Part shown: piece by piece, positions 1 to 28,909 of the stretch
How positions within the stretch are numbered: position 1 is the first letter of the stretch
How the letters are laid out: every line of letters begins with the position of its first letter
Source of the DNA: a virus
Taxonomy: Duplodnaviria > Heunggongvirae > Uroviricota > Caudoviricetes
Direction: 5' to 3' (one strand)
Length of the DNA: 28,909 bases
Virus record (IMG/VR): IMGVR_UViG_638341082_000005
Span: 1 to 28,909 of that record
The notes under the pieces: generated by a model
What the model was told of the DNA's origin: nothing
The model's input: only the letters and a program-made list of their open reading frames with translations
The model's database searches: none
Made by a program: the position numbers and the translations under genes

Positions 1-540
1 ATGAATCCGTTTAACGCCATTACTTTTGCTGCATTGTGCGGGCCTCTGGCTTGTCCTGCTGCTATGGCGCAGGAGTTCATCATCCAGCCAGCCCCTGTGA
101 TTGCTAAACCTTTTGAGTACTCTCCTTCTGTTGAGGAATTCTCACGCAAAATGGAAGAGGGTAAGGAGATCTTGCAAAAGTTAACAATTGCAGCAGATGA
201 CTACTATATCTGTTTGATTGATCTTAATAGCCAAGATGCTCGCGAGTTTGTTTCCAAAAACGGGACAGATACGACAGAGGCATGCGAAATGTTCCTGCGT
301 GCTTTTGAAGAAGAAGTGAAGCGTACAATTGAATCGCCTCTGCCTGAATTTATCAGGTCAGAACTGAAGGTTTACTGGCGTCATATTGCTAAAGCTCGCT
401 CATCTGTCACTCGCCTTAACAATTACATAAAGAGCATATTTAAAGAAACTGTTACTTTTAGCGGGCGCGCGGATCTTGCTGGAATTGCAGCACTAGCTAG
501 TCACACATCAAATAAGCTAAAATCGATGCAATTTCACTAA
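1..540 (+). CDS. hypothetical protein, possibly 5'-partial at the window edge; upstream partner of the YafO-like gene
   Basis: 179-aa ORF beginning at base 1 with a hydrophobic N-terminus (MNPFNAITFAALCGPLACPAAMA); no family recognised; stop lies 17 nt before the next ATG, suggesting an operon. Confidence 0.4.
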   Translation: MNPFNAITFAALCGPLACPAAMAQEFIIQPAPVIAKPFEYSPSVEEFSRKMEEGKEILQKLTIAADDYYICLIDLNSQDAREFVSKNGTDTTEACEMFLRAFEEEVKRTIESPLPEFIRSELKVYWRHIAKARSSVTRLNNYIKSIFKETVTFSGRADLAGIAALASHTSNKLKSMQFH

Positions 541-556
541 CCGATAGCGGACGACC

Positions 557-991
557 ATGCATCTAGAAGTCTCTATTAATCCAGAAACTAGAGCTGAATT
601 TTTTGATGAAGTTTTTCTCAAATTCCCGGAGCTAGAGTCTTCTATCATTGATGATTTCAAGAGATACAAAGCAACCGGTGAGCTTCCGCATTATTTCGGT
701 AGGGACGTTGCGTATACTCAGCCTTATGGTGCTTTTCGGGCTGGGTTGATGCATATCCATCTTTGTCTACCGCCAAACAAGTTTCCCGAGAAACTTCCAC
801 AACCGGATAGGGTCTGCAAGAAAGGTGATCCTGATAATGATGCTTGTCTTGTGTATGTCCAAGGTGAGCTTTATGAGAATAAATATTCACTCATTGCTAT
901 TATGTATCCCGATGCACATGAAAAAGCAAGAAAACATGATGTGATGAGCTATCTGGCGCGAATTGCCCAGAATTATAAAGATGAAAACTAA
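557..991 (+). CDS. YafO-family toxin-like protein (ribosome-dependent mRNA interferase family)
   Basis: 144-aa translation shares blocks with E. coli YafO as I recall it: YKxxGxLPxxFGRD, HIHL, LVYxQG, LIAIxxPxxHKxAR; from memory, not a search. Confidence 0.55.
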   Translation: MHLEVSINPETRAEFFDEVFLKFPELESSIIDDFKRYKATGELPHYFGRDVAYTQPYGAFRAGLMHIHLCLPPNKFPEKLPQPDRVCKKGDPDNDACLVYVQGELYENKYSLIAIMYPDAHEKARKHDVMSYLARIAQNYKDEN

Positions 992-1011
992 CCCGCCGAA
1001 GCGGGTTTTTT
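991..1011 (+). terminator. rho-independent terminator between convergent transcription units
   Basis: hairpin ACCCGC-CGAA-GCGGGT followed by TTTTTT; the reverse complement also gives a hairpin plus a short U-run for the minus-strand operon ending at 1018. Confidence 0.6.
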
Positions 1012-1017
1012 GTGAGA

Positions 1018-1290
1018 TTAGTTATTTATTTTCCTATTTGTTCTTACCCTCTCCCATTCAATTCTGCCTTCTTCACGCCGTTTATCTATATATTCAGCAA
1101 GATCCTGAATGTTGATGCAGCGCTTTGCTTTCTGTGATGTACCAACACGATAAGCCGGGATCGGCAACTGGCATGCATTTGCTTTCGCTTCTGCTGTGTT
1201 AGGGCTCATACCGAAATACTTTTGGCATACAGCTGACAGCTCAATGTTTGGGGTATTGAATTCAGCCATCAGTAAAAACAAGGTGTTCAT
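1018..1290 (-). CDS. PrtN-like (pyocin activator family) small DNA-binding protein
   Basis: MNTLFLLMAEF...YFGMSP...LPIPAYRV...IQDLAEYIDKRR matches the remembered PrtN-family pattern; start placed at internal ATG (MNTLF) preceded by GGAGA, rather than the ORF-track start at 1317. Confidence 0.55.
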   Translation of the reverse strand: MNTLFLLMAEFNTPNIELSAVCQKYFGMSPNTAEAKANACQLPIPAYRVGTSQKAKRCINIQDLAEYIDKRREEGRIEWERVRTNRKINN

Positions 1291-1326
1291 AATTTTCTCC
1301 ATCAAAACCGGCTGCACCCGGGAAAA

Positions 1327-1902
1327 TCATAATTCTGTGCTGGTGGCAGGAATTAATTTCTGCCAGATAGCGGAAACATATTTTGCCTGATGACGGGCAT
1401 CAGCCAGGGCGTTGTGCCGTTCGCCATCGAAAGGCATGTCCATTTTGGGGTCGAATCCGATGGAACGCCCAAGCGTAACGATCGTGCGTACATCGTGGTC
1501 ATTCCAGTATGCCCACGGGCAGATTTGTCCTGCTCGCTCATAAGCTCCACGTAAAATTACGTTGTCGAAGGTGGCTCCGTTACCCCAGACTTTTAAATAT
1601 TTCGTATTGTCTGCGTGCCGGTTAATGAAATGATTTAGTTCTGAGAGAGCATCGCTGATCGACAAAGTATCATCAATACAGATTGCAGCTCGTGCTTCAG
1701 GGCTTTGTTTCAACCACCACAGGATGGTATCGCCGTCAGGTGTAGCTCCTAGCTTCATAGCACTGTCCAGGCTAACAACCGTATAGAATTCTTGTCCGAT
1801 GTCTCCGGTTTCTGGAGTGAAGAACACCGCGCCAATGGAAACGATCGGTGCATCCTTATTTTTCCCCATCGTCTCAAGGTCGATCATTAAGTTGTTCATC
1901 AC
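1327..1902 (-). CDS. DnaQ-like (DEDDh) 3'-5' exonuclease
   Basis: Exo I motif IDLETMG near the N-terminus and H-x4-D motif (HNALADARH) near the C-terminus; 4-nt overlap with the upstream gene. Confidence 0.7.
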   Translation of the reverse strand: MMNNLMIDLETMGKNKDAPIVSIGAVFFTPETGDIGQEFYTVVSLDSAMKLGATPDGDTILWWLKQSPEARAAICIDDTLSISDALSELNHFINRHADNTKYLKVWGNGATFDNVILRGAYERAGQICPWAYWNDHDVRTIVTLGRSIGFDPKMDMPFDGERHNALADARHQAKYVSAIWQKLIPATSTEL

Positions 1903-2708
1903 TTCACCTCTTGTGATGGTTTTGCTGCAAAATACTCGATACCTTTATCCCAGATAGATTTTATGGTCGACCACGTGACTGGCACTTTAATTTCAATACG
2001 TCCGCTCCCGTCACAGGTATCGCAATCATCATCGCCAAAGCATTCCAGGCAGCTTATAAACGTAGTTTCTGAAAATTCACCGGATAGCGCCCCCTTAGCG
2101 CCGTTCTCGGCTGTTAGTCTCTTCGGCACCATAACCCAACCATCCGGAGTTACCGGAGAGTTGCCAGACAGTGCGTTCTGCAATCGTTCCAGCTTAACGT
2201 ATTCCTGAACCCTGTTTCCGTCGCACGCCTGAAGCCATTGCACAGCCTTTTGCGCATCAGTGTGAAAGGTACAAGTGCGACCGTCATCAAATTGCATTTC
2301 GTAGAGGTCAGCAACCTGTTTAAACTGCGTTTGTGGCAACTTGTAAGCCTGGCTTGCAGGTACGGCACCATAGAGCATGGCAGCTCGGCAGGCGTTCCAG
2401 CCTTCATCAAAACCGACTATGCCATTATTTAAAGATGGACGAGCATCTGGCACCACCGGCACTGGCTTGGCTATATATAGCGGCTGAACATACCAGCCCT
2501 TTGATAACCAACTGTCAGCAATGTTTTTACTCCTAGTTATTGCCGGAATACCTAAGCCATTGTCTGAATGCAGCCATGCCACCGGATCCTCTTCCAGCGA
2601 TGCCAGAGCAATTTCATAAGCACGGCGCTCAACATTGTCTCGCACGTCCATGCTGCTGATTCGTTCTTTGATTTCTTTAATCAGTTCTTTATCGGTAAAT
2701 GTGGTCAT
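1899..2708 (-). CDS. hypothetical prophage protein with C-terminal CxxC...CxxCxGxG zinc-ribbon-like motif
   Basis: 269-aa ORF; C-terminus CLECFGDDDCDTCDGSGRI; TAATG overlap with the upstream gene indicates translational coupling. Confidence 0.5.
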   Translation of the reverse strand: MTTFTDKELIKEIKERISSMDVRDNVERRAYEIALASLEEDPVAWLHSDNGLGIPAITRSKNIADSWLSKGWYVQPLYIAKPVPVVPDARPSLNNGIVGFDEGWNACRAAMLYGAVPASQAYKLPQTQFKQVADLYEMQFDDGRTCTFHTDAQKAVQWLQACDGNRVQEYVKLERLQNALSGNSPVTPDGWVMVPKRLTAENGAKGALSGEFSETTFISCLECFGDDDCDTCDGSGRIEIKVPVTWSTIKSIWDKGIEYFAAKPSQEVK

Positions 2709-3064
2709 TATGCTCCAGCCTCCGGTGCTTTTGGCATTACTGCCCAGTGAGTGATATTGACGTTTTCAAGGTCCCCGACCTGAAATGTCCACTGCCATTC
2801 TCCGGTTTCTTTTTGCCCCCATGTATACCAGAGAGAACGCCAGCCAATCAGCCAGCCTTCTCCATTAGCATCAAATAACAGAATACTTTCATTCGCTGGC
2901 GGCAGTTCAGCTGACACTGGTATTACTTTGTTTTCCAGTGCTGCACATTTAGCTTCAAGCGCATCAAATTTACGCACCAGGTACTCAGCATTTGTTTCAT
3001 TCACTTTCAGATCTCGTGGTACACATTTCCCGCGAAGAAACCCTTCCATTTCGAAAACATTCAT
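2708..3064 (-). CDS. DUF551-like phage protein
   Basis: Trp-rich C-terminal half ending THWAVMPKAP, typical of DUF551; start placed at second Met, giving an ATGA overlap with the HD gene stop. Confidence 0.5.
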   Translation of the reverse strand: MNVFEMEGFLRGKCVPRDLKVNETNAEYLVRKFDALEAKCAALENKVIPVSAELPPANESILLFDANGEGWLIGWRSLWYTWGQKETGEWQWTFQVGDLENVNITHWAVMPKAPEAGA

Positions 3065-3597
3065 GCGCATTTGCGTAACTCCGATAACTCGTTAAAACGT
3101 TCCATAAACATCCCATAGGCATGGCCTGGCGACAGTGGAATAACTTTGAACATCTCTGTTGCCGGGATACCTTCCAGTACAGGCCAGAAAGAGCCATCAT
3201 CAAGCCCGAGATCGCGGCGTTCGGTTGCCAGCATGATGAGATCGGCATATTTCACGGGCGTGCTCATAACCGGGGGTAACCCGTATTTCTCACGGATTAC
3301 GGCGTCTATTTTTTCTTCCATCCGTTTATAGTCAGGAAGAAGGCGTTTCAGTGGCGCGGGGATGTCCTGGCAATACGCTTCTGTTGCATCATGCATTAAT
3401 GCTTCAAAAGCAAATTCCTGCGGTACCAGCTGGCTGCAAAGCACCGCATGTTGGGCGACGCTGTAGAAATGTGAAAGATGTCCTGCAAAGCGACAGATAT
3501 TTGAAAGAGAAACCGCGATATCGTTAATAACGATGTCGTCTTTATTTATCCTGTCATAATAAAAATGCTTCCCGGAAAAAGTTTTAATAAATGACAT
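3061..3597 (-). CDS. HD-domain phosphohydrolase (YfdR-like 5'-deoxynucleotidase)
   Basis: HD motif in LMHDATEAY plus upstream His (AQHAVL); start at ATG (MSFIKTF) with GGAGA 7 nt upstream; the ORF-track start at 3624 is a GTG without an RBS. Confidence 0.7.
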   Translation of the reverse strand: MSFIKTFSGKHFYYDRINKDDIVINDIAVSLSNICRFAGHLSHFYSVAQHAVLCSQLVPQEFAFEALMHDATEAYCQDIPAPLKRLLPDYKRMEEKIDAVIREKYGLPPVMSTPVKYADLIMLATERRDLGLDDGSFWPVLEGIPATEMFKVIPLSPGHAYGMFMERFNELSELRKCA

Positions 3598-3690
3598 TTT
3601 GTTCTCCACGTATATGCGCTGCACCGCGCTGAATTCTGGTAAAAGGAAGCCCTCACCATCCGGCGATTATTGAGTTAATTACGTTTCCAT

Positions 3691-3712
3691 AAATGCCCCC
3701 GCAGGGGCATTT
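3691..3712 (-). other. intercistronic perfect stem-loop, no U-tract
   Basis: AAATGCCCC-CGCA-GGGGCATTT, 9-bp stem, between the YfdQ-like stop and the HD gene start; probably an mRNA processing or stability element rather than a terminator. Confidence 0.4.
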
Positions 3713-3724
3713 GCAGTAATGAAA

Positions 3725-4549
3725 TCAGGCGGTGAAAGTACCAATAAAGGTTTCTACTTTGCTGTCTTTGAATTTCTCAACAAGCAGATCACGAAATTCG
3801 TTAGCCATTTCTTCCTGCACTGCTTCCAGCTGAATAATGCGCAGAACCAGTACAGGACGATCGCCAGTGATAATGCTGAGGCGTAATTTAAATGGACGTT
3901 CTTTCAGACCTTCAAACGGAACGCATTTAAATTCAAATGCCACTGGCATAATATCTTTGGTCTTCGCTTCGACAGACTCCATCAGGGAGCGTTTGCCGCT
4001 GAAGTCATTATCTTCAAAATCAGCGGTCTGGTTTGCTTCAATCGTGATTTTACGGACAGCCGCAGCCGCTTTTGTTGCCTGAATAGCGTCACCATTAGCA
4101 TCAAAGCCCACAAGGTAGTCGGCCCAGTCTTCAATCCATTCTGCCAGTGACTTCTGGGAGTTACGCTCGCCATTAACAGACAACAGAGCAGAGAACGGTG
4201 CTGTCTTTTTCAGTTTGAGAGTGGCGGTGTTATCTGCGTGACCTGGTTCATCAATAGTACCCAGGTTAATCACACTGACGGCTCGCATATTATCGGCATC
4301 GATAAAGCAGCGGGTGCCTTCATCTGCAAGATCTTTAGAATAACGGGTAAAGTCATCGATGCTGGCAGTGGAAAGCGCACCACGGAAACGGAAGCGATTT
4401 AAATTAAATTTCTCCAGATCATGAATGCGGAAATTCTCAGGCAATGCCACAGCATCGGCACCAATCTTACTGATAATTTCATTAACACCCTGAGCAGAAA
4501 TAAGGGCATGGATTTGATTAATTGCGGTTGCGTCTAAGTTCTGAGACAT
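3725..4549 (-). CDS. YfdQ-family (DUF2303) prophage protein
   Basis: 274-aa translation resembles YfdQ of prophage CPS-53; same relative position (YfdP-Q-R-S) as in that element. Confidence 0.65.
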
Positions 4550-4614
4550 AATAAGTCCTCACTATATAAAGATATTCAGTGATGAGATAAATAATCGGTT
4601 AATTAAGAACGATA

Positions 4615-4977
4615 TTAATGACCTGCTGCGCGGAGTTTTCCGTCAGGTTCACCGGCAAGAGTCAGTAATTGTCCCTGGTCTTCCTGCAGAATAGTCAGGC
4701 GACCACCGCGATTGACATACATCGGCGTTTCGGTGGTGTCTTCTTCGGAAATTTTCCCGCGGTTAGTCGGGCGAACATATGAGAGTTTGTGTTTGATTTT
4801 CACACGGTTCTCATCAAATGGTTCGATTTCCAGGTTGAGCGAGACCTTACCTTTGGTTTTCGTGTTCATCACACCGGAAGCGACTTCACTGAGAACAGCG
4901 CCGATTTTGGTTTCAAATACGCCGCCGTCCAGCTCCCCGATAAATGCCTGCACATCAGTACTGCGTTCGCTAGCCAT
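4615..4977 (-). CDS. hypothetical protein (YfdP-position), first gene of the early-left operon
   Basis: start placed at ATG 4977 (MASERSTDVQ...) with GAGGAG 7 nt upstream; the longer ORF-track start at 5208 runs into a structured region with no RBS. Confidence 0.5.
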   Translation of the reverse strand: MASERSTDVQAFIGELDGGVFETKIGAVLSEVASGVMNTKTKGKVSLNLEIEPFDENRVKIKHKLSYVRPTNRGKISEEDTTETPMYVNRGGRLTILQEDQGQLLTLAGEPDGKLRAAGH

Positions 4978-5027
4978 TTTGCTGCTCCTCATCATATCGA
5001 CCCTGCAAGGTCGGTTGGTTTCTCCAC

Positions 5028-5112
5028 AAAACAGAGAAGAACACCTGCGGTGACTGCCGCCCGGATGGATTGGGTTATGAGCCCGTCGTCCGGTGATGCT
5101 CTTCTCTGTTTT
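5028..5112 (-). promoter_or_regulatory. long hairpin in the 5' UTR of the first early-left gene
   Basis: AAAACAGAGAAGAACA (5028-5043) pairs with TGCTCTTCTCTGTTTT (5097-5112), one mismatch, about 53-nt loop; lies between the tL-like terminator and the RBS at 4985-4990. Confidence 0.4.
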
Positions 5113-5160
5113 GTAAAAAGAGCGGTACCAGCCGGAAGCAAGTGTACAAACTGGTACCGC
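5113..5160 (-). terminator. intrinsic terminator inside the early-left leader (tL-like)
   Basis: 10-bp GC-rich inverted repeat GCGGTACCAG / CTGGTACCGC followed on the minus strand by UCUUUUUACAAAA. Confidence 0.5.
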
Positions 5161-5260
5161 CAAAGCAGTGGCTGTTGTGGTGGGGTTGTCACTCAGGCGT
5201 ATGGTCAACCTGACAATCCGGTGTCCTCAACGGGGAAAGAGTAACCCCGCCATACTTACC

Positions 5261-5299
5261 GCCGCGCCATTTCGCGGATTACCACAACGCTGAGAGCAC
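5261..5299 (-). promoter_or_regulatory. candidate nut-like element (boxA-like + boxB-like hairpin)
   Basis: minus strand reads GTGCTCTCAGCG (boxA-like, cf. lambda CGCTCTTA), then about 11 nt, then hairpin CCGCG-AAATGG-CGCGG; no N-like ORF seen, so speculative. Confidence 0.25.
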
Positions 5300-5571
5300 T
5301 TAGCCAGTTACGGCACCACACTTTGTCGCGGTTCCATAAATGCCCTCATCGTTGCACCCTGGTCTCTTCCCAGGCGTCAAACCGGATCGCCACGCTGGTT
5401 AGGCGTCTTATCAGCATCCTCATTGACTTGCACATTCCGGCTACCTGGTTTGTTTGCCCGAGCAAGGAGTGGATTGTCCCCTTTAACGTCCCCAGACCGC
5501 TAACGACGCATGTGCCATACGCCGTGTTACAACCAAATTTTGTTAGTACCTTGTTTGTAGGTCTGGAGAGA

Positions 5572-5600
5572 AAGATAAAATGAAGTTGCGCATTATGCAA
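5572..5600 (-). promoter_or_regulatory. candidate pL promoter overlapping an operator-like palindrome
   Basis: minus strand TTGCAT (-35), 17 nt, TATCTT (-10); overlaps TTGCGCATTATGCAA (5586-5600); a second palindrome TTGCGAGATAAGCAA at 5609-5623. Confidence 0.4.
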
Positions 5601-5637
5601 GTGTTTTATTGCGAGATAAGCAATTTGGTGGGTAATG

Positions 5638-5657
5638 AAAAGCCACCTTCTGGTGGC
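5638..5657 (-). terminator. terminator downstream of the repressor gene
   Basis: GCCACC-TTCT-GGTGGC hairpin followed by a short U-run on the minus strand, 23 nt past the repressor stop. Confidence 0.45.
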
Positions 5658-5679
5658 TAATTGATGTTGAGGTAGGGGG

Positions 5680-6372
5680 TTAATTGTGTCGCTTAAGGGT
5701 CTGTGACTGACTGATTAAGACCTTTCCAAAGACCATAAACCGGTGTTCGTTTTCGCTGGTAATTCCCCATTCGCGGTAAATCTGATTATCAGAAATTACC
5801 AGCAGTTTATCAGGTATCATTTGCAGTCGTTTGACGTAAATTTTATCATCAAAACCAAATACATATATACCATCCCCATCAAACTGATTGATACTGATAT
5901 CAACGAAGATGAGATCTCCTGGCTCAATGGTTGGACACATACTGTCCCCACGAACGTTGATAACTTTAATGTGATTTGCTGGTCGTCCACCAAACATCGA
6001 TACAGCATTATCAGTTCTGTATTCAATGGCATGAATCACATCAATGACATCACCGCCCTGGATAAGGCCATTTCCCGCACTGGCACTGACATCCAGCATT
6101 TCAATACGGAATACATCCTTCACCTGCGCAACATCCTCACTAATACTGTTTTTACATACAGTATTACTTTTGAGGTCTGAGGTAAAGAGATCAGCAATAT
6201 CAACACCTAAGCTCCTGGCAATATTACTCAGGGCTTGTTCAGTGAATTGTTTCTGCTTACCTGTTTCGAGGCGCGAGATATTCGCCGCATCCACTCCTAT
6301 TGCTTCAGCGAGATCGGCGATTTTCATGTTCTTCGCCTGGCGAAGTTGTCTGACTCGATTTCCTATGTTCAT
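5680..6372 (-). CDS. CI-type prophage repressor (HTH + S24 LexA-like peptidase)
   Basis: N-terminal HTH (MKIADLAEAIGVDAANISRLETGKQ), Ala-Gly cleavage site (SASAGNG), Ser nucleophile in GDSMCPT and Lys in KRLQ; divergent from the Cro-like gene. Confidence 0.85.
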   Translation of the reverse strand: MNIGNRVRQLRQAKNMKIADLAEAIGVDAANISRLETGKQKQFTEQALSNIARSLGVDIADLFTSDLKSNTVCKNSISEDVAQVKDVFRIEMLDVSASAGNGLIQGGDVIDVIHAIEYRTDNAVSMFGGRPANHIKVINVRGDSMCPTIEPGDLIFVDISINQFDGDGIYVFGFDDKIYVKRLQMIPDKLLVISDNQIYREWGITSENEHRFMVFGKVLISQSQTLKRHN

Positions 6373-6469
6373 GCGTTTATTACATTTCTTTATTGCGCGT
6401 TAAGCAAATCAACTTGCGCAAAATATTTGCGTGAAATAATATGCTCATCACGCAATATGTGGAGGTTAT
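6373..6469. promoter_or_regulatory. oR/pR-pRM-like divergent control region
   Basis: operator-like palindrome TTGCGCGTTAAGCAA (6393-6407) of the same form as the two at 5586-5623; candidate pR TTGCGC (6414-6419), 17 nt, TAATAT (6437-6442); inverted repeat TTGCGTGA...TCACGCAA (6427-6455); GGAGG RBS before the Cro-like ATG. Confidence 0.5.
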
Positions 6470-6730
6470 ATGCAATCACCATTACGGAATGTGCGTAAGG
6501 CGCACGGATTTACTTTGCAGCATGTTGCTGCGGGCGTTCAGGTCAATCCAGCGACGCTGAGTCGTATTGAAAGACTGGAACAAATTCCATCTATCGATCT
6601 TGCAGAACGTCTGGCCAATTTTTTTAAGGGTGAAATCAGCGAAATGCAGATTCTTTATCCGGCACGTTTTCAATCTAGCCAAAACCAGAATGGGTTTAAA
6701 CCACAGGAACAGGAGGTAAGCCGTGGGTAA
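6470..6730 (+). CDS. Cro-like HTH (XRE-family) regulator
   Basis: 86-aa protein with HTH (FTLQHVAAGVQVNPATLSRIER), divergent from the repressor, GGAGG RBS. Confidence 0.7.
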   Translation: MQSPLRNVRKAHGFTLQHVAAGVQVNPATLSRIERLEQIPSIDLAERLANFFKGEISEMQILYPARFQSSQNQNGFKPQEQEVSRG

Positions 6731-7274
6731 GCATCATTGGAAAGTGGAAAAACAACCTGAGTGGTACGTGAAAGCTGTCAGAAAAACTATCGCGGCATTG
6801 CCTGGGGGTTACGCTGAAGCTGCTGACTGGCTGGATGTAACAGAGAACGCTTTATTCAACCGCCTTCGTGCAGATGGCGATCAGATTTTCCCGCTGGGAT
6901 GGGCAATGGTTTTACAGCGCGCGGCTGGCACTCACTACATTGCGGATGCTGTCGCACAGTCTGCTGGTGGGGTGTTCGTATCGCTTCCTGAAATTGAGGA
7001 AGTAGAGAACGCCGATATAAACCAGCGCCTGCTGGAAGTCATCGAACAGATCGGGAATTACTCAAAGCAGATTCGTTCGGCAATCGAAGATGGGGTCGTG
7101 GAGCCACACGAGCAGACAGCAATTAATGATGAGTTGTATCTGTCAATTTCGAAGCTCCAGGAGCATGCAGCACTGGTCTACAAAATCTTCTGCGCTCCAG
7201 AAAAGAGTGACGCCCGCGAGTGTGCAGCTCCGGGCGTCGTGGCGTTTTGTGTCTGTGGAGAAACTAACGCATGA
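6723..7274 (+). CDS. CII-like regulator (CP76-type), putative
   Basis: GTG start after AGGAGG; position immediately after Cro; resembles CP76-type CII proteins from memory. Confidence 0.45.
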   Translation: MGKHHWKVEKQPEWYVKAVRKTIAALPGGYAEAADWLDVTENALFNRLRADGDQIFPLGWAMVLQRAAGTHYIADAVAQSAGGVFVSLPEIEEVENADINQRLLEVIEQIGNYSKQIRSAIEDGVVEPHEQTAINDELYLSISKLQEHAALVYKIFCAPEKSDARECAAPGVVAFCVCGETNA

Positions 7275-7875
7275 ACAGTTTAACGGCAAATAACCGTTTG
7301 TCGCAACAGCTGGTGGTCAGTGTCGCTGAACACCTGTTGTTACGGTATGAATGCAGATTACCAAATCACCTGGCTGTAAGTAACCACAGAGAACTTTACC
7401 TGACTGTGGGGGGCGAGTTGTGCAGGAACTTAACCGCTGGTTTCGTGACGGAAGAGGGCTTTATGTCCATGTTATTCGTTGGGAGCCAGAAACACAGCGC
7501 GTTATCTATCTTCGCAAAGACTACCCGCATGAGTGCTTTAGTCCTTTGTGGAAATTCAGGCATGATTTTGTTGAGTGTGAAGGACCACCAGCACATTGAT
7601 TCTGCCATTCCGGGACGTTACACTGTTCAGGCACCTTATAAAGCGGGTGCCGGGCGTGGAAACCCGGAATTCACCAAAGCGCACAACCGCGCTCTTGCGG
7701 TTTTTTTGTGTAATGAGCAGCATTACGCCCAAATTATGGTGGGGCGTGCAGGGCCAACTTCGGTTGGGCCGGGTTCTTTGGTGACCGGTATTTCCACCCC
7801 TGTACGTCTCACCACCAATAAGGTCGTGGAAAGCCTTGGTGGTGAGTTATTAAAAATCACCAAAGAGGCTGCCAT
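7271..7875 (+). other. ambiguous segment: frame is open but no recognisable protein; contains terminator-like and tetraloop hairpins
   Basis: frame 2 is open from ATG 7271 into the Rha gene; an alternative 59-codon frame (GTG 7420 to TGA 7599) looks more protein-like; AACCGC-GCTCTT-GCGGTT + TTTTTTT at 7685-7709; UUCG-loop hairpin near 7751-7770; 11-bp inverted repeat CTCACCACCAA/TTGGTGGTGAG at 7808-7846. Confidence 0.3.
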
Positions 7876-8422
7876 CATGGCTACGATCCCAACCCTCACT
7901 CAACCTGAAATTGCCATCGTTGATGGTCAGGCTGTTACTTCATCCCTGGCTGTTGCCAACTTCTTCTCCAAACGTCATGACGATGTACTGAAAAAGATCC
8001 GCACGCTTGAATGCTCTGCATCATTCACTGCCCGCAATTTTTCGGTGAGTGATTACACCGATTGCACAGGCCGCAAACTACCTTGCTATCAAATAACCCG
8101 CGACGGCTTTGCGTTTCTTGCTATGGGGTTCACGGGTAAACGTGCTGCCCAGTTCAAAGAGGCATACATCAATGCCTTTAACCAGATGGAGAAACAGCTT
8201 TCAAATCCCTCTGTACTGAGCGACGTTGCACATAACGCCAGCGTTCTCTATTCCTACATTTCATCAATTCATCAGGTCTGGCTGCAGCAGCTTTATCCTA
8301 TGTTGGCAAAAGCCGAATCTCCGCTGGCTGTTAGCTTGTATGACTATATTAATGATGCTTCGGCACTGGCCTGCCTCATAAATTTGTCGCTGAACCCTTC
8401 AGAGGTAAGGGGGCGCAAATGA
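7876..8422 (+). CDS. Rha-family phage regulatory protein (N-terminus may extend to 7271)
   Basis: Rha domain begins at MATIPTLTQPEIAIVDGQAVTSSLAVANFFSKRHDDVLKKIR; AGAGG RBS upstream of ATG 7876; Rha domains normally sit at the extreme N-terminus. Confidence 0.55.
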
Positions 8423-8643
8423 TCCGGAATATTTTCAAACGGTTTACCAATCAGACTTTCCGTTGTCCTCGTCCTGGTCAGTGGTACACCACGCCTGCAG
8501 GGCATGTTCTACGTGTCAGCCTGGTTGACCGTGAATGTCAGAAGGTGATTTGTGAACCGCTGGGCCGTAATTACCGCATCAGTATGCCGCTTATAGCCTT
8601 TTGCTCCGGAAAAAACATGAAGCATCTCGGAGGTGCAGCATGA
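8419..8643 (+). CDS. small hypothetical protein
   Basis: 74-aa ORF with ATGA overlaps at both ends (Rha stop and replication-gene start); no family recognised. Confidence 0.35.
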   Translation: MIRNIFKRFTNQTFRCPRPGQWYTTPAGHVLRVSLVDRECQKVICEPLGRNYRISMPLIAFCSGKNMKHLGGAA

Positions 8644-9458
8644 GTATGGAGCTGATGGTTAAAGCGATGAAAATTCGAGTGGGTAATCCATTGCGAAAAC
8701 TGGTTCTGATCAAGCTGGCTGATAACGCCAGCGATCAGGGTGAGTGCTGGCCCAGCTACCAGCATATTGCTGACCAGTGCGAGATTAGCAAACGTTCTGT
8801 GATGAATCATATTGCGGCTCTTTGTGATTCCGGACTGGTAAAAAAAGTCACCCGGAAAGGTGAAAAAGGTAACTCAAGTAATATCTATCTCCTTCATCTT
8901 GATGGTGCAGGAGATTCACTAGGGGGTAGTGCAAATAATTCACTATCTGGTGCAGCAAATTCACCAGGTAGTGCAGGAGTTGCACCAGGGGGTGGTGCAG
9001 GAGATTCACCCAGAACCAGTCACTCTTTTGAACCAGTCAAAGAACCAGTCAATGAACCAATAGCTGTTGGTGCATCTGCTGATGAGTCTGTGCGAGTTCG
9101 TTCAAACCGACCGGAATACTCTCCGGAGTTTGAGCAGGCATGGCTGGCATACCCCAAACGTGCTGGTGGCAATTCAAAATCTGCAGCCTTCAAAGCCTGG
9201 AAAGCCCGTTTGAATGAGGGGGTAAACCCCGAAACCATGCTGGAAGGTGTGAAACGCTATGCGGGCTGGGTATCTGCGATGGGTAACAGCGGCACACAAT
9301 TTGTGAAACAGGCTGTCACGTTCTTTGGTCCGGATCGTCATTTCGAAGAATCCTGGGAAGTTCCTGCGGTATCTGCAGCCAGACGTGAGGATCCGTACTT
9401 CAAAGCCAGTTACGACAACGTGGACTACAGCCAGATCCCGGCAGGATTCAGGGGGTGA
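8640..9458 (+). CDS. putative replication initiation protein (N-terminal HTH, iteron-encoding linker)
   Basis: N-terminal winged-HTH-like segment (LRKLVLIKLADNASDQGECWPSYQHIADQCEISKRSVMNHI); Gly/Ser/Ala-rich linker encoded by tandem DNA repeats, as in lambda O; start at ATG 8640 after GGAGG. Confidence 0.5.
   Translation: MSMELMVKAMKIRVGNPLRKLVLIKLADNASDQGECWPSYQHIADQCEISKRSVMNHIAALCDSGLVKKVTRKGEKGNSSNIYLLHLDGAGDSLGGSANNSLSGAANSPGSAGVAPGGGAGDSPRTSHSFEPVKEPVNEPIAVGASADESVRVRSNRPEYSPEFEQAWLAYPKRAGGNSKSAAFKAWKARLNEGVNPETMLEGVKRYAGWVSAMGNSGTQFVKQAVTFFGPDRHFEESWEVPAVSAARREDPYFKASYDNVDYSQIPAGFRG
8905..9060. repeat. iteron-like direct repeats (candidate replication origin) inside the replication gene
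   Basis: five copies of a 15-bp motif GTGCAG(G/C)A(G/A)(A/T)T(T/G)CAC starting 8905, 8929, 8950, 8971, 8995 at 21-24 bp spacing, then 2.5 copies of GAACCAGTCAA(A/T) at 9020-9058. Confidence 0.55.
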
Positions 9459-9460
9459 TC

Positions 9461-9949
9461 ATGAGTCTTTTGAATGAAGTTCAGAAATTCATTGAAGCCC
9501 ATCCGGGGTGTACTTCCGGAGACATTGCGGATGCTTTTGCAGGTTACTCACGGCAGCGCGTTCTGCAGTCAGCAAGCAAGTTACGTCAGAGTGGGCGTGT
9601 GGCTCACCGTTGTGAAGGAGATACACGCAGACATTTCCCGCGCCTGACTGAGAGAGCGCAGGAGCCGGAACCACAACCAGTTCGTGAAACCAGACCTGTG
9701 CGCAATTTCTATGTCGGCACTAACGATCCCCGGGTGATTTTGTGCCTGACCCGCCAGGCTGAAGAACTGGAGTCAAGGGGCTTATACCGTCGTGCTGCAA
9801 CCGTGTGGATGGCGGCATTCCGTGAAAGCCACTCCCAGCCAGAACGAAACAATTTTCTGACGCGTCGTGAGCGGTGCTTACGGAAAAGCAGCAAGCGCGC
9901 TGCATCGGGTGAAGAGTGGTATCTGTCAGGGAATTACGTGGGGGCTTAA
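9461..9949 (+). CDS. PerC-like transcriptional regulator, putative
   Basis: C-terminal segment LTRQAEELESRGLYRRAATVWMAAFRESHSQPERNNFLTRRERCL resembles the PerC family; start at ATG 9461 after GGGGGTGA. Confidence 0.4.
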   Translation: MSLLNEVQKFIEAHPGCTSGDIADAFAGYSRQRVLQSASKLRQSGRVAHRCEGDTRRHFPRLTERAQEPEPQPVRETRPVRNFYVGTNDPRVILCLTRQAEELESRGLYRRAATVWMAAFRESHSQPERNNFLTRRERCLRKSSKRAASGEEWYLSGNYVGA

Positions 9950-10602
9950 TGAGTAATAAATATTGCCAGGCGCTGGTGGAACTGCGGAACAAACCAGCCC
10001 ATGAACTGAAGGAAGTGGGCGATCAGTGGCGCACGCCGGACAACATTTTCTGGGGAATTAACACCCTGTTTGGCCCGTTTGTTCTGGATCTGTTCACTGA
10101 CGGTGATAACGCCAAATGTGCTGCGTATTACACGGCGGAAGACAACGCGCTGGCGCATGACTGGTCAGAACGTCTTGCGGAGCTTAAAGGGGCTGCCTTT
10201 GGTAATCCCCCATACAGCCGCGCCAGTCAGCATGAGGGGCAATACATCACCGGCATGCGTTACATCATGAAACATGCCAGTGCCATGCGTGATAAGGGTG
10301 GGCGCTATGTTTTCCTGATCAAAGCTGCCACCAGCGAAGTGTGGTGGCCGGAAGATGCAGACCATATTGCTTTTATTCGCGGGCGTATTGGTTTTGAACT
10401 GCCTGCCTGGTTTATCCCGAAGGATGAGAAGCAGGTGCCGACAGGCGCTTTCTTCGCTGGTGCTATTGCTGTTTTCGACAAGACCTGGAAGGGACCGGCA
10501 ATCAGCTACATCGGGCGCGATGAACTTGAGGCATGTGGTGAGGCGTTTTTGGCGCAGGTTCGCCAGCAGGCAGAAAAACTTGTCAGGGAGATGGCGGCAT
10601 GA
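9949..10602 (+). CDS. phage-type DNA N6-adenine methyltransferase (orphan, no cognate nuclease seen)
   Basis: catalytic NPPY motif (GNPPYS) and overall resemblance to the phage Dam family; start ATG overlaps the upstream stop (TAATG). Confidence 0.75.
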   Translation: MSNKYCQALVELRNKPAHELKEVGDQWRTPDNIFWGINTLFGPFVLDLFTDGDNAKCAAYYTAEDNALAHDWSERLAELKGAAFGNPPYSRASQHEGQYITGMRYIMKHASAMRDKGGRYVFLIKAATSEVWWPEDADHIAFIRGRIGFELPAWFIPKDEKQVPTGAFFAGAIAVFDKTWKGPAISYIGRDELEACGEAFLAQVRQQAEKLVREMAA

Positions 10603-10925
10603 CGACGTTAACTCAATGCCAGCAGCAGGTGCTGGATATGCTGATTTCTTACCAGCAAGAGCGTGGCTTTCCGCCAACCAATCAGGAGGTGGCAACCATG
10701 CTGGGATACCGTTCAGTGAATGCAGCGGTGGAGCATCTTCGCGCACTGGAGAAAAAAGGCGTCATCACGATAAAGCGTGGCGTGGCCCGGGGGATAACGC
10801 TTCATACCGCAGTGAAGGACGACGACAGCGAAGCGGTCGGTATCATCCGCGCACTGCTTGCCGGTGAGGAGAACGCCAGGCTGCGTGCAGCCCACTGGTT
10901 ACATGAGAGGGGCCTGAAAGTATGA
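10599..10925 (+). CDS. LexA-DNA-binding-domain-like winged-helix protein
   Basis: 108 aa; MTTLTQCQQQVLDMLISYQQERGFPPTNQEVATMLGYRSVNAAVEHLRALEKKGVI resembles the LexA N-terminal domain with no peptidase domain; ATGA overlap with dam. Confidence 0.5.
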   Translation: MTTLTQCQQQVLDMLISYQQERGFPPTNQEVATMLGYRSVNAAVEHLRALEKKGVITIKRGVARGITLHTAVKDDDSEAVGIIRALLAGEENARLRAAHWLHERGLKV

Positions 10926-11311
10926 AGTTGATCCTGCCTTTCCCGCCCAGTGTGAACACGTACTGGCGACACCCCAACAAAGGGGCATTTGCTGGTAAGA
11001 GCCTGATAAGCGAGGCGGGGCGAAAATTTCAGAGCGCGGCGTGCGCAGCAATAGTTGAGCAGTTACGTCGTCTGCCGAAACCAACGTCGGCACCTGCTTC
11101 AGTGGAGATCGTGTTGTTTCCTCCGGATAACCGGATCCGCGATCTGGACAACTATAACAAGGCGCTGTTTGACGCCCTGACCCACGCGGGTGTGTGGGAA
11201 GACGACAGACAGGTGAAAAGAATGCTGGTGGAGTGGGGACCGGTTATCCCGAAAGGGAAGGTCGAGATCACTATCAGTAAGTATGAGAAACCGGCGGGTG
11301 CAGCCGCCTGA
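10922..11311 (+). CDS. rusA: RusA-family Holliday junction resolvase
   Basis: LPFPPSVNTYW and DNRIRDLDNYNKALFDALTHAGVWEDDRQV match the RusA signature including the catalytic Asp cluster. Confidence 0.85.
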   Translation: MKLILPFPPSVNTYWRHPNKGAFAGKSLISEAGRKFQSAACAAIVEQLRRLPKPTSAPASVEIVLFPPDNRIRDLDNYNKALFDALTHAGVWEDDRQVKRMLVEWGPVIPKGKVEITISKYEKPAGAAA

Positions 11312-11330
11312 TTAAGAGGAGAAACGAAGT

Positions 11331-12395
11331 ATGAATAATCTGATGGTCATTGATGGTATTGAAGTTCGTCGTGATGCTTATGGGCGTTACAGCCTGAACG
11401 ATCTGCATCGCGCAGCAGTAGCATCTGGTGCAAATGCCAGAACCAAGGAGCCAGGAAAGTTTCTTTCCAGCCAACAAACTGTTGAGCTTGTTCATGAATT
11501 GACCAACACCCAGAATTTGGGTGTTGACCCGGTGAGTGTGATTCATGGGGGAAATGAACGGGGAACGTATGTCTGCAAGGAACTGGTGTATGCCTATGCA
11601 ATGTGGATCAGCCCGTCATTCCATCTGAAGGTGATCCGTACTTTCGACATGGTAACCAGCGCACCGGAAAAATTATCCGGACAGGCTGCTGACAAGATGC
11701 AGGCTGGTGTGATTCTGCTGGACTTTATGCGCCGGGAATTAAACCTGTCTAACTCTTCAGTGCTTGGTGCCTGTCAGAAACTCCAGGAGGCTGTTGGCTT
11801 ACCGAATCTGGCACCGCGCTATGCCATTGATGCTCCTGCTGACGCGCCTGATGGCTCAAGTCGTCCTACGCTGTCGCTGAGTGCACTGCTGAAACAGTAT
11901 GGTAACCGCGTTGCTTCATCCGCGATATCGCAGTCGGCGTCACAGGTTGCCCGTGAGACAAAGGTACGCCGGAAACTGGTAAAGGAAAGGGCCAGGCTGA
12001 AAAGGGCCACGGTCAAAAATCCGCAGGCCAGAATCAAAGTTAACCGGGGGGATTTGCCCGTAATCAAGCTGGGTAATGCGCGGGTTGTCCTGTCCCGCCG
12101 CAGGCGTCGTAAAAAAGGGCAGCGTTCATCCCTGAAAGGTGGCGGCAGCGTGCTTGTGGTGGGTAACCGTCGTATTCCCGGCGCGTTTATTCAGCAACTG
12201 AAAAATGGCCGGTGGCATGTCATGCAGCGTGTGGCCGGGAAAAACCGTTACCCCATTGATGTGGTGAAAATCCCGATGGCGGTGCCGCTGACCACGGCGT
12301 TTAAACAGAATATTGAGCGGATACGGCGTGAGCGTCTTCCGAAAGAGCTGGGCTATGCGCTGCAGCATCAACTGAGAATGGTAATAAAGCGATGA
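11331..12395 (+). CDS. chimeric ORF: KilA-N domain fused in frame to the C-terminal ~160 aa of lambda head completion protein Z
   Basis: N-terminus has the KilA-N domain (MVIDGIEVRRDAYGRYSLNDLHRAA...YAMWISPSFHLKVIRTFD); from about residue 195 (NRVASSAISQSASQVARETKVRR... to ...LRMVIKR) it matches lambda gpZ and is followed by U and V. Confidence 0.7.
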   Translation: MNNLMVIDGIEVRRDAYGRYSLNDLHRAAVASGANARTKEPGKFLSSQQTVELVHELTNTQNLGVDPVSVIHGGNERGTYVCKELVYAYAMWISPSFHLKVIRTFDMVTSAPEKLSGQAADKMQAGVILLDFMRRELNLSNSSVLGACQKLQEAVGLPNLAPRYAIDAPADAPDGSSRPTLSLSALLKQYGNRVASSAISQSASQVARETKVRRKLVKERARLKRATVKNPQARIKVNRGDLPVIKLGNARVVLSRRRRRKKGQRSSLKGGGSVLVVGNRRIPGAFIQQLKNGRWHVMQRVAGKNRYPIDVVKIPMAVPLTTAFKQNIERIRRERLPKELGYALQHQLRMVIKR

Positions 12396-12787
12396 AACAT
12401 ACTGAACTCCGTGCAGCCGTACTGGATGCACTGGAGAAGCATGACACCGGGGCGACGCTTTTTGATGGTCGCCCCGCTGTTTTTGATGAGGAAGATTTTC
12501 CGGCAATTGCCGTTTATCTCACCGGCGCTGAATACACGGGCGAAGAGCTGGACAGCGATACCTGGCAGGCGGAGCTGCATATTGAAGTTTTCCTGCCTGC
12601 TCAGGTGCCGGATTCAGAGCTGGATTCGTGGATGGAGTCCCGGATTTATCCGGTGATGAGCGATATCCCGGCACTGTCAGATTTGATCACCAGTATGGTG
12701 GCCAGTGGCTATGACTACCGGCGCGACGATGATGCGGGCCTGTGGAGTTCAGCCGATCTGACTTATGTCATTACCTATGAAATGTGA
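12392..12787 (+). CDS. U: tail terminator protein U
   Basis: 131-aa translation essentially identical to lambda gpU as remembered. Confidence 0.9.
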
Positions 12788-12794
12788 GGACGCT

Positions 12795-13535
12795 ATGCCT
12801 GTACCAAATCCAACAATGCCGGTGAAAGGTGCCGGGACCACACTGTGGGTTTATAAGGGGAACGGTGACCCTTATGCGAACCCGCTTTCAGACGTTGACT
12901 GGTCGCGTCTGGCAAAAGTTAAAGACCTGACGCCCGGCGAACTGACCGCTGAGTCCTATGACGACAGCTATCTCGATGATGAAGATGCGGACTGGACTGC
13001 GACCGGGCAGGGGCAGAAATCTGCCGGAGATACCAGCTTCACGCTGGCGTGGATGCCCGGAGAGCAGGGGCAGCAGGCGCTGCTGGCGTGGTTTAATGAA
13101 GGTGATACCCGTGCCTATAAAATCCGCTTTCCTAACGGCACGGTCGATGTGTTCCGTGGCTGGGTCAGCAGTATCGGTAAAGCGGTGACGGCGAAGGAAG
13201 TGATCACCCGCACGGTGAAGGTCACCAATGTGGGACGCCCGTCGATGGCTGAAGATCGCAGTACGGTGACGGCGGCAACCGGCATGACGGTAACGCCAGC
13301 CAGTGCGTCCGTAGTGAAAGGACAGAGCACCACGCTGACCGTGGCATTCCAGCCGGAAGGCGTAACCGACAAGAGCTTCCGTGCGGTGTCTTCGGATAAA
13401 ACAAAAGCCACCGTGTCGGTCAGTGGTATGACCATCACCGTGAACGGCGTTGCTGCAGGCAAGGTCAACATTCCGGTCGTATCCGGTAATGGTGAGTTTG
13501 CTGCGGTTGCAGAAATCACCGTCACCGCCAGTTAA
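12795..13535 (+). CDS. V: major tail tube protein V
   Basis: [22 protein letters not shown]... matches lambda gpV including the C-terminal Ig-like domain; start at ATG 12795 after GAGGA. Confidence 0.9.
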
Positions 13536-13550
13536 TCCGGAGAGTCAGCG

Positions 13551-13964
13551 ATGTTCCTGAAAACCGAATCATTTGAATATAACGGCGTGACCGTCACGCT
13601 TTCTGAACTGTCAGCCCTGCAGCGTATTGAGCATCTCGCTCTGATGAAACAGCAGGCAGAATCCGACAGCAACCGGAAGTTTACTGTGGAAGACGTCATC
13701 AGAACCGGCGCTTTTGTGGTGGCGATGTCCCTGTGGCATAACCATCCGAAGAAGACGCAGATGCCGTCCATGAATGAAGCCGTTAAACAGATTGAGCAGG
13801 AAGTGCTTACCACCTGGCCCACAGAGGCAATTTCTCATGCTGAAAACGTGGTGTACCGGCTGTCCGGAATGTATGAGTTTGTGGTGAATAATGCCCCTGA
13901 ACAGGCAGATGACGCCGGGCCTGCAGAGCCTGTTTCTGCGGGAAAGTGTTCGACGGTGAGCTGA
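13551..13964 (+). CDS. G: tail assembly chaperone G
   Basis: MFLKTESFEYNGVTVTLSELSALQRIEHLAL... matches lambda gpG. Confidence 0.9.
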   Translation: MFLKTESFEYNGVTVTLSELSALQRIEHLALMKQQAESDSNRKFTVEDVIRTGAFVVAMSLWHNHPKKTQMPSMNEAVKQIEQEVLTTWPTEAISHAENVVYRLSGMYEFVVNNAPEQADDAGPAEPVSAGKCSTVS

Positions 13965-14380
13965 GTTTTGCCCTGAAACTGGCGCGTGAGATGGGGCGAC
14001 CCGACTGGCGCGCCATGCTTGCCGGGATGTCATCCACGGAGTATGCCGACTGGCACCGCTTTTACAGTACCCATTATTTTCATGATGTTCTGCTGGATAT
14101 GCATTTTTCCGGGCTGACGTACACCGTGCTCAGCCTGTTTTTCAGCGATCCGGATATGCATCCGCTGGATTTCAGTCTGCTGAACCGGCGTGAGGCTGGC
14201 GAAGAGCCTGAAGATGATGTGCTGATGCAGAAAGCGGCAGGGCTTGCCGGAGGCGTTCGTTTTGGCCCGGACGGGAATGAAGTTATCCCCGCTTCCCCGT
14301 ATGTGGCGGACATGACGGAGGATGACGTAATGCTGATGACAGTATCAGAAGGGATCGCAGGAGGAGTCCGGTATGGCTGA
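13946..14380 (+). CDS. T: T portion of the G-T tail assembly chaperone, expressed by programmed -1 frameshift from G
   Basis: slippery heptamer G GGA AAG at 13940-13946 in the G frame, the lambda G-T slip site; the -1 frame continues as lambda gpT sequence. Confidence 0.8.
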   Translation: MFDGELSFALKLAREMGRPDWRAMLAGMSSTEYADWHRFYSTHYFHDVLLDMHFSGLTYTVLSLFFSDPDMHPLDFSLLNRREAGEEPEDDVLMQKAAGLAGGVRFGPDGNEVIPASPYVADMTEDDVMLMTVSEGIAGGVRYG

Positions 14381-16934
14381 ACCGGTAGGCGATCTGGTCG
14401 TTGATTTAAGTCTGGATGCGGCCAGATTTGACGAGCAGATGGCCAGAGTCAGGCGTCATTTTTCCGGTACGGAAAGTGATGCGAAAAAAACAGCGGCAGT
14501 CGTTGAACAGTCAATGAACCGGCAGGCGCTGGCTGCACAGAAAGCGGGGATTTCCGTCGGGCAGTATAAAGCTGCCATGCGTATGCTGCCTGCGCAGTTC
14601 ACCGACGTGGCCACGCAGCTTGCAGGGGGGCAGAATCCGTGGCTCATCCTGCTGCAACAGGGTGGTCAGGTGAAGGACTCCTTCGGCGGGATGATCCCCA
14701 TGTTCAGGGGGCTTGCCGGTGCGATCACCCTGCCGATGGTTGGTATCACTTCGCTGGCGGTGGCGACCGGTGCGCTGGCGTATGCCTGGTATCAGGGTGA
14801 CTCAACCCTGTCCAATTTCAATAAAACGCTGGTCCTTTCCGGTAATCAGGCGGGACTGACGGCAGATCGTATGCTGGCCCTGTCCAGATCCGGGCAGGCG
14901 GCAGGGCTGACGTTTAACCAGACCAGCGAGTCACTGACGGCGCTGGTGAATGCCGGTGTGCGTGGTGGTGAGCAGTTTGAGGCAATCAGCCAGAGTGTGG
15001 CGCGTTTCTCCTCTGCATCCGGTGTGGAGGTGGACAAGGTCGCTGAAGCCTTCGGGAAGCTGACCACTGACCCGACGTCGGGGCTGACGGCGATGGCGCG
15101 CCAGTTCCATAACGTGACGGCGGAGCAGATTGCGTATGTTGCTCAGTTGCAGCGTTCCGGCGATGGGGCCGGGGCATTGCAGGCGGCGAACGAGGCCGCA
15201 ACGAAAGGGTTTGATGACCAGACCCGCCGCCTGAAAGAGAACATGGGCACGCTGGAGACCTGGGCAGACAGGACAGCGCGGGCATTCAAATCCATGTGGG
15301 ATGCGGTGCTGGATATTGGTCGTCCTGATACCGCGCAGGAGATGCTGATTAAGGCAGAGGCTGCGTTTAAGAAAGCAGACGACATCTGGAATCTGCGCAA
15401 GGATGATTATTTTGTTAACGATGAAGCGCGGGCGCGTTACTGGGATGATCGTGAAAAGGCCCGTCTTGCGCTTGAAGCCGCCCGAAAGAAGGCTGAGCAG
15501 CAGACTCAACAGGACAAAAATGCGCAGCAGCAGAGCGATACCGAAGCATCACGGCTGAAATATACCGAAGAGGCGCAGAAGGCTTACGAACGGCTGCAGA
15601 CGCCGCTGGAGAAATATACCGCCCGTCAGGAAGAACTGAACAAGGCACTGAAAGACGGGAAAATCCTGCAGGCGGATTACAACACGCTGATGGCGGCGGC
15701 GAAAAAGGATTATGAAGCGACGCTGAAAAAGCCGAAACAGTCCGGCGTGAAGGTGTCTGCGGGCGATCGTCAGGAAGACAGTGCTCATGCTGCCCTGCTG
15801 ACGCTTCAGGCAGAACTCCGGACGCTGGAGAAGCATGCCGGAGCAAATGAGAAAATCAGCCAGCAGCGCCGGGATTTGTGGAAGGCGGAGAGTCAGTTCG
15901 CGGTACTGGAGGAGGCGGCGCAACGTCGCCAGCTGTCTGCACAGGAGAAATCCCTGCTGGCGCATAAAGATGAGACGCTGGAGTACAAACGCCAGCTGGC
16001 TGCACTTGGCGACAAGGTTACGTATCAGGAGCGCCTGAACGCGCTGGCGCAGCAGGCGGATAAATTCGCACAGCAGCAACGGGCAAAACGGGCCGCCATT
16101 GATGCGAAAAGCCGGGGGCTGACTGACCGGCAGGCAGAACGGGAAGCCACGGAACAGCGCCTGAAGGAACAGTATGGCGATAATCCGCTGGCGCTGAATA
16201 ACGTCATGTCAGAGCAGAAAAAGACCTGGGCGGCTGAAGACCAGCTTCGCGGGAACTGGATGGCAGGCCTGAAGTCCGGCTGGAGTGAGTGGGAAGAGAG
16301 CGCCACGGACAGTATGTCGCAGGTTAAAAGTGCAGCCACGCAGACCTTTGATGGTATTGCACAGAATATGGCGGCGATGCTGACCGGCAGTGAACAGAAC
16401 TGGCGCAGCTTCACCCGATCCGTGCTGTCCATGATGACAGAAATTTTGCTTAAGCAGGCAATGGTGGGGATTGTCGGGAGTATCGGCAGCGCCATTGGCG
16501 GTGCTGCCAGTGGTGGCGCATCAGCGTCAGGTGGTACAGCCATTCAGGCAGCTGCGGCGAAATTCCATTTTGCGACCGGAGGATTTACGGGAACCGGCGG
16601 CAAATATGAGCCAGCGGGGATTGTTCACCGTGGTGAATTTGTCTTCACGAAGGAGGCAACCAGCCGGATTGGCGTGGGGAATCTCTACCGGCTGATGCGC
16701 GGCTATGCCACCGGTGGTTATGTCGGTACACCGGGCAGCCTGGCGGACAGCCGGTCGCAGGCGTCCGGGAAGTTTGAGCAGAATAACCATGTGGTGATTA
16801 ACAACGACGGCACGAACGGTCAGATAGGGCCACAGGCGCTGAAGGCGGTTTATGACGTAGCCCGTAAGGCGGCAATGGATGTTGTGACCGGGCAGATGCG
16901 TGATGGTGGTCTGTTCTCCGGAGGTGGACGATGA
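14373..16934 (+). CDS. H: tail tape measure protein H
   Basis: 853 aa, same length as lambda gpH; coiled-coil-rich with Gly-rich C-terminal region; sits between T and M. Confidence 0.9.
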   Translation: MAEPVGDLVVDLSLDAARFDEQMARVRRHFSGTESDAKKTAAVVEQSMNRQALAAQKAGISVGQYKAAMRMLPAQFTDVATQLAGGQNPWLILLQQGGQVKDSFGGMIPMFRGLAGAITLPMVGITSLAVATGALAYAWYQGDSTLSNFNKTLVLSGNQAGLTADRMLALSRSGQAAGLTFNQTSESLTALVNAGVRGGEQFEAISQSVARFSSASGVEVDKVAEAFGKLTTDPTSGLTAMARQFHNVTAEQIAYVAQLQRSGDGAGALQAANEAATKGFDDQTRRLKENMGTLETWADRTARAFKSMWDAVLDIGRPDTAQEMLIKAEAAFKKADDIWNLRKDDYFVNDEARARYWDDREKARLALEAARKKAEQQTQQDKNAQQQSDTEASRLKYTEEAQKAYERLQTPLEKYTARQEELNKALKDGKILQADYNTLMAAAKKDYEATLKKPKQSGVKVSAGDRQEDSAHAALLTLQAELRTLEKHAGANEKISQQRRDLWKAESQFAVLEEAAQRRQLSAQEKSLLAHKDETLEYKRQLAALGDKVTYQERLNALAQQADKFAQQQRAKRAAIDAKSRGLTDRQAEREATEQRLKEQYGDNPLALNNVMSEQKKTWAAEDQLRGNWMAGLKSGWSEWEESATDSMSQVKSAATQTFDGIAQNMAAMLTGSEQNWRSFTRSVLSMMTEILLKQAMVGIVGSIGSAIGGAASGGASASGGTAIQAAAAKFHFATGGFTGTGGKYEPAGIVHRGEFVFTKEATSRIGVGNLYRLMRGYATGGYVGTPGSLADSRSQASGKFEQNNHVVINNDGTNGQIGPQALKAVYDVARKAAMDVVTGQMRDGGLFSGGGR

Positions 16935-17260
16935 AAACCTTCCGCTGGAAAGTGAAACCGGGTATGGATGTGGCTTCGGCTCCTTCCGTCAGGGAGGTGC
17001 GCTTTGGTGATGGTTACTCCCAGCGCGCGCCTGCCGGGCTGAATGCCAACCTGAAAACGTACAGCGTGACACTTTCTGTTTCCCGTGAGGAAGCCACGGC
17101 GCTGGAGTCATTTCTGGCAGAGCACGGGGGCTGGAAAGCCTTTCTGTGGACACCGCCTTATGGTTACAGGCAGATAAAGGTGACCTGCGCAAAGTGGACT
17201 GTGCGGGTCAGTATGTTGCGCGCTGAGTTCAGCGCAGAGTTTAAACAGGTGGTGAACTGA
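16931..17260 (+). CDS. M: minor tail protein M
   Basis: 109 aa, matches lambda gpM; ATGA overlap with H. Confidence 0.9.
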   Translation: MKTFRWKVKPGMDVASAPSVREVRFGDGYSQRAPAGLNANLKTYSVTLSVSREEATALESFLAEHGGWKAFLWTPPYGYRQIKVTCAKWTVRVSMLRAEFSAEFKQVVN

Positions 17261-17958
17261 TGCAGGATATCCGGCAGGAAACACTGAATGAATGCACCCG
17301 TGCGGAGCAGTCGGCCAGTGTGGTGCTCTGGGAAATCGATCTGACAGAGGTCGGTGGAGAACGTTATTTTTTCTGTAATGAGCAGAACGAAAAAGGTGAG
17401 CCGGTCACCTGGCAGGGGCGGCAGTATCAGGCGTATCCCATTCAGGGAAGCGGTTTTGAACTGAATGGCAAAGGCACCAGTACGCGCCCCACGCTGACGG
17501 TTTCTAACCTGTACGGTATGGTCACCGGTATGGCGGAGGATTTGCAGAGTCTGGTCGGCGGAACGGTGGTCCGGCGTAAGGTTTACGCCCGTTTTTTGGA
17601 TGCAGTGAACTTCGTCAACGGAAACAGCGACGCCGATCCTGAGCAGGAGGTGATCAGCCGCTGGCGCATCGAGCAGTGCAGCGAACTGAGCGCGGTGAGT
17701 GCCTCCTTTGTACTGTCCACGCCGACGGAAACGGATGGCGTTGTTTTTCCGGGGCGCATCATGCTGGCCAACACCTGTACCTGGACCTATCGCGGTGATG
17801 AGTGCGGTTATAGCGGTCCGGCGGTCGCGGATGAATATGACCAGCCGACGTCCGATATCACGAAGGATAAATGCAGCAAATGCCTGAGTGGCTGTAAGTT
17901 TCGCAATAACGTCGGCAACTTTGGCGGCTTCCTTTCCATTAACAAACTTTCGCAGTAA
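17260..17958 (+). CDS. L: minor tail protein L
   Basis: 232 aa, matches lambda gpL including the C-terminal Cys cluster (CSKCLSGC). Confidence 0.9.
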   Translation: MQDIRQETLNECTRAEQSASVVLWEIDLTEVGGERYFFCNEQNEKGEPVTWQGRQYQAYPIQGSGFELNGKGTSTRPTLTVSNLYGMVTGMAEDLQSLVGGTVVRRKVYARFLDAVNFVNGNSDADPEQEVISRWRIEQCSELSAVSASFVLSTPTETDGVVFPGRIMLANTCTWTYRGDECGYSGPAVADEYDQPTSDITKDKCSKCLSGCKFRNNVGNFGGFLSINKLSQ

Positions 17959-17963
17959 ATCCC

Positions 17964-18707
17964 ATGACACAGACAGAATCAGCGATTCTGGCGCACGCCC
18001 GGCGATGTGCGCCAGCGGAGTCGTGCGGCTTCGTGGTAAGCACGCCGGAGGGGGAAAGATATTTTCCCTGCGTGAATATCTCTGGTGAGCCGGAGGAGTA
18101 TTTCCGGATGTCGCCGGAGGACTGGCTGCAGGCAGAGATGCAGGGTGAGATTGTGGCGCTGGTCCACAGCCACCCCGGTGGTCTGCCCTGGCTGAGTGAG
18201 GCCGACCGGCGGCTGCAGGTGCAGAGTGATTTGCCGTGGTGGCTGGTCTGCCGGGGGACGATTCATAAGTTCCGCTGTGTGCCGCATCTTACCGGGCGGC
18301 GCTTTGAGCACGGTGTGACGGACTGTTACACCCTGTTCCGGGATGCTTATCATCTGGCGGGGATTGAGATGCCGGACTTTCATCGTGAGGATGACTGGTG
18401 GCGTAACGGCCAGAATCTCTATCTGGATAATCTGGAGGCGACGGGGCTGTATCAGGTGCCGTTGTCAGCGGCACAGCCGGGCGATGTGCTGCTGTGCTGT
18501 TTTGGTTCATCGGTGCCGAATCACGCCGCAATTTACTGCGGCGACGGCGAGCTGCTGCACCATATTCCTGAACAACTGAGCAAACGAGAGAGGTACACCG
18601 ACAAATGGCAGCGACGCACACACTCCCTCTGGCGTCACCGGGCATGGCGCGCATCTGCCTTTACGGGGATTTACAACGATTTGGTCGCCGCATCGACCTT
18701 CGTGTGA
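17964..18707 (+). CDS. K: tail assembly protein K (MPN/JAB plus NlpC/P60-like)
   Basis: matches lambda gpK; the classical shorter start corresponds to ATG 18108 (MSPEDWLQ...); the longer ORF from 17964 includes the HSHPGG JAB-type motif. Confidence 0.85.
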   Translation: MTQTESAILAHARRCAPAESCGFVVSTPEGERYFPCVNISGEPEEYFRMSPEDWLQAEMQGEIVALVHSHPGGLPWLSEADRRLQVQSDLPWWLVCRGTIHKFRCVPHLTGRRFEHGVTDCYTLFRDAYHLAGIEMPDFHREDDWWRNGQNLYLDNLEATGLYQVPLSAAQPGDVLLCCFGSSVPNHAAIYCGDGELLHHIPEQLSKRERYTDKWQRRTHSLWRHRAWRASAFTGIYNDLVAASTFV

Positions 18708-19276
18708 AAACGGGGGCTGAAGCCATCCGGGCACTGGCCACACAGCTCCCGGCGTTTCGTCAGAAACTGAGCGACGGCTGGTATCAGGTACGGATTGCCG
18801 GGCGGGACGTCAGCACGTCCGGGTTAACGGCGCAGTTACATGAGACTCTGCCTGATGGCGCTGTGATTCATATTGTTCCCAGAGTCGCCGGGGCCAAGTC
18901 AGGTGGCGTATTCCAGATTGTCCTGGGGGCTGCCGCCATTGCCGGATCATTCTTTACCGCCGGAGCCACCCTTGCAGCATGGGGGGCAGCCATTGGGGCC
19001 GGTGGTATGACCGGCATCCTGTTTTCTCTCGGTGCCAGTATGGTGCTCGGTGGTGTGGCGCAGATGCTGGCACCGAAAGCCAGAACTCCCCGTACACAGA
19101 CAACGGATAACGGTAAGCAGAACACCTATTTCTCCTCACTGGATAACATGGTTGCCCAGGGCAATGTTCTGCCTGTTCTGTACGGGGAAATGCGCGTGGG
19201 GTCACGCGTGGTTTCTCAGGAGATCAGCACGGCAGACGAGGGGGACGGTGGTCAGGTTGTGGTGATTGGTCGTTGA
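18605..19276 (+). CDS. I: tail assembly protein I
   Basis: 223 aa matching lambda gpI; overlaps the 3' end of K in another frame, as in lambda. Confidence 0.85.
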   Translation: MAATHTLPLASPGMARICLYGDLQRFGRRIDLRVKTGAEAIRALATQLPAFRQKLSDGWYQVRIAGRDVSTSGLTAQLHETLPDGAVIHIVPRVAGAKSGGVFQIVLGAAAIAGSFFTAGATLAAWGAAIGAGGMTGILFSLGASMVLGGVAQMLAPKARTPRTQTTDNGKQNTYFSSLDNMVAQGNVLPVLYGEMRVGSRVVSQEISTADEGDGGQVVVIGR

Positions 19277-19295
19277 TGAAAAACGTTTTATGTGA

Positions 19296-19313
19296 AACCG
19301 CCTCAGGGCGGTT
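19296..19313 (+). other. stem-loop between I and J
   Basis: AACCGCC-TCAG-GGCGGTT followed by TTGTCGTTT; weak attenuator-like structure just before the J RBS. Confidence 0.3.
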
Positions 19314-19336
19314 TTGTCGTTTCTGGAGCGTGAGGA

Positions 19337-21531
19337 ATGGGTAAAGGCAGCAGTAAGGGGCATACCCCGCGCGAAGCGAAGGACAACCTGAAGTCCACGC
19401 AGATGCTGAGCGTGATAGACGCCATCAGTGAAGGGCCGATTGAAGGTCCGGTGGACGGATTAAAAAGTGTGCTGCTGAACAGTACGCCAGTGCTGGACAG
19501 TGAGGGGAATACCAATATCTCCGGTGTCACGGTGGTTTTCCGGGCAGGTGAGCAGGAGCAGACACCGCCGGAGGGATTTGAATCCTCCGGCTCCGAGACG
19601 GTGCTGGGTACGGAAGTGAAGTACGACACGCCGATTATCCGGTCAGCGTGGAGGTCCAGTCCGTCACCGACGGCGTGAAGGTGAAAGTGAGCCGGGTTCC
19701 TGACGGCGTTGCAGAATACAGCGTGTGGGGGCTGAAGCTGCCGACGCTGCGCCAGCGCCTGTTCCGCTGCGTGAGTATCCGTGAGAACGATGACGGTACG
19801 TATGCCATCACCGCCGTGCAGCATGTGCCGGAGAAAGAAGCCATCGTGGATAACGGGGCGCACTTTGACGGCGACCAGAGCGGCACGGTGAATGGTGTCA
19901 CGCCGCCAGCGGTGCAGCACCTGATCGCCGAAGTCACCGCAGACAGCGGGGAATACCAGGTGCTGGCGCGCTGGGACACGCCGAAGGTGGTGAAGGGCGT
20001 GAGCTTCCTGCTCCGTCTGACCGTGGCAGCGGACGACGGCAGTGAGCGGCTGGTCAGCACGGCCAGGACGACGGAAACCACATACCGCTTCAGGCAACTG
20101 GCGCTGGGGCGTTACACGCTGACAGTCCGGGCAGTAAATGCGTGGGGGCAGCAGGGCGATCCGGCGTCGGTATCGTTCCGGATTGCCGCACCGTCAGCGC
20201 CGTCGCGGATTGAGCTAACTCCGGGCTATTTTCAGATCACCGCCACGCCGCATCTTGCCGTTTATGACCCGACGGTACAGTTTGAGTTCTGGTTCTCGGA
20301 AAAGCGGATTGCGGATATCAGGCAGGTTGAAACCACAGCCCGCTATCTTGGCACGGCGCTGTACTGGATAGCAGCCAGTATCAATATCAAGCCGGGCCAT
20401 GATTATTATTTTTACATCCGCAGTGTGAACACCGTTGGCAAATCGGCATTCGTGGAGGCTGTTGGCCAGCCGAGTGATGATGCATCCGGCTATCTGGATT
20501 TTTTCAAAGGAGAGATAGGGAAAACCCATCTGGCTCAGGAGTTGTGGACGCAGATTGATAACGGTCAGCTTGCGCCTGACCTGGCGGAAATCAGAACGTC
20601 CATCACGGATGTCAGTAATGAAATCACGCAGACCGTCAATAAGAAACTGGAAGACCAGAGTGCAGCGATCCAGCAGATACAGAAGGTTCAGGTTGATACA
20701 AATAATAACCTGAACAGCATGTGGGCTGTGAAGCTGCAGCAGATGCAGGACGGACGCCTTTATATCGCGGGTATCGGTGCCGGTATTGAGAACACCCCCG
20801 ACGGTATGCAGAGTCAGGTGCTGCTGGCGGCAGACAGGATTGCGATGATTAATCCTGCGAATGGCAACACAAAGCCGATGTTTGTTGGTCAGGGCGATCA
20901 GATATTCATGAACGAAGTGTTCCTGAAATACCTGACGGCTCCCACCATTACCAGCGGCGGTAATCCTCCGGCATTTTCCCTGACACCGGACGGGCGGCTG
21001 ACGGCGAAAAATGCAGATATCAGCGGTAACGTGAATGCGAACTCCGGGACGCTCAACAATGTCACGATTAATCAGAACTGCCGGATTCTGGGAAAACTGT
21101 CAGCCAACCAGATTGAAGGCGATATTGTTAAAACGGTGGGCAAAGCTTTCCCCCGGGACTCCCGTGCACCGGAACGGTGGCCATCAGGGACCATTACCGT
21201 CAGGGTTTATGACGATCAGCCGTTTGACCGGCAAATTGTTATTCCAGCGGTGGCTTTCAGCGGTGCCAGACATGAACGGGAGAATAGCGATACTTATTCG
21301 TCATGCCGCCTGATAGTGAAGAAAAACGGGGCTGAAATTTATAACCGAACGGCTCTGGATAATACTCTGATTTACACGGGTGTTATTGATATGCCTGCAG
21401 GCAGTGGCGTAATGACACTGGAGTTTTCGGTATCAGCATGGTGGGTAAATGGCTGGTATCCCACAGCAAGTATCAGCGATTTGCTGGTTGTGGTGATGAA
21501 GAAAGCCACCGCAGGCATCAGTATCAGCTGA
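19337..21531 (+). pseudogene. J: tail tip / host specificity protein J with ~1.5 kb internal deletion and frame change
   Basis: first ~100 codons match the lambda J N-terminus (MGKGSSKGHTPREAKDNLKST...VKYDTPI); this frame stops at 19678; a second frame from 19648 ([20 protein letters not shown]...) matches lambda J from about residue 600; junction near 19636-19640. Confidence 0.75.
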
Positions 21532-21550
21532 ATTTTATAACCCCAATACG

Positions 21551-21575
21551 GGCGTCAGAAATGACGCCTTTTTTA
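21551..21575 (+). terminator. rho-independent terminator after J
   Basis: GGCGTCA-GAAA-TGACGCC followed by TTTTTTA. Confidence 0.7.
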
Positions 21576-21598
21576 TTGCAGAAAAGCGAGAGGTAATT

Positions 21599-22198
21599 AT
21601 GCGTAAATTATGTGCTGTTATTCTGTCCGCAGTAGTCTGGCTGGTTGCCGCTGGTACGCCAGCGAGCGCAGCAGAGCATCAGTCCACACTAAGCGCCGGG
21701 TATCTTCAGGCCCATACTGATATGCCAGGCAGTGATGACCTGAAGGGCATTAACGTGAAATACCGTTATGAATTTACGGACACGCTGGGGCTGGTGACGT
21801 CATTCAGTTATGCCAATGCCAAAGATGAGCAAAAAACGCATTACAGCGATACCCGCTGGCATGAAGATTCAGTGCGTAACCGCTGGTTCAGCATGATGGC
21901 GGGGCCATCTGTACGCGTGAATGAATGGTTCAGTGCTTATGCGATGGCAGGTGTGGCTTACAGCCGTGTTTCGACGTTCTCCGGGGATTATCTCCGCGTA
22001 ACTGACAACAAGGGGAAAACGCACGATGTGCTGACCGGAAGTGATGACGATCGCCACAGCAACACGTCTCTGGCGTGGGGAGCTGGCGTGCAGTTTAACC
22101 CGACCGAATCCGTGGCCATTGATATTGCTTATGAAGGCTCCGGCAGTGGCGACTGGCGCACTGACGGTTTCATCGTGGGTGTCGGTTATAAGTTCTGA
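21599..22198 (+). CDS. lom: Lom-like Ail/OmpX-family outer membrane protein
   Basis: signal peptide (MRKLCAVILSAVVWLVAAGTPASA), beta-barrel-like alternating pattern, C-terminal GVGYKF; position after J as in lambda. Confidence 0.85.
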   Translation: MRKLCAVILSAVVWLVAAGTPASAAEHQSTLSAGYLQAHTDMPGSDDLKGINVKYRYEFTDTLGLVTSFSYANAKDEQKTHYSDTRWHEDSVRNRWFSMMAGPSVRVNEWFSAYAMAGVAYSRVSTFSGDYLRVTDNKGKTHDVLTGSDDDRHSNTSLAWGAGVQFNPTESVAIDIAYEGSGSGDWRTDGFIVGVGYKF

Positions 22199-22225
22199 TT
22201 AGCCAGGTAACACAGTGTTATGACA

Positions 22226-22251
22226 GCCCGCCGGTTCAGGCGGGCTTTTTT
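22226..22251 (+). terminator. rho-independent terminator after lom
   Basis: AGCCCGCC-GGTTCA-GGCGGGCT followed by TTTTTT. Confidence 0.7.
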
Positions 22252-22262
22252 GTGGAGTGGAT

Positions 22263-24620
22263 ATGGCAGCAGTAAAAATCTCAGGTGTGCTGAAAGATGG
22301 TGCGGGAAAACCAATACAGAACTGCACTATTCAACTGAAGGCAAAGCGCAACAGCACCACGGTACTGGTGAACACGGTGGCCTCTGAAAATCCGGATGAA
22401 GCCGGGCGTTACAGCATGGATGTTGAGTATGGTCAGTACAGCGTCACCCTGCTGGTTGAAGGTTTTCCGCCTTCACATGCCGGGACCATTACCGTCTATG
22501 AAGGTTCCAGACCAGGTACGCTGAATGATTTTCTCGGTGCCATGACGGAAGATGATGTCATGCCGGAGGCATTGCGTCGTTTTGAGGCAATGGTGGAAGA
22601 AGCGGCACGCAACGCTGAAGCCGCCTCTCAGAGCGCAGCAGCGGCAAAGAAATCCGAAACTGCAGCGGCATCATCGAAGAACGCGGCGAAAACCTCAGAA
22701 ACGAATGCAGCTAACAGCGCACAGGCGGCAGCGTCCTCGCAGACTGCATCGGCAAACTCCGCGACAGCAGCCAAAAAATCAGAAACCAATGCGAAAAACA
22801 GTGAGACAGCCGCAAAGACGAGCGAAACCAACGCAAAGTCCAGCCAGACGGCAGCGAAAACAAGCGAAACGAATGCCAAAGCCAGTGAAACTGCGGCGAA
22901 AAGCAGTCAGGATGCAGCAGCCGAAAGCGAGAGTGCTGCAGCTGGTTCTGCGACTTCAGCAGCTGGATCAGCAACTGCTGCGGCTAACAGCCAGAAAGCA
23001 GCGAAGACGAGCGAAACTAACGCAAAGTCCAGCCAGACGGCAGCGAAGACCAGCGAAACGAATGCCAAAGCCAGCGAAACTGCGGCGAAAAACAGTCAGG
23101 ATGCAGCAGCCCAAAGCGAGAGTGCCGCAGCTGGTTCTGCAACAGCGGCAGCTAATAGCCAAAAAGCTGCAAAAACCAGTGAAACTAACGCAAAGACGAG
23201 TGAAACAAAAGCAGCAGCCAGCGAGACAGAAGCAACGTCAGCCGCAACAAGAGCAGAGAATGCAGCCCGGATTGCAGAAGATGCCGCTGATCCTGCTTCT
23301 GTCCCTCCGCTTCCTGATATCTGGCTACCCTTGAATGATTCTCTGGAAGCGATAACAGGGTATGCCCCGGGCTATAAAACAATAACCATCGGCAGTGATG
23401 AAATAACAATGCCTGTTAATGGCATATGCCAATTTAGCCGGGCTTCATCTGCAACGTATATTGATAAGTCCGGGCATATTACCGTGGCAGGGAATAACGT
23501 TCCTCGTTTTGAAAAATATGGTTTGCTGATAGAGAATCAGCGAACAAACATGTTCGTAAATAGTTTTAATCCTGATGCCTGGAATAAAAGCGGTGGTATA
23601 TCTGTAACATCATCAACAGATGAATTTGAGTTTAAATATGGACGTTTCACGGTAGGAAGCGATATAGCAGGAACGACAACAGGGCGAAATATATGCACAG
23701 TTGCTGGTAACAAAGGCATAGATGTGACTGGCGATGATCAGTACAGTAAAGGTCCGTATGTTACCGCGTCGTTCAGGGTAAGAAGTGATCTCAATGTTCG
23801 CGCACGTATCCGTTTTGAACGATATAACTCGGAAGGATACACCTTCCTTTGCGACGCCTATTTGTCATTACAGACCCATGAACTACAAATTACTGGTGGC
23901 AATGCCCAGCTATTAACAGCAAACTTTGAAATCGATCCAGGTAGTGGATGGATATATTTTCAGGCAACACTGAAATGTCTGCCAGAATGGGGAATGGTTG
24001 GTACGCAGCTGCAAATTGCAGCCGACAGAGCTGTGGGGTCTTTTGCAACAGGTGACTGGATAGAAGTAACCACCCCGCAATTCGAGTATGGTGCTTGTGC
24101 AACTTCCTTCATCATAACGACAACTGAGCCAGCGACTCGTGCATCAGATTTATGTAAATTTCCGCTGATGAAAAATATGTATACCATGCCTTTTACGTTC
24201 ATGGTGGAAGTCCATAAAAACTGGTTTATTTCTCATAATGCGGCACCGCGTGTCATTGATTCAGAAAATCACCAGTCCGGAGGCCCATTTATTATGGGGT
24301 TTGGTTCTTCTGGAACTATTAGTCAGGACGGTTATTCGTATTGCGATATAGGCGGGGCTAACCGACGTGTATATGAGTCATGCGGAGTAAGAGATCTTGT
24401 TATGGGATTCAGGGTTAAGGCTGACGGCATGACATGCTCATTTGCAAATAAGCATATAAGCACAGAAACAAAAACAGTATGGAAATATATTCGTGAAGCT
24501 GCTGTGATTCGTATCGGGGGACAAACGACGACAGGATTACGACACCTTAATGGTCATATAAAAAACCTCCGTTTCTGGAACAGAGCATTGTCAGATACGC
24601 AGCTTAAGGAATACGTATAA
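22263..24620 (+). CDS. stf: side tail fibre protein: lambda Stf-type N-terminus with a different C-terminal domain
   Basis: N-terminus MAVKISGVLKDGAGKPIQNCTIQLKAKRNSTTV... matches lambda Stf; then SETNAK-type repeats; C-terminal ~450 aa unlike lambda, ending in a jelly-roll/LamG-like signature (HLNGHIKNLRFWNRALSDTQL); start at ATG 22263 (ORF-track 22257 is GTG). Confidence 0.8.
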   Translation: MAAVKISGVLKDGAGKPIQNCTIQLKAKRNSTTVLVNTVASENPDEAGRYSMDVEYGQYSVTLLVEGFPPSHAGTITVYEGSRPGTLNDFLGAMTEDDVMPEALRRFEAMVEEAARNAEAASQSAAAAKKSETAAASSKNAAKTSETNAANSAQAAASSQTASANSATAAKKSETNAKNSETAAKTSETNAKSSQTAAKTSETNAKASETAAKSSQDAAAESESAAAGSATSAAGSATAAANSQKAAKTSETNAKSSQTAAKTSETNAKASETAAKNSQDAAAQSESAAAGSATAAANSQKAAKTSETNAKTSETKAAASETEATSAATRAENAARIAEDAADPASVPPLPDIWLPLNDSLEAITGYAPGYKTITIGSDEITMPVNGICQFSRASSATYIDKSGHITVAGNNVPRFEKYGLLIENQRTNMFVNSFNPDAWNKSGGISVTSSTDEFEFKYGRFTVGSDIAGTTTGRNICTVAGNKGIDVTGDDQYSKGPYVTASFRVRSDLNVRARIRFERYNSEGYTFLCDAYLSLQTHELQITGGNAQLLTANFEIDPGSGWIYFQATLKCLPEWGMVGTQLQIAADRAVGSFATGDWIEVTTPQFEYGACATSFIITTTEPATRASDLCKFPLMKNMYTMPFTFMVEVHKNWFISHNAAPRVIDSENHQSGGPFIMGFGSSGTISQDGYSYCDIGGANRRVYESCGVRDLVMGFRVKADGMTCSFANKHISTETKTVWKYIREAAVIRIGGQTTTGLRHLNGHIKNLRFWNRALSDTQLKEYV
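22811..23150 (+). repeat. tandem near-identical ~150-bp duplication (period ~190 bp) inside stf
   Basis: the block ACGAGCGAAAC(C/T)AACGCAAAGTCCAGCCAGACGGCAGCGAA...GCAGCTGGTTCTGC occurs twice (from ~22819 and ~23008) with a few substitutions, encoding the repeated AKTSETNAKSSQTAAKTSETNAKASETAAK motif. Confidence 0.8.
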
Positions 24621-24889
24621 TGCGGGATATAACATTACGATTCGATAACAGAGAACAGTTTAACGCAATTGTATATGACAGTGGCCTGTTCAGTCTTGAA
24701 GAAGAAAACGGGGTTCTTGTTGATGTTATTGGCTGCGTTATCGATTACGAGGAGCCAGAAAACGAAAGATGTACAGGCATTGATCGCGGTGGTTTTTTCG
24801 TAAATATGAGGATCGTTGATAGCAGTAAAAATATATCTTCTTTAATGCCTTTCATTACGACAGATCAGCATGTAAGGACATGGGCTTAA
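24620..24889 (+). CDS. small acidic hypothetical protein translationally coupled to stf
   Basis: 89-aa ORF; its ATG overlaps the stf stop (TAATG); no family recognised; not a lambda-type Tfa. Confidence 0.4.
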   Translation: MRDITLRFDNREQFNAIVYDSGLFSLEEENGVLVDVIGCVIDYEEPENERCTGIDRGGFFVNMRIVDSSKNISSLMPFITTDQHVRTWA

Positions 24890-24901
24890 TGGAGTAAGAC
24901 A

Positions 24902-25585
24902 ATGGTTACAAAAACAGTAATTCCGGGAGACATCACCACGCTAAAGGGAGATATTTCCTCAATTAACGGAAAAGTATCAACGCTTCAGACTGAGATGACC
25001 AGTGCAAAGCAGGATATCAGCTCCAGATACACAAAAACTGAAGTTGATAATAAGCTGAAAAACAAACTGGAAGTGAATGCTCTCGAAAGCGGTAATTATG
25101 GTGGAGATTTTTACCCGCTGACTGGCCGCGAAGCGTTTTATTTATGGGGGTTGGGCACGACTACTGCGGCGGCAAACCTTTATCTTAATCCTGACCCTGC
25201 AATTTCGTCTGTACTGCGGTCAACATCGTCTATCCGCTATAAACATTCAGTAGAGACGATAGATTCAGAGCACGCCGATGTCATTTTCAGGATGCGCCCT
25301 GTGTGGTACAGGTCGCAATGCGAAAATGACAGGCGTGACTGGGGGTTCTACGGATTGATTGCCGAGGAAGTAGGAGAAATTGCCCCTCAGTTTGTACACT
25401 GGCGACCAGCTAACGAAGATGATGCTCCTGAAGCTATTTCCAGCAATGGCCTTGTTGCCGAAGGTGTAATGTACGAACGTCTGGTTGTTCCACTGATTCA
25501 CCATATCCAAAAGCTGACAGAAAGAGTTGATGAACTTGAGTCAGAATTAAAGTTGTTATTAACTTCCCGAAGCGATATCGGATAA
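24902..25585 (+). CDS. short tail-fibre-like protein with C-terminal intramolecular-chaperone (peptidase S74-like) domain
   Basis: N-terminal coiled-coil-like segment; C-terminal SSIRYKHSVETI...WGFYGLIAEEVGEIAPQFV resembles endosialidase-type auto-cleaving chaperone domains; GGAG RBS 7 nt upstream. Confidence 0.45.
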   Translation: MVTKTVIPGDITTLKGDISSINGKVSTLQTEMTSAKQDISSRYTKTEVDNKLKNKLEVNALESGNYGGDFYPLTGREAFYLWGLGTTTAAANLYLNPDPAISSVLRSTSSIRYKHSVETIDSEHADVIFRMRPVWYRSQCENDRRDWGFYGLIAEEVGEIAPQFVHWRPANEDDAPEAISSNGLVAEGVMYERLVVPLIHHIQKLTERVDELESELKLLLTSRSDIG

Positions 25586-25588
25586 AGG

Positions 25589-25882
25589 ATGAAAATGGAT
25601 ATAACACCTTTCCTTCATGCACTTTGTGCTGTGGCTGCGCAGGTACTGGTTGGTCTTTTTACCGGAAACTGGGCTTACGGGGCGATAGCCGGTTGTACAT
25701 TCTTCATTGCGCGGGAACACACCCAGGCAGAATATCGCTGGATTGAAATGTTCGGGCATGGCAAGCGTATGAATATGCCGTGGTGGGGCGGTTTTGATCC
25801 ACGTGCATGGGATGTGGCAAGCCTGATGGATTTTGCTGTGCCGGTGGTGGCGTGTCTGCTGATCTGGATGTTGATCCGTTAA
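25589..25882 (+). CDS. small putative membrane protein (two hydrophobic segments)
   Basis: hydrophobic stretches LHALCAVAAQVLVGLF and FAVPVVACLLIWMLI; true start may be the second ATG at 25595, which has better RBS spacing. Confidence 0.4.
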   Translation: MKMDITPFLHALCAVAAQVLVGLFTGNWAYGAIAGCTFFIAREHTQAEYRWIEMFGHGKRMNMPWWGGFDPRAWDVASLMDFAVPVVACLLIWMLIR

Positions 25883-25895
25883 ATATAAAAAGTAA

Positions 25896-25929
25896 AAAGC
25901 CGCAGTAACTTGTCATGATAGGATACTGC
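25896..25929 (-). terminator. terminator downstream of the dinI-like gene
   Basis: inverted repeat GCCGCAGTA / TACTGCGGC followed on the minus strand by TTTTTACTTTTTATATTT. Confidence 0.5.
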
Positions 25930-25999
25930 GGCTGGCTGGTTAACTTTCGATAGTGCGAGTATTGAATGATTTCCAGCCGTTACCGATTTTACGTGTTAA

Positions 26000-26248
26000 T
26001 TAGTGAACAAACCACTCGTCAGCAGACTCCCAGGTATCTTTCAGAGTTTCCTGAACAAAAGTTTTAGCTGAATCTTTATCGGCGGTGCGCGTAACAGAAA
26101 GGCCATCGTTGCTGGTGGCTTTTACGATCACCTCTACATCGTCATAACGTTTACTGATGCGTCGGGTTAATTCTTCCTTTAACGCATCCACAGCACCGGT
26201 TGGCATTTTAGTCATTTTTTCTTTGGCTATGCAGATTTCAATACGCAT
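26000..26248 (-). CDS. dinI: DinI-family DNA-damage-inducible protein
   Basis: 82 aa; [11 protein letters not shown]...[13 protein letters not shown]...[15 protein letters not shown] closely resembles E. coli DinI; tandem LexA boxes immediately upstream. Confidence 0.8.
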
Positions 26249-26261
26249 AAAAGTCCCTCTA

Positions 26262-26309
26262 TACTGTGTTTGTATACAGTGTTATTTTTAACTGTATGGA
26301 TAAACAGTG
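26262..26309. promoter_or_regulatory. two tandem LexA (SOS) boxes in the dinI-like promoter
   Basis: TACTGTGTTTGTATACAGTG (26262-26281) and AACTGTATGGATAAACAGTG (26290-26309), both CTGT-N8-ACAG, 14-61 bp upstream of the dinI-like start codon. Confidence 0.75.
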
Positions 26310-27407
26310 TCAAGAGGTCTTATTTCTGCTCTTTTGGAGCTCTTCAAAACGATTATGTAAAGATTTCGGATACAGTTCGGTATATACCTGCCATAGCACG
26401 TTTAATGAACGATGCCCTGTAACTTGGGCGACTTCCTCAATACTAAAACCAGCCTCAAATAAGCGACTTGCCCCTTCTCTACGCAAATCATGGTATCGCA
26501 GATCTTTAATACCTAATTTGCTTCTTACCCTCTGAAATCCCGCAGTAACAGAAGTGCTGTTATATGGAAAAATGAATTCCGATTTTTGGGGCTGTCGTTG
26601 GACGATATCCCAGGCTTCCCCAAGCAAGGCTACTTTCATGTGGTTGCCTTCCTTTTTGCGTGGATCTTTCCTGTCTCTTACGAGTATAGATTTTTGTTCC
26701 TGGTCGAGATCTTCCCATCGTAACCGGCATACTTCTCCGATTCGCATACAGGACCACACAGAAAATTTGAGGATATCAACGAACGGAATTTTTGAGCATT
26801 TATGTGTAGATCGTTGTTGAAGACCTTCAATGAGCATGTCCAGTTCATCAGATGCCGGTCTACGATTACGACGGTTTGATTTACCAATCAAACCAAGTTT
26901 AAGTAGATATGGACGAGCACTTTTCGCCGGGTTTGATGTGTAATTAATTCCGTATACAGGTTTGGCCGCATCCAGAACACTGCCAAGATAACTAACATCG
27001 TGGCTGACTGTTGCTGGACCTGCACCAGCGTTGTTTCTTAGCCTACAATGTTCAATTACGTCATTTTCTGTCAGTTCGGATAGTTTGATCGCGGAGATGT
27101 CACTATCCATAAGCAGTTCCAGCACATATCTTTTAGTACGACCTGCTTTACCTCCGGCATTTGGGTCATTTAAATATTTGTGTAGTAAGTCACGGACTGT
27201 AAGTCCGTCAACTGCATTTGATGATGGAATGCCATATAGATCTAATTCCATCACTTTCTGTGTACCCCATGTTTTGGCATGGGCATGTTTAGGGAATGTT
27301 TTGCTTTCCCTGTAAGTGATAACACCTTTTTCTTTGATAATCACATTACAGCGATAGCGTGGTGTGCCATCGGATTTTAGTCGTTTCTCTATGTTATAGT
27401 ACGCCAT
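26310..27407 (-). CDS. int: tyrosine site-specific integrase, dusA-associated
   Basis: 365 aa with tyrosine-recombinase C-terminal catalytic region (RIGEVCRLRWEDLD, HDLRREGASRLFEAG, Tyr near the C-terminus); adjacent to and divergent from dusA. Confidence 0.9.
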   Translation of the reverse strand: MAYYNIEKRLKSDGTPRYRCNVIIKEKGVITYRESKTFPKHAHAKTWGTQKVMELDLYGIPSSNAVDGLTVRDLLHKYLNDPNAGGKAGRTKRYVLELLMDSDISAIKLSELTENDVIEHCRLRNNAGAGPATVSHDVSYLGSVLDAAKPVYGINYTSNPAKSARPYLLKLGLIGKSNRRNRRPASDELDMLIEGLQQRSTHKCSKIPFVDILKFSVWSCMRIGEVCRLRWEDLDQEQKSILVRDRKDPRKKEGNHMKVALLGEAWDIVQRQPQKSEFIFPYNSTSVTAGFQRVRSKLGIKDLRYHDLRREGASRLFEAGFSIEEVAQVTGHRSLNVLWQVYTELYPKSLHNRFEELQKSRNKTS

Positions 27408-27495
27408 TACACGACCTCGTTATTTCGGGTTCCCATAAATCGTGGGAACCTGTGCGGGAACCTAACGCGAGAAAAATAGCCTGAAATGTTCAAAA
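27408..27495. promoter_or_regulatory. int-dusA intergenic region: likely int promoter and prophage/host junction, with short inverted and direct repeats
   Basis: GGGTTCCCA (27427-27435) inverted with TGGGAACC (27443-27450); GGGAACC repeated directly at 27456-27462; exact att core cannot be fixed from one junction. Confidence 0.4.
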
Positions 27496-28533
27496 ATGCA
27501 CGATAATCCTGAAACACAGAAAACTAATCAAACCAGCGCGATGCCTGAGAAAACTGGCGCTTACGGGAGTTCTCGGTTTAGCATTGCTCCTATGCTCGAC
27601 TGGACGGACAGACATTGCCGCTATTTCTTGCGTCTGCTTTCCCGCAATACGTTGCTGTATACCGAAATGGTGACCACAGGGGCGATTATTCACGGTAAAG
27701 GTGATTACCTGGCGTACAGTGAAGAAGAACATCCGGTAGCGTTGCAACTCGGCGGTAGCGATCCGGCGGCGCTGGCACAGTGTGCGAAGCTGGCAGAAGC
27801 GCGTGGATATGATGAGATCAACCTGAATGTCGGCTGCCCGTCTGACCGGGTGCAGAACGGCATGTTTGGTGCGTGTCTGATGGGTAATGCGCAGCTGGTT
27901 GCCGACTGCGTGAAAGCGATGCGCGATGTGGTGTCGATTCCGGTGACGGTGAAAACGCGTATTGGCATCGACGACCAGGACAGCTATGAATTTCTCTGCG
28001 ATTTCATCAACACCGTTTCCGGCAAAGGCGAGTGTGAGATGTTCATCATCCATGCACGTAAAGCCTGGCTTTCGGGGTTAAGTCCGAAAGAAAACCGTGA
28101 GATCCCGCCGCTCGATTATCCGCGTGTGTATCAACTGAAGCGTGACTTTCCGCATCTGACAATGTCGATTAACGGTGGTATCAAGTCGCTGGAAGAGGCC
28201 AAAGCACACCTGCAACATATGGATGGCGTGATGGTCGGGCGCGAGGCGTATCAGAATCCGGGTATTCTGGCGGCGGTAGACCGGGAGATCTTTGGTTCCT
28301 CGGATATCGATGCCGATCCGGTGGCGGTAGTGCGCGCCATGTATCCGTACATTGAGCGTGAACTCAGCCAGGGGACGTATCTCGGTCATATTACCCGGCA
28401 TATGTTGGGCTTGTTCCAGGGTATTCCTGGCGCGCGGCAGTGGCGGCGTTATTTAAGTGAAAATGCCCATAAAGCGGGTGCAGACATTAATGTGCTGGAA
28501 CACGCGCTCAAACTGGTGGCGGATAAGCGTTAA
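27496..28533 (+). CDS. dusA: tRNA-dihydrouridine(20/20a) synthase DusA
   Basis: 345-aa translation with the Dus fold ([17 protein letters not shown]..., NLNVGCP..., catalytic region) matching E. coli DusA; N-terminal ~35 residues look variant. Confidence 0.9.
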
Positions 28534-28562
28534 CTTTTCACCAAAAAATAGTCAAATTCACC

Positions 28563-28595
28563 ACGCCCTGCGCACCGTCGCGGGGCGTTTTGCTG
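28563..28595 (+). terminator. possible terminator after dusA
   Basis: GC-rich inverted repeat CGCCC...GGGCG followed by TTTTG; stem is imperfect. Confidence 0.3.
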
Positions 28596-28615
28596 TTAAA
28601 TCAATAGATTATTTT

Positions 28616-28631
28616 TGGCATGATTCTTGTA
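28616..28631 (+). promoter_or_regulatory. putative sigma-54 promoter of pspG
   Basis: TGGCATGATTCTTGTA fits -24 GG / -12 (TTGC-like, here TTGT) spacing, about 35 nt upstream of the pspG ATG; pspG is known to be sigma-54/PspF dependent in E. coli. Confidence 0.45.
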
Positions 28632-28666
28632 ATGCCAGCAAGAGATTTCATATTTGGGAGTGCATC

Positions 28667-28909
28667 ATGCTGGAACTACTTTTTGTGATTGGCTTTTTTG
28701 TCATGCTGATGGTCACCGGCGTTTCGTTGCTGGGCATTATCGCCGCGCTGGTTGTGGCGACGGCCATTATGTTCCTCGGCGGTATGCTGGCATTGATGAT
28801 TAAGTTGCTGCCGTGGTTACTACTGGCGATTGCGGTGGTGTGGGTTATTAAGGCGATTAAAGCACCAAAAGTGCCGAAATATCAGCGTTATGACCGCTGG
28901 CGTTACTAA
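28667..28909 (+). CDS. pspG: phage shock protein G (small inner-membrane protein)
   Basis: 80-aa hydrophobic protein MLELLFVIGFFVMLMVTGVSLLGII...KYQRYDRWRY matching E. coli PspG; GGGAG RBS; the longer ORF-track start at 28457 overlaps dusA and is not used. Confidence 0.85.
   Translation: MLELLFVIGFFVMLMVTGVSLLGIIAALVVATAIMFLGGMLALMIKLLPWLLLAIAVVWVIKAIKAPKVPKYQRYDRWRY

Follow-up and report, generated by a model that had tools for sequence, protein, structure and literature searches.

A phage-borne cassette pairs a YafO-family toxin gene with an unannotated gene for a predicted exported protein

A YafO-family, RelE-fold toxin encoded at the edge of a lambdoid prophage is paired with an unannotated protein that carries a predicted Sec signal peptide. 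The two genes occur together in 118/118 loci overall, always in the order partner then toxin and with a gap of −1 to 35 nt, a linkage far stronger than could be told in an earlier note made from the DNA alone. Both the pairing and the predicted signal peptide are solid, and they would surprise a specialist of toxin–antitoxin (TA) systems; the function and mechanism of the cassette are put forward here as a proposal. The window, i.e. the whole stretch of 28 909 nt that was analysed, begins with the cassette.

Gene 1 (1..540, + strand) is a complete open reading frame (ORF), and its first ATG is position 1 of the window. Its 179-aa product, the partner protein, falls in an unannotated family (PHROG 8416). 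The earlier note had left room for gene 1 to be the 3′ end of a longer, unrelated gene. Leftward extension into a full prophage copy (L001, E. coli E138) rules this out. There, an in-frame stop lies 39 nt 5′ of the ATG and a well-placed GAGG Shine–Dalgarno sequence stands 6–7 nt before it, so that gene 1 is complete and no fragment. A promoter candidate (TTGACC-17-TAGACT, a consensus match only) is located 54–82 nt upstream in L001, outside the window. A 16-nt spacer with a weak Shine–Dalgarno sequence, GCGGA (541..556, + strand), and not one of 17 nt as first counted, leads to gene 2 (557..991, + strand), which encodes a 144-aa YafO-family protein of RelE/ParE fold, a putative mRNA endoribonuclease. 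The two genes are probably translationally coupled across this spacer.

An intrinsic terminator (990..1013) closes the unit. Its hairpin (990–1007, AACCCGC-CGAA-GCGGGTT) reaches into the gene 2 stop codon and continues on the + strand into TTTTTTGT, with the T-run at 1008–1013. The earlier note took it for a bidirectional terminator. The hairpin is real and folds significantly better than shuffled sequences on both strands (z = −3.0, + strand; z = −4.4, − strand); the T-run, good on the + strand, is poorer on the − strand. Cassettes of other genera have a hairpin at the same position, with compensatory stems (cccgcc/ggcggg, ccccgt/acgggg and cccac/gtggg). The terminator faces a PrtN/excisionase-like gene (1018–1317, − strand) that is convergent with the cassette; the gene beyond it encodes an Rv2179c-type 3′–5′ exonuclease. 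The pair had also been described as more AT-rich than its neighbours. Its GC content is indeed lower (∼42% versus 45–52% in the next 2 kb of adjacent early genes), but the difference is modest. Rfam and tandem-repeat (TRF) scans of positions 1–1400 were negative, with no repeat array.

The element that carries the cassette is a lambdoid prophage inserted in the 5′ end of dusA, beside zur. Its integrase gene (26310–27407, − strand) lies at the far end, followed by the restored dusA (27496–28533). The first 11.9 kb are 99.98% identical to the viable phages PhiR40_1 and PhiR55_1, which are in experimental use (PMC13190303). The window copy lacks the antiterminator (Q), lysis, terminase and head genes, and a KilA-N::tail-protein-Z fusion ORF (11331–12395) marks the deletion. 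The cassette has thus been retained, intact, in a defective prophage.

The product of gene 2 is a genuine YafO-family, RelE-fold protein, as the blocks noticed earlier had indicated. All of these are present (YKATGELP, FGRD, HIHL, LVYVQG and LIAIMYPDAHEKAR), and the match to Pfam YafO_toxin (PF13957) reaches 76.5 bits, for a cut-off of 25, and covers residues 35–141. Against the NCBIfam YafO equivalog PRK09885, the score is 75.8 bits, under the cut-off of 153, so that the protein belongs to the YafO family without being an ortholog of K-12 YafO. The two are 36% identical over 117 aa and have FGRD, HIHL, LVYxQG and PxxHxxAR in common. H66, H68, R85 and H121 are among the residues invariant in the toxin clade, and all conserved YafO residues are retained by the gene 2 product. 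The AF2 model (pLDDT 95) has the RelE/HigB fold (RelE/ParE, BECR) in a single bare domain of 144 aa, devoid of regulatory, delivery or secretion modules. A search for a solved YafO structure found none. The ribosome dependence of YafO is in dispute, and the survey of RelE/ParE toxins that says so gives YafO merely as an ‘A/T’ gene order (PMC11980606).

The evidence for obligate pairing comes from two directions. Starting from the partner, a toxin gene lies 3–20 nt downstream in 51/51 loci (26 distinct pairs). Starting from the toxin, a partner-family ORF lies directly upstream, with a gap of −1 to 35 nt, in 67/67 viral loci, the count being made on those whose sequence includes DNA upstream of the toxin. 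Pairing is kept with toxins that are only ∼50% identical (Photorhabdus, Yersinia, Gilliamella, Providencia and a metagenomic phage), in the most distant partner subfamily (Enterobacter) and at one chromosomal non-phage site. Relative to the window copy, identity is 50–81% for toxins and 20–75% for partners; the toxin is thus the more conserved member, as in TA pairs. The pair is present in 49 E. coli genomes (0.9% of 5,426), with both genes intact in 49/49 and at least 99.6% identity. The sole decayed copy, in Photorhabdus antumapuensis, combines an N-terminally truncated toxin with an intact partner, and no intact toxin was found in these loci without an intact partner.

The carriers are mainly temperate phages of Enterobacterales and Orbales, in which the insertion sites are diverse. 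The cassette occupies the extreme prophage end beside attL (this window), sites between tail genes in myovirus-like and lambda-like prophages, the interval between tail fibre and lysis genes, sites adjoining Arc-like regulators and, in one locus (L050), the position directly 3′ of a cI-type S24 repressor; in Yersinia, it adjoins ParDE. The last two are lysogen-expressed locations and count in favour of the reading proposed below. Between unrelated contexts, blastn homology sets in 10–45 nt ahead of the partner ATG, where a ribosome-binding site (RBS; TTGAGGTTGnnATG) is conserved, and stops just past the terminator. The transferred unit is therefore made up of the RBS, both genes and the terminator. 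What lies upstream is different each time, and no further conserved ORF or RNA goes with the pair from one context to another. Such a self-contained unit, inserted at different sites in different phages, supports the view of the cassette as a phage moron with its own terminated transcription unit, which the earlier note had offered as a possibility.

The partner belongs to no named family. Searches with Pfam, NCBIfam and PADLOC matched none (the PADLOC-DB 2.0 models of defence systems gave no significant match for the toxin either), comparison with PDB sequences returned chance-level matches only, and PHROG 8416, of ‘unknown function’, is the only match. There is no similarity between YafN and the partner, nor a Phd/YefM match in Pfam. 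These comparisons rule out a YafN-like or other known antitoxin and bear out what had been read from the sequence at the start. The family comprises 22 clusters at 90% identity in a collection of 5.8 billion proteins, 23 representative clusters when 1.84 billion proteins were scanned exhaustively with an HMM and 39 clusters with a broader profile. Every named member is annotated as ‘hypothetical protein’. The family is mainly found in Enterobacterales, with Escherichia, Phytobacter, Enterobacter, Klebsiella, Pantoea, Serratia, Yersinia, Providencia, Photorhabdus and Gilliamella as hosts. The GenBank record of PhiR40_1 (PV340560) names gene 1 ‘YafM antitoxin’; no basis for this name was found in the literature, nor any paper mentioning the two RefSeq proteins (partner and toxin).

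The predicted mature partner (70..537, + strand) begins with a Pro-rich disordered segment (aa 24–43) and continues as an all-alpha domain, modelled by AF2 as a five-helix bundle (aa 44–174). Its motifs are CExxLRxFE (with an invariant E96), AKAR...RLN and a C-terminal helix FxSxxDxxxLxxLAxxTTxK...FH, and the protein is acidic (pI 5–6). Fold searches with the bundle retrieved generic helical bundles only, with no informative structural match. No DNA-binding domain (RHH, HTH, AbrB or Phd) was detected by Pfam, NCBIfam or fold searches and there is therefore no sign of autoregulation.

The hydrophobic, signal-like N-terminus noticed in the window copy proves to be a character of the whole family. 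In the window, the predicted Sec signal peptide covers aa 1–23 (1..69, + strand; MNPFNAITFAALCGPLACPAAMA/QE, where the slash marks its predicted end), as judged from sequence features, a crude heuristic and AF2. E. coli-type partners end this segment with QPAAMA/QE, i.e. with Pro at −5 and A-x-A at −3/−1, followed by Q or E; the core is an uncharged hydrophobic run and the mature chain starts uncharged or acidic. Sec-type features are seen in every subfamily. Distant partners have textbook signals that are unrelated in sequence and contain Lys or Arg in the n-region (MKTTLSICAAALSMALSSPNVLA/RE, MNLSLRSCLAVVLFGGVLSVPSFS/A, MARTKIPFSKVAMLSLALSVSTSCA/QL and MANHSVINSAILAALFAFSSQA/DE). Because these signals are unrelated while the toxins stay 50–65% identical, what the family conserves is the signal-peptide character and not a sequence motif. 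The crude heuristic, applied to distinct partners, toxins and window ORFs, was positive for 92/100 partners, 0/50 toxins and 4/47 window ORFs, the latter including the partner itself and the true outer-membrane protein Lom. In the AF2 model of the partner alone, helix 6–24 stands apart from the bundle, behind a low-pLDDT linker, and the charge distribution predicts an N-in, C-out orientation. Collectively, export of the partner is predicted with fair confidence.

The E. coli-type signal peptide is itself unusual. Its n-region is without any Lys or Arg, and its fraction of non-synonymous codon differences (0.15) is the lowest in the partner, compared with 0.24–0.66 elsewhere in the protein and 0.27 in the toxin. 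Synonymous differences in 32% of codon pairs over the N-terminal 24 codons place the constraint at the protein level and rule out conservation of the DNA itself (e.g. as att or operator). This unusual conservation hints at a further role of the segment. Toxin binding is a disfavoured candidate for the N-terminus, the sequence being unrelated in Providencia, Photorhabdus and Gilliamella with toxins still 53–66% identical. The idea of a cytoplasmic isoform made from an internal start codon, Met22, was set aside, as no Shine–Dalgarno sequence precedes this codon and Leu replaces Met22 in some members.

The nearest known relative is the type II TA system YafN–YafO of E. coli K-12, encoded in dinB-yafN-yafO-yafP. 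Its toxin is of the same PF13957 family, with the same motif blocks, and the order partner to toxin with a short spacer is the same. YafN, however, is a 97-aa protein of Phd/YefM type, whereas the partner has 179 aa, made up of a predicted signal peptide and an all-alpha bundle. Further, YafNO sits in the SOS dinB operon and the pair described here is a phage-borne moron, in which the features that define YafNO (a YafN-type antitoxin and equivalog-level similarity) are missing. The hallmarks of type II modules in general are found in part: the genes are adjacent, co-oriented, tightly spaced and co-occurring, but the DNA-binding antitoxin is lacking. Likewise, RelE/ParE toxins such as HigB2, HigB1, YafQ and YoeB have antitoxins that are small, reside in the cytoplasm and contain an RHH, HTH or Phd DNA-binding domain, none of which is detectable in the partner.

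Two other kinds of RelE-type module bear comparison. ToxM toxins, fused to transmembrane (TM) segments, were presented as possibly the first type II complex associated with a membrane (Gerdes 2025, PMC11980606). ToxM/ToxR is likewise an envelope-linked system of the RelE superfamily, but there it is the toxin that has TM and periplasmic domains, while a small RHH/HTH antitoxin stays in the cytoplasm, whereas here the toxin is soluble and the partner is predicted to be exported. In TAC systems, a SecB-like chaperone is tied to a HigBA module (PMC4257090; PMC11980606). These too connect a RelE-fold TA module with Sec export, but they comprise three genes, one of them for a dedicated chaperone, and their antitoxin is cytoplasmic; the present cassette has two genes and the export signal is borne by the partner. 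Neither a precedent for an antitoxin acting as a precursor nor an exported partner of a RelE-type toxin was found in the literature.

As to function, the partner probably restrains the toxin, a view held with moderate confidence. It is based on the TA-like architecture, the bare toxin domain, the reported toxicity of the K-12 relative alone and the absence of any other conserved component that could act as controller. The biological role of the cassette is inferred, as are the toxicity of gene 2, its neutralisation and the actual export of the partner. In the proposed mechanism, gene 2 would encode a cytoplasmic YafO-family, RelE-fold endoribonuclease able to arrest translation, and gene 1 an obligate partner whose Sec signal peptide can be cleaved off to leave the all-alpha mature domain. 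The toxin would be controlled by the partner as long as the latter is still a cytoplasmic precursor, and export to the periplasm would drain the free partner, instead of or besides proteolysis. Silence of the toxin would then need continued synthesis of the partner, a secretion-based analogue of a proteolytically labile antitoxin. Once synthesis of the pair stops, for example through host shut-off by an infecting phage or loss of the element, the toxin would be released. This reading reconciles restraint by the partner with its export. A TA-like exclusion or retention module, with the precursor as controller and export as drain, is accordingly worded here as a tentative proposal, to which we give a little less than even confidence. 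More generally, an export-coupled TA system, in which export instead of proteolysis sets the cytoplasmic lifetime of the antitoxin or export failure signals an attack on the envelope or by a phage, could tie the state of Sec to translation arrest; this is a possibility that we regard with some doubt.

Alternatively, the cassette may join two lysogen functions that are linked but mechanistically separate, namely a periplasmic superinfection-exclusion protein and a stand-alone abortive-infection RNase kept harmless by low expression or by the need for a trigger, so that the partner is no antitoxin. Phage T4 Spackle and P1 Sim are small periplasmic superinfection-exclusion proteins with signal peptides, made in the lysogen or infected cell. 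The predicted family-wide signal peptide, which puts the partner in another compartment than the RNase, agrees with such a division, as do the location of cassettes at phage moron sites typical of exclusion genes and a partner without antitoxin-like domain or fold. No sequence or structural similarity to Spackle- or Sim-type proteins was found in PDB and fold searches, and those proteins, unlike the partner, are not known to be obligately coupled to a RelE-fold RNase. Independent functions are expected to be separated occasionally, yet the genes are never apart in 118 loci, even at 50% toxin identity, and their order and coupling are fixed. In addition, the toxin consists of the RelE-fold domain alone, without a regulatory module of its own, and K-12 YafO is known to be toxic by itself (Zhang et al. 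2009, cited in PMC11980606). Separate functions are for these reasons considered unlikely.

Improbable, too, is an ordinary type II antitoxin of a new family, cytoplasmic or associated with the inner face of the membrane, whose N-terminus would be structural, membrane-tethering or toxin-binding. Gene order, coupling, the acidic nature of the partner and its faster evolution are classic type II features, and the lack of Lys/Arg together with the strongest purifying selection in the E. coli-type N-terminus is atypical of plain signal peptides. However, distant members with toxins still 50–65% identical have the textbook, sequence-unrelated signals quoted above (e.g. those ending before RE and QL), the charge distribution predicts that the C-terminal side is out and AF2 holds the N-terminal helix away from the bundle. 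If exported as predicted, the partner could not keep a cytoplasmic RNase sequestered at steady state, which argues against the ordinary mechanism.

A sensor of export failure would account together for the signal peptide and the strict linkage. Here, the toxin would be inert alone and activated by the cytoplasmic partner precursor when Sec or the proton-motive force collapses, e.g. upon phage attack. SecM–secA is a conceptual precedent for export sensing, and the TAC systems are a further one. The idea is purely inferential, nothing indicates that a RelE-fold toxin needs an activator and all conserved YafO residues are kept, so that we hold it to be very unlikely. The toxin–immunity pair considered in the earlier note is disfavoured because the single 144-aa toxin domain has no delivery or secretion module and the neighbours of the cassettes are phage genes, with no T6SS, CDI or Rhs genes beside them.

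YafO is among the least understood toxins of the RelE superfamily. The cassette marks out a separate YafO subfamily, in which the place of YafN is always taken by an unannotated protein with predicted export. It is plausible that this compact and widely transferred unit constitutes an undescribed exclusion or abortive-infection system, and direct testing is possible since a viable carrier, PhiR40.1, is already in laboratory use (PMC13190303). Should the partner control the toxin, the cassette would represent a new mode of regulation of TA toxins, through secretion, and only the second envelope-linked RelE-type module to be proposed.

In the window, the tyrosine integrase gene (26310-27407, minus strand) adjoins a full-length dusA gene (27496-28533, plus strand; 345 aa), and a displaced 5′ fragment of dusA lies beside zur at the opposite prophage end, at positions 5737-5800 of L001, the full prophage copy from E. 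coli E138. Therefore, the element is a dusA-integrating prophage that provides a replacement 5′ end for dusA. In the L001 stretch that separates attL from the cassette (partner gene, YafO-family toxin gene and terminator), two identical copies of TCTATTCATA stand in direct tandem (5874-5893). This repeat, ∼110-130 nt ahead of the first base of the window, may serve as an operator or as an arm-type site for the integrase. At L001 5919-5947, there is a sigma-70-like promoter candidate (TTGACC-17-TAGACT).

The convergent neighbour of the cassette (1018-1317, minus strand) encodes a PrtN/pyocin-activator-type protein, filed by PHROGs as an excisionase, and is followed by a gene for an Rv2179c-like 3′-5′ exonuclease (1327-1902, minus strand). 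In the excised phage, the cassette and attP would fall between int and this xis-like gene; with such an arrangement, leftward early transcripts would have to traverse the cassette in antisense to reach int.

Comparison with the viable phage PhiR40_1 (GenBank PV340560), in which window positions 1-11909 align with 222-12130, identifies the window prophage as a deletion-bearing relative of this phage. A KilA-N domain is fused to minor tail protein Z in a single ORF (11331-12395, plus strand), and the prophage lacks the genes for the Q antiterminator, lysis, terminase, portal and head, which take up ∼13 kb in PhiR40_1. The prophage is thus defective, and the cassette is retained in it. The tail region also contains a classical lysogenic-conversion gene (21599-22198, plus strand), whose product is an outer-membrane protein of the Ail/Lom family (423 bits against PF06316).

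Copies of the cassette vary in both genes. P0001, a partner variant representing 136 member sequences, displays at residues 38-47 the out-of-frame stretch PLSTLLLLRNS in place of PFEYSPSVEEF. This change is a compensated double frameshift within the predicted disordered linker of the partner, and its presence there suggests that the linker tolerates scrambling. In one E. coli-type copy (L014 557-1015), the toxin stop codon is lost, leading to a 152-aa product. In a decaying Photorhabdus prophage (L139 751-1098), the toxin is N-terminally truncated (115 aa) and the adjoining partner is intact (186 aa).

The genomic settings of the cassette are likewise diverse. In a Yersinia mollaretii prophage (L044 828-2938), it directly follows a ParD-ParE pair and an orphan gene for a 63-aa ParD-like protein, at a site flanked by the genes for the tail tube and the tape measure; together, these genes constitute a small TA/defence islet within the tail module. 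A distant partner-YafO pair (172 aa and 150 aa, 8-nt spacer) occurs in a 216-kb metagenome contig (L137 3001-3980), flanked by a GntP-type permease gene and marC/asd/glgB. These surroundings are purely chromosomal; therefore, the partner-YafO module is not confined to phages and occurs outside them too.

Follow-up and report, generated by a model that had tools for sequence, protein, structure and literature searches.

The question raised by this locus is what fills the gene-free interval between the repressor and the first early-left gene of a lambdoid prophage, and whether the terminator lying inside it has to be overcome by antitermination. The original prediction, made on the window (the whole 28,909-nt stretch of phage DNA analysed here), had described this interval as an early-left leader of about 600 nt, ORF-free and structured, and this was borne out. 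Positions 4979-5640 hold no credible ORF and carry operator-like palindromes, marking a candidate pL, at their upstream end. On the minus strand, the 662-nt leader had a predicted folding energy of -247.8 kcal/mol, against -208.3 +/- 8.7 for shuffled sequences (z = -4.6). The plus strand of the same leader folded strongly too (z = -4.2), and the coding strand of the RNA was therefore chosen from the G.U pairs. The leader proved to be a chain of four conserved RNA modules, named A to D, encoded on the minus strand, and not a lambda-style nut site. The best explanation, to which a probability of about 0.55 can be given, is that of a leader made of four exchangeable RNA modules with tRNA-like processing. 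The features of the region are the following.

7631-7819, other strand from the leader: C4 and IsrK immunity RNAs (Rfam), in a different operon.
5680-6372, minus strand: cI-type repressor with HTH and Peptidase_S24 domains (domain search).
5641-5658, minus strand: terminator-like hairpin directly 3' of the repressor gene, AGCCACCAGAAGGUGGCU followed by UUUCAUU; annotated as a putative terminator in SfII.
5586-5623, unstranded: two operator-like palindromes, TTGCGCATTATGCAA and TTGCGAGATAAGCAA (exact matches), the candidate OL, overlapping the candidate pL.
5355-5538, minus strand: module A, a structured RNA of about 170 nt (covariance model, covariation, homology).
5286-5354, minus strand: linker and conserved junction GUGCUCUCAGCGUU (5299-5286), which holds the originally proposed "boxA".
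5174-5288, minus strand: module B, a cloverleaf-like, apparently tRNA-derived cassette with an 8-bp closing stem (GUUGUGGU/ACCACAAC) and three arms.
5115-5161, minus strand: module C, a DicF-type hairpin, GGCGGUACCAGU...GCUGGUACCGCU followed by UCUUUUU; a terminator or the 3' end of an sRNA.
5026-5114, minus strand: module D, a 22-bp stem closing a three-way junction, right after the U-run.
4975-5013, minus strand: small hairpin CGACCUUGCAGGGUCG (5013-4998), Shine-Dalgarno sequence GAGGAG (4990-4985) and AUG (4977-4975).
4615-4977, minus strand: yfdP-like first early-left gene (120 aa, phrog_204), with its start at 4977.
3725-4549: DUF2303/yfdQ-like gene, next after the yfdP-like gene.

The upstream boundary of the leader rests on the palindromes. 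Exact TTGCG-N6-GCAA sequences are found at 5586-5600 and 5609-5623, the only other copies being one in the cI/cro spacer (6393-6407) and one at 8062-8076. The presence of a pair near the repressor and the recurrence of the motif in the cI/cro spacer make an OL/pL upstream of module A plausible, and the pL originally postulated here gains support from the two palindromes, the promoter itself being a candidate with weak hexamers.

Homology to the leader is mosaic, different parts matching different phage groups. PhiR40_1 (PV340560) is 100% identical. Phage mEp460 carries the leader at about 90-92% identity, with a different cassette within the same closing stem of module B. SfII shares the cI gene as well as modules C and D, with small ORFs standing where A and B would be. 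In ST64B, the leader is 815 nt long, lacks module A and contains an STnc100-like element; in this phage, an ncRNA and two genes downstream of cI were reported to rise under conditions where lytic genes are transcribed (PMC7067206). The leader probably belongs to a prophage of the SfV/mEp460/Stx2c lambdoid type, one in which no N gene was found, and would be the untranslated 5' end of its pL transcript. Pas sRNAs, AgvB and AsxR were considered as relatives of the leader RNA and discarded, as they are located in the late region and are unrelated.

Known RNA families did not account for these modules. With gathering thresholds, Rfam recognised only IsrK and C4 in the whole window, both outside the leader, and at E <= 10 the region 4500-5800 gave only noise (mir-9412, SNORD31), so that the covariance-model search first proposed for the leader yielded no family. 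Likewise, ARAGORN reported no tRNA or tmRNA gene in the whole window. The C4 precursor is a substrate of RNase P. C4 and IsrK resemble module A in being structured phage RNAs of the immunity region, but they share no similarity with it in sequence or model.

The structure of module A is strongly supported by covariation. A covariance model built for this work matched the window at 5526-5355 (136.9 bits, E = 1e-45), and the 5' flank of the module, at 5538-5527, is common to phage P1. Four helices, P1, P2, P4 and P5, make up the RNA; P1 has a CGGCG/CGUCG stem with the invariant loop UAUGGCACAUG, P5 has the loop GAAGAGA, and in the pseudoknot PK2 the P4 loop AACC pairs with GGUU. A second pseudoknot in the modelled structure, PK1 (GCACAU with AUGUGC), is possible; both of its strands are essentially invariant among sequences gathered with a seed lying outside PK1. 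In a set of 45 sequences, 98% of the cells were paired and 12 pairs had double changes, whereas slid controls were 24-51% paired. A second set, comprising 75 distinct sequences gathered with a different seed, was 99.1% paired and contained 13 covarying pairs and 167 double-change cells, and on none of five measures did any of 500 shuffles match the observed value. PK2 covaries as well (CG in 72 sequences, AU in three), and the many G.U pairs fix the minus strand. Searched against Rfam 15, with the leader region at E <= 10, module A matched no family.

Module A is widespread. Of 5426 complete E. coli genomes, 1833 (34%) carry it, with PGAP annotation absent at the module in 2113 E. coli records, and ten further enterobacterial or Erwinia-related genera have it as well; its invariant loops are kept across P1, epsilon15-like and lambdoid phages, in about a dozen genera, and Stx2c- and Stx2a-converting phages carry it too. 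The covariance model did not find it in Qin. In about 17 lambdoid immunity types, module A shares its strand with a cI-like gene and begins 110-170 nt past the stop of that gene. In 72 of 133 distinct upstream contexts, a promoter that agrees with the consensus at nine or more of 12 positions lies 7-120 nt upstream, and in some contexts the P1 hairpin begins about 7 nt after the -10 element, near the expected start of transcription. Other settings differ: phage P1 carries the module within the ban operon, immediately following tRNA-Ile, with Pban some 2.3 kb upstream and a dicF-like terminator also ahead of it, and no terminator separates it from ban. In phiV10 and SPN1S, it stands directly before tRNA-Arg, the order in phiV10 being promoter, module A, tRNA-Arg, DicF-shaped terminator and second terminator. 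By the criteria used here, a terminator follows within 900 nt in 87 of 147 contexts, a figure that has no matched background, and a strong one is missing from the other 60; the generalisation that a terminator always follows module A was thus dropped. Where there is one, it lies from 41 to more than 700 nt away, with unrelated modules between. All in all, module A is probably, by a modest margin of confidence, a portable RNA gene (an "RNA moron") that phages insert just past a promoter and next to a tRNA or tRNA-like element.

A link to tRNAs is also seen at the junction that follows module A. The motif GUGCUCU..CGUU, a 14-nt leader, was present in 94 of 154 unique module A contexts and missing from 60, so a tRNA-like element often, though not always, accompanies module A. 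In phiV10, tRNA-Arg begins with GUGG right after CGUU (Rfam tRNA, L006 2242-2315), and module B, a cloverleaf with a closing stem and three arms, is entered through the same CGUU/GUGG junction; by analogy, RNase P-type cleavage would fall between U5286 and G5285. The 123 nt that immediately precede dicF in the Qin prophage of K-12 share 89% identity with module B, which also matches the "dicF-like region" of P1 and sequences in PPompW and Actinobacillus phages; there, its kin are flanked by ydfC- or dicA-like genes on one side and by dicB or kil on the other. Its alignment is 94.5% paired, compared with 34-65% for slid controls, its G.U pairs fall on the minus strand, and its minimum-free-energy fold is the cloverleaf. 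Taken alone, it is thermodynamically unexceptional (z = -1.1) and has only three double-change pairs. By eye, its inner arm, CAGG-UUGACC..-CCUG, resembles the T arm of tRNA-Arg (GCAGG-UUCGAAU-CCUGC), and neither ARAGORN nor Rfam called a tRNA in it. The sequence ahead of dicF is, on this evidence, a conserved cloverleaf of tRNA-like form, occupying the place that a genuine tRNA takes in other phages.

Module C is the internal terminator of the original prediction (5113-5160, GC-rich), and it is real: a 13-bp stem (5161-5121) followed by UCUUUUU, with a folding energy of -21.2 kcal/mol (z = -3.3). Its position matches that of DicF, as it is preceded by the conserved element of about 120 nt and consists of a GGCGG hairpin and a U-run. 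The Rfam DicF model (RF00039) nevertheless gave no match in 4500-5800 at E <= 10, whereas dicF of K-12 scores 76.7 bits. A DicF-like targeting of ftsZ found no support: the RNAduplex energy of module C with the ftsZ translation-initiation region (-25.0 kcal/mol) was weaker than the mean of shuffled sequences (-30.9), and the ACUCCG segment is absent. Module D also folds strongly (region 5116-4975: -56.3 kcal/mol, z = -5.4) and is kept in SfV, SfIV, SfII and ST64B. The long hairpin noticed before the first gene is thus present, with a stem not of 14 bp, as first described, but of 22 bp closing a three-way junction. Module D may be a target of RNase III; a long duplex before the first gene is also found in the lambda N leader, whose RNase III site it recalls.

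This arrangement is close to that of the dicBF operon of Qin. Both have a long untranslated stretch in a repressor-controlled early prophage operon, both have a GGCGG..CCGCC hairpin with a U-run in the same place, sharing UUUGGCGGUAYCAGUUU, and both have genes downstream of the terminator. The differences are that module C has neither the 5' arm of DicF (UUUCUGGUGACG) nor its ftsZ-pairing ACUCCG loop, that the leader here begins directly at pL with no ydfABC genes, and that Qin has no module A. Faubladier and Bouche are said to have described, in 1994, what were probably dicF-like sequences in other prophages; literature searches on DicF together with tRNA-like elements or RNase P, and on the Stx2c phage 2851, returned nothing useful. 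It is established that dicF sits in a long untranslated region, that RNase E generates its 5' end and that its 3' end results either from termination or from cleavage by RNase III; dicBF gives rise to terminated as well as read-through RNA, no antiterminator being known there (PMC5069750). Given this same layout, and that SfII keeps terminator C without module A, the assumption that an internal terminator implies antitermination is not supported. Among the three explanations offered at the outset, a leader-encoded sRNA agrees best with these data, module C being the DicF-position hairpin of a dicBF-type untranslated region.

All these observations could be integrated in the following model. 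When the repressor leaves OL, RNA polymerase would first transcribe module A, the pseudoknotted RNA of about 170 nt, then the leader GUGCUCUCAGCGUU and the tRNA-derived cloverleaf of module B, and next module C, whose DicF-type hairpin and U-run would, as in dicBF, form an intrinsic terminator that lets some polymerases pass. In the read-through RNA, RNase P would cut at CGUU/GUGG and RNase E beyond B, with RNase III possibly acting at D. Terminated and processed transcripts would yield discrete small RNAs A, B and C, and the read-through fraction would carry the yfdP- and yfdQ-like early genes, with no N/nut device involved. Module A would bind a conserved host component, RNA polymerase being the leading candidate because of the put-like first hairpin. 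In this scheme the modules, with their structures, strand, homologies and contexts, are observed, and the promoter, the processing steps, the leakiness of C and any function of A are inferred. The promoter-proximal position and the put-like hairpin would fit a role in cis at least as well as that of a released RNA acting in trans.

The alternative that survives best takes the cis role further: module A would be a put-like processive antiterminator, the nascent RNA folding after pL, binding the polymerase, as put RNA does at the zinc-binding domain of the beta' subunit, and causing it to read through the DicF-type terminator and later ones without N. As for N itself, its reported absence was confirmed, since a Pfam search and a scan for arginine-rich motifs found no N-like gene in the window and none is annotated in mEp460, Stx2a_1447 or SfII. 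The putL site of HK022 lies just downstream of PL (PMC9378689). Module A occupies the place of lambda nutL/N and HK022 putL in about 17 immunity types and, like putL and putR, is a structured RNA with invariant unpaired nucleotides found just after the early-left promoter of an N-less lambdoid phage; it lies upstream of terminators, which follow it in the window, in phiV10 and in the 87 contexts counted above, and in some contexts its P1 starts near the -10 element. Moreover, the P1 hairpin, ACGGCG-UAUGGCA-CAUGCGUCG, shares with putL the CGGCG/CGUCG stem I, the G.U pair and a CAUG with the essential U28. The corresponding signature, ACGGC[GC]N4-14CATG[GC]GTCG, occurs in 2.8 Mb, on both strands, only in module A copies and HK022 putL; it was, however, defined post hoc, its halves are tied by base pairing, and in module A the CAU may pair in PK1.

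Against this, membership of module A in the put family was rejected by covariance models both ways. The put model (R1), built from seven sequences and scoring HK022 putL at 97 bits, HK639 at 95 and putR at 57, left both the window and 19 module A loci without a match at E <= 10, and HK022, HK639 and four further put loci gave nothing with the module A model (R2). The architecture is different too: put has two stems in about 72 nt, whereas module A, some 2.4 times as large at about 170 nt, has four helices plus one or two pseudoknots. Each phage has a single copy, and neither nhmmer nor an unfiltered covariance model revealed a second one in the window that could serve the rightward operon as a putR analogue. 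In P1, the module lies mid-operon, beside tRNA genes and past the dicF-like terminator, which is an exception to the put position; SfII has terminator C and the same downstream genes without module A; and the 60 contexts with no strong terminator within 900 nt also count against it. Hence, of the put-like antitermination originally suggested, family membership fell and a similar mode of action stands as a possibility, although a rather doubtful one.

A second alternative regards module A as a riboswitch-like or attenuator sensor through which a ligand, a tRNA or a phage protein would set how much transcription passes module C. The pseudoknotted fold, the invariant loops, the site in a 5' leader and the terminator downstream in many contexts would suit such a device, but no expression platform overlaps the module, the distance to the first terminator varies as described, P1 has no terminator before ban, and there is no Rfam relative. 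This explanation is considered unlikely.

[quoted passage not shown] A leader of some 600 nt that is not translated would be exposed to Rho, and the GUGCUCU.. motif that follows module A in 94 of 154 contexts includes 22 variants reading UGCUCUUU, the rrn boxA core. In addition, mEp460 bears the name of the mEp collection, which the 2025 mEpimmI paper describes as Nus-dependent; that paper concerns a different phage group, with an N-like Gp17, and does not mention mEp460 itself. When the window was examined for the boxA consensus (YGCUCUUUA or CGCUCUUA), UGCUCUCA was present at 5298-5291, with UGCUCUUU as a variant in homologues, but this class of 8-mer is at chance frequency (7 found, 7.2 expected in the window). 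The commonest form, GCUCUCAG, has three mismatches in eight nucleotides to the boxA core GCUCUUUA, and the rightward operon has no comparable motif. The octamer is fixed 4-5 nt before the 5' end of a tRNA or of cassette B, so its conservation is explained as that of a tRNA leader. The resemblance to lambda nutL/N is one of order (repressor, OL/pL, leader, first early-left gene) and of a boxA-like octamer followed by a hairpin; the differences are that there is no N-like gene, that the octamer is a tRNA-type 5' leader, and that the supposed boxB, CCGCG-AAAUGG-CGCGG at 5277-5262, has a 6-nt loop and is arm 1 of the module B cloverleaf. The reading as a nut-like boxA/boxB pair is accordingly not supported.

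The notion that the region is decayed DNA, with remnants of tRNA, ydf genes or morons, draws on its mosaic nature and on the likeness of module B to a degenerate tRNA that tRNA finders miss, but it is scarcely tenable and largely refuted by the covariation of module A (at least 13 pairs with compensatory substitutions in the 75 distinct sequences, 99% pairing), whose loops are invariant across P1, epsilon15-like and lambdoid phages, and by the covarying hairpins of module B. Least credible of all is a small protein, an N analogue or an annotated plus-strand "hypothetical protein" (mEp460_036 and mEp460_037 in GenBank): the mechanical minus-strand ORFs of 84 aa (TTG start, 5600-5346) and 66 aa (GTG start, 5192-4992) had no Pfam or PHROG matches and no arginine-rich N-terminal motif and overlie RNA helices with compensatory changes, the substitution pattern tracks RNA pairing, and the variable-length hairpins and indels among homologues would break reading frames. 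Several database "hypothetical proteins" over the modules are probably spurious.

Returning to the leader of four exchangeable modules, structured ncRNAs beside co-oriented tRNA genes are known from other phages and prophages, namely ROOL, GOLLD and the "species 1/2" of the T4 tRNA cluster, probably released by tRNA enzymes. Module A differs from ROOL and GOLLD in being much smaller, in belonging to hosts of the Enterobacteriaceae rather than the Firmicutes and in usually being an early-left leader, and at E <= 10 it matched no Rfam model, ROOL and GOLLD included if they are in the library. Tentatively, it may represent a new class of phage RNA that is made first in early transcripts, either a larger and structurally distinct analogue of put that acts on RNA polymerase and controls elongation and termination independently of N, or a stable RNA, freed by tRNA-processing enzymes, that acts in trans against a conserved host target; on either reading, and with the same reserve, it could be seen as a portable cassette of lambdoid, P1-like and epsilon15-like phages across the Enterobacteriaceae.

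The prophage DNA of E. coli is among the most closely studied, yet a pseudoknotted RNA of about 170 nt, found in 34% of its complete genomes, in P1 and in Stx2c and Stx2a phages, went unannotated, with no Rfam family and no RefSeq annotation. Should module A act by modifying RNA polymerase, phages would have only a second known case of antitermination by RNA alone, and it would be explained how a large N-less lambdoid lineage, Shiga-toxin phages included, runs its early-left operon. If it is instead a released RNA, it would provide an enterobacterial case of the puzzling association between phage tRNA genes and structured RNAs. Finally, the tRNA-like cloverleaf before dicF suggests a route through RNase P and RNase E for the formation of the 5' end of DicF.

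The stretch between the cI gene and the yfdP-like gene (4979-5640, minus strand) is a functional RNA region, and the observation that had singled it out is real. It is best described as a non-coding early leader of the dicBF type, which would be assembled from four conserved parts, named modules A to D in the order of transcription from pL: a new pseudoknotted RNA (A), a tRNA-derived cassette (B), a leaky terminator of the DicF type (C) and a long hairpin preceding the gene (D). The window is a lambdoid prophage whose leader region is 100% identical to Escherichia phages PhiR40_1 and PhiR55_1, 96-99% identical across most of its length to phage cdtI and Stx2c/Stx2a-converting phages, and ~90-92% identical to mEp460 and phiSTEC1575-Stx2k. 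Its features are:

6723-7274, plus strand, CII (CP76) gene
6470-6730, plus strand, cro-like HTH gene
5680-6372, minus strand, cI-type repressor gene (HTH/S24)
5658-5641, minus strand, terminator-like hairpin 3' of cI
5609-5623 and 5586-5600, two exact TTGCG-N6-GCAA palindromes, a motif also found in the cI/cro spacer (6393-6407)
5538/5526-5355, minus strand, module A
5298-5291, boxA-like UGCUCUCA, with a hairpin after it at 5277-5262
5288-5174, minus strand, module B
5161-5115, minus strand, module C, at the DicF position
5114-5026, minus strand, module D, a long, highly stable duplex that adjoins the U-run
4615-4977, minus strand, yfdP-like gene, with further early-left genes also on the left
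3725-4549, minus strand, DUF2303/yfdQ-like gene

Much of what the original prediction described was confirmed. The leader is ORF-free in that its minus strand holds mechanical ORFs only, of 84 aa (TTG start) and 66 aa (GTG start), neither with Pfam or PHROG support, and it is indeed hairpin-dense (folding z-scores of -4.6 for the minus and -4.2 for the plus strand). The internal terminator is a 13-bp hairpin (5161-5121) followed by UCUUUUU, and the long hairpin before the first gene consists of a three-way junction closed by a 22-bp stem (5114-5026). Neither Pfam nor a scan for arginine-rich motifs revealed an N-like gene, and the annotations of mEp460, SfII and Stx2a_1447 contain no N gene. 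Because the palindromes in the leader repeat the motif of the cI/cro spacer, a candidate OL/pL at ~5580-5630 is plausible, despite weak promoter hexamers.

Elsewhere in the window, Rfam detected IsrK (67 bits) and C4 antisense RNA (83.6 bits) at 7631-7707 and 7732-7819, inside a 383-aa ORF (7271-8422, plus strand) annotated as Rha or antirepressor in relatives. A Pfam Phage_ASH match (aa 117-213, nt 7619-7910) spans exactly these two RNA genes. Either protein and RNA are both encoded here, or translated RNA genes underlie part of the ORF call and of the Pfam family. In a 354-aa ORF (11331-12395, plus strand), a KilA-N domain is joined to the Pfam domain 'minor tail protein Z' (GPZ), an odd pairing for a position immediately 3' of RusA, at which one would expect a late-gene regulator.

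Compared by BLAST with phage genomes, the leader falls into blocks, each with its own relatives; the four RNA modules form a mosaic. Module A shares 78% identity with phage P1, where it begins 2 nt past the tRNA-Ile of the ban operon and is oriented like ban, and 82% with phiV10, TL-2011b and O157 typing phage 9, in which a co-oriented tRNA-Arg follows it directly. When IMG/VR was scanned for an invariant 19-mer, at least 120 contigs were obtained, giving 107 unique cores, found with tRNA-Arg(UCU) ~65 nt downstream, with tRNA-Ile2(CAU) immediately upstream, or in lambdoid contigs without a tRNA. The structure of module A comprises:

Hairpin P1, minus strand, CGGCR/YGYCG, loop UAUGGCACAUG
Helix P2, part of the tested structure
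Hairpin P4, UCACCA loop
Pseudoknot PK2, the P4 loop with GGUG downstream (AACC/GGUU in the window, a compensated change)
Hairpin P5, GAAGAGA loop
PK1, a possible pseudoknot, GCACAU with AUGUGC

In a first test on 45 sequences of <93% identity, 98% of cells were paired, with 12 double-change pairs, against 24-51% for slid partners. When this was repeated with a different seed on 75 distinct sequences, aligned with the module A covariance model R2, pairing reached 99.1%, with 13 covarying pairs and 167 double-change cells, and 0 of 500 shuffles matched the observed value on any of five measures. The PK1 strands are invariant and hence carry no covariation signal. Given its frequent G.U pairs, the RNA is assigned to the minus strand, in the direction of pL. 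The Rfam search and fold prediction proposed originally gave strong folding and, for module A, no match in Rfam 15, even at E <= 10.

Of the complete E. coli genomes, 1833 of 5426 contain module A, with no annotation over any copy; it also occurs in Klebsiella, Citrobacter, Enterobacter, Kosakonia, Phytobacter, Kluyvera, Pseudescherichia, Pseudocitrobacter, Scandinavium and Ca. Erwinia dacicola. The window contains exactly one copy; the IMG/VR contig L028 carries two, in two places, and all other loci examined a single one. Copies in metagenome-assembled genomes labelled Pseudanabaenaceae cyanobacterium and Bacillota (L238, L250) most likely reflect mis-binned enterobacterial phage contigs. 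In ~17 lambdoid contigs with different repressors, module A begins 110-170 nt past the cI-like stop on the same strand, with cro- and cII-like genes diverging on the opposite side, which makes it the first element of the early-left transcript. A sigma-70-like promoter (at least 9/12 consensus positions, within 160 nt) precedes it in 72 of 133 distinct contexts, the distance from the -10 element to hairpin P1 being 7-120 nt, with clusters at 7-8, 30-36, 48-55 and 90 nt. The order in phiV10 is a TTGACA-17-TACCTT promoter, module A, the junction GUGCUCUCAGCGUU, tRNA-Arg (2242-2315 by Rfam, so that the acceptor stem begins at GUGG), a GGCGG..CCGCC-UUUUU terminator, a second terminator and then a gene. 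Annotated 'hypothetical proteins' lie on the opposite strand over tRNA-Arg and both terminators in phiV10 (PhiV10p04, L006 2248-2499) and over modules A-C in mEp460 (mEp460_036 and mEp460_037, L002 3151-3294 and 3336-3704), and are probably spurious gene calls.

Antitermination of the type mediated by the HK022 put RNAs had also been suggested. HK022 putL (AUAGACGAACGGCGCGUCUUUAAACCAUGCGUCGG...) and the module A P1 hairpin (ACGGCGUAUGGCACAUGCGUCG) have ACGGCG and CAUGCGUCG in common, corresponding to stem I with a G.U pair and the CAU holding the essential U28 of put, and the combined put/P1 signature occurred, over 2.8 Mb on both strands, only in module A copies and HK022 putL. Membership of the put family is ruled out, because the put covariance model had no match in either the window or 19 module-A loci, and the module-A model none in HK022, HK639, phiEt88, CobraSix, S9-5 or PdC23. 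A put-like mode of action is a live but unproven lead, and module A as a cis-acting antiterminator of this kind ranks slightly below module A as an autonomous, processed RNA product or portable cassette.

The motif GUGCUCU(N3-4)CGUU|GUGG lies 3' of module A in 94 of 154 unique contexts. Because it precedes tRNA-Arg, module B or another cassette, depending on the context, the supposed boxA is the leader on the 5' side of a tRNA or tRNA-like unit. In mEp460, the closing stem seen in module B (GUUGUGGUGA/UCACCACAAC) encloses a different insert. Some junction variants read UGCUCUUU, the rrn boxA core, which would formally allow a Nus-factor role; against this, the boxA octamer class is at chance frequency in the window. 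The 123 nt that immediately precede dicF in K-12 Qin match module B at 89% identity; the 'dicF-like region' of phage P1 does so at 75%, and PPompW and Actinobacillus phages, which carry it between ydfC-/dicA-like genes and dicB/kil, at 85-89%. Module B folds into a three-armed cloverleaf closed by an 8-bp stem (94.5% of cells paired, 34-65% for slid controls; G.U pairs lie on the minus strand), arm 2 being rebuilt across phages as CGGGG/CCCCG, CUGGG/CCCAG or CCAGGUG/CACCUG. The inner third arm (CAGG-UUGACC..-CCUG) resembles by eye the T arm of tRNA-Arg; tRNA finders called no tRNA in module B, and on folding energy alone it does not stand out (z = -1.1). The predicted boxB is arm 1 of this cloverleaf. 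The N/nut reading is unsupported. In the Actinobacillus pleuropneumoniae phage vB_Apl-pPE4, module B (L008 1995-2117, 85% identical) lies in the DicA-like repressor/kil interval and is followed by a DicF-type hairpin; this Pasteurellaceae phage documents spread across bacterial families.

Module C shares with DicF its position and UUUGGCGGUAYCAGUUU and differs in lacking the DicF 5' arm and ftsZ-pairing loop. It falls below the Rfam DicF threshold (K-12 dicF scores 76.7 bits), and no complementarity to ftsZ was found; for these reasons it is classed, from its sequence, as a DicF-type hairpin plus terminator, possibly an sRNA with other targets. It had been argued that an internal terminator implies antitermination. 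The dicF gene lies within 'a long untranslated region' from ydfC to dicB, its 5' end is an RNase E product, and its 3' end arises from Rho-independent termination (53 nt) or from an RNase III cut of the read-through mRNA (72 nt) (PMC5069750). By this precedent, it is already known that an early prophage operon can continue past an internal terminator, with no dedicated antiterminator required; the argument is unsupported. Module D is kept in SfV, SfIV, SfII and ST64B, 5' of yfdP-like genes, and RNase III processing there is inferred.

The interval from cI to the yfdP-like gene is a swap site in SfII and ST64B. SfII has the same repressor as the window and shares its pL-proximal block and modules C and D, with ~800 nt containing small ORFs (phrog_15476, phrog_2605) replacing modules A and B (L001 3296-4124). 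In ST64B, the 815-nt ORF-free leader (L318 928-1742) has no module A and gives a sub-threshold STnc100-like match (35 bits, E = 3e-5). ST64B transcriptomics is reported to show high expression of the ncRNA STnc1310 and the two genes 3' of cI under the peroxide and nitric-oxide shocks that also see its lytic genes transcribed (PMC7067206); that STnc1310 is the STnc100-like element is a guess. The ban operon of phage P1 contains both modules A and B, in reversed order relative to the window: module B, together with a terminator-like hairpin, comes immediately after Pban, as the 'dicF-like region' misc_feature (L004 220-341), in which Rfam finds no DicF, and module A follows ~2.4 kb past module B, between tRNA-Ile and ban, just before ban (L004 2501-2691). 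These arrangements show that terminator C can exist without module A upstream, and they lead us to favour portable RNA cassettes over a fixed regulatory leader.

Follow-up and report, generated by a model that had tools for sequence, protein, structure and literature searches.

A probable P4/P1-type RNA immunity cassette within the reading frame of a Rha gene in a lambdoid early-right operon

The window analysed here, a stretch of 28,909 nucleotides from a virus of the Caudoviricetes (IMG/VR record IMGVR_UViG_638341082_000005), contains between a CII-like regulator gene and a Rha gene a segment of about 600 bp which had been left as ambiguous in the initial annotation. This segment comprises a small gene, termed orf59, and two RNA elements, IsrK and C4, all of them inside one open reading frame (Table 1). 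It is located inside the early-right operon, with the cII-like gene on one side and the replication genes on the other side.

Table 1. Features of the Rha region (positions in the window).
Feature	Position	Strand	Evidence and details
CII-like regulator gene, 183 aa	6723-7274	+	Pfam Phage_CP76, E 1e-14; phrog_101 (CII-like activator)
Long frame-2 ORF, 383 codons, equivalent of P4 eta	7271-8422	+	ORF list, variant survey, P4 layout
Spacer between CII-like gene and orf59	7275-7419	+	without coding signature of its own
orf59, 59 aa, DUF4222 family, frame 1	7420-7599	+	Pfam, PHROG, substitution pattern
Putative sigma-70 promoter of IsrK	7596-7624	+	-35 TTGATT (7596-7601), 17-nt spacer, -10 TACACT (7619-7624)
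IsrK / P4-seqA-type small RNA	7631-7707	+	Rfam RF01394
C4 / P4-CI-type antisense RNA	7732-7819	+	Rfam RF01695
11-bp perfect inverted repeat	7808-7846	+	arms 7808-7818 / 7836-7846
Rha leader with second target pair b2/a2	7820-7876	+	covariation, duplex lengths, folding
Rha gene proper, 181 aa from SD-proximal ATG	7877-8422	+	Pfam Phage_pRha, codon periodicity

The TGA of the CII-like gene (7272-7274) overlaps the ATG of the long frame at 7271 in the form of an ATGA. In the spacer that follows, variable columns are distributed over the three phases (21/16/15), folding revealed no significant structure (z-score -0.61), and a permissive Rfam scan (E≤1) yielded no RNA family. Downstream of it the initial annotation had pointed out a 59-codon frame from a GTG at 7420 to a TGA at 7599, preceded by a G-rich ribosome binding site, and had considered it the more protein-like one. 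This frame is present as described, the Shine-Dalgarno-like element being a run of six G residues at 7408-7413, and the option of a small gene proved correct. The product of orf59 matches Pfam PF13973 (DUF4222; E 1e-13, 50.9 bits compared to a cut-off of 27) as well as phrog_1343 (E 3e-36), and 23 of its variable columns are third codon positions, compared to 4 and 5 at the other two. In a comparison with ST64B, 21 nucleotide changes result in 6 amino-acid changes in the frame of orf59 but in 18 in the long frame. Judged by these substitution patterns, orf59 is a real, conserved protein-coding gene, and the RNA elements are situated downstream of it. Its TGA falls within the -35 hexamer of the putative IsrK promoter.

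An Rfam scan, recommended in the initial annotation, detected the isrK and C4 families, both over the full length of the models and above the gathering score. IsrK scored 67.0 bits (gathering score 50, model positions 1-77 of 77) and C4 scored 83.6 bits (gathering score 45, model positions 1-87 of 87). The structured RNA that had been offered as one of several explanations is therefore borne out by full-length matches, and also by covariation of the C4 fold and of the leader pairing described below.

IsrK is composed of two 5' hairpins, a linker and an intrinsic terminator, which was also found by a terminator scan (hairpin at 7685-7702 followed by a T7 run). Hairpin 2 carries a site b1 with the sequence GTGGAAA (7656-7662) and the linker a site a1 with the sequence TCACCAAAG (7671-7679). 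Over the 5' part of IsrK, the permissive scan showed in addition a sub-threshold match to the Rfam family c4-a1b1 (7618-7670), and no isrJ homologue was found by Rfam scan in the window. Folding of IsrK alone was no better than that of shuffled sequences (z -1.07). Since its stability is uninformative, the identification of IsrK rests on the covariance model and on the co-variation with C4. The predicted transcription start is near position 7631. The promoter-like site in front of it is weak, with 8 of 12 consensus matches, and lies below the threshold of a consensus scan, by which it was not called; neither hexamer varies among 20 divergent alleles, and where the cassette is found in different genomic contexts the shared homology starts directly 5' of the -35 hexamer.

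The C4 RNA folds into a 17-bp outer stem enclosing a UUCG hairpin and a second hairpin, with a minimum free energy (MFE) of -44.6 kcal/mol (z -4.1). In the 20 alleles the three helices are 100% paired, including 8 compensatory pairs changed on both sides. A segment a' (7775-7784) is exposed in the loop of the second hairpin, and a segment b' (7791-7797) is single-stranded 3' of this hairpin. The 5' arm of the outer stem contains an AUG (7736) in frame with Rha, and a 3' end of the ACCACCA type is visible in the sequence. Instead of closing the outer stem, the 3' arm (7808-7818) is able to pair with positions 7836-7846 of the leader. This alternative helix is 90.6% paired in the 20 alleles, with 3 compensatory pairs, compared to 33-57% in slid controls. 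The structures which the initial annotation had listed as hairpins and repeats thereby find their place: the "textbook" terminator hairpin with its T7 run is the terminator of IsrK, the UUCG-tetraloop hairpin (CCAAC-UUCG-GUUGG, 7754-7767) belongs to C4, and the arms of the 11-bp perfect inverted repeat are those of the alternative helix.

Segments a' and b' of C4 are complementary to the sites a1 and b1 inside IsrK and likewise to a second pair of sites in the Rha leader. There, b2 (GTGGAAA) is located at 7826-7832 and a2 (TCACCAAAGA) at 7857-7866, the latter overlapping the Shine-Dalgarno sequence AGAGG (7864-7868). In the 20 alleles the helix between a' and a2 is 96% paired and 8 of its 10 pairs are compensatory, compared to about 40% pairing in slid controls. 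For b'-b2, a'-a1 and the terminator, column-based counting of pairs was unsuitable because the MAFFT register shifts by one column between allele groups; a register-free duplex search was therefore used to compare cognate with non-cognate partners. Cognate duplexes were longer in all four combinations (a'-a2, 10.45 vs 4.70; a'-a1, 9.55 vs 4.60; b'-b2, 7.10 vs 4.45; b'-b1, 6.85 vs 4.24). Across the 20 divergent alleles, on which several of the alignment tests were carried out, IsrK sites, C4 segments and leader sites co-vary three ways, and the variety comprises at least 12 a' and at least 7 b' variants in 19 combinations. On the plus strand of the window, the pair of b and a sites is found at two places only. 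Further C4 targets were not found elsewhere in the window, where one lone 9-mer is present on the minus strand (17002-17010).

The Rha leader itself is strongly structured (MFE -27.4 kcal/mol, z -5.7). Its hairpin sequesters the Shine-Dalgarno sequence and the AUG, the former being paired in the MFE fold of 20 out of 20 alleles. A leader hairpin in fixed register (7822-7882) was not supported by covariation: 65.0% of the cells were paired in the 20 alleles, compared to 64.9% in shuffles. Each allele does, however, fold its own hairpin that sequesters the Shine-Dalgarno sequence.

The product of the Rha gene matches Pfam PF09669 (Phage_pRha) with an E value of 5e-31 (107.5 bits, cut-off 29.9) at residues 21-106 of the 181-aa form, and codon periodicity begins at 7877 (2/11/8). 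Its N-terminus, MATIPTLTQPE, can be aligned with MATTLTPSHPE of P4 Kil. As the gene under RNA control, Rha may by analogy correspond to P4 kil, P1 icd-ant and Gifsy-1 anrP. BLASTP detected no homology between Rha and Gifsy-1 AnrP (E 2.3), and because of this an antirepressor role of Rha is only putative.

The cassette is present in 1367 of 5426 complete E. coli genomes and also in many Stx-converting phages. Together with its promoter it has been transferred as one unit to other contexts, and it also occurs in tandem arrays. Its layout agrees with that of P4 (eta/kil together with seqA and CI), of P1 immI and of Gifsy-1 IsrK. We consider it quite likely that the segment represents an RNA immunity cassette of the P4/P1 type in front of a Rha gene, i.e. 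an antirepressor-type ("Bro network") gene, in a lambdoid early-right operon. As this is a known kind of switch, the segment is explained rather than new.

A close parallel is the satellite phage P4, whose immunity region reads PLE - seqA - CI RNA - seqC, with eta and kil as nested genes. The two Rfam families are found there in the order of the window, isrK corresponding to the seqA leader and C4 to CI, and an ORF (8168-8812, eta) spans both in frame and ends in the nested 65-aa kil, whose MAT start aligns with the start of Rha. As in the window ORF, the long frame of P4 has its start 5' of the internal promoter, shows coupling to the preceding gene (in the window, judged by the sequence, via the ATGA at 7271-7274) and matches Pfam Phage_ASH. 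The nested gene, however, encodes the 65-aa Kil in P4 but a 181-aa Rha-domain protein in the window, the setting is a satellite in one case and a lambdoid early-right operon in the other, and only in the window does the long frame additionally overlap a real gene unrelated to it, orf59. The published outcome of the control in P4 is Rho-dependent termination at timm. With a2 directly at the Shine-Dalgarno sequence and an intrinsic terminator belonging to IsrK itself, a translational outcome would be more likely in the window.

In P1 and P7, where Rfam c4-a1b1 and C4 are both matched, the annotated order of immI is a1 b1 - c4 - a2 b2 - icd - ant. Shared with the window are an antisense RNA and its target on the same transcript (with processing in the window assumed by homology), two short exposed segments that pair with one upstream and one downstream site pair, the position of the downstream pair at the ribosome binding site before an antirepressor-type gene, and specificity alleles such as those distinguishing P1 from P7. 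At the DNA level, the similarity to the cassette amounts to 82-84% over about 55 nt. Unlike P1 and P7, the window has no icd gene or other ORF between C4 and Rha, the target being the ribosome binding site of Rha itself, and the upstream sites are part of a separately terminated IsrK-type small RNA. Moreover, the frame through c4 of P1 has stops.

Gifsy-1, matched by isrK, c4-a1b1 and C4 of Rfam, carries IsrK with a terminator, next a C4-type element and last an antirepressor-like gene that is translationally silent (PMC4825925). Its IsrK is complementary to the C4 region, and an AUG in the 5' arm of C4 is the start of orf45. In Gifsy-1, the stop of orf45 overlaps the start of anrP in an AUGA, the two genes being in different frames, whereas AUG 7736 of the window shares the frame of Rha; within the cassette, stops interrupt the frame of anrP but not that of Rha. 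No relationship was detected between the controlled proteins AnrP and Rha, antQ takes the upstream position that a cII-like gene and orf59 occupy in the window, and the Gifsy-1 locus contains isrJ, which is missing from the Rfam results for the window. In N15 and phiKO2 (DNA similarity to the cassette about 70-73%), isrK and C4 are followed by the gp32 ORF, which runs from the AUG in the 5' arm of C4 to Icd/Kil-like sequence. In contrast to the window, there are stops inside the IsrK part of the frame, and the downstream genes are icd-like and ant, not Rha.

The long frame of the window opens ahead of the internal promoter, crosses orf59 (which is read in another frame) and then IsrK, C4 and the leader, and continues into Rha. 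It has 202 codons before ATG 7877, in agreement with the roughly 200 codons noted in the initial annotation, which had also judged such openness unlikely by chance. Indeed, only 4.5% of synonymous orf59 recodings and 5% of shuffles of 7271-7420 were stop-free. Among natural variants, 46 of 47 covering 7200-7950 have no stop in this frame. In the survey of 84 distinct variants of the RNA cassette, the Rha frame is stop-free in 82, the other two frames containing 0-7 stops, and the AUG in the C4 arm is in frame with the gene start without intervening stop in 83. In-frame ATG codons are always found upstream of IsrK, and coupling by ATGA to a long upstream ORF occurs in several independent junction types, including -80 and -53 in other contexts; several of these overlaps lie behind a GGAGG-type Shine-Dalgarno sequence. 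In a few variants the long frame is interrupted upstream of IsrK. The overlap with the conserved orf59 over 60 codons in another frame is unusual.

The statement that the extension has no recognisable features turned out to be wrong. Residues 117-201 of the long frame match Pfam PF10554 (Phage_ASH; E 1e-11) and several PHROGs, and the frame-2 translation of 7619-7876 scores 45.7-48.7 bits with Phage_ASH (cut-off 26) in the window and four other alleles. These matches would fit a conventional two-domain "Ash-Rha" protein of 383 aa whose N-terminal domain acts as protein, the RNA matches being secondary or incidental. PHROG 821, a protein model of 324 positions that includes the extension, the annotation of the long CDS in RefSeq/PGAP and phage records, and the frame kept open across variants speak for such a protein, too. 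We nevertheless regard it as very unlikely. The DNA under the Phage_ASH match is the IsrK-C4 cassette and exhibits no constraint at the amino-acid level: substitutions by phase are 13/9/15 in IsrK and 31/32/26 in C4 plus leader, i.e. without codon periodicity, and compared to ST64B the long frame has the most amino-acid changes (21/82, compared to 14 and 16 in the other two frames). In orf59 it is the second positions of the long frame that vary, and in the cassette RNA pairing accounts for the variation base by base. In P4, furthermore, Phage_ASH matches an obsolete "cI protein" ORF overlapping the CI RNA. Neither the phase counts nor the ST64B comparison thus indicated amino-acid constraint in the long frame upstream of 7877, and the purifying selection across the whole N-terminal extension that the initial annotation had associated with a conserved 383-aa Rha protein was not observed. 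Of the extended Rha suggested there, the conventional two-domain protein, lacking periodicity and conservation, is not supported, while the frame that is kept open and coupled by ATGA stands.

Alternatively it might be that Rha starts only at ATG 7877 and that the long frame is untranslated, open due to shared ancestry and G+C-rich stems and annotated as a gene-caller artefact. The good Shine-Dalgarno sequence AGAGG 8 nt before this ATG, the Rha domain beginning at residue 21 of the short form and the onset of coding periodicity at the same position are in line with this, as are the stops in the equivalent frames of P1, N15 and Gifsy-1 and the variants broken upstream of IsrK. Yet the cassette stays open in nearly all variants though the variable a/b words hold TAG and TGA, which are always out of frame, indels are multiples of three, and every context provides an in-frame ATG upstream of IsrK, several with an ATGA overlap and a GGAGG-type Shine-Dalgarno sequence. 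With the precedent of P4 eta, a start at 7877 only appears rather unlikely to us. A role of the hairpin and T run (7685-7708) as a tR-like early-operon terminator read through by antitermination, with IsrK and C4 as inactive relics, would suit the position of the cassette between cII-like and replication genes, and several 1-nt indels in one copy (L075) are what would be expected of decay. Against it speaks the three-way co-variation of a and b, with at least 19 allele combinations, which requires ongoing selection on RNA-RNA pairing; invariant promoter hexamers and the spread of cassette plus promoter as a unit into other contexts and tandem arrays also contradict relics, which we consider highly improbable. 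A frame actively kept open and coupled by ATGA, as in P4 eta, is probably translated for a regulatory purpose. The stops in P1, N15 and Gifsy-1 show that not every member of the family is translated through the cassette.

We therefore return to the RNA immunity cassette and ask how it may work together with the long frame; the following steps are modelled on P1 c4, P4 CI/seqA/eta/kil and Gifsy-1 IsrK by homology. In the lysogen, transcripts from the internal promoter would mostly end at the IsrK terminator, and read-through transcripts would be processed to C4. Pairing of C4 with b2 and a2, together with the leader hairpin, would keep Rha untranslated. Free IsrK, carrying the same sites, may titrate or remodel C4 and so relieve the repression. 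The long ORF is probably translated only on transcripts arriving from upstream. On transcripts from the early promoter, ribosomes would read from ATG 7271 or internal starts through IsrK, C4 and leader, so that neither the terminator nor the C4 fold could form and an N-terminally extended Rha would be made whatever the RNA immunity state. By analogy, translation of the long frame thus probably circumvents the RNA control of the Rha module. In P4, translation of eta prevents termination and makes expression insensitive to immunity (summarised in PMC10111431).

More tentatively, and at slightly less than even odds in our estimation, IsrK-C4 of lambdoid prophages might be a portable module of dual use which combines an RNA lock, an in-frame bypass and a combinatorial specificity code. 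Transcribed from its own promoter, it would produce two RNAs silencing a gene of the Rha/Bro type. Read from upstream, the cassette would be translated in frame, its ATG (often as ATGA) being hooked to any upstream gene, and transcription from the early promoter would thereby bypass the RNA lock and give the extended protein. As at least 12 a' and at least 7 b' variants are matched three ways, one prophage could run up to three tandem modules independently. In the literature examined we found neither the a/b code at population level nor the in-frame fusion to Rha.

The mechanism as such is already known from P4, P1, N15 and Gifsy-1. In the current annotation of E. coli and Stx phages, the cassette has no entry of its own but is covered by a long "Rha family" or "Rha/Ash" protein, and a preprint on Stx phage regulatory regions takes the "Ash domain" as a protein domain of unknown function. 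If this stretch is an IsrK/C4 RNA switch, these regulatory regions are to be read differently. A switch on an antirepressor-type gene beside the lysis-lysogeny genes suggests an input into prophage induction at the RNA level, which has been shown experimentally for Gifsy-1 (PMC4825925). From the a/b allele code it can be predicted which co-resident prophages are able to cross-regulate and which are not, and if the module is indeed of dual use, co-resident prophages need not cross-talk.

All features described in the initial annotation for the segment between the CII-like gene and the Rha domain (7271-7875) were located in the sequence. The ORF listing contains the claimed frame-2 ORF of 383 aa (7271-8422, the long frame) and the alternative ORF of 59 aa from GTG 7420 to TGA 7599 (orf59), a G-rich run was read at 7408-7413, and the terminator scan returned a terminator-type hairpin at 7685-7702 followed by T7. 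The UUCG hairpin lies at 7754-7767, and the arms of the 11-bp perfect inverted repeat at 7808-7818 and 7836-7846. The region is 100% identical in the Escherichia phages PhiR40_1 and PhiR55_1, 99.6% identical in mEp460 and about 85% identical in Salmonella phage ST64B. The sole annotation in these records is "Rha / antirepressor / transcriptional regulator", beside a CII/YmfL-like gene.

The Rfam scan proposed earlier as a check gave exactly two matches in the whole window, both full-length and within this segment: isrK and the C4 antisense RNA (see table). The terminator-type hairpin belongs to the isrK match and the UUCG hairpin to the C4 match, in agreement with the structured-RNA option raised initially. 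The predicted C4 fold agrees with the Rfam model (MFE -44.6 kcal/mol, z -4.1). We regard the identities of both RNAs as practically certain. A promoter-like site, TTGATT-17-TACACT (7596-7624), was unchanged in all compared alleles (specificity variants) of the cassette of IsrK, C4 and Rha leader, and homology across differing genomic contexts begins just upstream of it. Its spacer (7607-7614, ATTCCGGG) forms an 8-bp perfect complement to the 3' side of IsrK hairpin 2 (7663-7670, CCCGGAAT). This pairing would form on upstream-derived transcripts only, which could fold otherwise than IsrK itself.

RNA matches and pairing sites in the segment
Feature	Position	Strand	Remark
isrK (RF01394)	7631-7707	+	67 bits (gathering score 50), full-length
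C4 antisense RNA (RF01695)	7732-7819	+	83.6 bits (gathering score 45), full-length
a'	7775-7784	+	loop of second C4 hairpin
b'	7791-7797	+	single-stranded stretch following second C4 hairpin
IsrK site pair (b1/a1)	GTGGAAA 7656-7662 and TCACCAAAG 7671-7679	+	complementary to C4 b'/a' segments
Rha leader site pair (b2/a2)	GTGGAAA 7826-7832 and TCACCAAAGA 7857-7866	+	complementary to C4 b'/a' segments

The leader site TCACCAAAGA overlaps the Shine-Dalgarno (SD) sequence AGAGG, 8 nt ahead of ATG 7877. Beyond the IsrK and leader pairs, no b-a site pair was found on the plus strand of the window. A single minus-strand copy of the a-site word TCACCAAAG (17002-17010), distant from the cassette and with no b site near, is probably due to chance. 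Related cassettes were gathered from IMG/VR by protein and by an exact IsrK word (87 distinct cassettes, 21 clusters). Among twenty representatives, 12 different a' and 7 different b' sequences formed 19 combinations, and IsrK sites, C4 segments and leader sites agreed with each other in 20/20. Across these alleles the three C4 helices were 100% paired, with 8 pairs altered on both sides. The a'-a2 helix was 96% paired and compensatory in 8 of 10 pairs, compared to 38-46% pairing in slid controls. A register-free search across alleles gave longer duplexes for cognate than for non-cognate partners: a'-a2 (10.45 vs. 4.70), a'-a1 (9.55 vs. 4.60), b'-b2 (7.10 vs. 4.45) and b'-b1 (6.85 vs. 4.24). 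The inverted repeat is also kept across alleles (90.6% paired, 3 compensatory pairs), and the 3' arm of the C4 closing stem can pair with its leader arm instead. A stable leader hairpin burying the SD was predicted in every allele (mean z -3.0); no conservation of its register was found across alleles.

Besides a structured RNA, overlapping small genes or an extended Rha protein had been suggested for this segment. The small-gene option is borne out by orf59, which matches Pfam DUF4222 (E 1e-13) and phrog_1343 (E 3e-36) and varies mainly at third positions, with 23 variable columns there vs. 4 and 5 at the others in the frame comparison among relatives (7420-7599, 47 distinct variants). Its 21 nt differences to ST64B result in 6 aa changes in the orf59 frame vs. 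18 in the long frame. We are confident that orf59 is a real gene. For the extended Rha protein, variable columns by codon phase were 21/16/15 over 7271-7419, 13/9/15 in the IsrK part and 31/32/26 in C4 and leader, all without codon periodicity, which is present from 7877 onward (2/11/8; 47 variants throughout). Against ST64B, 21 of 82 aa were changed in the long frame, exceeding both other frames. Neither the phase counts nor the ST64B comparison revealed protein-level constraint on the long frame upstream of 7877, and purifying selection across the whole N-terminal extension, named in the initial annotation among its refuting evidence, was not seen.

Despite this absence of constraint, the long frame is clearly kept open. 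The whole region was open in 46/47 variants, and indels within it were multiples of three throughout, except in one copy (L075). No stop occurred in the phase of the gene in 82/84 distinct cassettes (0-7 stops in the other frames), and in 83/84 the AUG of the C4 5' arm shared its frame with the SD-proximal start. Cassettes with this in-frame AUG precede Rha as well as two other kinds of downstream gene, a type of 120 aa and one of 77 aa. In all upstream contexts an in-frame ATG was found ahead of IsrK. Where it lies at -359 (the window type, position 7271), -80 or -53, it follows a GGAG-type SD and forms an ATGA with the stop codon of a long ORF upstream. Chance left the long frame free of stops in 4.5% of synonymous recodings across orf59 and, for 7271-7420, in 5% of shuffled sequences. 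IsrK and C4 of the L075 copy (about 1219-1524) have several 1-nt deletions, and its C4-arm AUG and gene start lie in different frames; the copy may be decaying or poorly assembled. Within orf59, an internal frame-2 ATG (7463-7465) stands behind GAAGAGGG. It is the beginning of the PHROG 821 proteins (324 positions) and the first in-frame ATG in variants with the long frame interrupted upstream.

Contrary to the initial description of the extension as lacking recognisable features, the frame-2 translation of 7619-7876 matches Pfam PF10554 (Phage_ASH), and so do those of four other alleles. PF10554 matches a conceptual translation of the IsrK-C4 RNA cassette. The PF10554 match in P4 is the old "cI gene product (AA 1-137)" ORF overlapping the CI RNA (L084 8168-8584, minus strand); the RefSeq label of this obsolete CDS is still "transcriptional repressor". 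P4 epsilon did not match PF10554 and matches PF25738. One preprint took PF10554 as the epsilon profile, and another treated "Rha/Ash" as a two-domain protein.

Rfam matched isrK and C4 in the P4 immunity region in the same order as in the window, isrK in the seqA-carrying leader and C4 overlapping the old "cI" CDS, where the CI immunity RNA lies. The complete P4 ORF of this strand (8168-8812) has 214 open codons, and its internal MMM starts give the 197-199 aa of Eta. It passes through both matches and ends in a 65-aa segment (MATTLTPSHPEF...), which is Kil and whose start aligns with ...KEAAIMATIPTLTQPE of the window. The P4 Bro-network gene eta contains both CI and a constitutive promoter, whose transcript is soon terminated via CI/seqA interactions; Kil is a truncated form of Eta, translation of Eta prevents termination, and CI and seqA relatives in other elements were detected by Rfam C4 and isrK (PMC10111431).

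In layout, P4 eta/kil with seqA and CI comes closest; among antirepressor controls with a characterised function, P1 immI and Gifsy-1 isrK-orf45-anrP do. The window's order of isrK and C4 was also matched in the phage-plasmid N15 and in Gifsy-1, where IsrK was characterised, named a structural homologue of P4 SeqA RNA and found upstream of a processed RNA, STnc1160, analogous to CI (PMC4825925). P1 and P7 matched C4 plus the related family c4-a1b1, the annotated order in P1 being a1, b1, c4, a2, b2, icd, ant. In contrast to the window, Gifsy-1, P1 and N15 have stops in the frame equivalent to the long frame. The controlled gene of the window encodes a Rha-domain protein without detectable kinship to AnrP, there is no icd-type ORF as in P1, and the C4-arm AUG is in frame with Rha, whereas Gifsy-1 has an AUGA-coupled arrangement. 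Also unlike the compared systems, the cassette is placed in a lambdoid early operon and the long frame overlaps a real gene, orf59. Gifsy-1 orf45 (L085 34131-34329, minus strand) is what the C4 element encodes when read from its 5'-arm AUG. The IsrK and C4 parts of the Gifsy-1 "Ash" frame lie in different frames and the anrP frame contains stops; Gifsy-1 would thus seem to derive from an eta-like arrangement by frameshifting.

Tandem arrays of two or three cassettes with differing specificity occur on some prophage contigs, e.g. three cassettes 656 nt apart in L104 (9640-11249); further tandem modules were found in L091, L099, L125, L127, L138, L028, L068, L069 and L076. Each module has its own a/b specificity and often another short downstream gene, of the 120-aa type starting MATVPTSPFLKIE... 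or the 77-aa type starting MATVPALTRLND... In the window, an ATGA (8419-8422) overlapping the Rha stop starts orf74 (8419-8643, phrog_1153). The same start leads into a second IsrK-C4-Rha cassette in L028 (about 2044-2124), suggesting that tandem arrays are built by recombination within the first codons of orf74.

The sequence itself shows which parts are present and in what order, the pairing code, and an open frame coupled by ATGA. By homology, transcripts from the putative internal promoter would yield IsrK and, after read-through and processing, C4 as well. Paired to b2/a2, which lie at the ribosome binding site of Rha, C4 would act with the leader hairpin to keep Rha silent. IsrK, bearing the same sites, would compete for C4. 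In Gifsy-1, translation of the downstream gene rises more than 100-fold when IsrK is provided in trans (PMC4825925). On early-promoter transcripts from upstream, ribosomes would follow the long frame across the cassette and so bypass the lock. We consider the RNA switch as a whole likely; the translational bypass is somewhat favoured by our analysis.

The initial observation is real and is now explained. The cassette is common: of 5426 complete E. coli genomes, 1367 contain it, and PGAP includes it there in a Rha-family CDS, without an RNA feature. The value of the finding is twofold: such annotations (the "Ash domain", an over-long Rha) can be corrected, and an allelic pairing code is described.

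Follow-up and report, generated by a model that had tools for sequence, protein, structure and literature searches.

The 354-aa ORF at 11331–12395 of the window, as we call the whole 28,909-nt stretch of DNA analysed here, is best explained as the scar left when one illegitimate deletion took about 14.8 kb out of a lambda-like prophage at dusA, with an endpoint in a KilA-N gene that is recurrent and non-random. We give this reading a probability of roughly 0.85. The scar taken singly is ordinary prophage decay, and the recurrent endpoint is the unexpected part.

The ORF is a chimera of a KilA-N N-terminal part and a gpZ C-terminal part. It begins after a 19-nt gap behind the RusA Holliday-junction resolvase gene (10922–11311, plus strand; PF05866, E 1e-14; phrog_34), the last intact early-right gene ahead of the scar. 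BLASTP, DNA alignment and Pfam define the 5′ part (11331–11902, plus strand) as codons 1–191 up to the GG of GGT, with the KilA-N domain (PF04383) at aa 7–109 (E 3.9e-22, 78.6 bits against a cutoff of 23.8). A linker region is also included in this part. Residues 1–191 are identical to residues 1–191 of the intact 269-aa KilA-N protein of strain B1W1, while parental residues 192–269 have been swapped out and the full 269-aa architecture is lost. The 3′ part (11905–12395, plus strand), recognised by gpZ identity and PF06763, encodes lambda gpZ residues 30–192 and the stop. Chimera residues 192–354 are identical to lambda gpZ at 163 of 163 positions, and the Minor_tail_Z match (PF06763, E 5.6e-68, 229 bits) over the same residues spans profile positions 28–190 of 190, with positions 1–27 absent. 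The protein is therefore not a complete 192-aa gpZ, having 191 foreign residues in place of gpZ residues 1–29. A search of the PDB for gpZ gave no structure match. As in lambda, the stop of the ORF overlaps the start codon of U. The preliminary description had seen a single KilA-N/Z ORF after RusA followed by U and V, which ORF calls and Pfam bear out, and its view of the ORF as an in-frame deletion scar rather than a native gene agrees with the identity of each half to a separate parent. It had called Z a head completion protein, whereas Pfam and PHROG place lambda Z as a tail (tail-completion) protein. The database entry EDX39882.1, filed as 'minor tail protein Z', is in fact the KilA-N::Z fusion.

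Alignment to the Z and KilA-N parents, the check that had been proposed, locates the breakpoint at a TA dinucleotide present in both parents (11903–11904, plus strand), within the interval of 11880–11910 estimated earlier. The KilA-N parent DNA agrees with the window through ...CAGTATGGTA (11904) and the Z parent from TAACCGCGTT onward (11903), the parental sequences at the crossover reading GGTATCCGCC for KilA-N and CATTAACCGCG for Z. The first Z-derived codon, AAC at 11904–11906, takes its A from the common TA. BLAST breakpoints place the end of the KilA-N-side matches at 11909/11912 and the beginning of the Z-side matches at 11903. Microhomology at the junction consists of the exact TA and an imperfect flank, with agreement at 6/7 positions in TA(T/A)CCGC. 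With few common bases, no long homology and parents that are otherwise unrelated, the junction bears the marks of a microhomology-mediated illegitimate deletion.

The extent of the loss was measured against PhiR29_1, an intact inducible relative with KilA-N at 9930–10739 and Z at 25232–25810. Between these two genes PhiR29_1 carries DUF968/YdfU, Q, lysis genes, terminase, portal and head genes, all of them lost here. No Q, lysis, terminase or head gene occurs anywhere in the window, as had been claimed. The set that marks a complete inducible lambdoid prophage, namely Q, holin/endolysin/spanin, terminase, portal, protease/scaffold, capsid and head-tail connectors, is wholly absent from the window and wholly present between KilA-N and Z in PhiR29_1. 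Late genes to the left of the window would have allowed a native gene, a possibility raised at the outset together with a comparison with the same dusA prophage in another strain. In B1W1 the attL-proximal arm of that prophage is collinear with window 1–11909, and beyond the homologous position lie attL and host genes rather than late genes, so this objection to the scar fails. To the right of the scar the window runs through tail genes and integrase to dusA. The late regions of B1W1 and PhiR29_1 belong to different lineages.

These comparisons suggest a molecular course for the event. An illegitimate, non-homologous deletion joined codon 191/192 of KilA-N, a Bro-network early gene, to codon 29/30 of Z by crossover at the common TA, between imperfectly similar flanks (TA(T/A)CCGC). 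KilA-N thereby lost its C-terminal domain and Z its first 29 codons. Lost between them were the nuclease gene DUF968/YdfU, Q, the late promoter region and the lysis cassette, together with terminase, portal, protease/scaffold, D, E, FI and FII. By virtue of phase the KilA-N::Z ORF is in frame; it now lies within the early-right operon, where U, V, G, T, H, M, L, K and I come after it. J was frameshifted by a second deletion of 1.28 kb, which was microhomology-mediated.

The rest of the prophage has the features of a dusA-integrated element. The tyrosine integrase (26310–27407, minus strand; PF00589, synteny with B1W1) adjoins dusA (27496–28533, plus strand; PF01207, attL/attR comparison), the 5′ end of which is supplied by the prophage (attR), and comparison with B1W1 shows a duplicated, diverged dusA 5′ segment. 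The same comparison of attL and attR gives an identity block of about ATGCTCGA near 27586–27593. The attL site lies just left of the window, and in B1W1 a dusA′ remnant is found left of the homologous position, in keeping with the location at dusA proposed before. The CI-like repressor, with HTH and S24 peptidase domains (5680–6372, minus strand; PF00717 and HTH families), is intact and the immunity region is retained. A PrtN-like gene is present at 1018–1317.

Among the tail genes, the tail terminator gene U (12392–12787, plus strand; PF06141 over 1–130 of 130, E 8e-62) and the major tail protein gene V (12795–13535, plus strand; PF16461 and Big_2; phrog_41) are intact. The tail tip gene J (19337–21531, plus strand) is a pseudogene, as judged by blastn against B1W1 J, the sequences and Pfam domains. 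An out-of-frame internal deletion of 1280 nt, with its junction in a 6-bp ATCCGG at 19637–19642, joins position 26817 to 28097 of the B1W1 comparison locus (L001) and breaks J into ORFs 19337–19678 (113 aa) and 19648–21531 (627 aa), only the second of which carries the Ig, tip and C-terminal domains. The tail module had been described as intact, which does not hold given this frameshift and the loss of Z residues 1–29. Since J is split and Z lacks these residues, tail-like particles from the remnant are unlikely. The remaining tail genes match genes in lambda and in other phages, YDC107_1 and PhiR49_1 among them, at 99–100% identity, and on the strength of this identity they could plausibly recombine with active phages. 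The element is therefore a dead remnant: it keeps its immunity, integrase and replication genes and most of the tail genes, but the genes for lysis, packaging and heads are gone and the tail tip is not functional.

The KilA-N endpoint of the scar is not unique to it. In related prophages the same KilA-N TA is the endpoint of at least 17 rearrangements of independent origin (the window and at least 16 others). In 15 of the 17 the 5′ part is retained through ...CAGTATGGTA, with partners in Z (the window), sheath (L003), Q (L004/L005 and protein P0145), baseplate J (L006), a gp44-like gene (L007), J (L008), tail completion (L009), fibre (L132/L133 and L152), capsid (L134), Stf (L139), DUF968 (L148), TerL (L149) and lysozyme (protein P0206). 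The other two (L130 and L131) retain the 3′ part from TA(T)CCGCC. L152 is the complete genome NZ_CP150990.1, in which the prophage adjoins prfC. TA is common to 16/17 events and constitutes an exact, reproducible crossover dinucleotide; L132 may have crossed 1 nt further right, as its native partner reads GTATCTGGGG. The KilA-N endpoint is thus not random, and the same TA has been reused in both directions. The preliminary description was right about the deletion scar itself and overlooked the recurrence of its KilA-N breakpoint, and our literature search found no earlier report of the hot spot.

The partner sites resemble the KilA-N site over a few bases. TA-N-CCGC occurs at 4/10 partner sites against 1.1% of background TA sites (P about 3e-6), and GGTA at 6/12 native partner sites. 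Microhomologies always contain TA and extend from it either left (GGTA, GGTAT, GGTATC) or right (TAT, TATC). The base at +1 in the product is that of the partner in 8/8 informative cases, and both retained ends, whether 5′-kept or 3′-kept, include TA. We infer from this pattern that some process repeatedly breaks or exchanges strands at the KilA-N TA, with the partner picked by a common TA and a few flanking matches, GG to the left and/or N-CCGC to the right.

About 16 other fusions are spread across roughly 15 other positions of the KilA-N gene, so that by a protein-search-biased estimate about half of the recorded breakpoints in this 810-nt gene fall on one dinucleotide. Most hot-spot cases came from protein searches, in which clustering hides short out-of-frame products, and the in-frame share (14/16) and exact hot-spot share are consequently biased estimates. 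Codon phase 3-1 is that of 52% of TA sites; this phase and ascertainment bias partly explain the in-frame excess. About 2000 of 5426 complete E. coli genomes carry a KilA-N region of this kind, and among complete genomes the site is intact in 1996/1998 records. Scanning IMG/VR for the left flank gave 120 loci, and in every one of them the gene is intact. When a non-T base was required directly after the left flank, IMG/VR yielded no match, GTDB representatives yielded chance matches only, and metagenomes yielded one true case among 10 chance matches. Some local explanations of the hot spot were rejected. A DNA hairpin at TA is not significant (fold z-scores −0.5 to −1.0), and a natural module boundary is contradicted by the right side of the site, which stays at least 95% identical across intact alleles. 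The phage holds no second copy of the site at up to 3 mismatches.

Of the explanations set against this reading, the one that survives best supposes that a nuclease or topoisomerase introduces a nick or double-strand break at a fixed place, the TA, and that microhomology joining or a template switch follows. We regard it as a tentative possibility, somewhat less probable than even. Candidates for the enzyme would be the induction-expressed DUF968/YdfU, an Orf-like ssDNA-binding protein with a His-Me/HNH nuclease, or a host type IA topoisomerase, and survivors of the break would be enriched for deletions that take out Q and the lysis genes. A single exact endpoint used in both directions, with TA on both ends, is what a 2-nt staggered cut is expected to leave; the constant TA of the microhomologies and the partner origin of the +1 base point the same way. 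In related phages KilA-N is followed after 7 nt by the DUF968 gene, in which an HNH motif is present, although we know of no site-specific activity for DUF968, which weakens its candidacy. RecBCD normally erodes free DNA ends and would normally degrade the one proposed here, and simple joining of a ...GGTA-3′ end does not predict the N-CCGC similarity of the right flank. The HNH/nuclease assignment of DUF968 is supported by published work (PMC4118853, PMC5714182). For the topoisomerase, E. coli topoisomerase I cleaves at TA in vivo and requires a C at −4 (PMC9352719), and several partners have C-N-N-T|A on one strand (5/11 on the top strand, 6/13 on the bottom strand). The KilA-N site, however, lacks this C whichever strand is taken to be cut at T|A, and fits the rule solely as CGGA|TA, cut 5′ of TA on the bottom strand. 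Judged by its central GRYC rule, a gyrase motif fits the site only in part.

A conservative site-specific recombinase with the hot spot as its primary or quasi-site and pseudo-sites elsewhere in the prophage as partners, either of serine type with a 2-bp TA crossover or of tyrosine type with a TATCCGC overlap, appears unlikely. It would account for the exact crossover dinucleotide common to nearly all partners, for the resemblance of partners to the site on both sides, and for the occurrence of left-kept as well as right-kept deletion products. The likeness is, however, limited to about 5 nt around TA, and the partners share no conserved outer half-site. The window encodes no recombinase besides the integrase, and its dusA att core is unrelated to the hot spot. 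Equally unrelated is the site TTCTCGAAAACC-TT-GGTTTGGGAGAA of the Din-family invertase in myovirus-type relatives. By eye there is no useful dif/cer match, and in the same kind of comparison XerCD/dif-cer, RusA (cut 5′ of CC) and the RuvC consensus disagree with the site either in where the crossover falls or in where the +1 base comes from.

It is very improbable that chance microhomology opportunity, or selection alone for loss of a toxic KilA C-terminal domain, produced the recurrence. The disruption of the gene at many other positions is consistent with such a cause, as is the part of the in-frame bias attributable to codon phase. Against this, selection cannot fix one phosphodiester bond, the 9-mers over TA have an average supply of late-gene near-matches (23–67 against a mean of 52 and a maximum of 124), and the concentration of about half the recorded breakpoints on one dinucleotide is left unaccounted for.

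The distribution of the junction disposes of two further alternatives. The exact fusion protein is found on one contig among about 15 billion proteins (E. coli 101-1, EDX39882.1), and the junction occurs in 0 of 5426 complete E. coli genomes, in none of 50,697 phage records and in no GTDB species representative. It is restricted to this one strain and, as each half is 100% identical to its parent, the fusion event is very recent. A native, selected fusion gene with a functional new protein would be consistent with the in-frame full-length ORF, which aligns end to end with PHROG phrog_8274, and with the domain shuffling known for KilA-N/Bro proteins (PMC10111431). Its rarity and recency, its coincidence with the loss of all essential late genes and the cut inside the Pfam domain of Z make this highly implausible, and the fusion protein is probably a by-product with no sign of acquired function. 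An artefact of assembly, suggested by a junction known from one draft assembly with an overlap of only 2 bp, is just as hard to credit, given that assemblers do not join contigs on 2 bp, that the junction lies inside a contig of 209,772 bp and that junctions of the same type recur at the same nucleotide, both in complete genomes and in assemblies made independently by other laboratories.

The preferred reading, a single illegitimate deletion at a recurrent KilA-N endpoint, leads to a more speculative proposal on the nature of that endpoint. The linker TA (GGT|ATC CGC, codons 191–193) might be a built-in, enzyme-targeted site of breakage or strand exchange. The enzyme could be a host topoisomerase or, in the course of abortive induction, the adjacent Orf-like/HNH DUF968 nuclease. 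Through deletions starting from a single phosphodiester bond, the site would repeatedly 'ground' a widespread E. coli prophage family and yield in-frame KilA-N fusions as a side effect. We consider this proposal doubtful as it stands. The scar by itself is routine, a nucleotide-level record of the inactivation of a young prophage that also corrects the database name of EDX39882.1. If a defined activity makes the TA break, prophage inactivation in this family would be partly sequence-programmed rather than random, which would bear on the origin of cryptic prophages and of chimeric Bro-type regulators. Enzyme targeting of the TA would mean that both prophage domestication and Bro/KilA-N domain shuffling have a concrete driver at the molecular level.

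The cryptic lambdoid prophages of E. coli, such as DLP12, Rac, Qin, e14 and CPS-53/KpLE1, are remnants of internal deletions. Like DLP12, Rac, Qin, e14 and CPS-53, the present element has lost lysis and morphogenesis genes and kept immunity, integrase and scattered structural genes, and its early genes are homologous to CPS-53 yfdN–yfdT and Qin ydfU. Unlike the K-12 cryptic prophages, it is very young and strain-specific, and it carries a clean in-frame fusion whose parents can be traced to the nucleotide. A chromosomal lambda-type tail cluster without head genes, an SOS-responsive repressor and a PrtN-like gene are also reminiscent of F-type pyocins and other tailocins. Tailocins, however, depend on a lysis cassette and a full set of tail genes; here lysis is deleted, J is frameshifted and the Z N-terminus is replaced, and the prophage is not a tailocin of the F-type pyocin kind.

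Closer parallels to the recurrent endpoint come from illegitimate recombination by known enzymes. Parkinson and Davis (1971) reportedly obtained Int-promoted lambda deletion mutants in families with one exact endpoint, and Iida and Hiestand-Nauer (1987) are said to have described Cin/cix quasi-site recombination in phage P1. As in those deletions, one endpoint here is fixed and the others lie at sites of limited similarity with an identical crossover dinucleotide; unlike them, the fixed endpoint has no associated recombinase or canonical site and the likeness extends over about 5 nt. Illegitimate recombination anchored at rolling-circle origin nick sites of M13 and pC194 (Michel and Ehrlich, 1986) and mediated by topoisomerase or gyrase (Ikeda; Shuman) has reportedly been observed as well. 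These systems share with the KilA-N site a fixed endpoint, which there is an enzyme cleavage site, short partner resemblance and very short microhomology. They differ in that no HUH Rep or relaxase is present here, and the topoisomerase I and gyrase motifs fit partly.

Iyer, Koonin and Aravind (2002) are said to have described Bro/KilA-N proteins as a 'domain-swapping network'. In this network an N-terminal KilA-N DNA-binding module is combined with varied C-terminal parts (PMC10111431), and the break described here likewise falls in the linker, past the KilA-N domain and its helical extension. The C-terminal partners, by contrast, are fragments of structural, lysis and regulatory genes made by deletion rather than recurring functional domains, and intact KilA-N alleles have no mosaic boundary at the site.

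The KilA-N::Z ORF (window 11331-12395, + strand) is a single frame of 354 aa lying 19 nt beyond the RusA gene (10922-11311, +) and directly ahead of U (12392-12787, +) and V. By Pfam, a KilA-N domain occupies aa 7-109 and a Minor_tail_Z domain aa 192-354; PHROGs concurs, with phrog_129 (transcriptional regulator) over aa 1-210 and phrog_27 (tail completion) over aa 192-354. As the Minor_tail_Z match spans profile positions 28-190 of 190, Z is truncated within its own domain. Residues 1-191 agree at every position with the same stretch of the intact 269-aa KilA-N protein from E. coli B1W1, and residues 192-354 with lambda gpZ 30-192 (163/163), which bears out the fusion proposed in the preliminary description. 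That description had also suggested aligning the ORF with both parents. Comparison of the intact KilA-N gene (...CAGTATGGTATCCGCCTGAC), the intact Z gene (...GCCATTAACCGCGTTGC) and the junction in the window (...CAGTATGGTAACCGCGTTGC) places the crossover at the TA of 11903-11904, with exact microhomology of 2 bp; the longer string TA(T/A)CCGC matches at 6/7 positions, and where the parents differ the window has the base of Z. BLAST alignments lead independently to the same position: those on the KilA-N side end at window 11909-11912 and those on the Z side begin at 11903.

The exact chimeric protein was found on one contig, from E. coli 101-1 (EDX39882.1, under the name 'minor tail protein Z'), and the junction did not occur in any of 5426 complete E. 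coli genomes or 50,697 phage records, nor in the GTDB species representatives. Neither half differs from its parent (100% identity), so the event is recent and strain-specific. The chimera matches one family, phrog_8274, over its full length, and the ORF is thus already present in a prophage catalogue. Clustering at 90% protein identity files the 354-aa chimera under a 110-aa partial KilA-N representative, so such fusions are largely invisible in representative-based searches and the number of hot-spot events given below is a lower bound.

Window 1-11909 aligns collinearly (98.2% identity) with the attL-proximal arm of the dusA prophage in B1W1, which is bordered directly on its left by a dusA' remnant and the host genes zur, yjbJ and dinF. 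At its right end the window encodes DinI, a tyrosine integrase (26310-27407, -) and dusA (27496-28533). The prophage thus has no space for late genes beyond the window, and the scar reading withstands the possibility, raised in the preliminary description, that they lie elsewhere, for example to the left. In PhiR29_1, an intact and inducible relative, 14,816 bp separate the two crossover points. This stretch comprises the KilA-N C-terminus, YdfU/DUF968, Q, a porin moron, S, R, Rz and Bor, followed by Nu1, A, W, B, C/Nu3, D, E, FI, FII and codons 1-29 of Z. The Q, lysis, terminase and head genes described as missing all fall within this absent interval. Still present in the window are genes for a CI-like repressor, a Cro-like protein, Rha/Ash, an initiator with probable iterons, PerC and Dam, for a LexA-DBD protein and for RusA, and likewise U, V, G, T, H, M, L, K, I, Lom and fibre genes. 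Between RusA and V no plus-strand terminator-like site scored above the level of shuffled sequence, and the tail genes would now lie at the far end of the early-right operon. In the same prophage type in B1W1 (L001 21734-23723), KilA-N, DUF968, Q and the lysis genes are intact and the terminase, portal, head and tail genes up to H persist only as fragments; B1W1 thus carries a different deletion, indicating independent decay.

Other features of the prophage include, at its attL-proximal end, a YafO-family toxin gene (PF13957; 557-991), for which no antitoxin partner was identified, and a PrtN (pyocin activator) homologue (1018-1317, -). A 108-aa protein (10599-10925) has the LexA DNA-binding domain (PF01726) without the S24 peptidase domain, is kept upstream of RusA in all relatives and could be an uncleavable LexA mimic modulating SOS. 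A 24/39-nt repeat (GTGCAGGAGATTCAC...) occurs three to four times within the HTH_36/DnaD_N initiator gene (~8905-9010; L001 11905-12009), and the copies are probably origin iterons. The first ~100 nt of dusA are supplied by the prophage in a diverged version (27496-27600; L001 2694-2800), so that dusA remains intact upon integration; the identity block at the att crossover is approximately ATGCTCGA.

The tail module had been described as intact, which the sequence contradicts. J (19337-21531) lacks 1280 nt relative to B1W1 J, not a multiple of 3, and is split out of frame into two ORFs (113 and 627 aa), of which the second alone carries the Ig, tip and C-terminal domains. The junction, ATCCGG at 19637-19642, is a 6-bp microhomology and represents a second, independent internal deletion; its parental sequences, ..TTATCCGGAC.. 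and ..CAATCCGGTCAG.., resemble ATCCGC of the KilA-N site. With J split, Z truncated and the lysis genes absent, production of tail-like particles appears unlikely and we reject a tailocin reading. A functional fusion gene is likewise rejected.

Protein searches returned many further KilA-N fusions, the majority breaking after the same residue (...SALLKQYG|). The DNA sequences of these all read ...CAGTATGGTA and then enter a different gene. Partners, with the sequence following GG, are tail sheath (L003, TACCCGC), antiterminator Q (L004/L005, TACTGGA), baseplate J (L006, TACCCGC), a gp44-like hub (L007, TATTGGC), J (L008, TAACGGA), a tail-completion gene (L009, TAACCGC), tail fibre (L132/L133, TATGGGG), capsid (L134, TAACTAT), Stf (L139, gut metagenome, TAACAGC), TerL (L149, TAACGAT) and a fibre C-terminus (L152, complete genome NZ_CP150990.1, whose prophage adjoins prfC, not dusA; TAGAGTA), together with DUF968 (L148) through GGTATC microhomology. 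Two fusions, to a second position in Q (P0145) and to lysozyme (P0206), are known from protein only. A KilA-N C-terminal query recovered two products retaining the 3' side from the same point, a DUF4222 fusion (L130, ...GGGTTAT|CCGCC) and an internal deletion (L131, ...GCTTAT|CCGCC). At least 17 independent events thus fall at one TA dinucleotide, and ~16 other fusions from the same searches are spread over ~15 other positions of the 810-nt gene. In complete genomes a 120-nt probe found the site intact in 1996/1998 records, the weakest match stopping exactly at the TA. Events at the TA are rare per lineage yet predominate among disruptions of the KilA-N gene. No description of this endpoint was found in the literature searched.

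RusA (P0305) and a TPR-like protein (P0307), unrelated N-terminal partners, both join the KilA-N C-terminus at ..|NIKKFW (codon ~221), which may be a second, minor recurrent endpoint. RusA codons 70-76 (window 11123-11150, ..GATAACCGGATCCGCGAT..) contain GGATCCGC, close to GGTATCCGC of the hot spot, and the unrelated fusions P0144 and P0305 interrupt RusA no more than a few codons away; a common motif or coincidence may underlie this. Defence-type morons flank the scar region in relatives (GmrSD, L134 4001-6766; KAP NTPase, L148 5344-6675), and the capsid fusion of L134 continues into a Pin-like invertase fragment, indicating further rearrangement.

TA stands at the crossover in 11/12 native partner sequences recovered. 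Similarity to GG-TA-T-CCGC is confined to ~5 nt, with GGTA on the left in 6/12 partners and N-CCGC on the right in 4/10, against 1.1% of background TA sites (P ~3e-6). The product's +1 base is the partner's in all eight informative cases, which places the exchange at, or left of, the A. The endpoint is exact and bidirectional, its partners chosen by a common TA plus a few flanking matches. Although 14/16 events are in frame, this excess arises partly from TA codon phase (52% in phase 3-1) and ascertainment, and we draw no claim from it.

This anatomy suggests a repeated break or strand exchange at the KilA-N TA. Tentatively, at roughly one in three, the TA would receive a fixed nick or staggered cut, with microhomology joining or template switching as the next step. 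The adjoining DUF968/YdfU gene encodes a candidate nuclease that combines an Orf-like ssDNA-binding domain with a His-Me (HNH) nuclease. E. coli topoisomerase I cleaves in vivo at TA with an obligatory C at -4 (PMC9352719), a rule that several partner sites obey, whereas the KilA-N site does so only if cut as CGGA|TA on the bottom strand. A conservative recombinase acting on quasi-sites also fits in part, as does the cutting model, but is unlikely given that neither enzyme nor outer half-site was found. Microhomology opportunity is rejected, the site's 9-mers having an average near-match count in the late region, as are a natural module boundary (intact alleles have no mosaic boundary there), the dusA att core and the Din-invertase crossover site of myovirus-type relatives, both unrelated to the hot spot. 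The site has no significant hairpin and no second copy.

The scar itself is ordinary: illegitimate deletion is a familiar route of prophage decay, seen in the K-12 cryptic prophages, and this is a new, strain-specific case of it. Wider significance comes from the hot spot. Classical site-anchored deletion families include lambda Int-promoted deletions, Cin quasi-sites and nick-site-anchored illegitimate recombination, and it is these that the recurrent KilA-N endpoint resembles.

Follow-up and report, generated by a model that had tools for sequence, protein, structure and literature searches.

What do the three genes directly downstream of the side tail fibre gene stf contribute to this lambdoid prophage? 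The window (the whole stretch of DNA analysed, 28,909 nt) carries them between stf and dinI. The initial annotation offered three answers: one specialised fibre-maturation set, a fibre remnant, or cargo such as a superinfection-exclusion membrane protein. Which hosts lambdoid and T1-like phages infect is set by their side and lateral fibres, and these phages serve as model systems, as particles for gene delivery and as therapeutic agents. The features concerned are as follows.

22257..24620, plus strand: Stf, side tail fibre protein, 787 aa (PF08400, phrog_1419, NF048003, 6tb9)
24620..24889, plus strand: ORF89, small acidic alpha/beta protein (TAATG overlap with stf, phrog_1361)
24902..25585, plus strand: ORF227, putative short fibre protein ending in an intramolecular chaperone (PF13884, phrog_3299, 8hqz)
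25589..25882, plus strand: ORF97, predicted three-helix integral membrane protein (likely start 25595, 95 aa; phrog_1443, 'Ybl63')
25887..25932, minus strand: hairpin and T-run, read from the sequence as the dinI terminator

As first annotated, three intact and closely packed ORFs follow stf. In a sample of 80 E. coli prophage loci from IMG/VR the order stf, small, mid, membrane was found in 76, and it was also found in five sequenced phages. All three genes are under purifying selection, with dN/dS values of 0.15 for ORF89, 0.14 for ORF227 and 0.13 for ORF97. The recurring gene order and low dN/dS indicate that these ORFs are beyond chance. The three genes are thus real, conserved and common in E. 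coli phages. A promoter and terminator scan found no plus-strand terminator or promoter within the block, and PADLOC models gave no match to any of the three ORFs at E<=1. By its own terms, the initial annotation would have been contradicted by clear homology of all three to well-characterised fibre-assembly components. The homologues that turned up belong to named phages and keep a conserved gene order, yet none of them is characterised, and our literature search found no paper characterising ORF89, ORF227 or ORF97.

The host prophage lies at dusA and is defective: Q and the lysis, terminase and head genes are gone and J is frameshifted. This defectiveness was absent from the initial annotation. 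With these losses the fibre genes here are unable to build virions; they are a recently stranded, still intact module.

The N-terminus of Stf is a lambda-type anchor (PF08400, E=1e-66), and the gene occupies the lambda-type stf position after J and lom. A phrog_1419 match spans the full length of the protein. The shaft consists of Ala/Ser/Glu-rich repeats, with tandem repeats at 22790-23213. The C-terminal domain of about 450 aa had been described as non-lambda, and this was borne out: it resembles the gene transfer agent (GTA) head-spike fibre and LamG, with residues 424-629 matching the NCBIfam GTA head-spike-fibre domain NF048003 and a further match to the RcGTA Rcc01080 structure (6tb9, E=6.5e-4). 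The Stf homologue of phage 21 has an additional LamG/ConA-like match.

ORF89 is tied closely to this fibre. The stf TAA stop overlaps the ORF89 ATG (TAATG), indicating translational coupling, and the product has a pI of 4.4, both in line with its first description as an acidic, stf-coupled ORF. An ORF89-type start overlaps the fibre-gene stop in all seven phages inspected. Among the 80 prophage loci, the W89-type small ORF was found only alongside the W-type stf C-terminus. ORF89 matches phrog_1361, a family of unknown function; sequence and profile searches of Pfam, NCBIfam, PADLOC and the PDB returned nothing, and its AF2 model (pLDDT 70) gave no informative fold match. Single-sequence searching found four homologues, a search of 1.84 billion representatives seven (three of them low-complexity false positives) and a profile search 326. 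Profile tests found no Caudo_TAP/Tfa family signature in ORF89, and with no Caudo_TAP match for the other two genes either, the view that none of the trio is lambda tfa held. We considered whether ORF89 accompanies every GTA-spike-like fibre domain and rejected this, as Comamonas and Chelativorans fail.

ORF89 is probably a Stf-specific assembly or accessory subunit. It would be made in step with Stf via the stop-start overlap, and would most likely be a dedicated partner of the lectin-like C-terminal domain, either helping it to fold or assemble or staying bound to it as an accessory subunit. ORF89 may thereby fill the place of lambda Tfa, though unrelated to it.

We also asked of the 80 loci whether the trio behaves as one unit. 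Both alleles of the mid ORF (227/234-aa and 346-aa) combine with all three stf C-terminal types. Mantel correlations were 0.48 between the stf C-terminus and the small ORF and 0.18 between the stf C-terminus and the mid ORF; when ORF97 was compared with stf or with the small ORF, the correlation was about 0. Phage 21 and PhiR41_1 carry stf, the small ORF and ORF97 with no mid ORF, and the virulent T1-like phages KarlJaspers, SECphi27 and swan01 carry the fibre, small and mid genes with no ORF97. The genes thus differ in distribution and reassort independently, which contradicts the proposal of one specialised fibre-maturation set; of the suggested conservation of the trio, the shared order stands and inheritance as one unit does not. 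Judged from the sequences, ORF89 and ORF227 are part of a lateral-fibre module that virulent T1-like phages also carry, and ORF97 is a separate element. Our main reading, to which we give a probability of roughly 55%, is that three modules, each inherited on its own, have come together at the far end of a lambdoid late operon: the ORF89 partner, an ORF227 mini-fibre and the ORF97 envelope protein. Gene structure, homologies, distributions, co-variation and selection are shown by the data; all the biochemical roles are inferred.

The ORF97 frame opens 3 nt past ORF227. Homologues begin at the second ATG (25595, MDITP...), which has AGGA 6-7 nt upstream, and this is probably the true start, giving 95 aa. 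The protein is hydrophobic, and AF2 places helices at residues 6-25, 28-55 and 76-96 (pLDDT 93). It had been annotated as a two-helix membrane protein; its membrane nature stands, and the helix count was approximate given the three helices of the model. Conservation was assessed in an alignment of 31 family members with identity down to 57%, which identified one feature between helices 2 and 3.

25709..25813, plus strand: invariant polar loop AREHTQAEYRWI..FG.GKR.NMPWWGGFD.R.W, ORF97 residues 41-75

In this alignment R42, E43, T45-I52, R60, M63, P64, W66-D70 and W74 are invariant. The loop carries on average 5.5 Lys and Arg residues, the N-terminus 0.3 and the C-terminus 0.7.

ORF97 belongs to a large family with 464 homologues, none annotated. 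Of 5,426 complete E. coli genomes, 1,918 (about a third) carry it, often in several copies and in up to seven. The family extends through alpha-, beta- and gamma-proteobacteria and Desulfovibrio, and its sequence is near-invariant from Escherichia to Comamonas and Sphingomonas. Its genes turn up repeatedly at the 3' end of loci for receptor-binding proteins in sipho-, myo- and podoviruses, where homologues follow, in different phages, LamG-type Stf, an S74 fibre, an S74 tailspike, a pectate-lyase tailspike, Tfa or GpJ. A specific tie to S74 fibres was rejected, as homologues lie behind non-S74 receptor-binding proteins. A link to Tai tail-assembly interference was dropped; the Tai paper deals with proteins that target J or the needle and gives nothing that ties them to this block.

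No match to ORF97 was found in Pfam, NCBIfam, PADLOC or the PDB by sequence or profile, and in BFVD Foldseek found no more than a 42-aa fragment belonging to its own family. GtrA-like or O-antigen-modification membership found no Pfam or NCBIfam family at E<=0.1. Cor/Llp-type membership is likewise contradicted, as Cys13 is not conserved in the alignment, there is no lipobox and the prediction is of three hydrophobic helices. Against an exclusion role, ORF97 resembles none of the known exclusion proteins or defence models. A role as superinfection-exclusion cargo, raised in the initial annotation, is possible for ORF97 alone among the trio. More broadly, a host-envelope role, of which superinfection exclusion is one example, is plausible as a candidate for experiment. 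ORF97 would be an inner-membrane protein travelling at the 3' end of receptor-binding-protein loci, and would most likely act on the host envelope, by superinfection exclusion or by interference with the receptor or entry, rather than in fibre assembly. Tentatively, and with more doubt than confidence, we suggest that ORF97 and its relatives are small inner-membrane effectors of a new and widespread kind, whose AREHTQAEYRWI/MPWWGGFD loop may target, by binding or modification, some universally conserved component of the envelope and so block phage entry or alter the cell surface.

The scan found no promoter-like site belonging to ORF97, which makes expression in a lysogen less certain and favours a somewhat unlikely alternative: that instead of protecting a lysogen the protein serves the phage late cycle, for example as a membrane-located aid to the maturation of fibres or tails, in lysis timing, or by preventing re-adsorption of progeny to debris. 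Consistent with this, ORF97 lies close up against the late structural genes and in the same orientation, its sequence does not track receptor-binding-protein type, homologues occur in some virulent phages including HC6 and Aeromonas jumbo phages, and that of phiv142-3 separates the tail fibre from the lysis cassette. By contrast, T1-like phages with the same fibre module have no ORF97, E. coli genomes keep the gene intact in many copies, the one in this defective prophage included, and stand-alone chromosomal copies adjoin ligA in three sphingomonad genomes. The virulent-phage and ligA-adjacent copies fit a more general membrane function, a point against our main reading.

The mid gene, ORF227, starts 12 nt 3' of ORF89 and has its own Shine-Dalgarno sequence (GGAG). 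Three features bear on its role.

24902..24952, plus strand: N-terminal motif MVTKTVIPGDITTLKGD, residues 1-17, common to unrelated alleles
25223..25243, plus strand: predicted autoproteolytic site between T108 and S109, with K114 (T-S-S-I-R-Y-K)
25226..25582, plus strand: S74 intramolecular chaperone domain, residues 109-227 including the C-terminal helix (PF13884, LtfA match)

Residues 109-165 match PF13884 Peptidase_S74 (26.8 bits against a cut-off of 22), and T108-S109-S-I-R-Y-K114 fits the T/S....K motif, with the Lys five residues past the Ser. In T5 pb1 cleavage occurs between T1263 and S1264 and K1269 is the activating base (PMC4690869). Residues 102-215 match residues 952-1068 of DT57C LtfA (8hqz, E=1.6e-5). 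Only 108 aa precede the S74 domain, and the first 60 of them are coiled-coil-like with a match to the P22 gp26 needle (E=0.011). The endosialidase-type chaperone domain of the initial description was accurate.

Comparison of alleles suggests an exchangeable gene. Blastp aligns ORF227 with the 346-aa protein of PhiR11_1 only over residues 1-51, and the MVTKTVIPGDITTLKGD motif is common to the 227/234-aa alleles, the unrelated 346-aa allele and the T1-like homologues. The 346-aa allele has an additional domain of about 190 aa ahead of its own S74 domain. The mid ORF is intact in about 70 of 72 loci. Plaque-forming PhiR47_1 has a frameshifted 346-type allele, indicating that the mid gene is accessory, like side fibres. 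The best reading of these sequence data is that ORF227 would be a second, branch-like fibre component, an exchangeable cassette and not a remnant. As a self-contained mini-fibre, its S74 domain would template trimerisation of the upstream 108 residues (the coiled coil and a tip of about 45 aa) and then cut itself off at the predicted site. The mature trimer may dock on the side fibre or tail tip through the conserved MVTKTVIPGDITTLKGD peptide, producing a branched fibre whose second binding element could be exchanged between the 227/234-aa and 346-aa alleles. The tip is about 70% conserved between lambdoid and T1-like phages, which is unusual for a receptor-binding tip and counts against the fibre reading. 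Virion proteomics of swan01, the sole set found, detected just five proteins and is too shallow to help.

The short, conserved rather than hypervariable region before the S74 domain could instead be read as that of a trans-acting chaperone for Stf, forming with ORF89 a two-protein maturation set for the lectin-like C-terminus and no part of the fibre. GenBank labels the KarlJaspers and PeterMerian proteins 'putative lateral tail fiber chaperone', and in T1-like phages the ORF227 homologue always lies directly 3' of this Stf family and the small ORF. We consider this improbable. A client-specific chaperone would not be expected to exist as unrelated alleles pairing freely with three stf C-terminal types, nor does the reading suit the domain added before S74 in the 346-aa allele. 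In addition, phage 21 and PhiR41_1 have the same Stf family without any mid ORF, PhiR47_1 is viable despite its frameshift, and the S74 domain of T5 pb1 acts on its own polypeptide and is then released (PMC4690869). Far less credible still, and largely refuted, is that ORF227 is a decaying 3' remnant of a longer fibre gene displaced by an incoming stf-ORF89 cassette, the remnant of the initial annotation: fibre loci are recombination hotspots and all 227 residues align with the last 237 positions of the 1,385-position fibre family phrog_3299 (positions 1147-1383, E=7e-132), but ORF227 has its own Shine-Dalgarno sequence and conserved ATG, shares its first 17 residues with the 346-aa allele, matches the N-terminus of phrog_4563 (positions 1-45), stands as an intact gene of its own in virulent T1-like phages and combines near-universal intactness across 72 loci with a dN/dS of 0.14.

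If the exchangeable S74 cassette and the fibre-specific small partner are borne out, both are concrete targets for engineering and host-range prediction. The evidence also argues against a 'chaperone' label for the 227-aa protein. The trio overall is ordinary, widespread and uncharacterised. The real discovery potential lies in ORF97 only; finding a phenotype for it would close a conspicuous gap in prophage biology.

Among known systems, the branched L-shaped tail fibres of the T5-like phage DT57C, built from LtfA and LtfB (PMC4728585, PMC10713586), share with this locus a tail-anchored proximal fibre, a downstream-encoded second fibre protein thought to attach through the proximal one, and C-terminal S74-type chaperone domains. 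ORF227 is far shorter, with a mature part of 108 aa, and the proximal fibre here, Stf, ends in a lectin-like domain of its own and has a putative additional partner of 89 aa; the attachment of ORF227 to Stf is proposed by positional and domain analogy alone. With T5 pb1 and the K1F endosialidase (PMC4690869) ORF227 shares PF13884, the Thr-Ser scissile bond, the Lys at +5 and the C-terminal helix. However, where those systems have a large beta-helical spike or a bullet-shaped domain as passenger, ORF227 has a coiled coil and a tip of about 45 aa, and it is a stand-alone small gene.

The T1-like Drexlerviridae (KarlJaspers Bas06, SECphi27, swan01) have the same succession of a fibre (39-58% identity), an overlapping ORF of about 92 aa (32%) and an S74 protein of about 225-235 aa (57-62%). 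They differ in being virulent, in having a T1-type fibre anchor rather than the lambda PF08400 and in having no ORF97 homologue. Lambda Stf/Tfa resembles the locus in the Stf N-terminal domain and genomic position, whereas its C-terminal domain is unrelated, ORF89 is without the Caudo_TAP/Tfa signature and lambda has neither an S74 gene nor ORF97. Cor (phi80/N15/T1) and Llp (T5) are exclusion proteins linked to receptor loci, and HK97 gp15 and P22 SieA are inner-membrane exclusion proteins. ORF97 resembles these, by positional logic only, as a small envelope protein encoded beside receptor-binding genes. It differs in having no lipobox and in resembling no annotated protein by sequence or fold and, unlike receptor-specific exclusion proteins, it is near-invariant across hosts.

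The three small genes after the side tail fibre gene (stf) were confirmed where the initial annotation had placed them, together with the TAATG overlap between the stf stop and the ORF89 start and the acidic character of ORF89 (pI 4.4). The layout is as follows:

22257-24620, plus strand: stf, directly before the block
24620-24889, plus strand: ORF89, 89 aa, first gene after stf
24902-25585, plus strand: ORF227, 227 aa
25589-25882, plus strand: ORF97, 97 aa
25899-25932, minus strand: hairpin and T-run serving dinI
26000-26248, convergent to the block: dinI, next after ORF97
26310-27407: integrase gene, after dinI and adjoining dusA

A gap of 12 nt separates ORF89 from ORF227, whose start is preceded by GGAG, and 3-9 nt separate ORF227 from ORF97, homologues of which start at the second ATG (25595). 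A promoter and terminator scan detected no sigma-70-like promoter and no plus-strand terminator within the block. Comparison with close homologues gave dN/dS values of 0.15 for ORF89, 0.14 for ORF227 and 0.13 for ORF97. The block is a common, conserved but uncharacterised extension of the side tail fibre locus plus an orphan membrane gene, real and ordinary in kind. The interpretation first offered for it, as a fibre-maturation set, a fibre remnant or exclusion cargo, was supported only in part.

The stf product itself has a lambda-type N-terminus (PF08400, E=1e-66), whilst the matches of the C-terminal region are to NF048003, the GTA head-spike-fibre domain, and to the RcGTA Rcc01080 structure. 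The phage 21 homologue additionally scored for a LamG/ConA-like domain. The Ala/Ser/Glu/Thr/Lys-rich repeats of the shaft are encoded by a 189-nt tandem duplication at 22790-23213 (2.2 copies, 81-92% match), laid over a 42-nt periodicity.

The prophage around the block is defective by comparison with the temperate phage PhiR55_1, to which the block is 99.5% identical. Window positions 1-11909 correspond to PhiR55_1 206-12114. The ORF at 11331-12392 is a fusion in which an early gene, regulator-like (phrog_129), runs into the C-terminal half of a gpZ-like protein for tail completion (phrog_27), and the altered region also includes 11910-17256. Relative to PhiR55_1, Q and the genes for lysis, terminase, portal and head are absent; the Z'-U-V-G-T-H genes that remain derive from another lambdoid lineage and do not match PhiR55_1 at the nucleotide level. 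J (19337-21531) has a normal start at 19337 (MGKGSSKGHTPREAKDNL), but has lost 1,279 nt near 19640; this internal deletion causes a frameshift and leaves only a C-terminal 627-aa ORF. The fibre block is thus stranded in a cryptic prophage. Between lom and stf lies a strong terminator-like plus-strand hairpin (22225-22246; 8 bp, 7 GC, T-run), which in an intact phage would need Q-mediated antitermination to be passed. As Q is absent, normal late expression of the fibre block is gone. At the integrase end, PhiR55_1 homology reaches approximately 105 nt into the dusA ORF (27496-27601), indicating that a surrogate 5' end for dusA comes from the phage, as would be anticipated for integrases that target this gene. 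Window positions 1-991 hold a pair of genes, which the PhiR55_1 record names as YafM antitoxin and YafO toxin.

Next, conservation of the three genes was assessed, the ORF89-, ORF227- and ORF97-type genes of other loci being termed the small, mid and membrane ORFs. The order stf, small, mid, membrane is identical in PhiR47_1, PhiR11_1, PhiR49_1 and IdasGreatGrand and was found in 76 of the 80 best IMG/VR loci. The trio is conserved in gene order but not in joint inheritance, as its alleles reassort independently and stf, small ORF, mid ORF and ORF97 are not inherited as one unit. Identity of stf and the small ORF varies together, at 98%/98% in PhiR47_1 and PhiR11_1 and 49-61%/33% in IdasGreatGrand and PhiR49_1. 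The mid ORF has two alleles, of 227/234 aa and 346 aa, which share only the N-terminal motif MVTKTVIPxDIxTLKxD. Among 64 distinct IMG/VR allele combinations, each mid allele was combined with all three stf C-terminal types, whereas small ORFs of the window's type were partnered only by stf of the window's type. Mantel correlations were 0.48 between the stf C-terminus and the small ORF, 0.18 between the stf C-terminus and the mid ORF, 0.08 between small and mid ORFs, and about 0 for ORF97 against either stf or the small ORF. ORF97 retained 90-97% identity regardless of the other alleles at the locus. Phage 21 and the phage-plasmid PhiR41_1 carry stf, the small ORF and ORF97 without a mid ORF.

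ORF97 falls in phrog_1443 (function unknown), and it matched nothing else in Pfam, NCBIfam or PADLOC; all 464 homologues are annotated 'hypothetical'. The exact 95-aa protein is named 'Ybl63' in UniProt, and a literature search on Ybl63 found nothing on the protein. AF2 predicted three helices (pLDDT 93), and fold searches returned no informative match. The alignment contains an invariant polar stretch, AREHTQAEYRWI..FG.GKR.NMPWWGGFD, with further invariant residues inside the helices (D4, H10, Q18, D81 and P85). Charge counts tentatively place this conserved loop in the cytoplasm by the positive-inside rule.

Genes of this family lie directly 3' of receptor-binding genes of many types: a LamG-type Stf (phage 21), an S74 fibre (Aeromonas P2-like prophage), an S74 tailspike (HC6), a pectate-lyase tailspike (Uetakevirus phiv142-3), Tfa (Halomonas phiHAP-1) and a giant GpJ (Comamonas). 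When one genome per species was scanned, the family turned up in Escherichia, Leclercia, Pantoea, Aeromonas, Halomonas, Comamonas, Acidovorax, sphingomonads, Devosia, Chelativorans and Desulfovibrio. Roughly a third of 42 non-Escherichia upstream neighbours were recognisable tail, fibre or spike proteins, and three were the housekeeping ligase LigA of sphingomonads. In these three loci (L160 5004-5282, L151 and L162) the ORF97-like gene directly follows the gene for this NAD-dependent DNA ligase, in surroundings where no phage gene could be recognised, and may be a stand-alone chromosomal copy. Complete E. coli genomes carried ORF97 in 1,918 of 5,426 cases (median 2 copies, maximum 7), the ORF227 type in 746 and the ORF89 type in 141. 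In phage 21 (L011 4886-8335) a convergent sitABCD iron/manganese transporter operon follows the ORF97 homologue, marking this position as a cargo slot.

ORF97 is indifferent to receptor-binding protein type and to host, which, with its invariant loop, suggests a conserved cellular target. A putative envelope-acting function such as superinfection exclusion, one of the initial proposals, would agree with where the gene lies and with its being kept in prophages; a role late in the phage cycle is a serious rival. ORF97 is the part of the block that merits experiment.

ORF89 and ORF227 are by homology parts of a fibre module also found in virulent phages. A tblastn search with ORF227 matched 63 phage records, chiefly T1-like Drexlerviridae. 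In KarlJaspers, SECphi27 and swan01 the gene after the lateral tail fibre is a 92-aa ORF whose start overlaps the fibre gene, and an S74 protein of 225-235 aa comes next; an ORF97 homologue was looked for in this module and none was present. The T1-like proteins share 39-58% identity with lambdoid Stf (C-terminal ~530 aa), 32% with ORF89 and 57-62% with ORF227. ORF89 belongs to phrog_1361 (function unknown), matched no Pfam or NCBIfam family and, as originally proposed, showed no relationship to lambda Tfa in the family search. Homologue and profile searches restricted its family to Escherichia phages, and its AF2 model, of moderate confidence (pLDDT 70), is a small alpha/beta fold. As ORF89 is in every case translationally coupled to the fibre gene, and varies together with the C-terminal part of the fibre, it is most likely a dedicated partner of Stf.

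ORF227 matched Peptidase_S74 at aa 109-165, over the Pfam cut-off. At full length it corresponds to the last 237 positions of the 1,385-position fibre family phrog_3299 (E=7e-132), whilst residues 1-45 match positions 1-45 of phrog_4563, a 346-aa 'tail fiber protein' family. GenBank labels the S74 protein of KarlJaspers and PeterMerian 'putative lateral tail fiber chaperone', and a literature search found no paper discussing it. A client-specific chaperone acting in trans is a weak explanation, as mid alleles reassort freely with stf types and the 346-aa allele carries an additional domain of its own ahead of S74. The earlier idea of a fibre gene remnant does not fit a gene that has its own start, shares its N-terminal motif with unrelated alleles, is intact (346, 234 or 227 aa) in about 70 of 72 loci, is under purifying selection (dN/dS 0.14) and occurs in virulent phages. 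In PhiR47_1 (L002 4603-5643) a frameshift divides the 346-aa-type mid ORF into 294-aa and 37-aa ORFs. The phage, in which the S74 gene is thus naturally knocked out, can still plaque on ECOR13, indicating that the mid gene is accessory.

The S74 domain of T5 pb1 folds the trimeric tip that carries it, and cleavage at Thr1263/Ser1264, with Lys1269 as activating residue, unmasks the receptor-binding tip (PMC4690869). The predicted cleavage region of ORF227, T108-S109-S-I-R-Y-K114, parallels this arrangement. The part before S74 resembles a trimeric coiled coil, with matches to gp26 (the P22 needle) and to the 'YTKTEVD' repeats in DT57C LtfA, and is followed by a tip of ~45 aa. As this tip is conserved across lambdoid and T1-like phages, it may bind either a conserved glycan or some other protein of the phage. 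By analogy, the branched LtfA/LtfB fibre of DT57C would be the nearest functional counterpart of ORF227.
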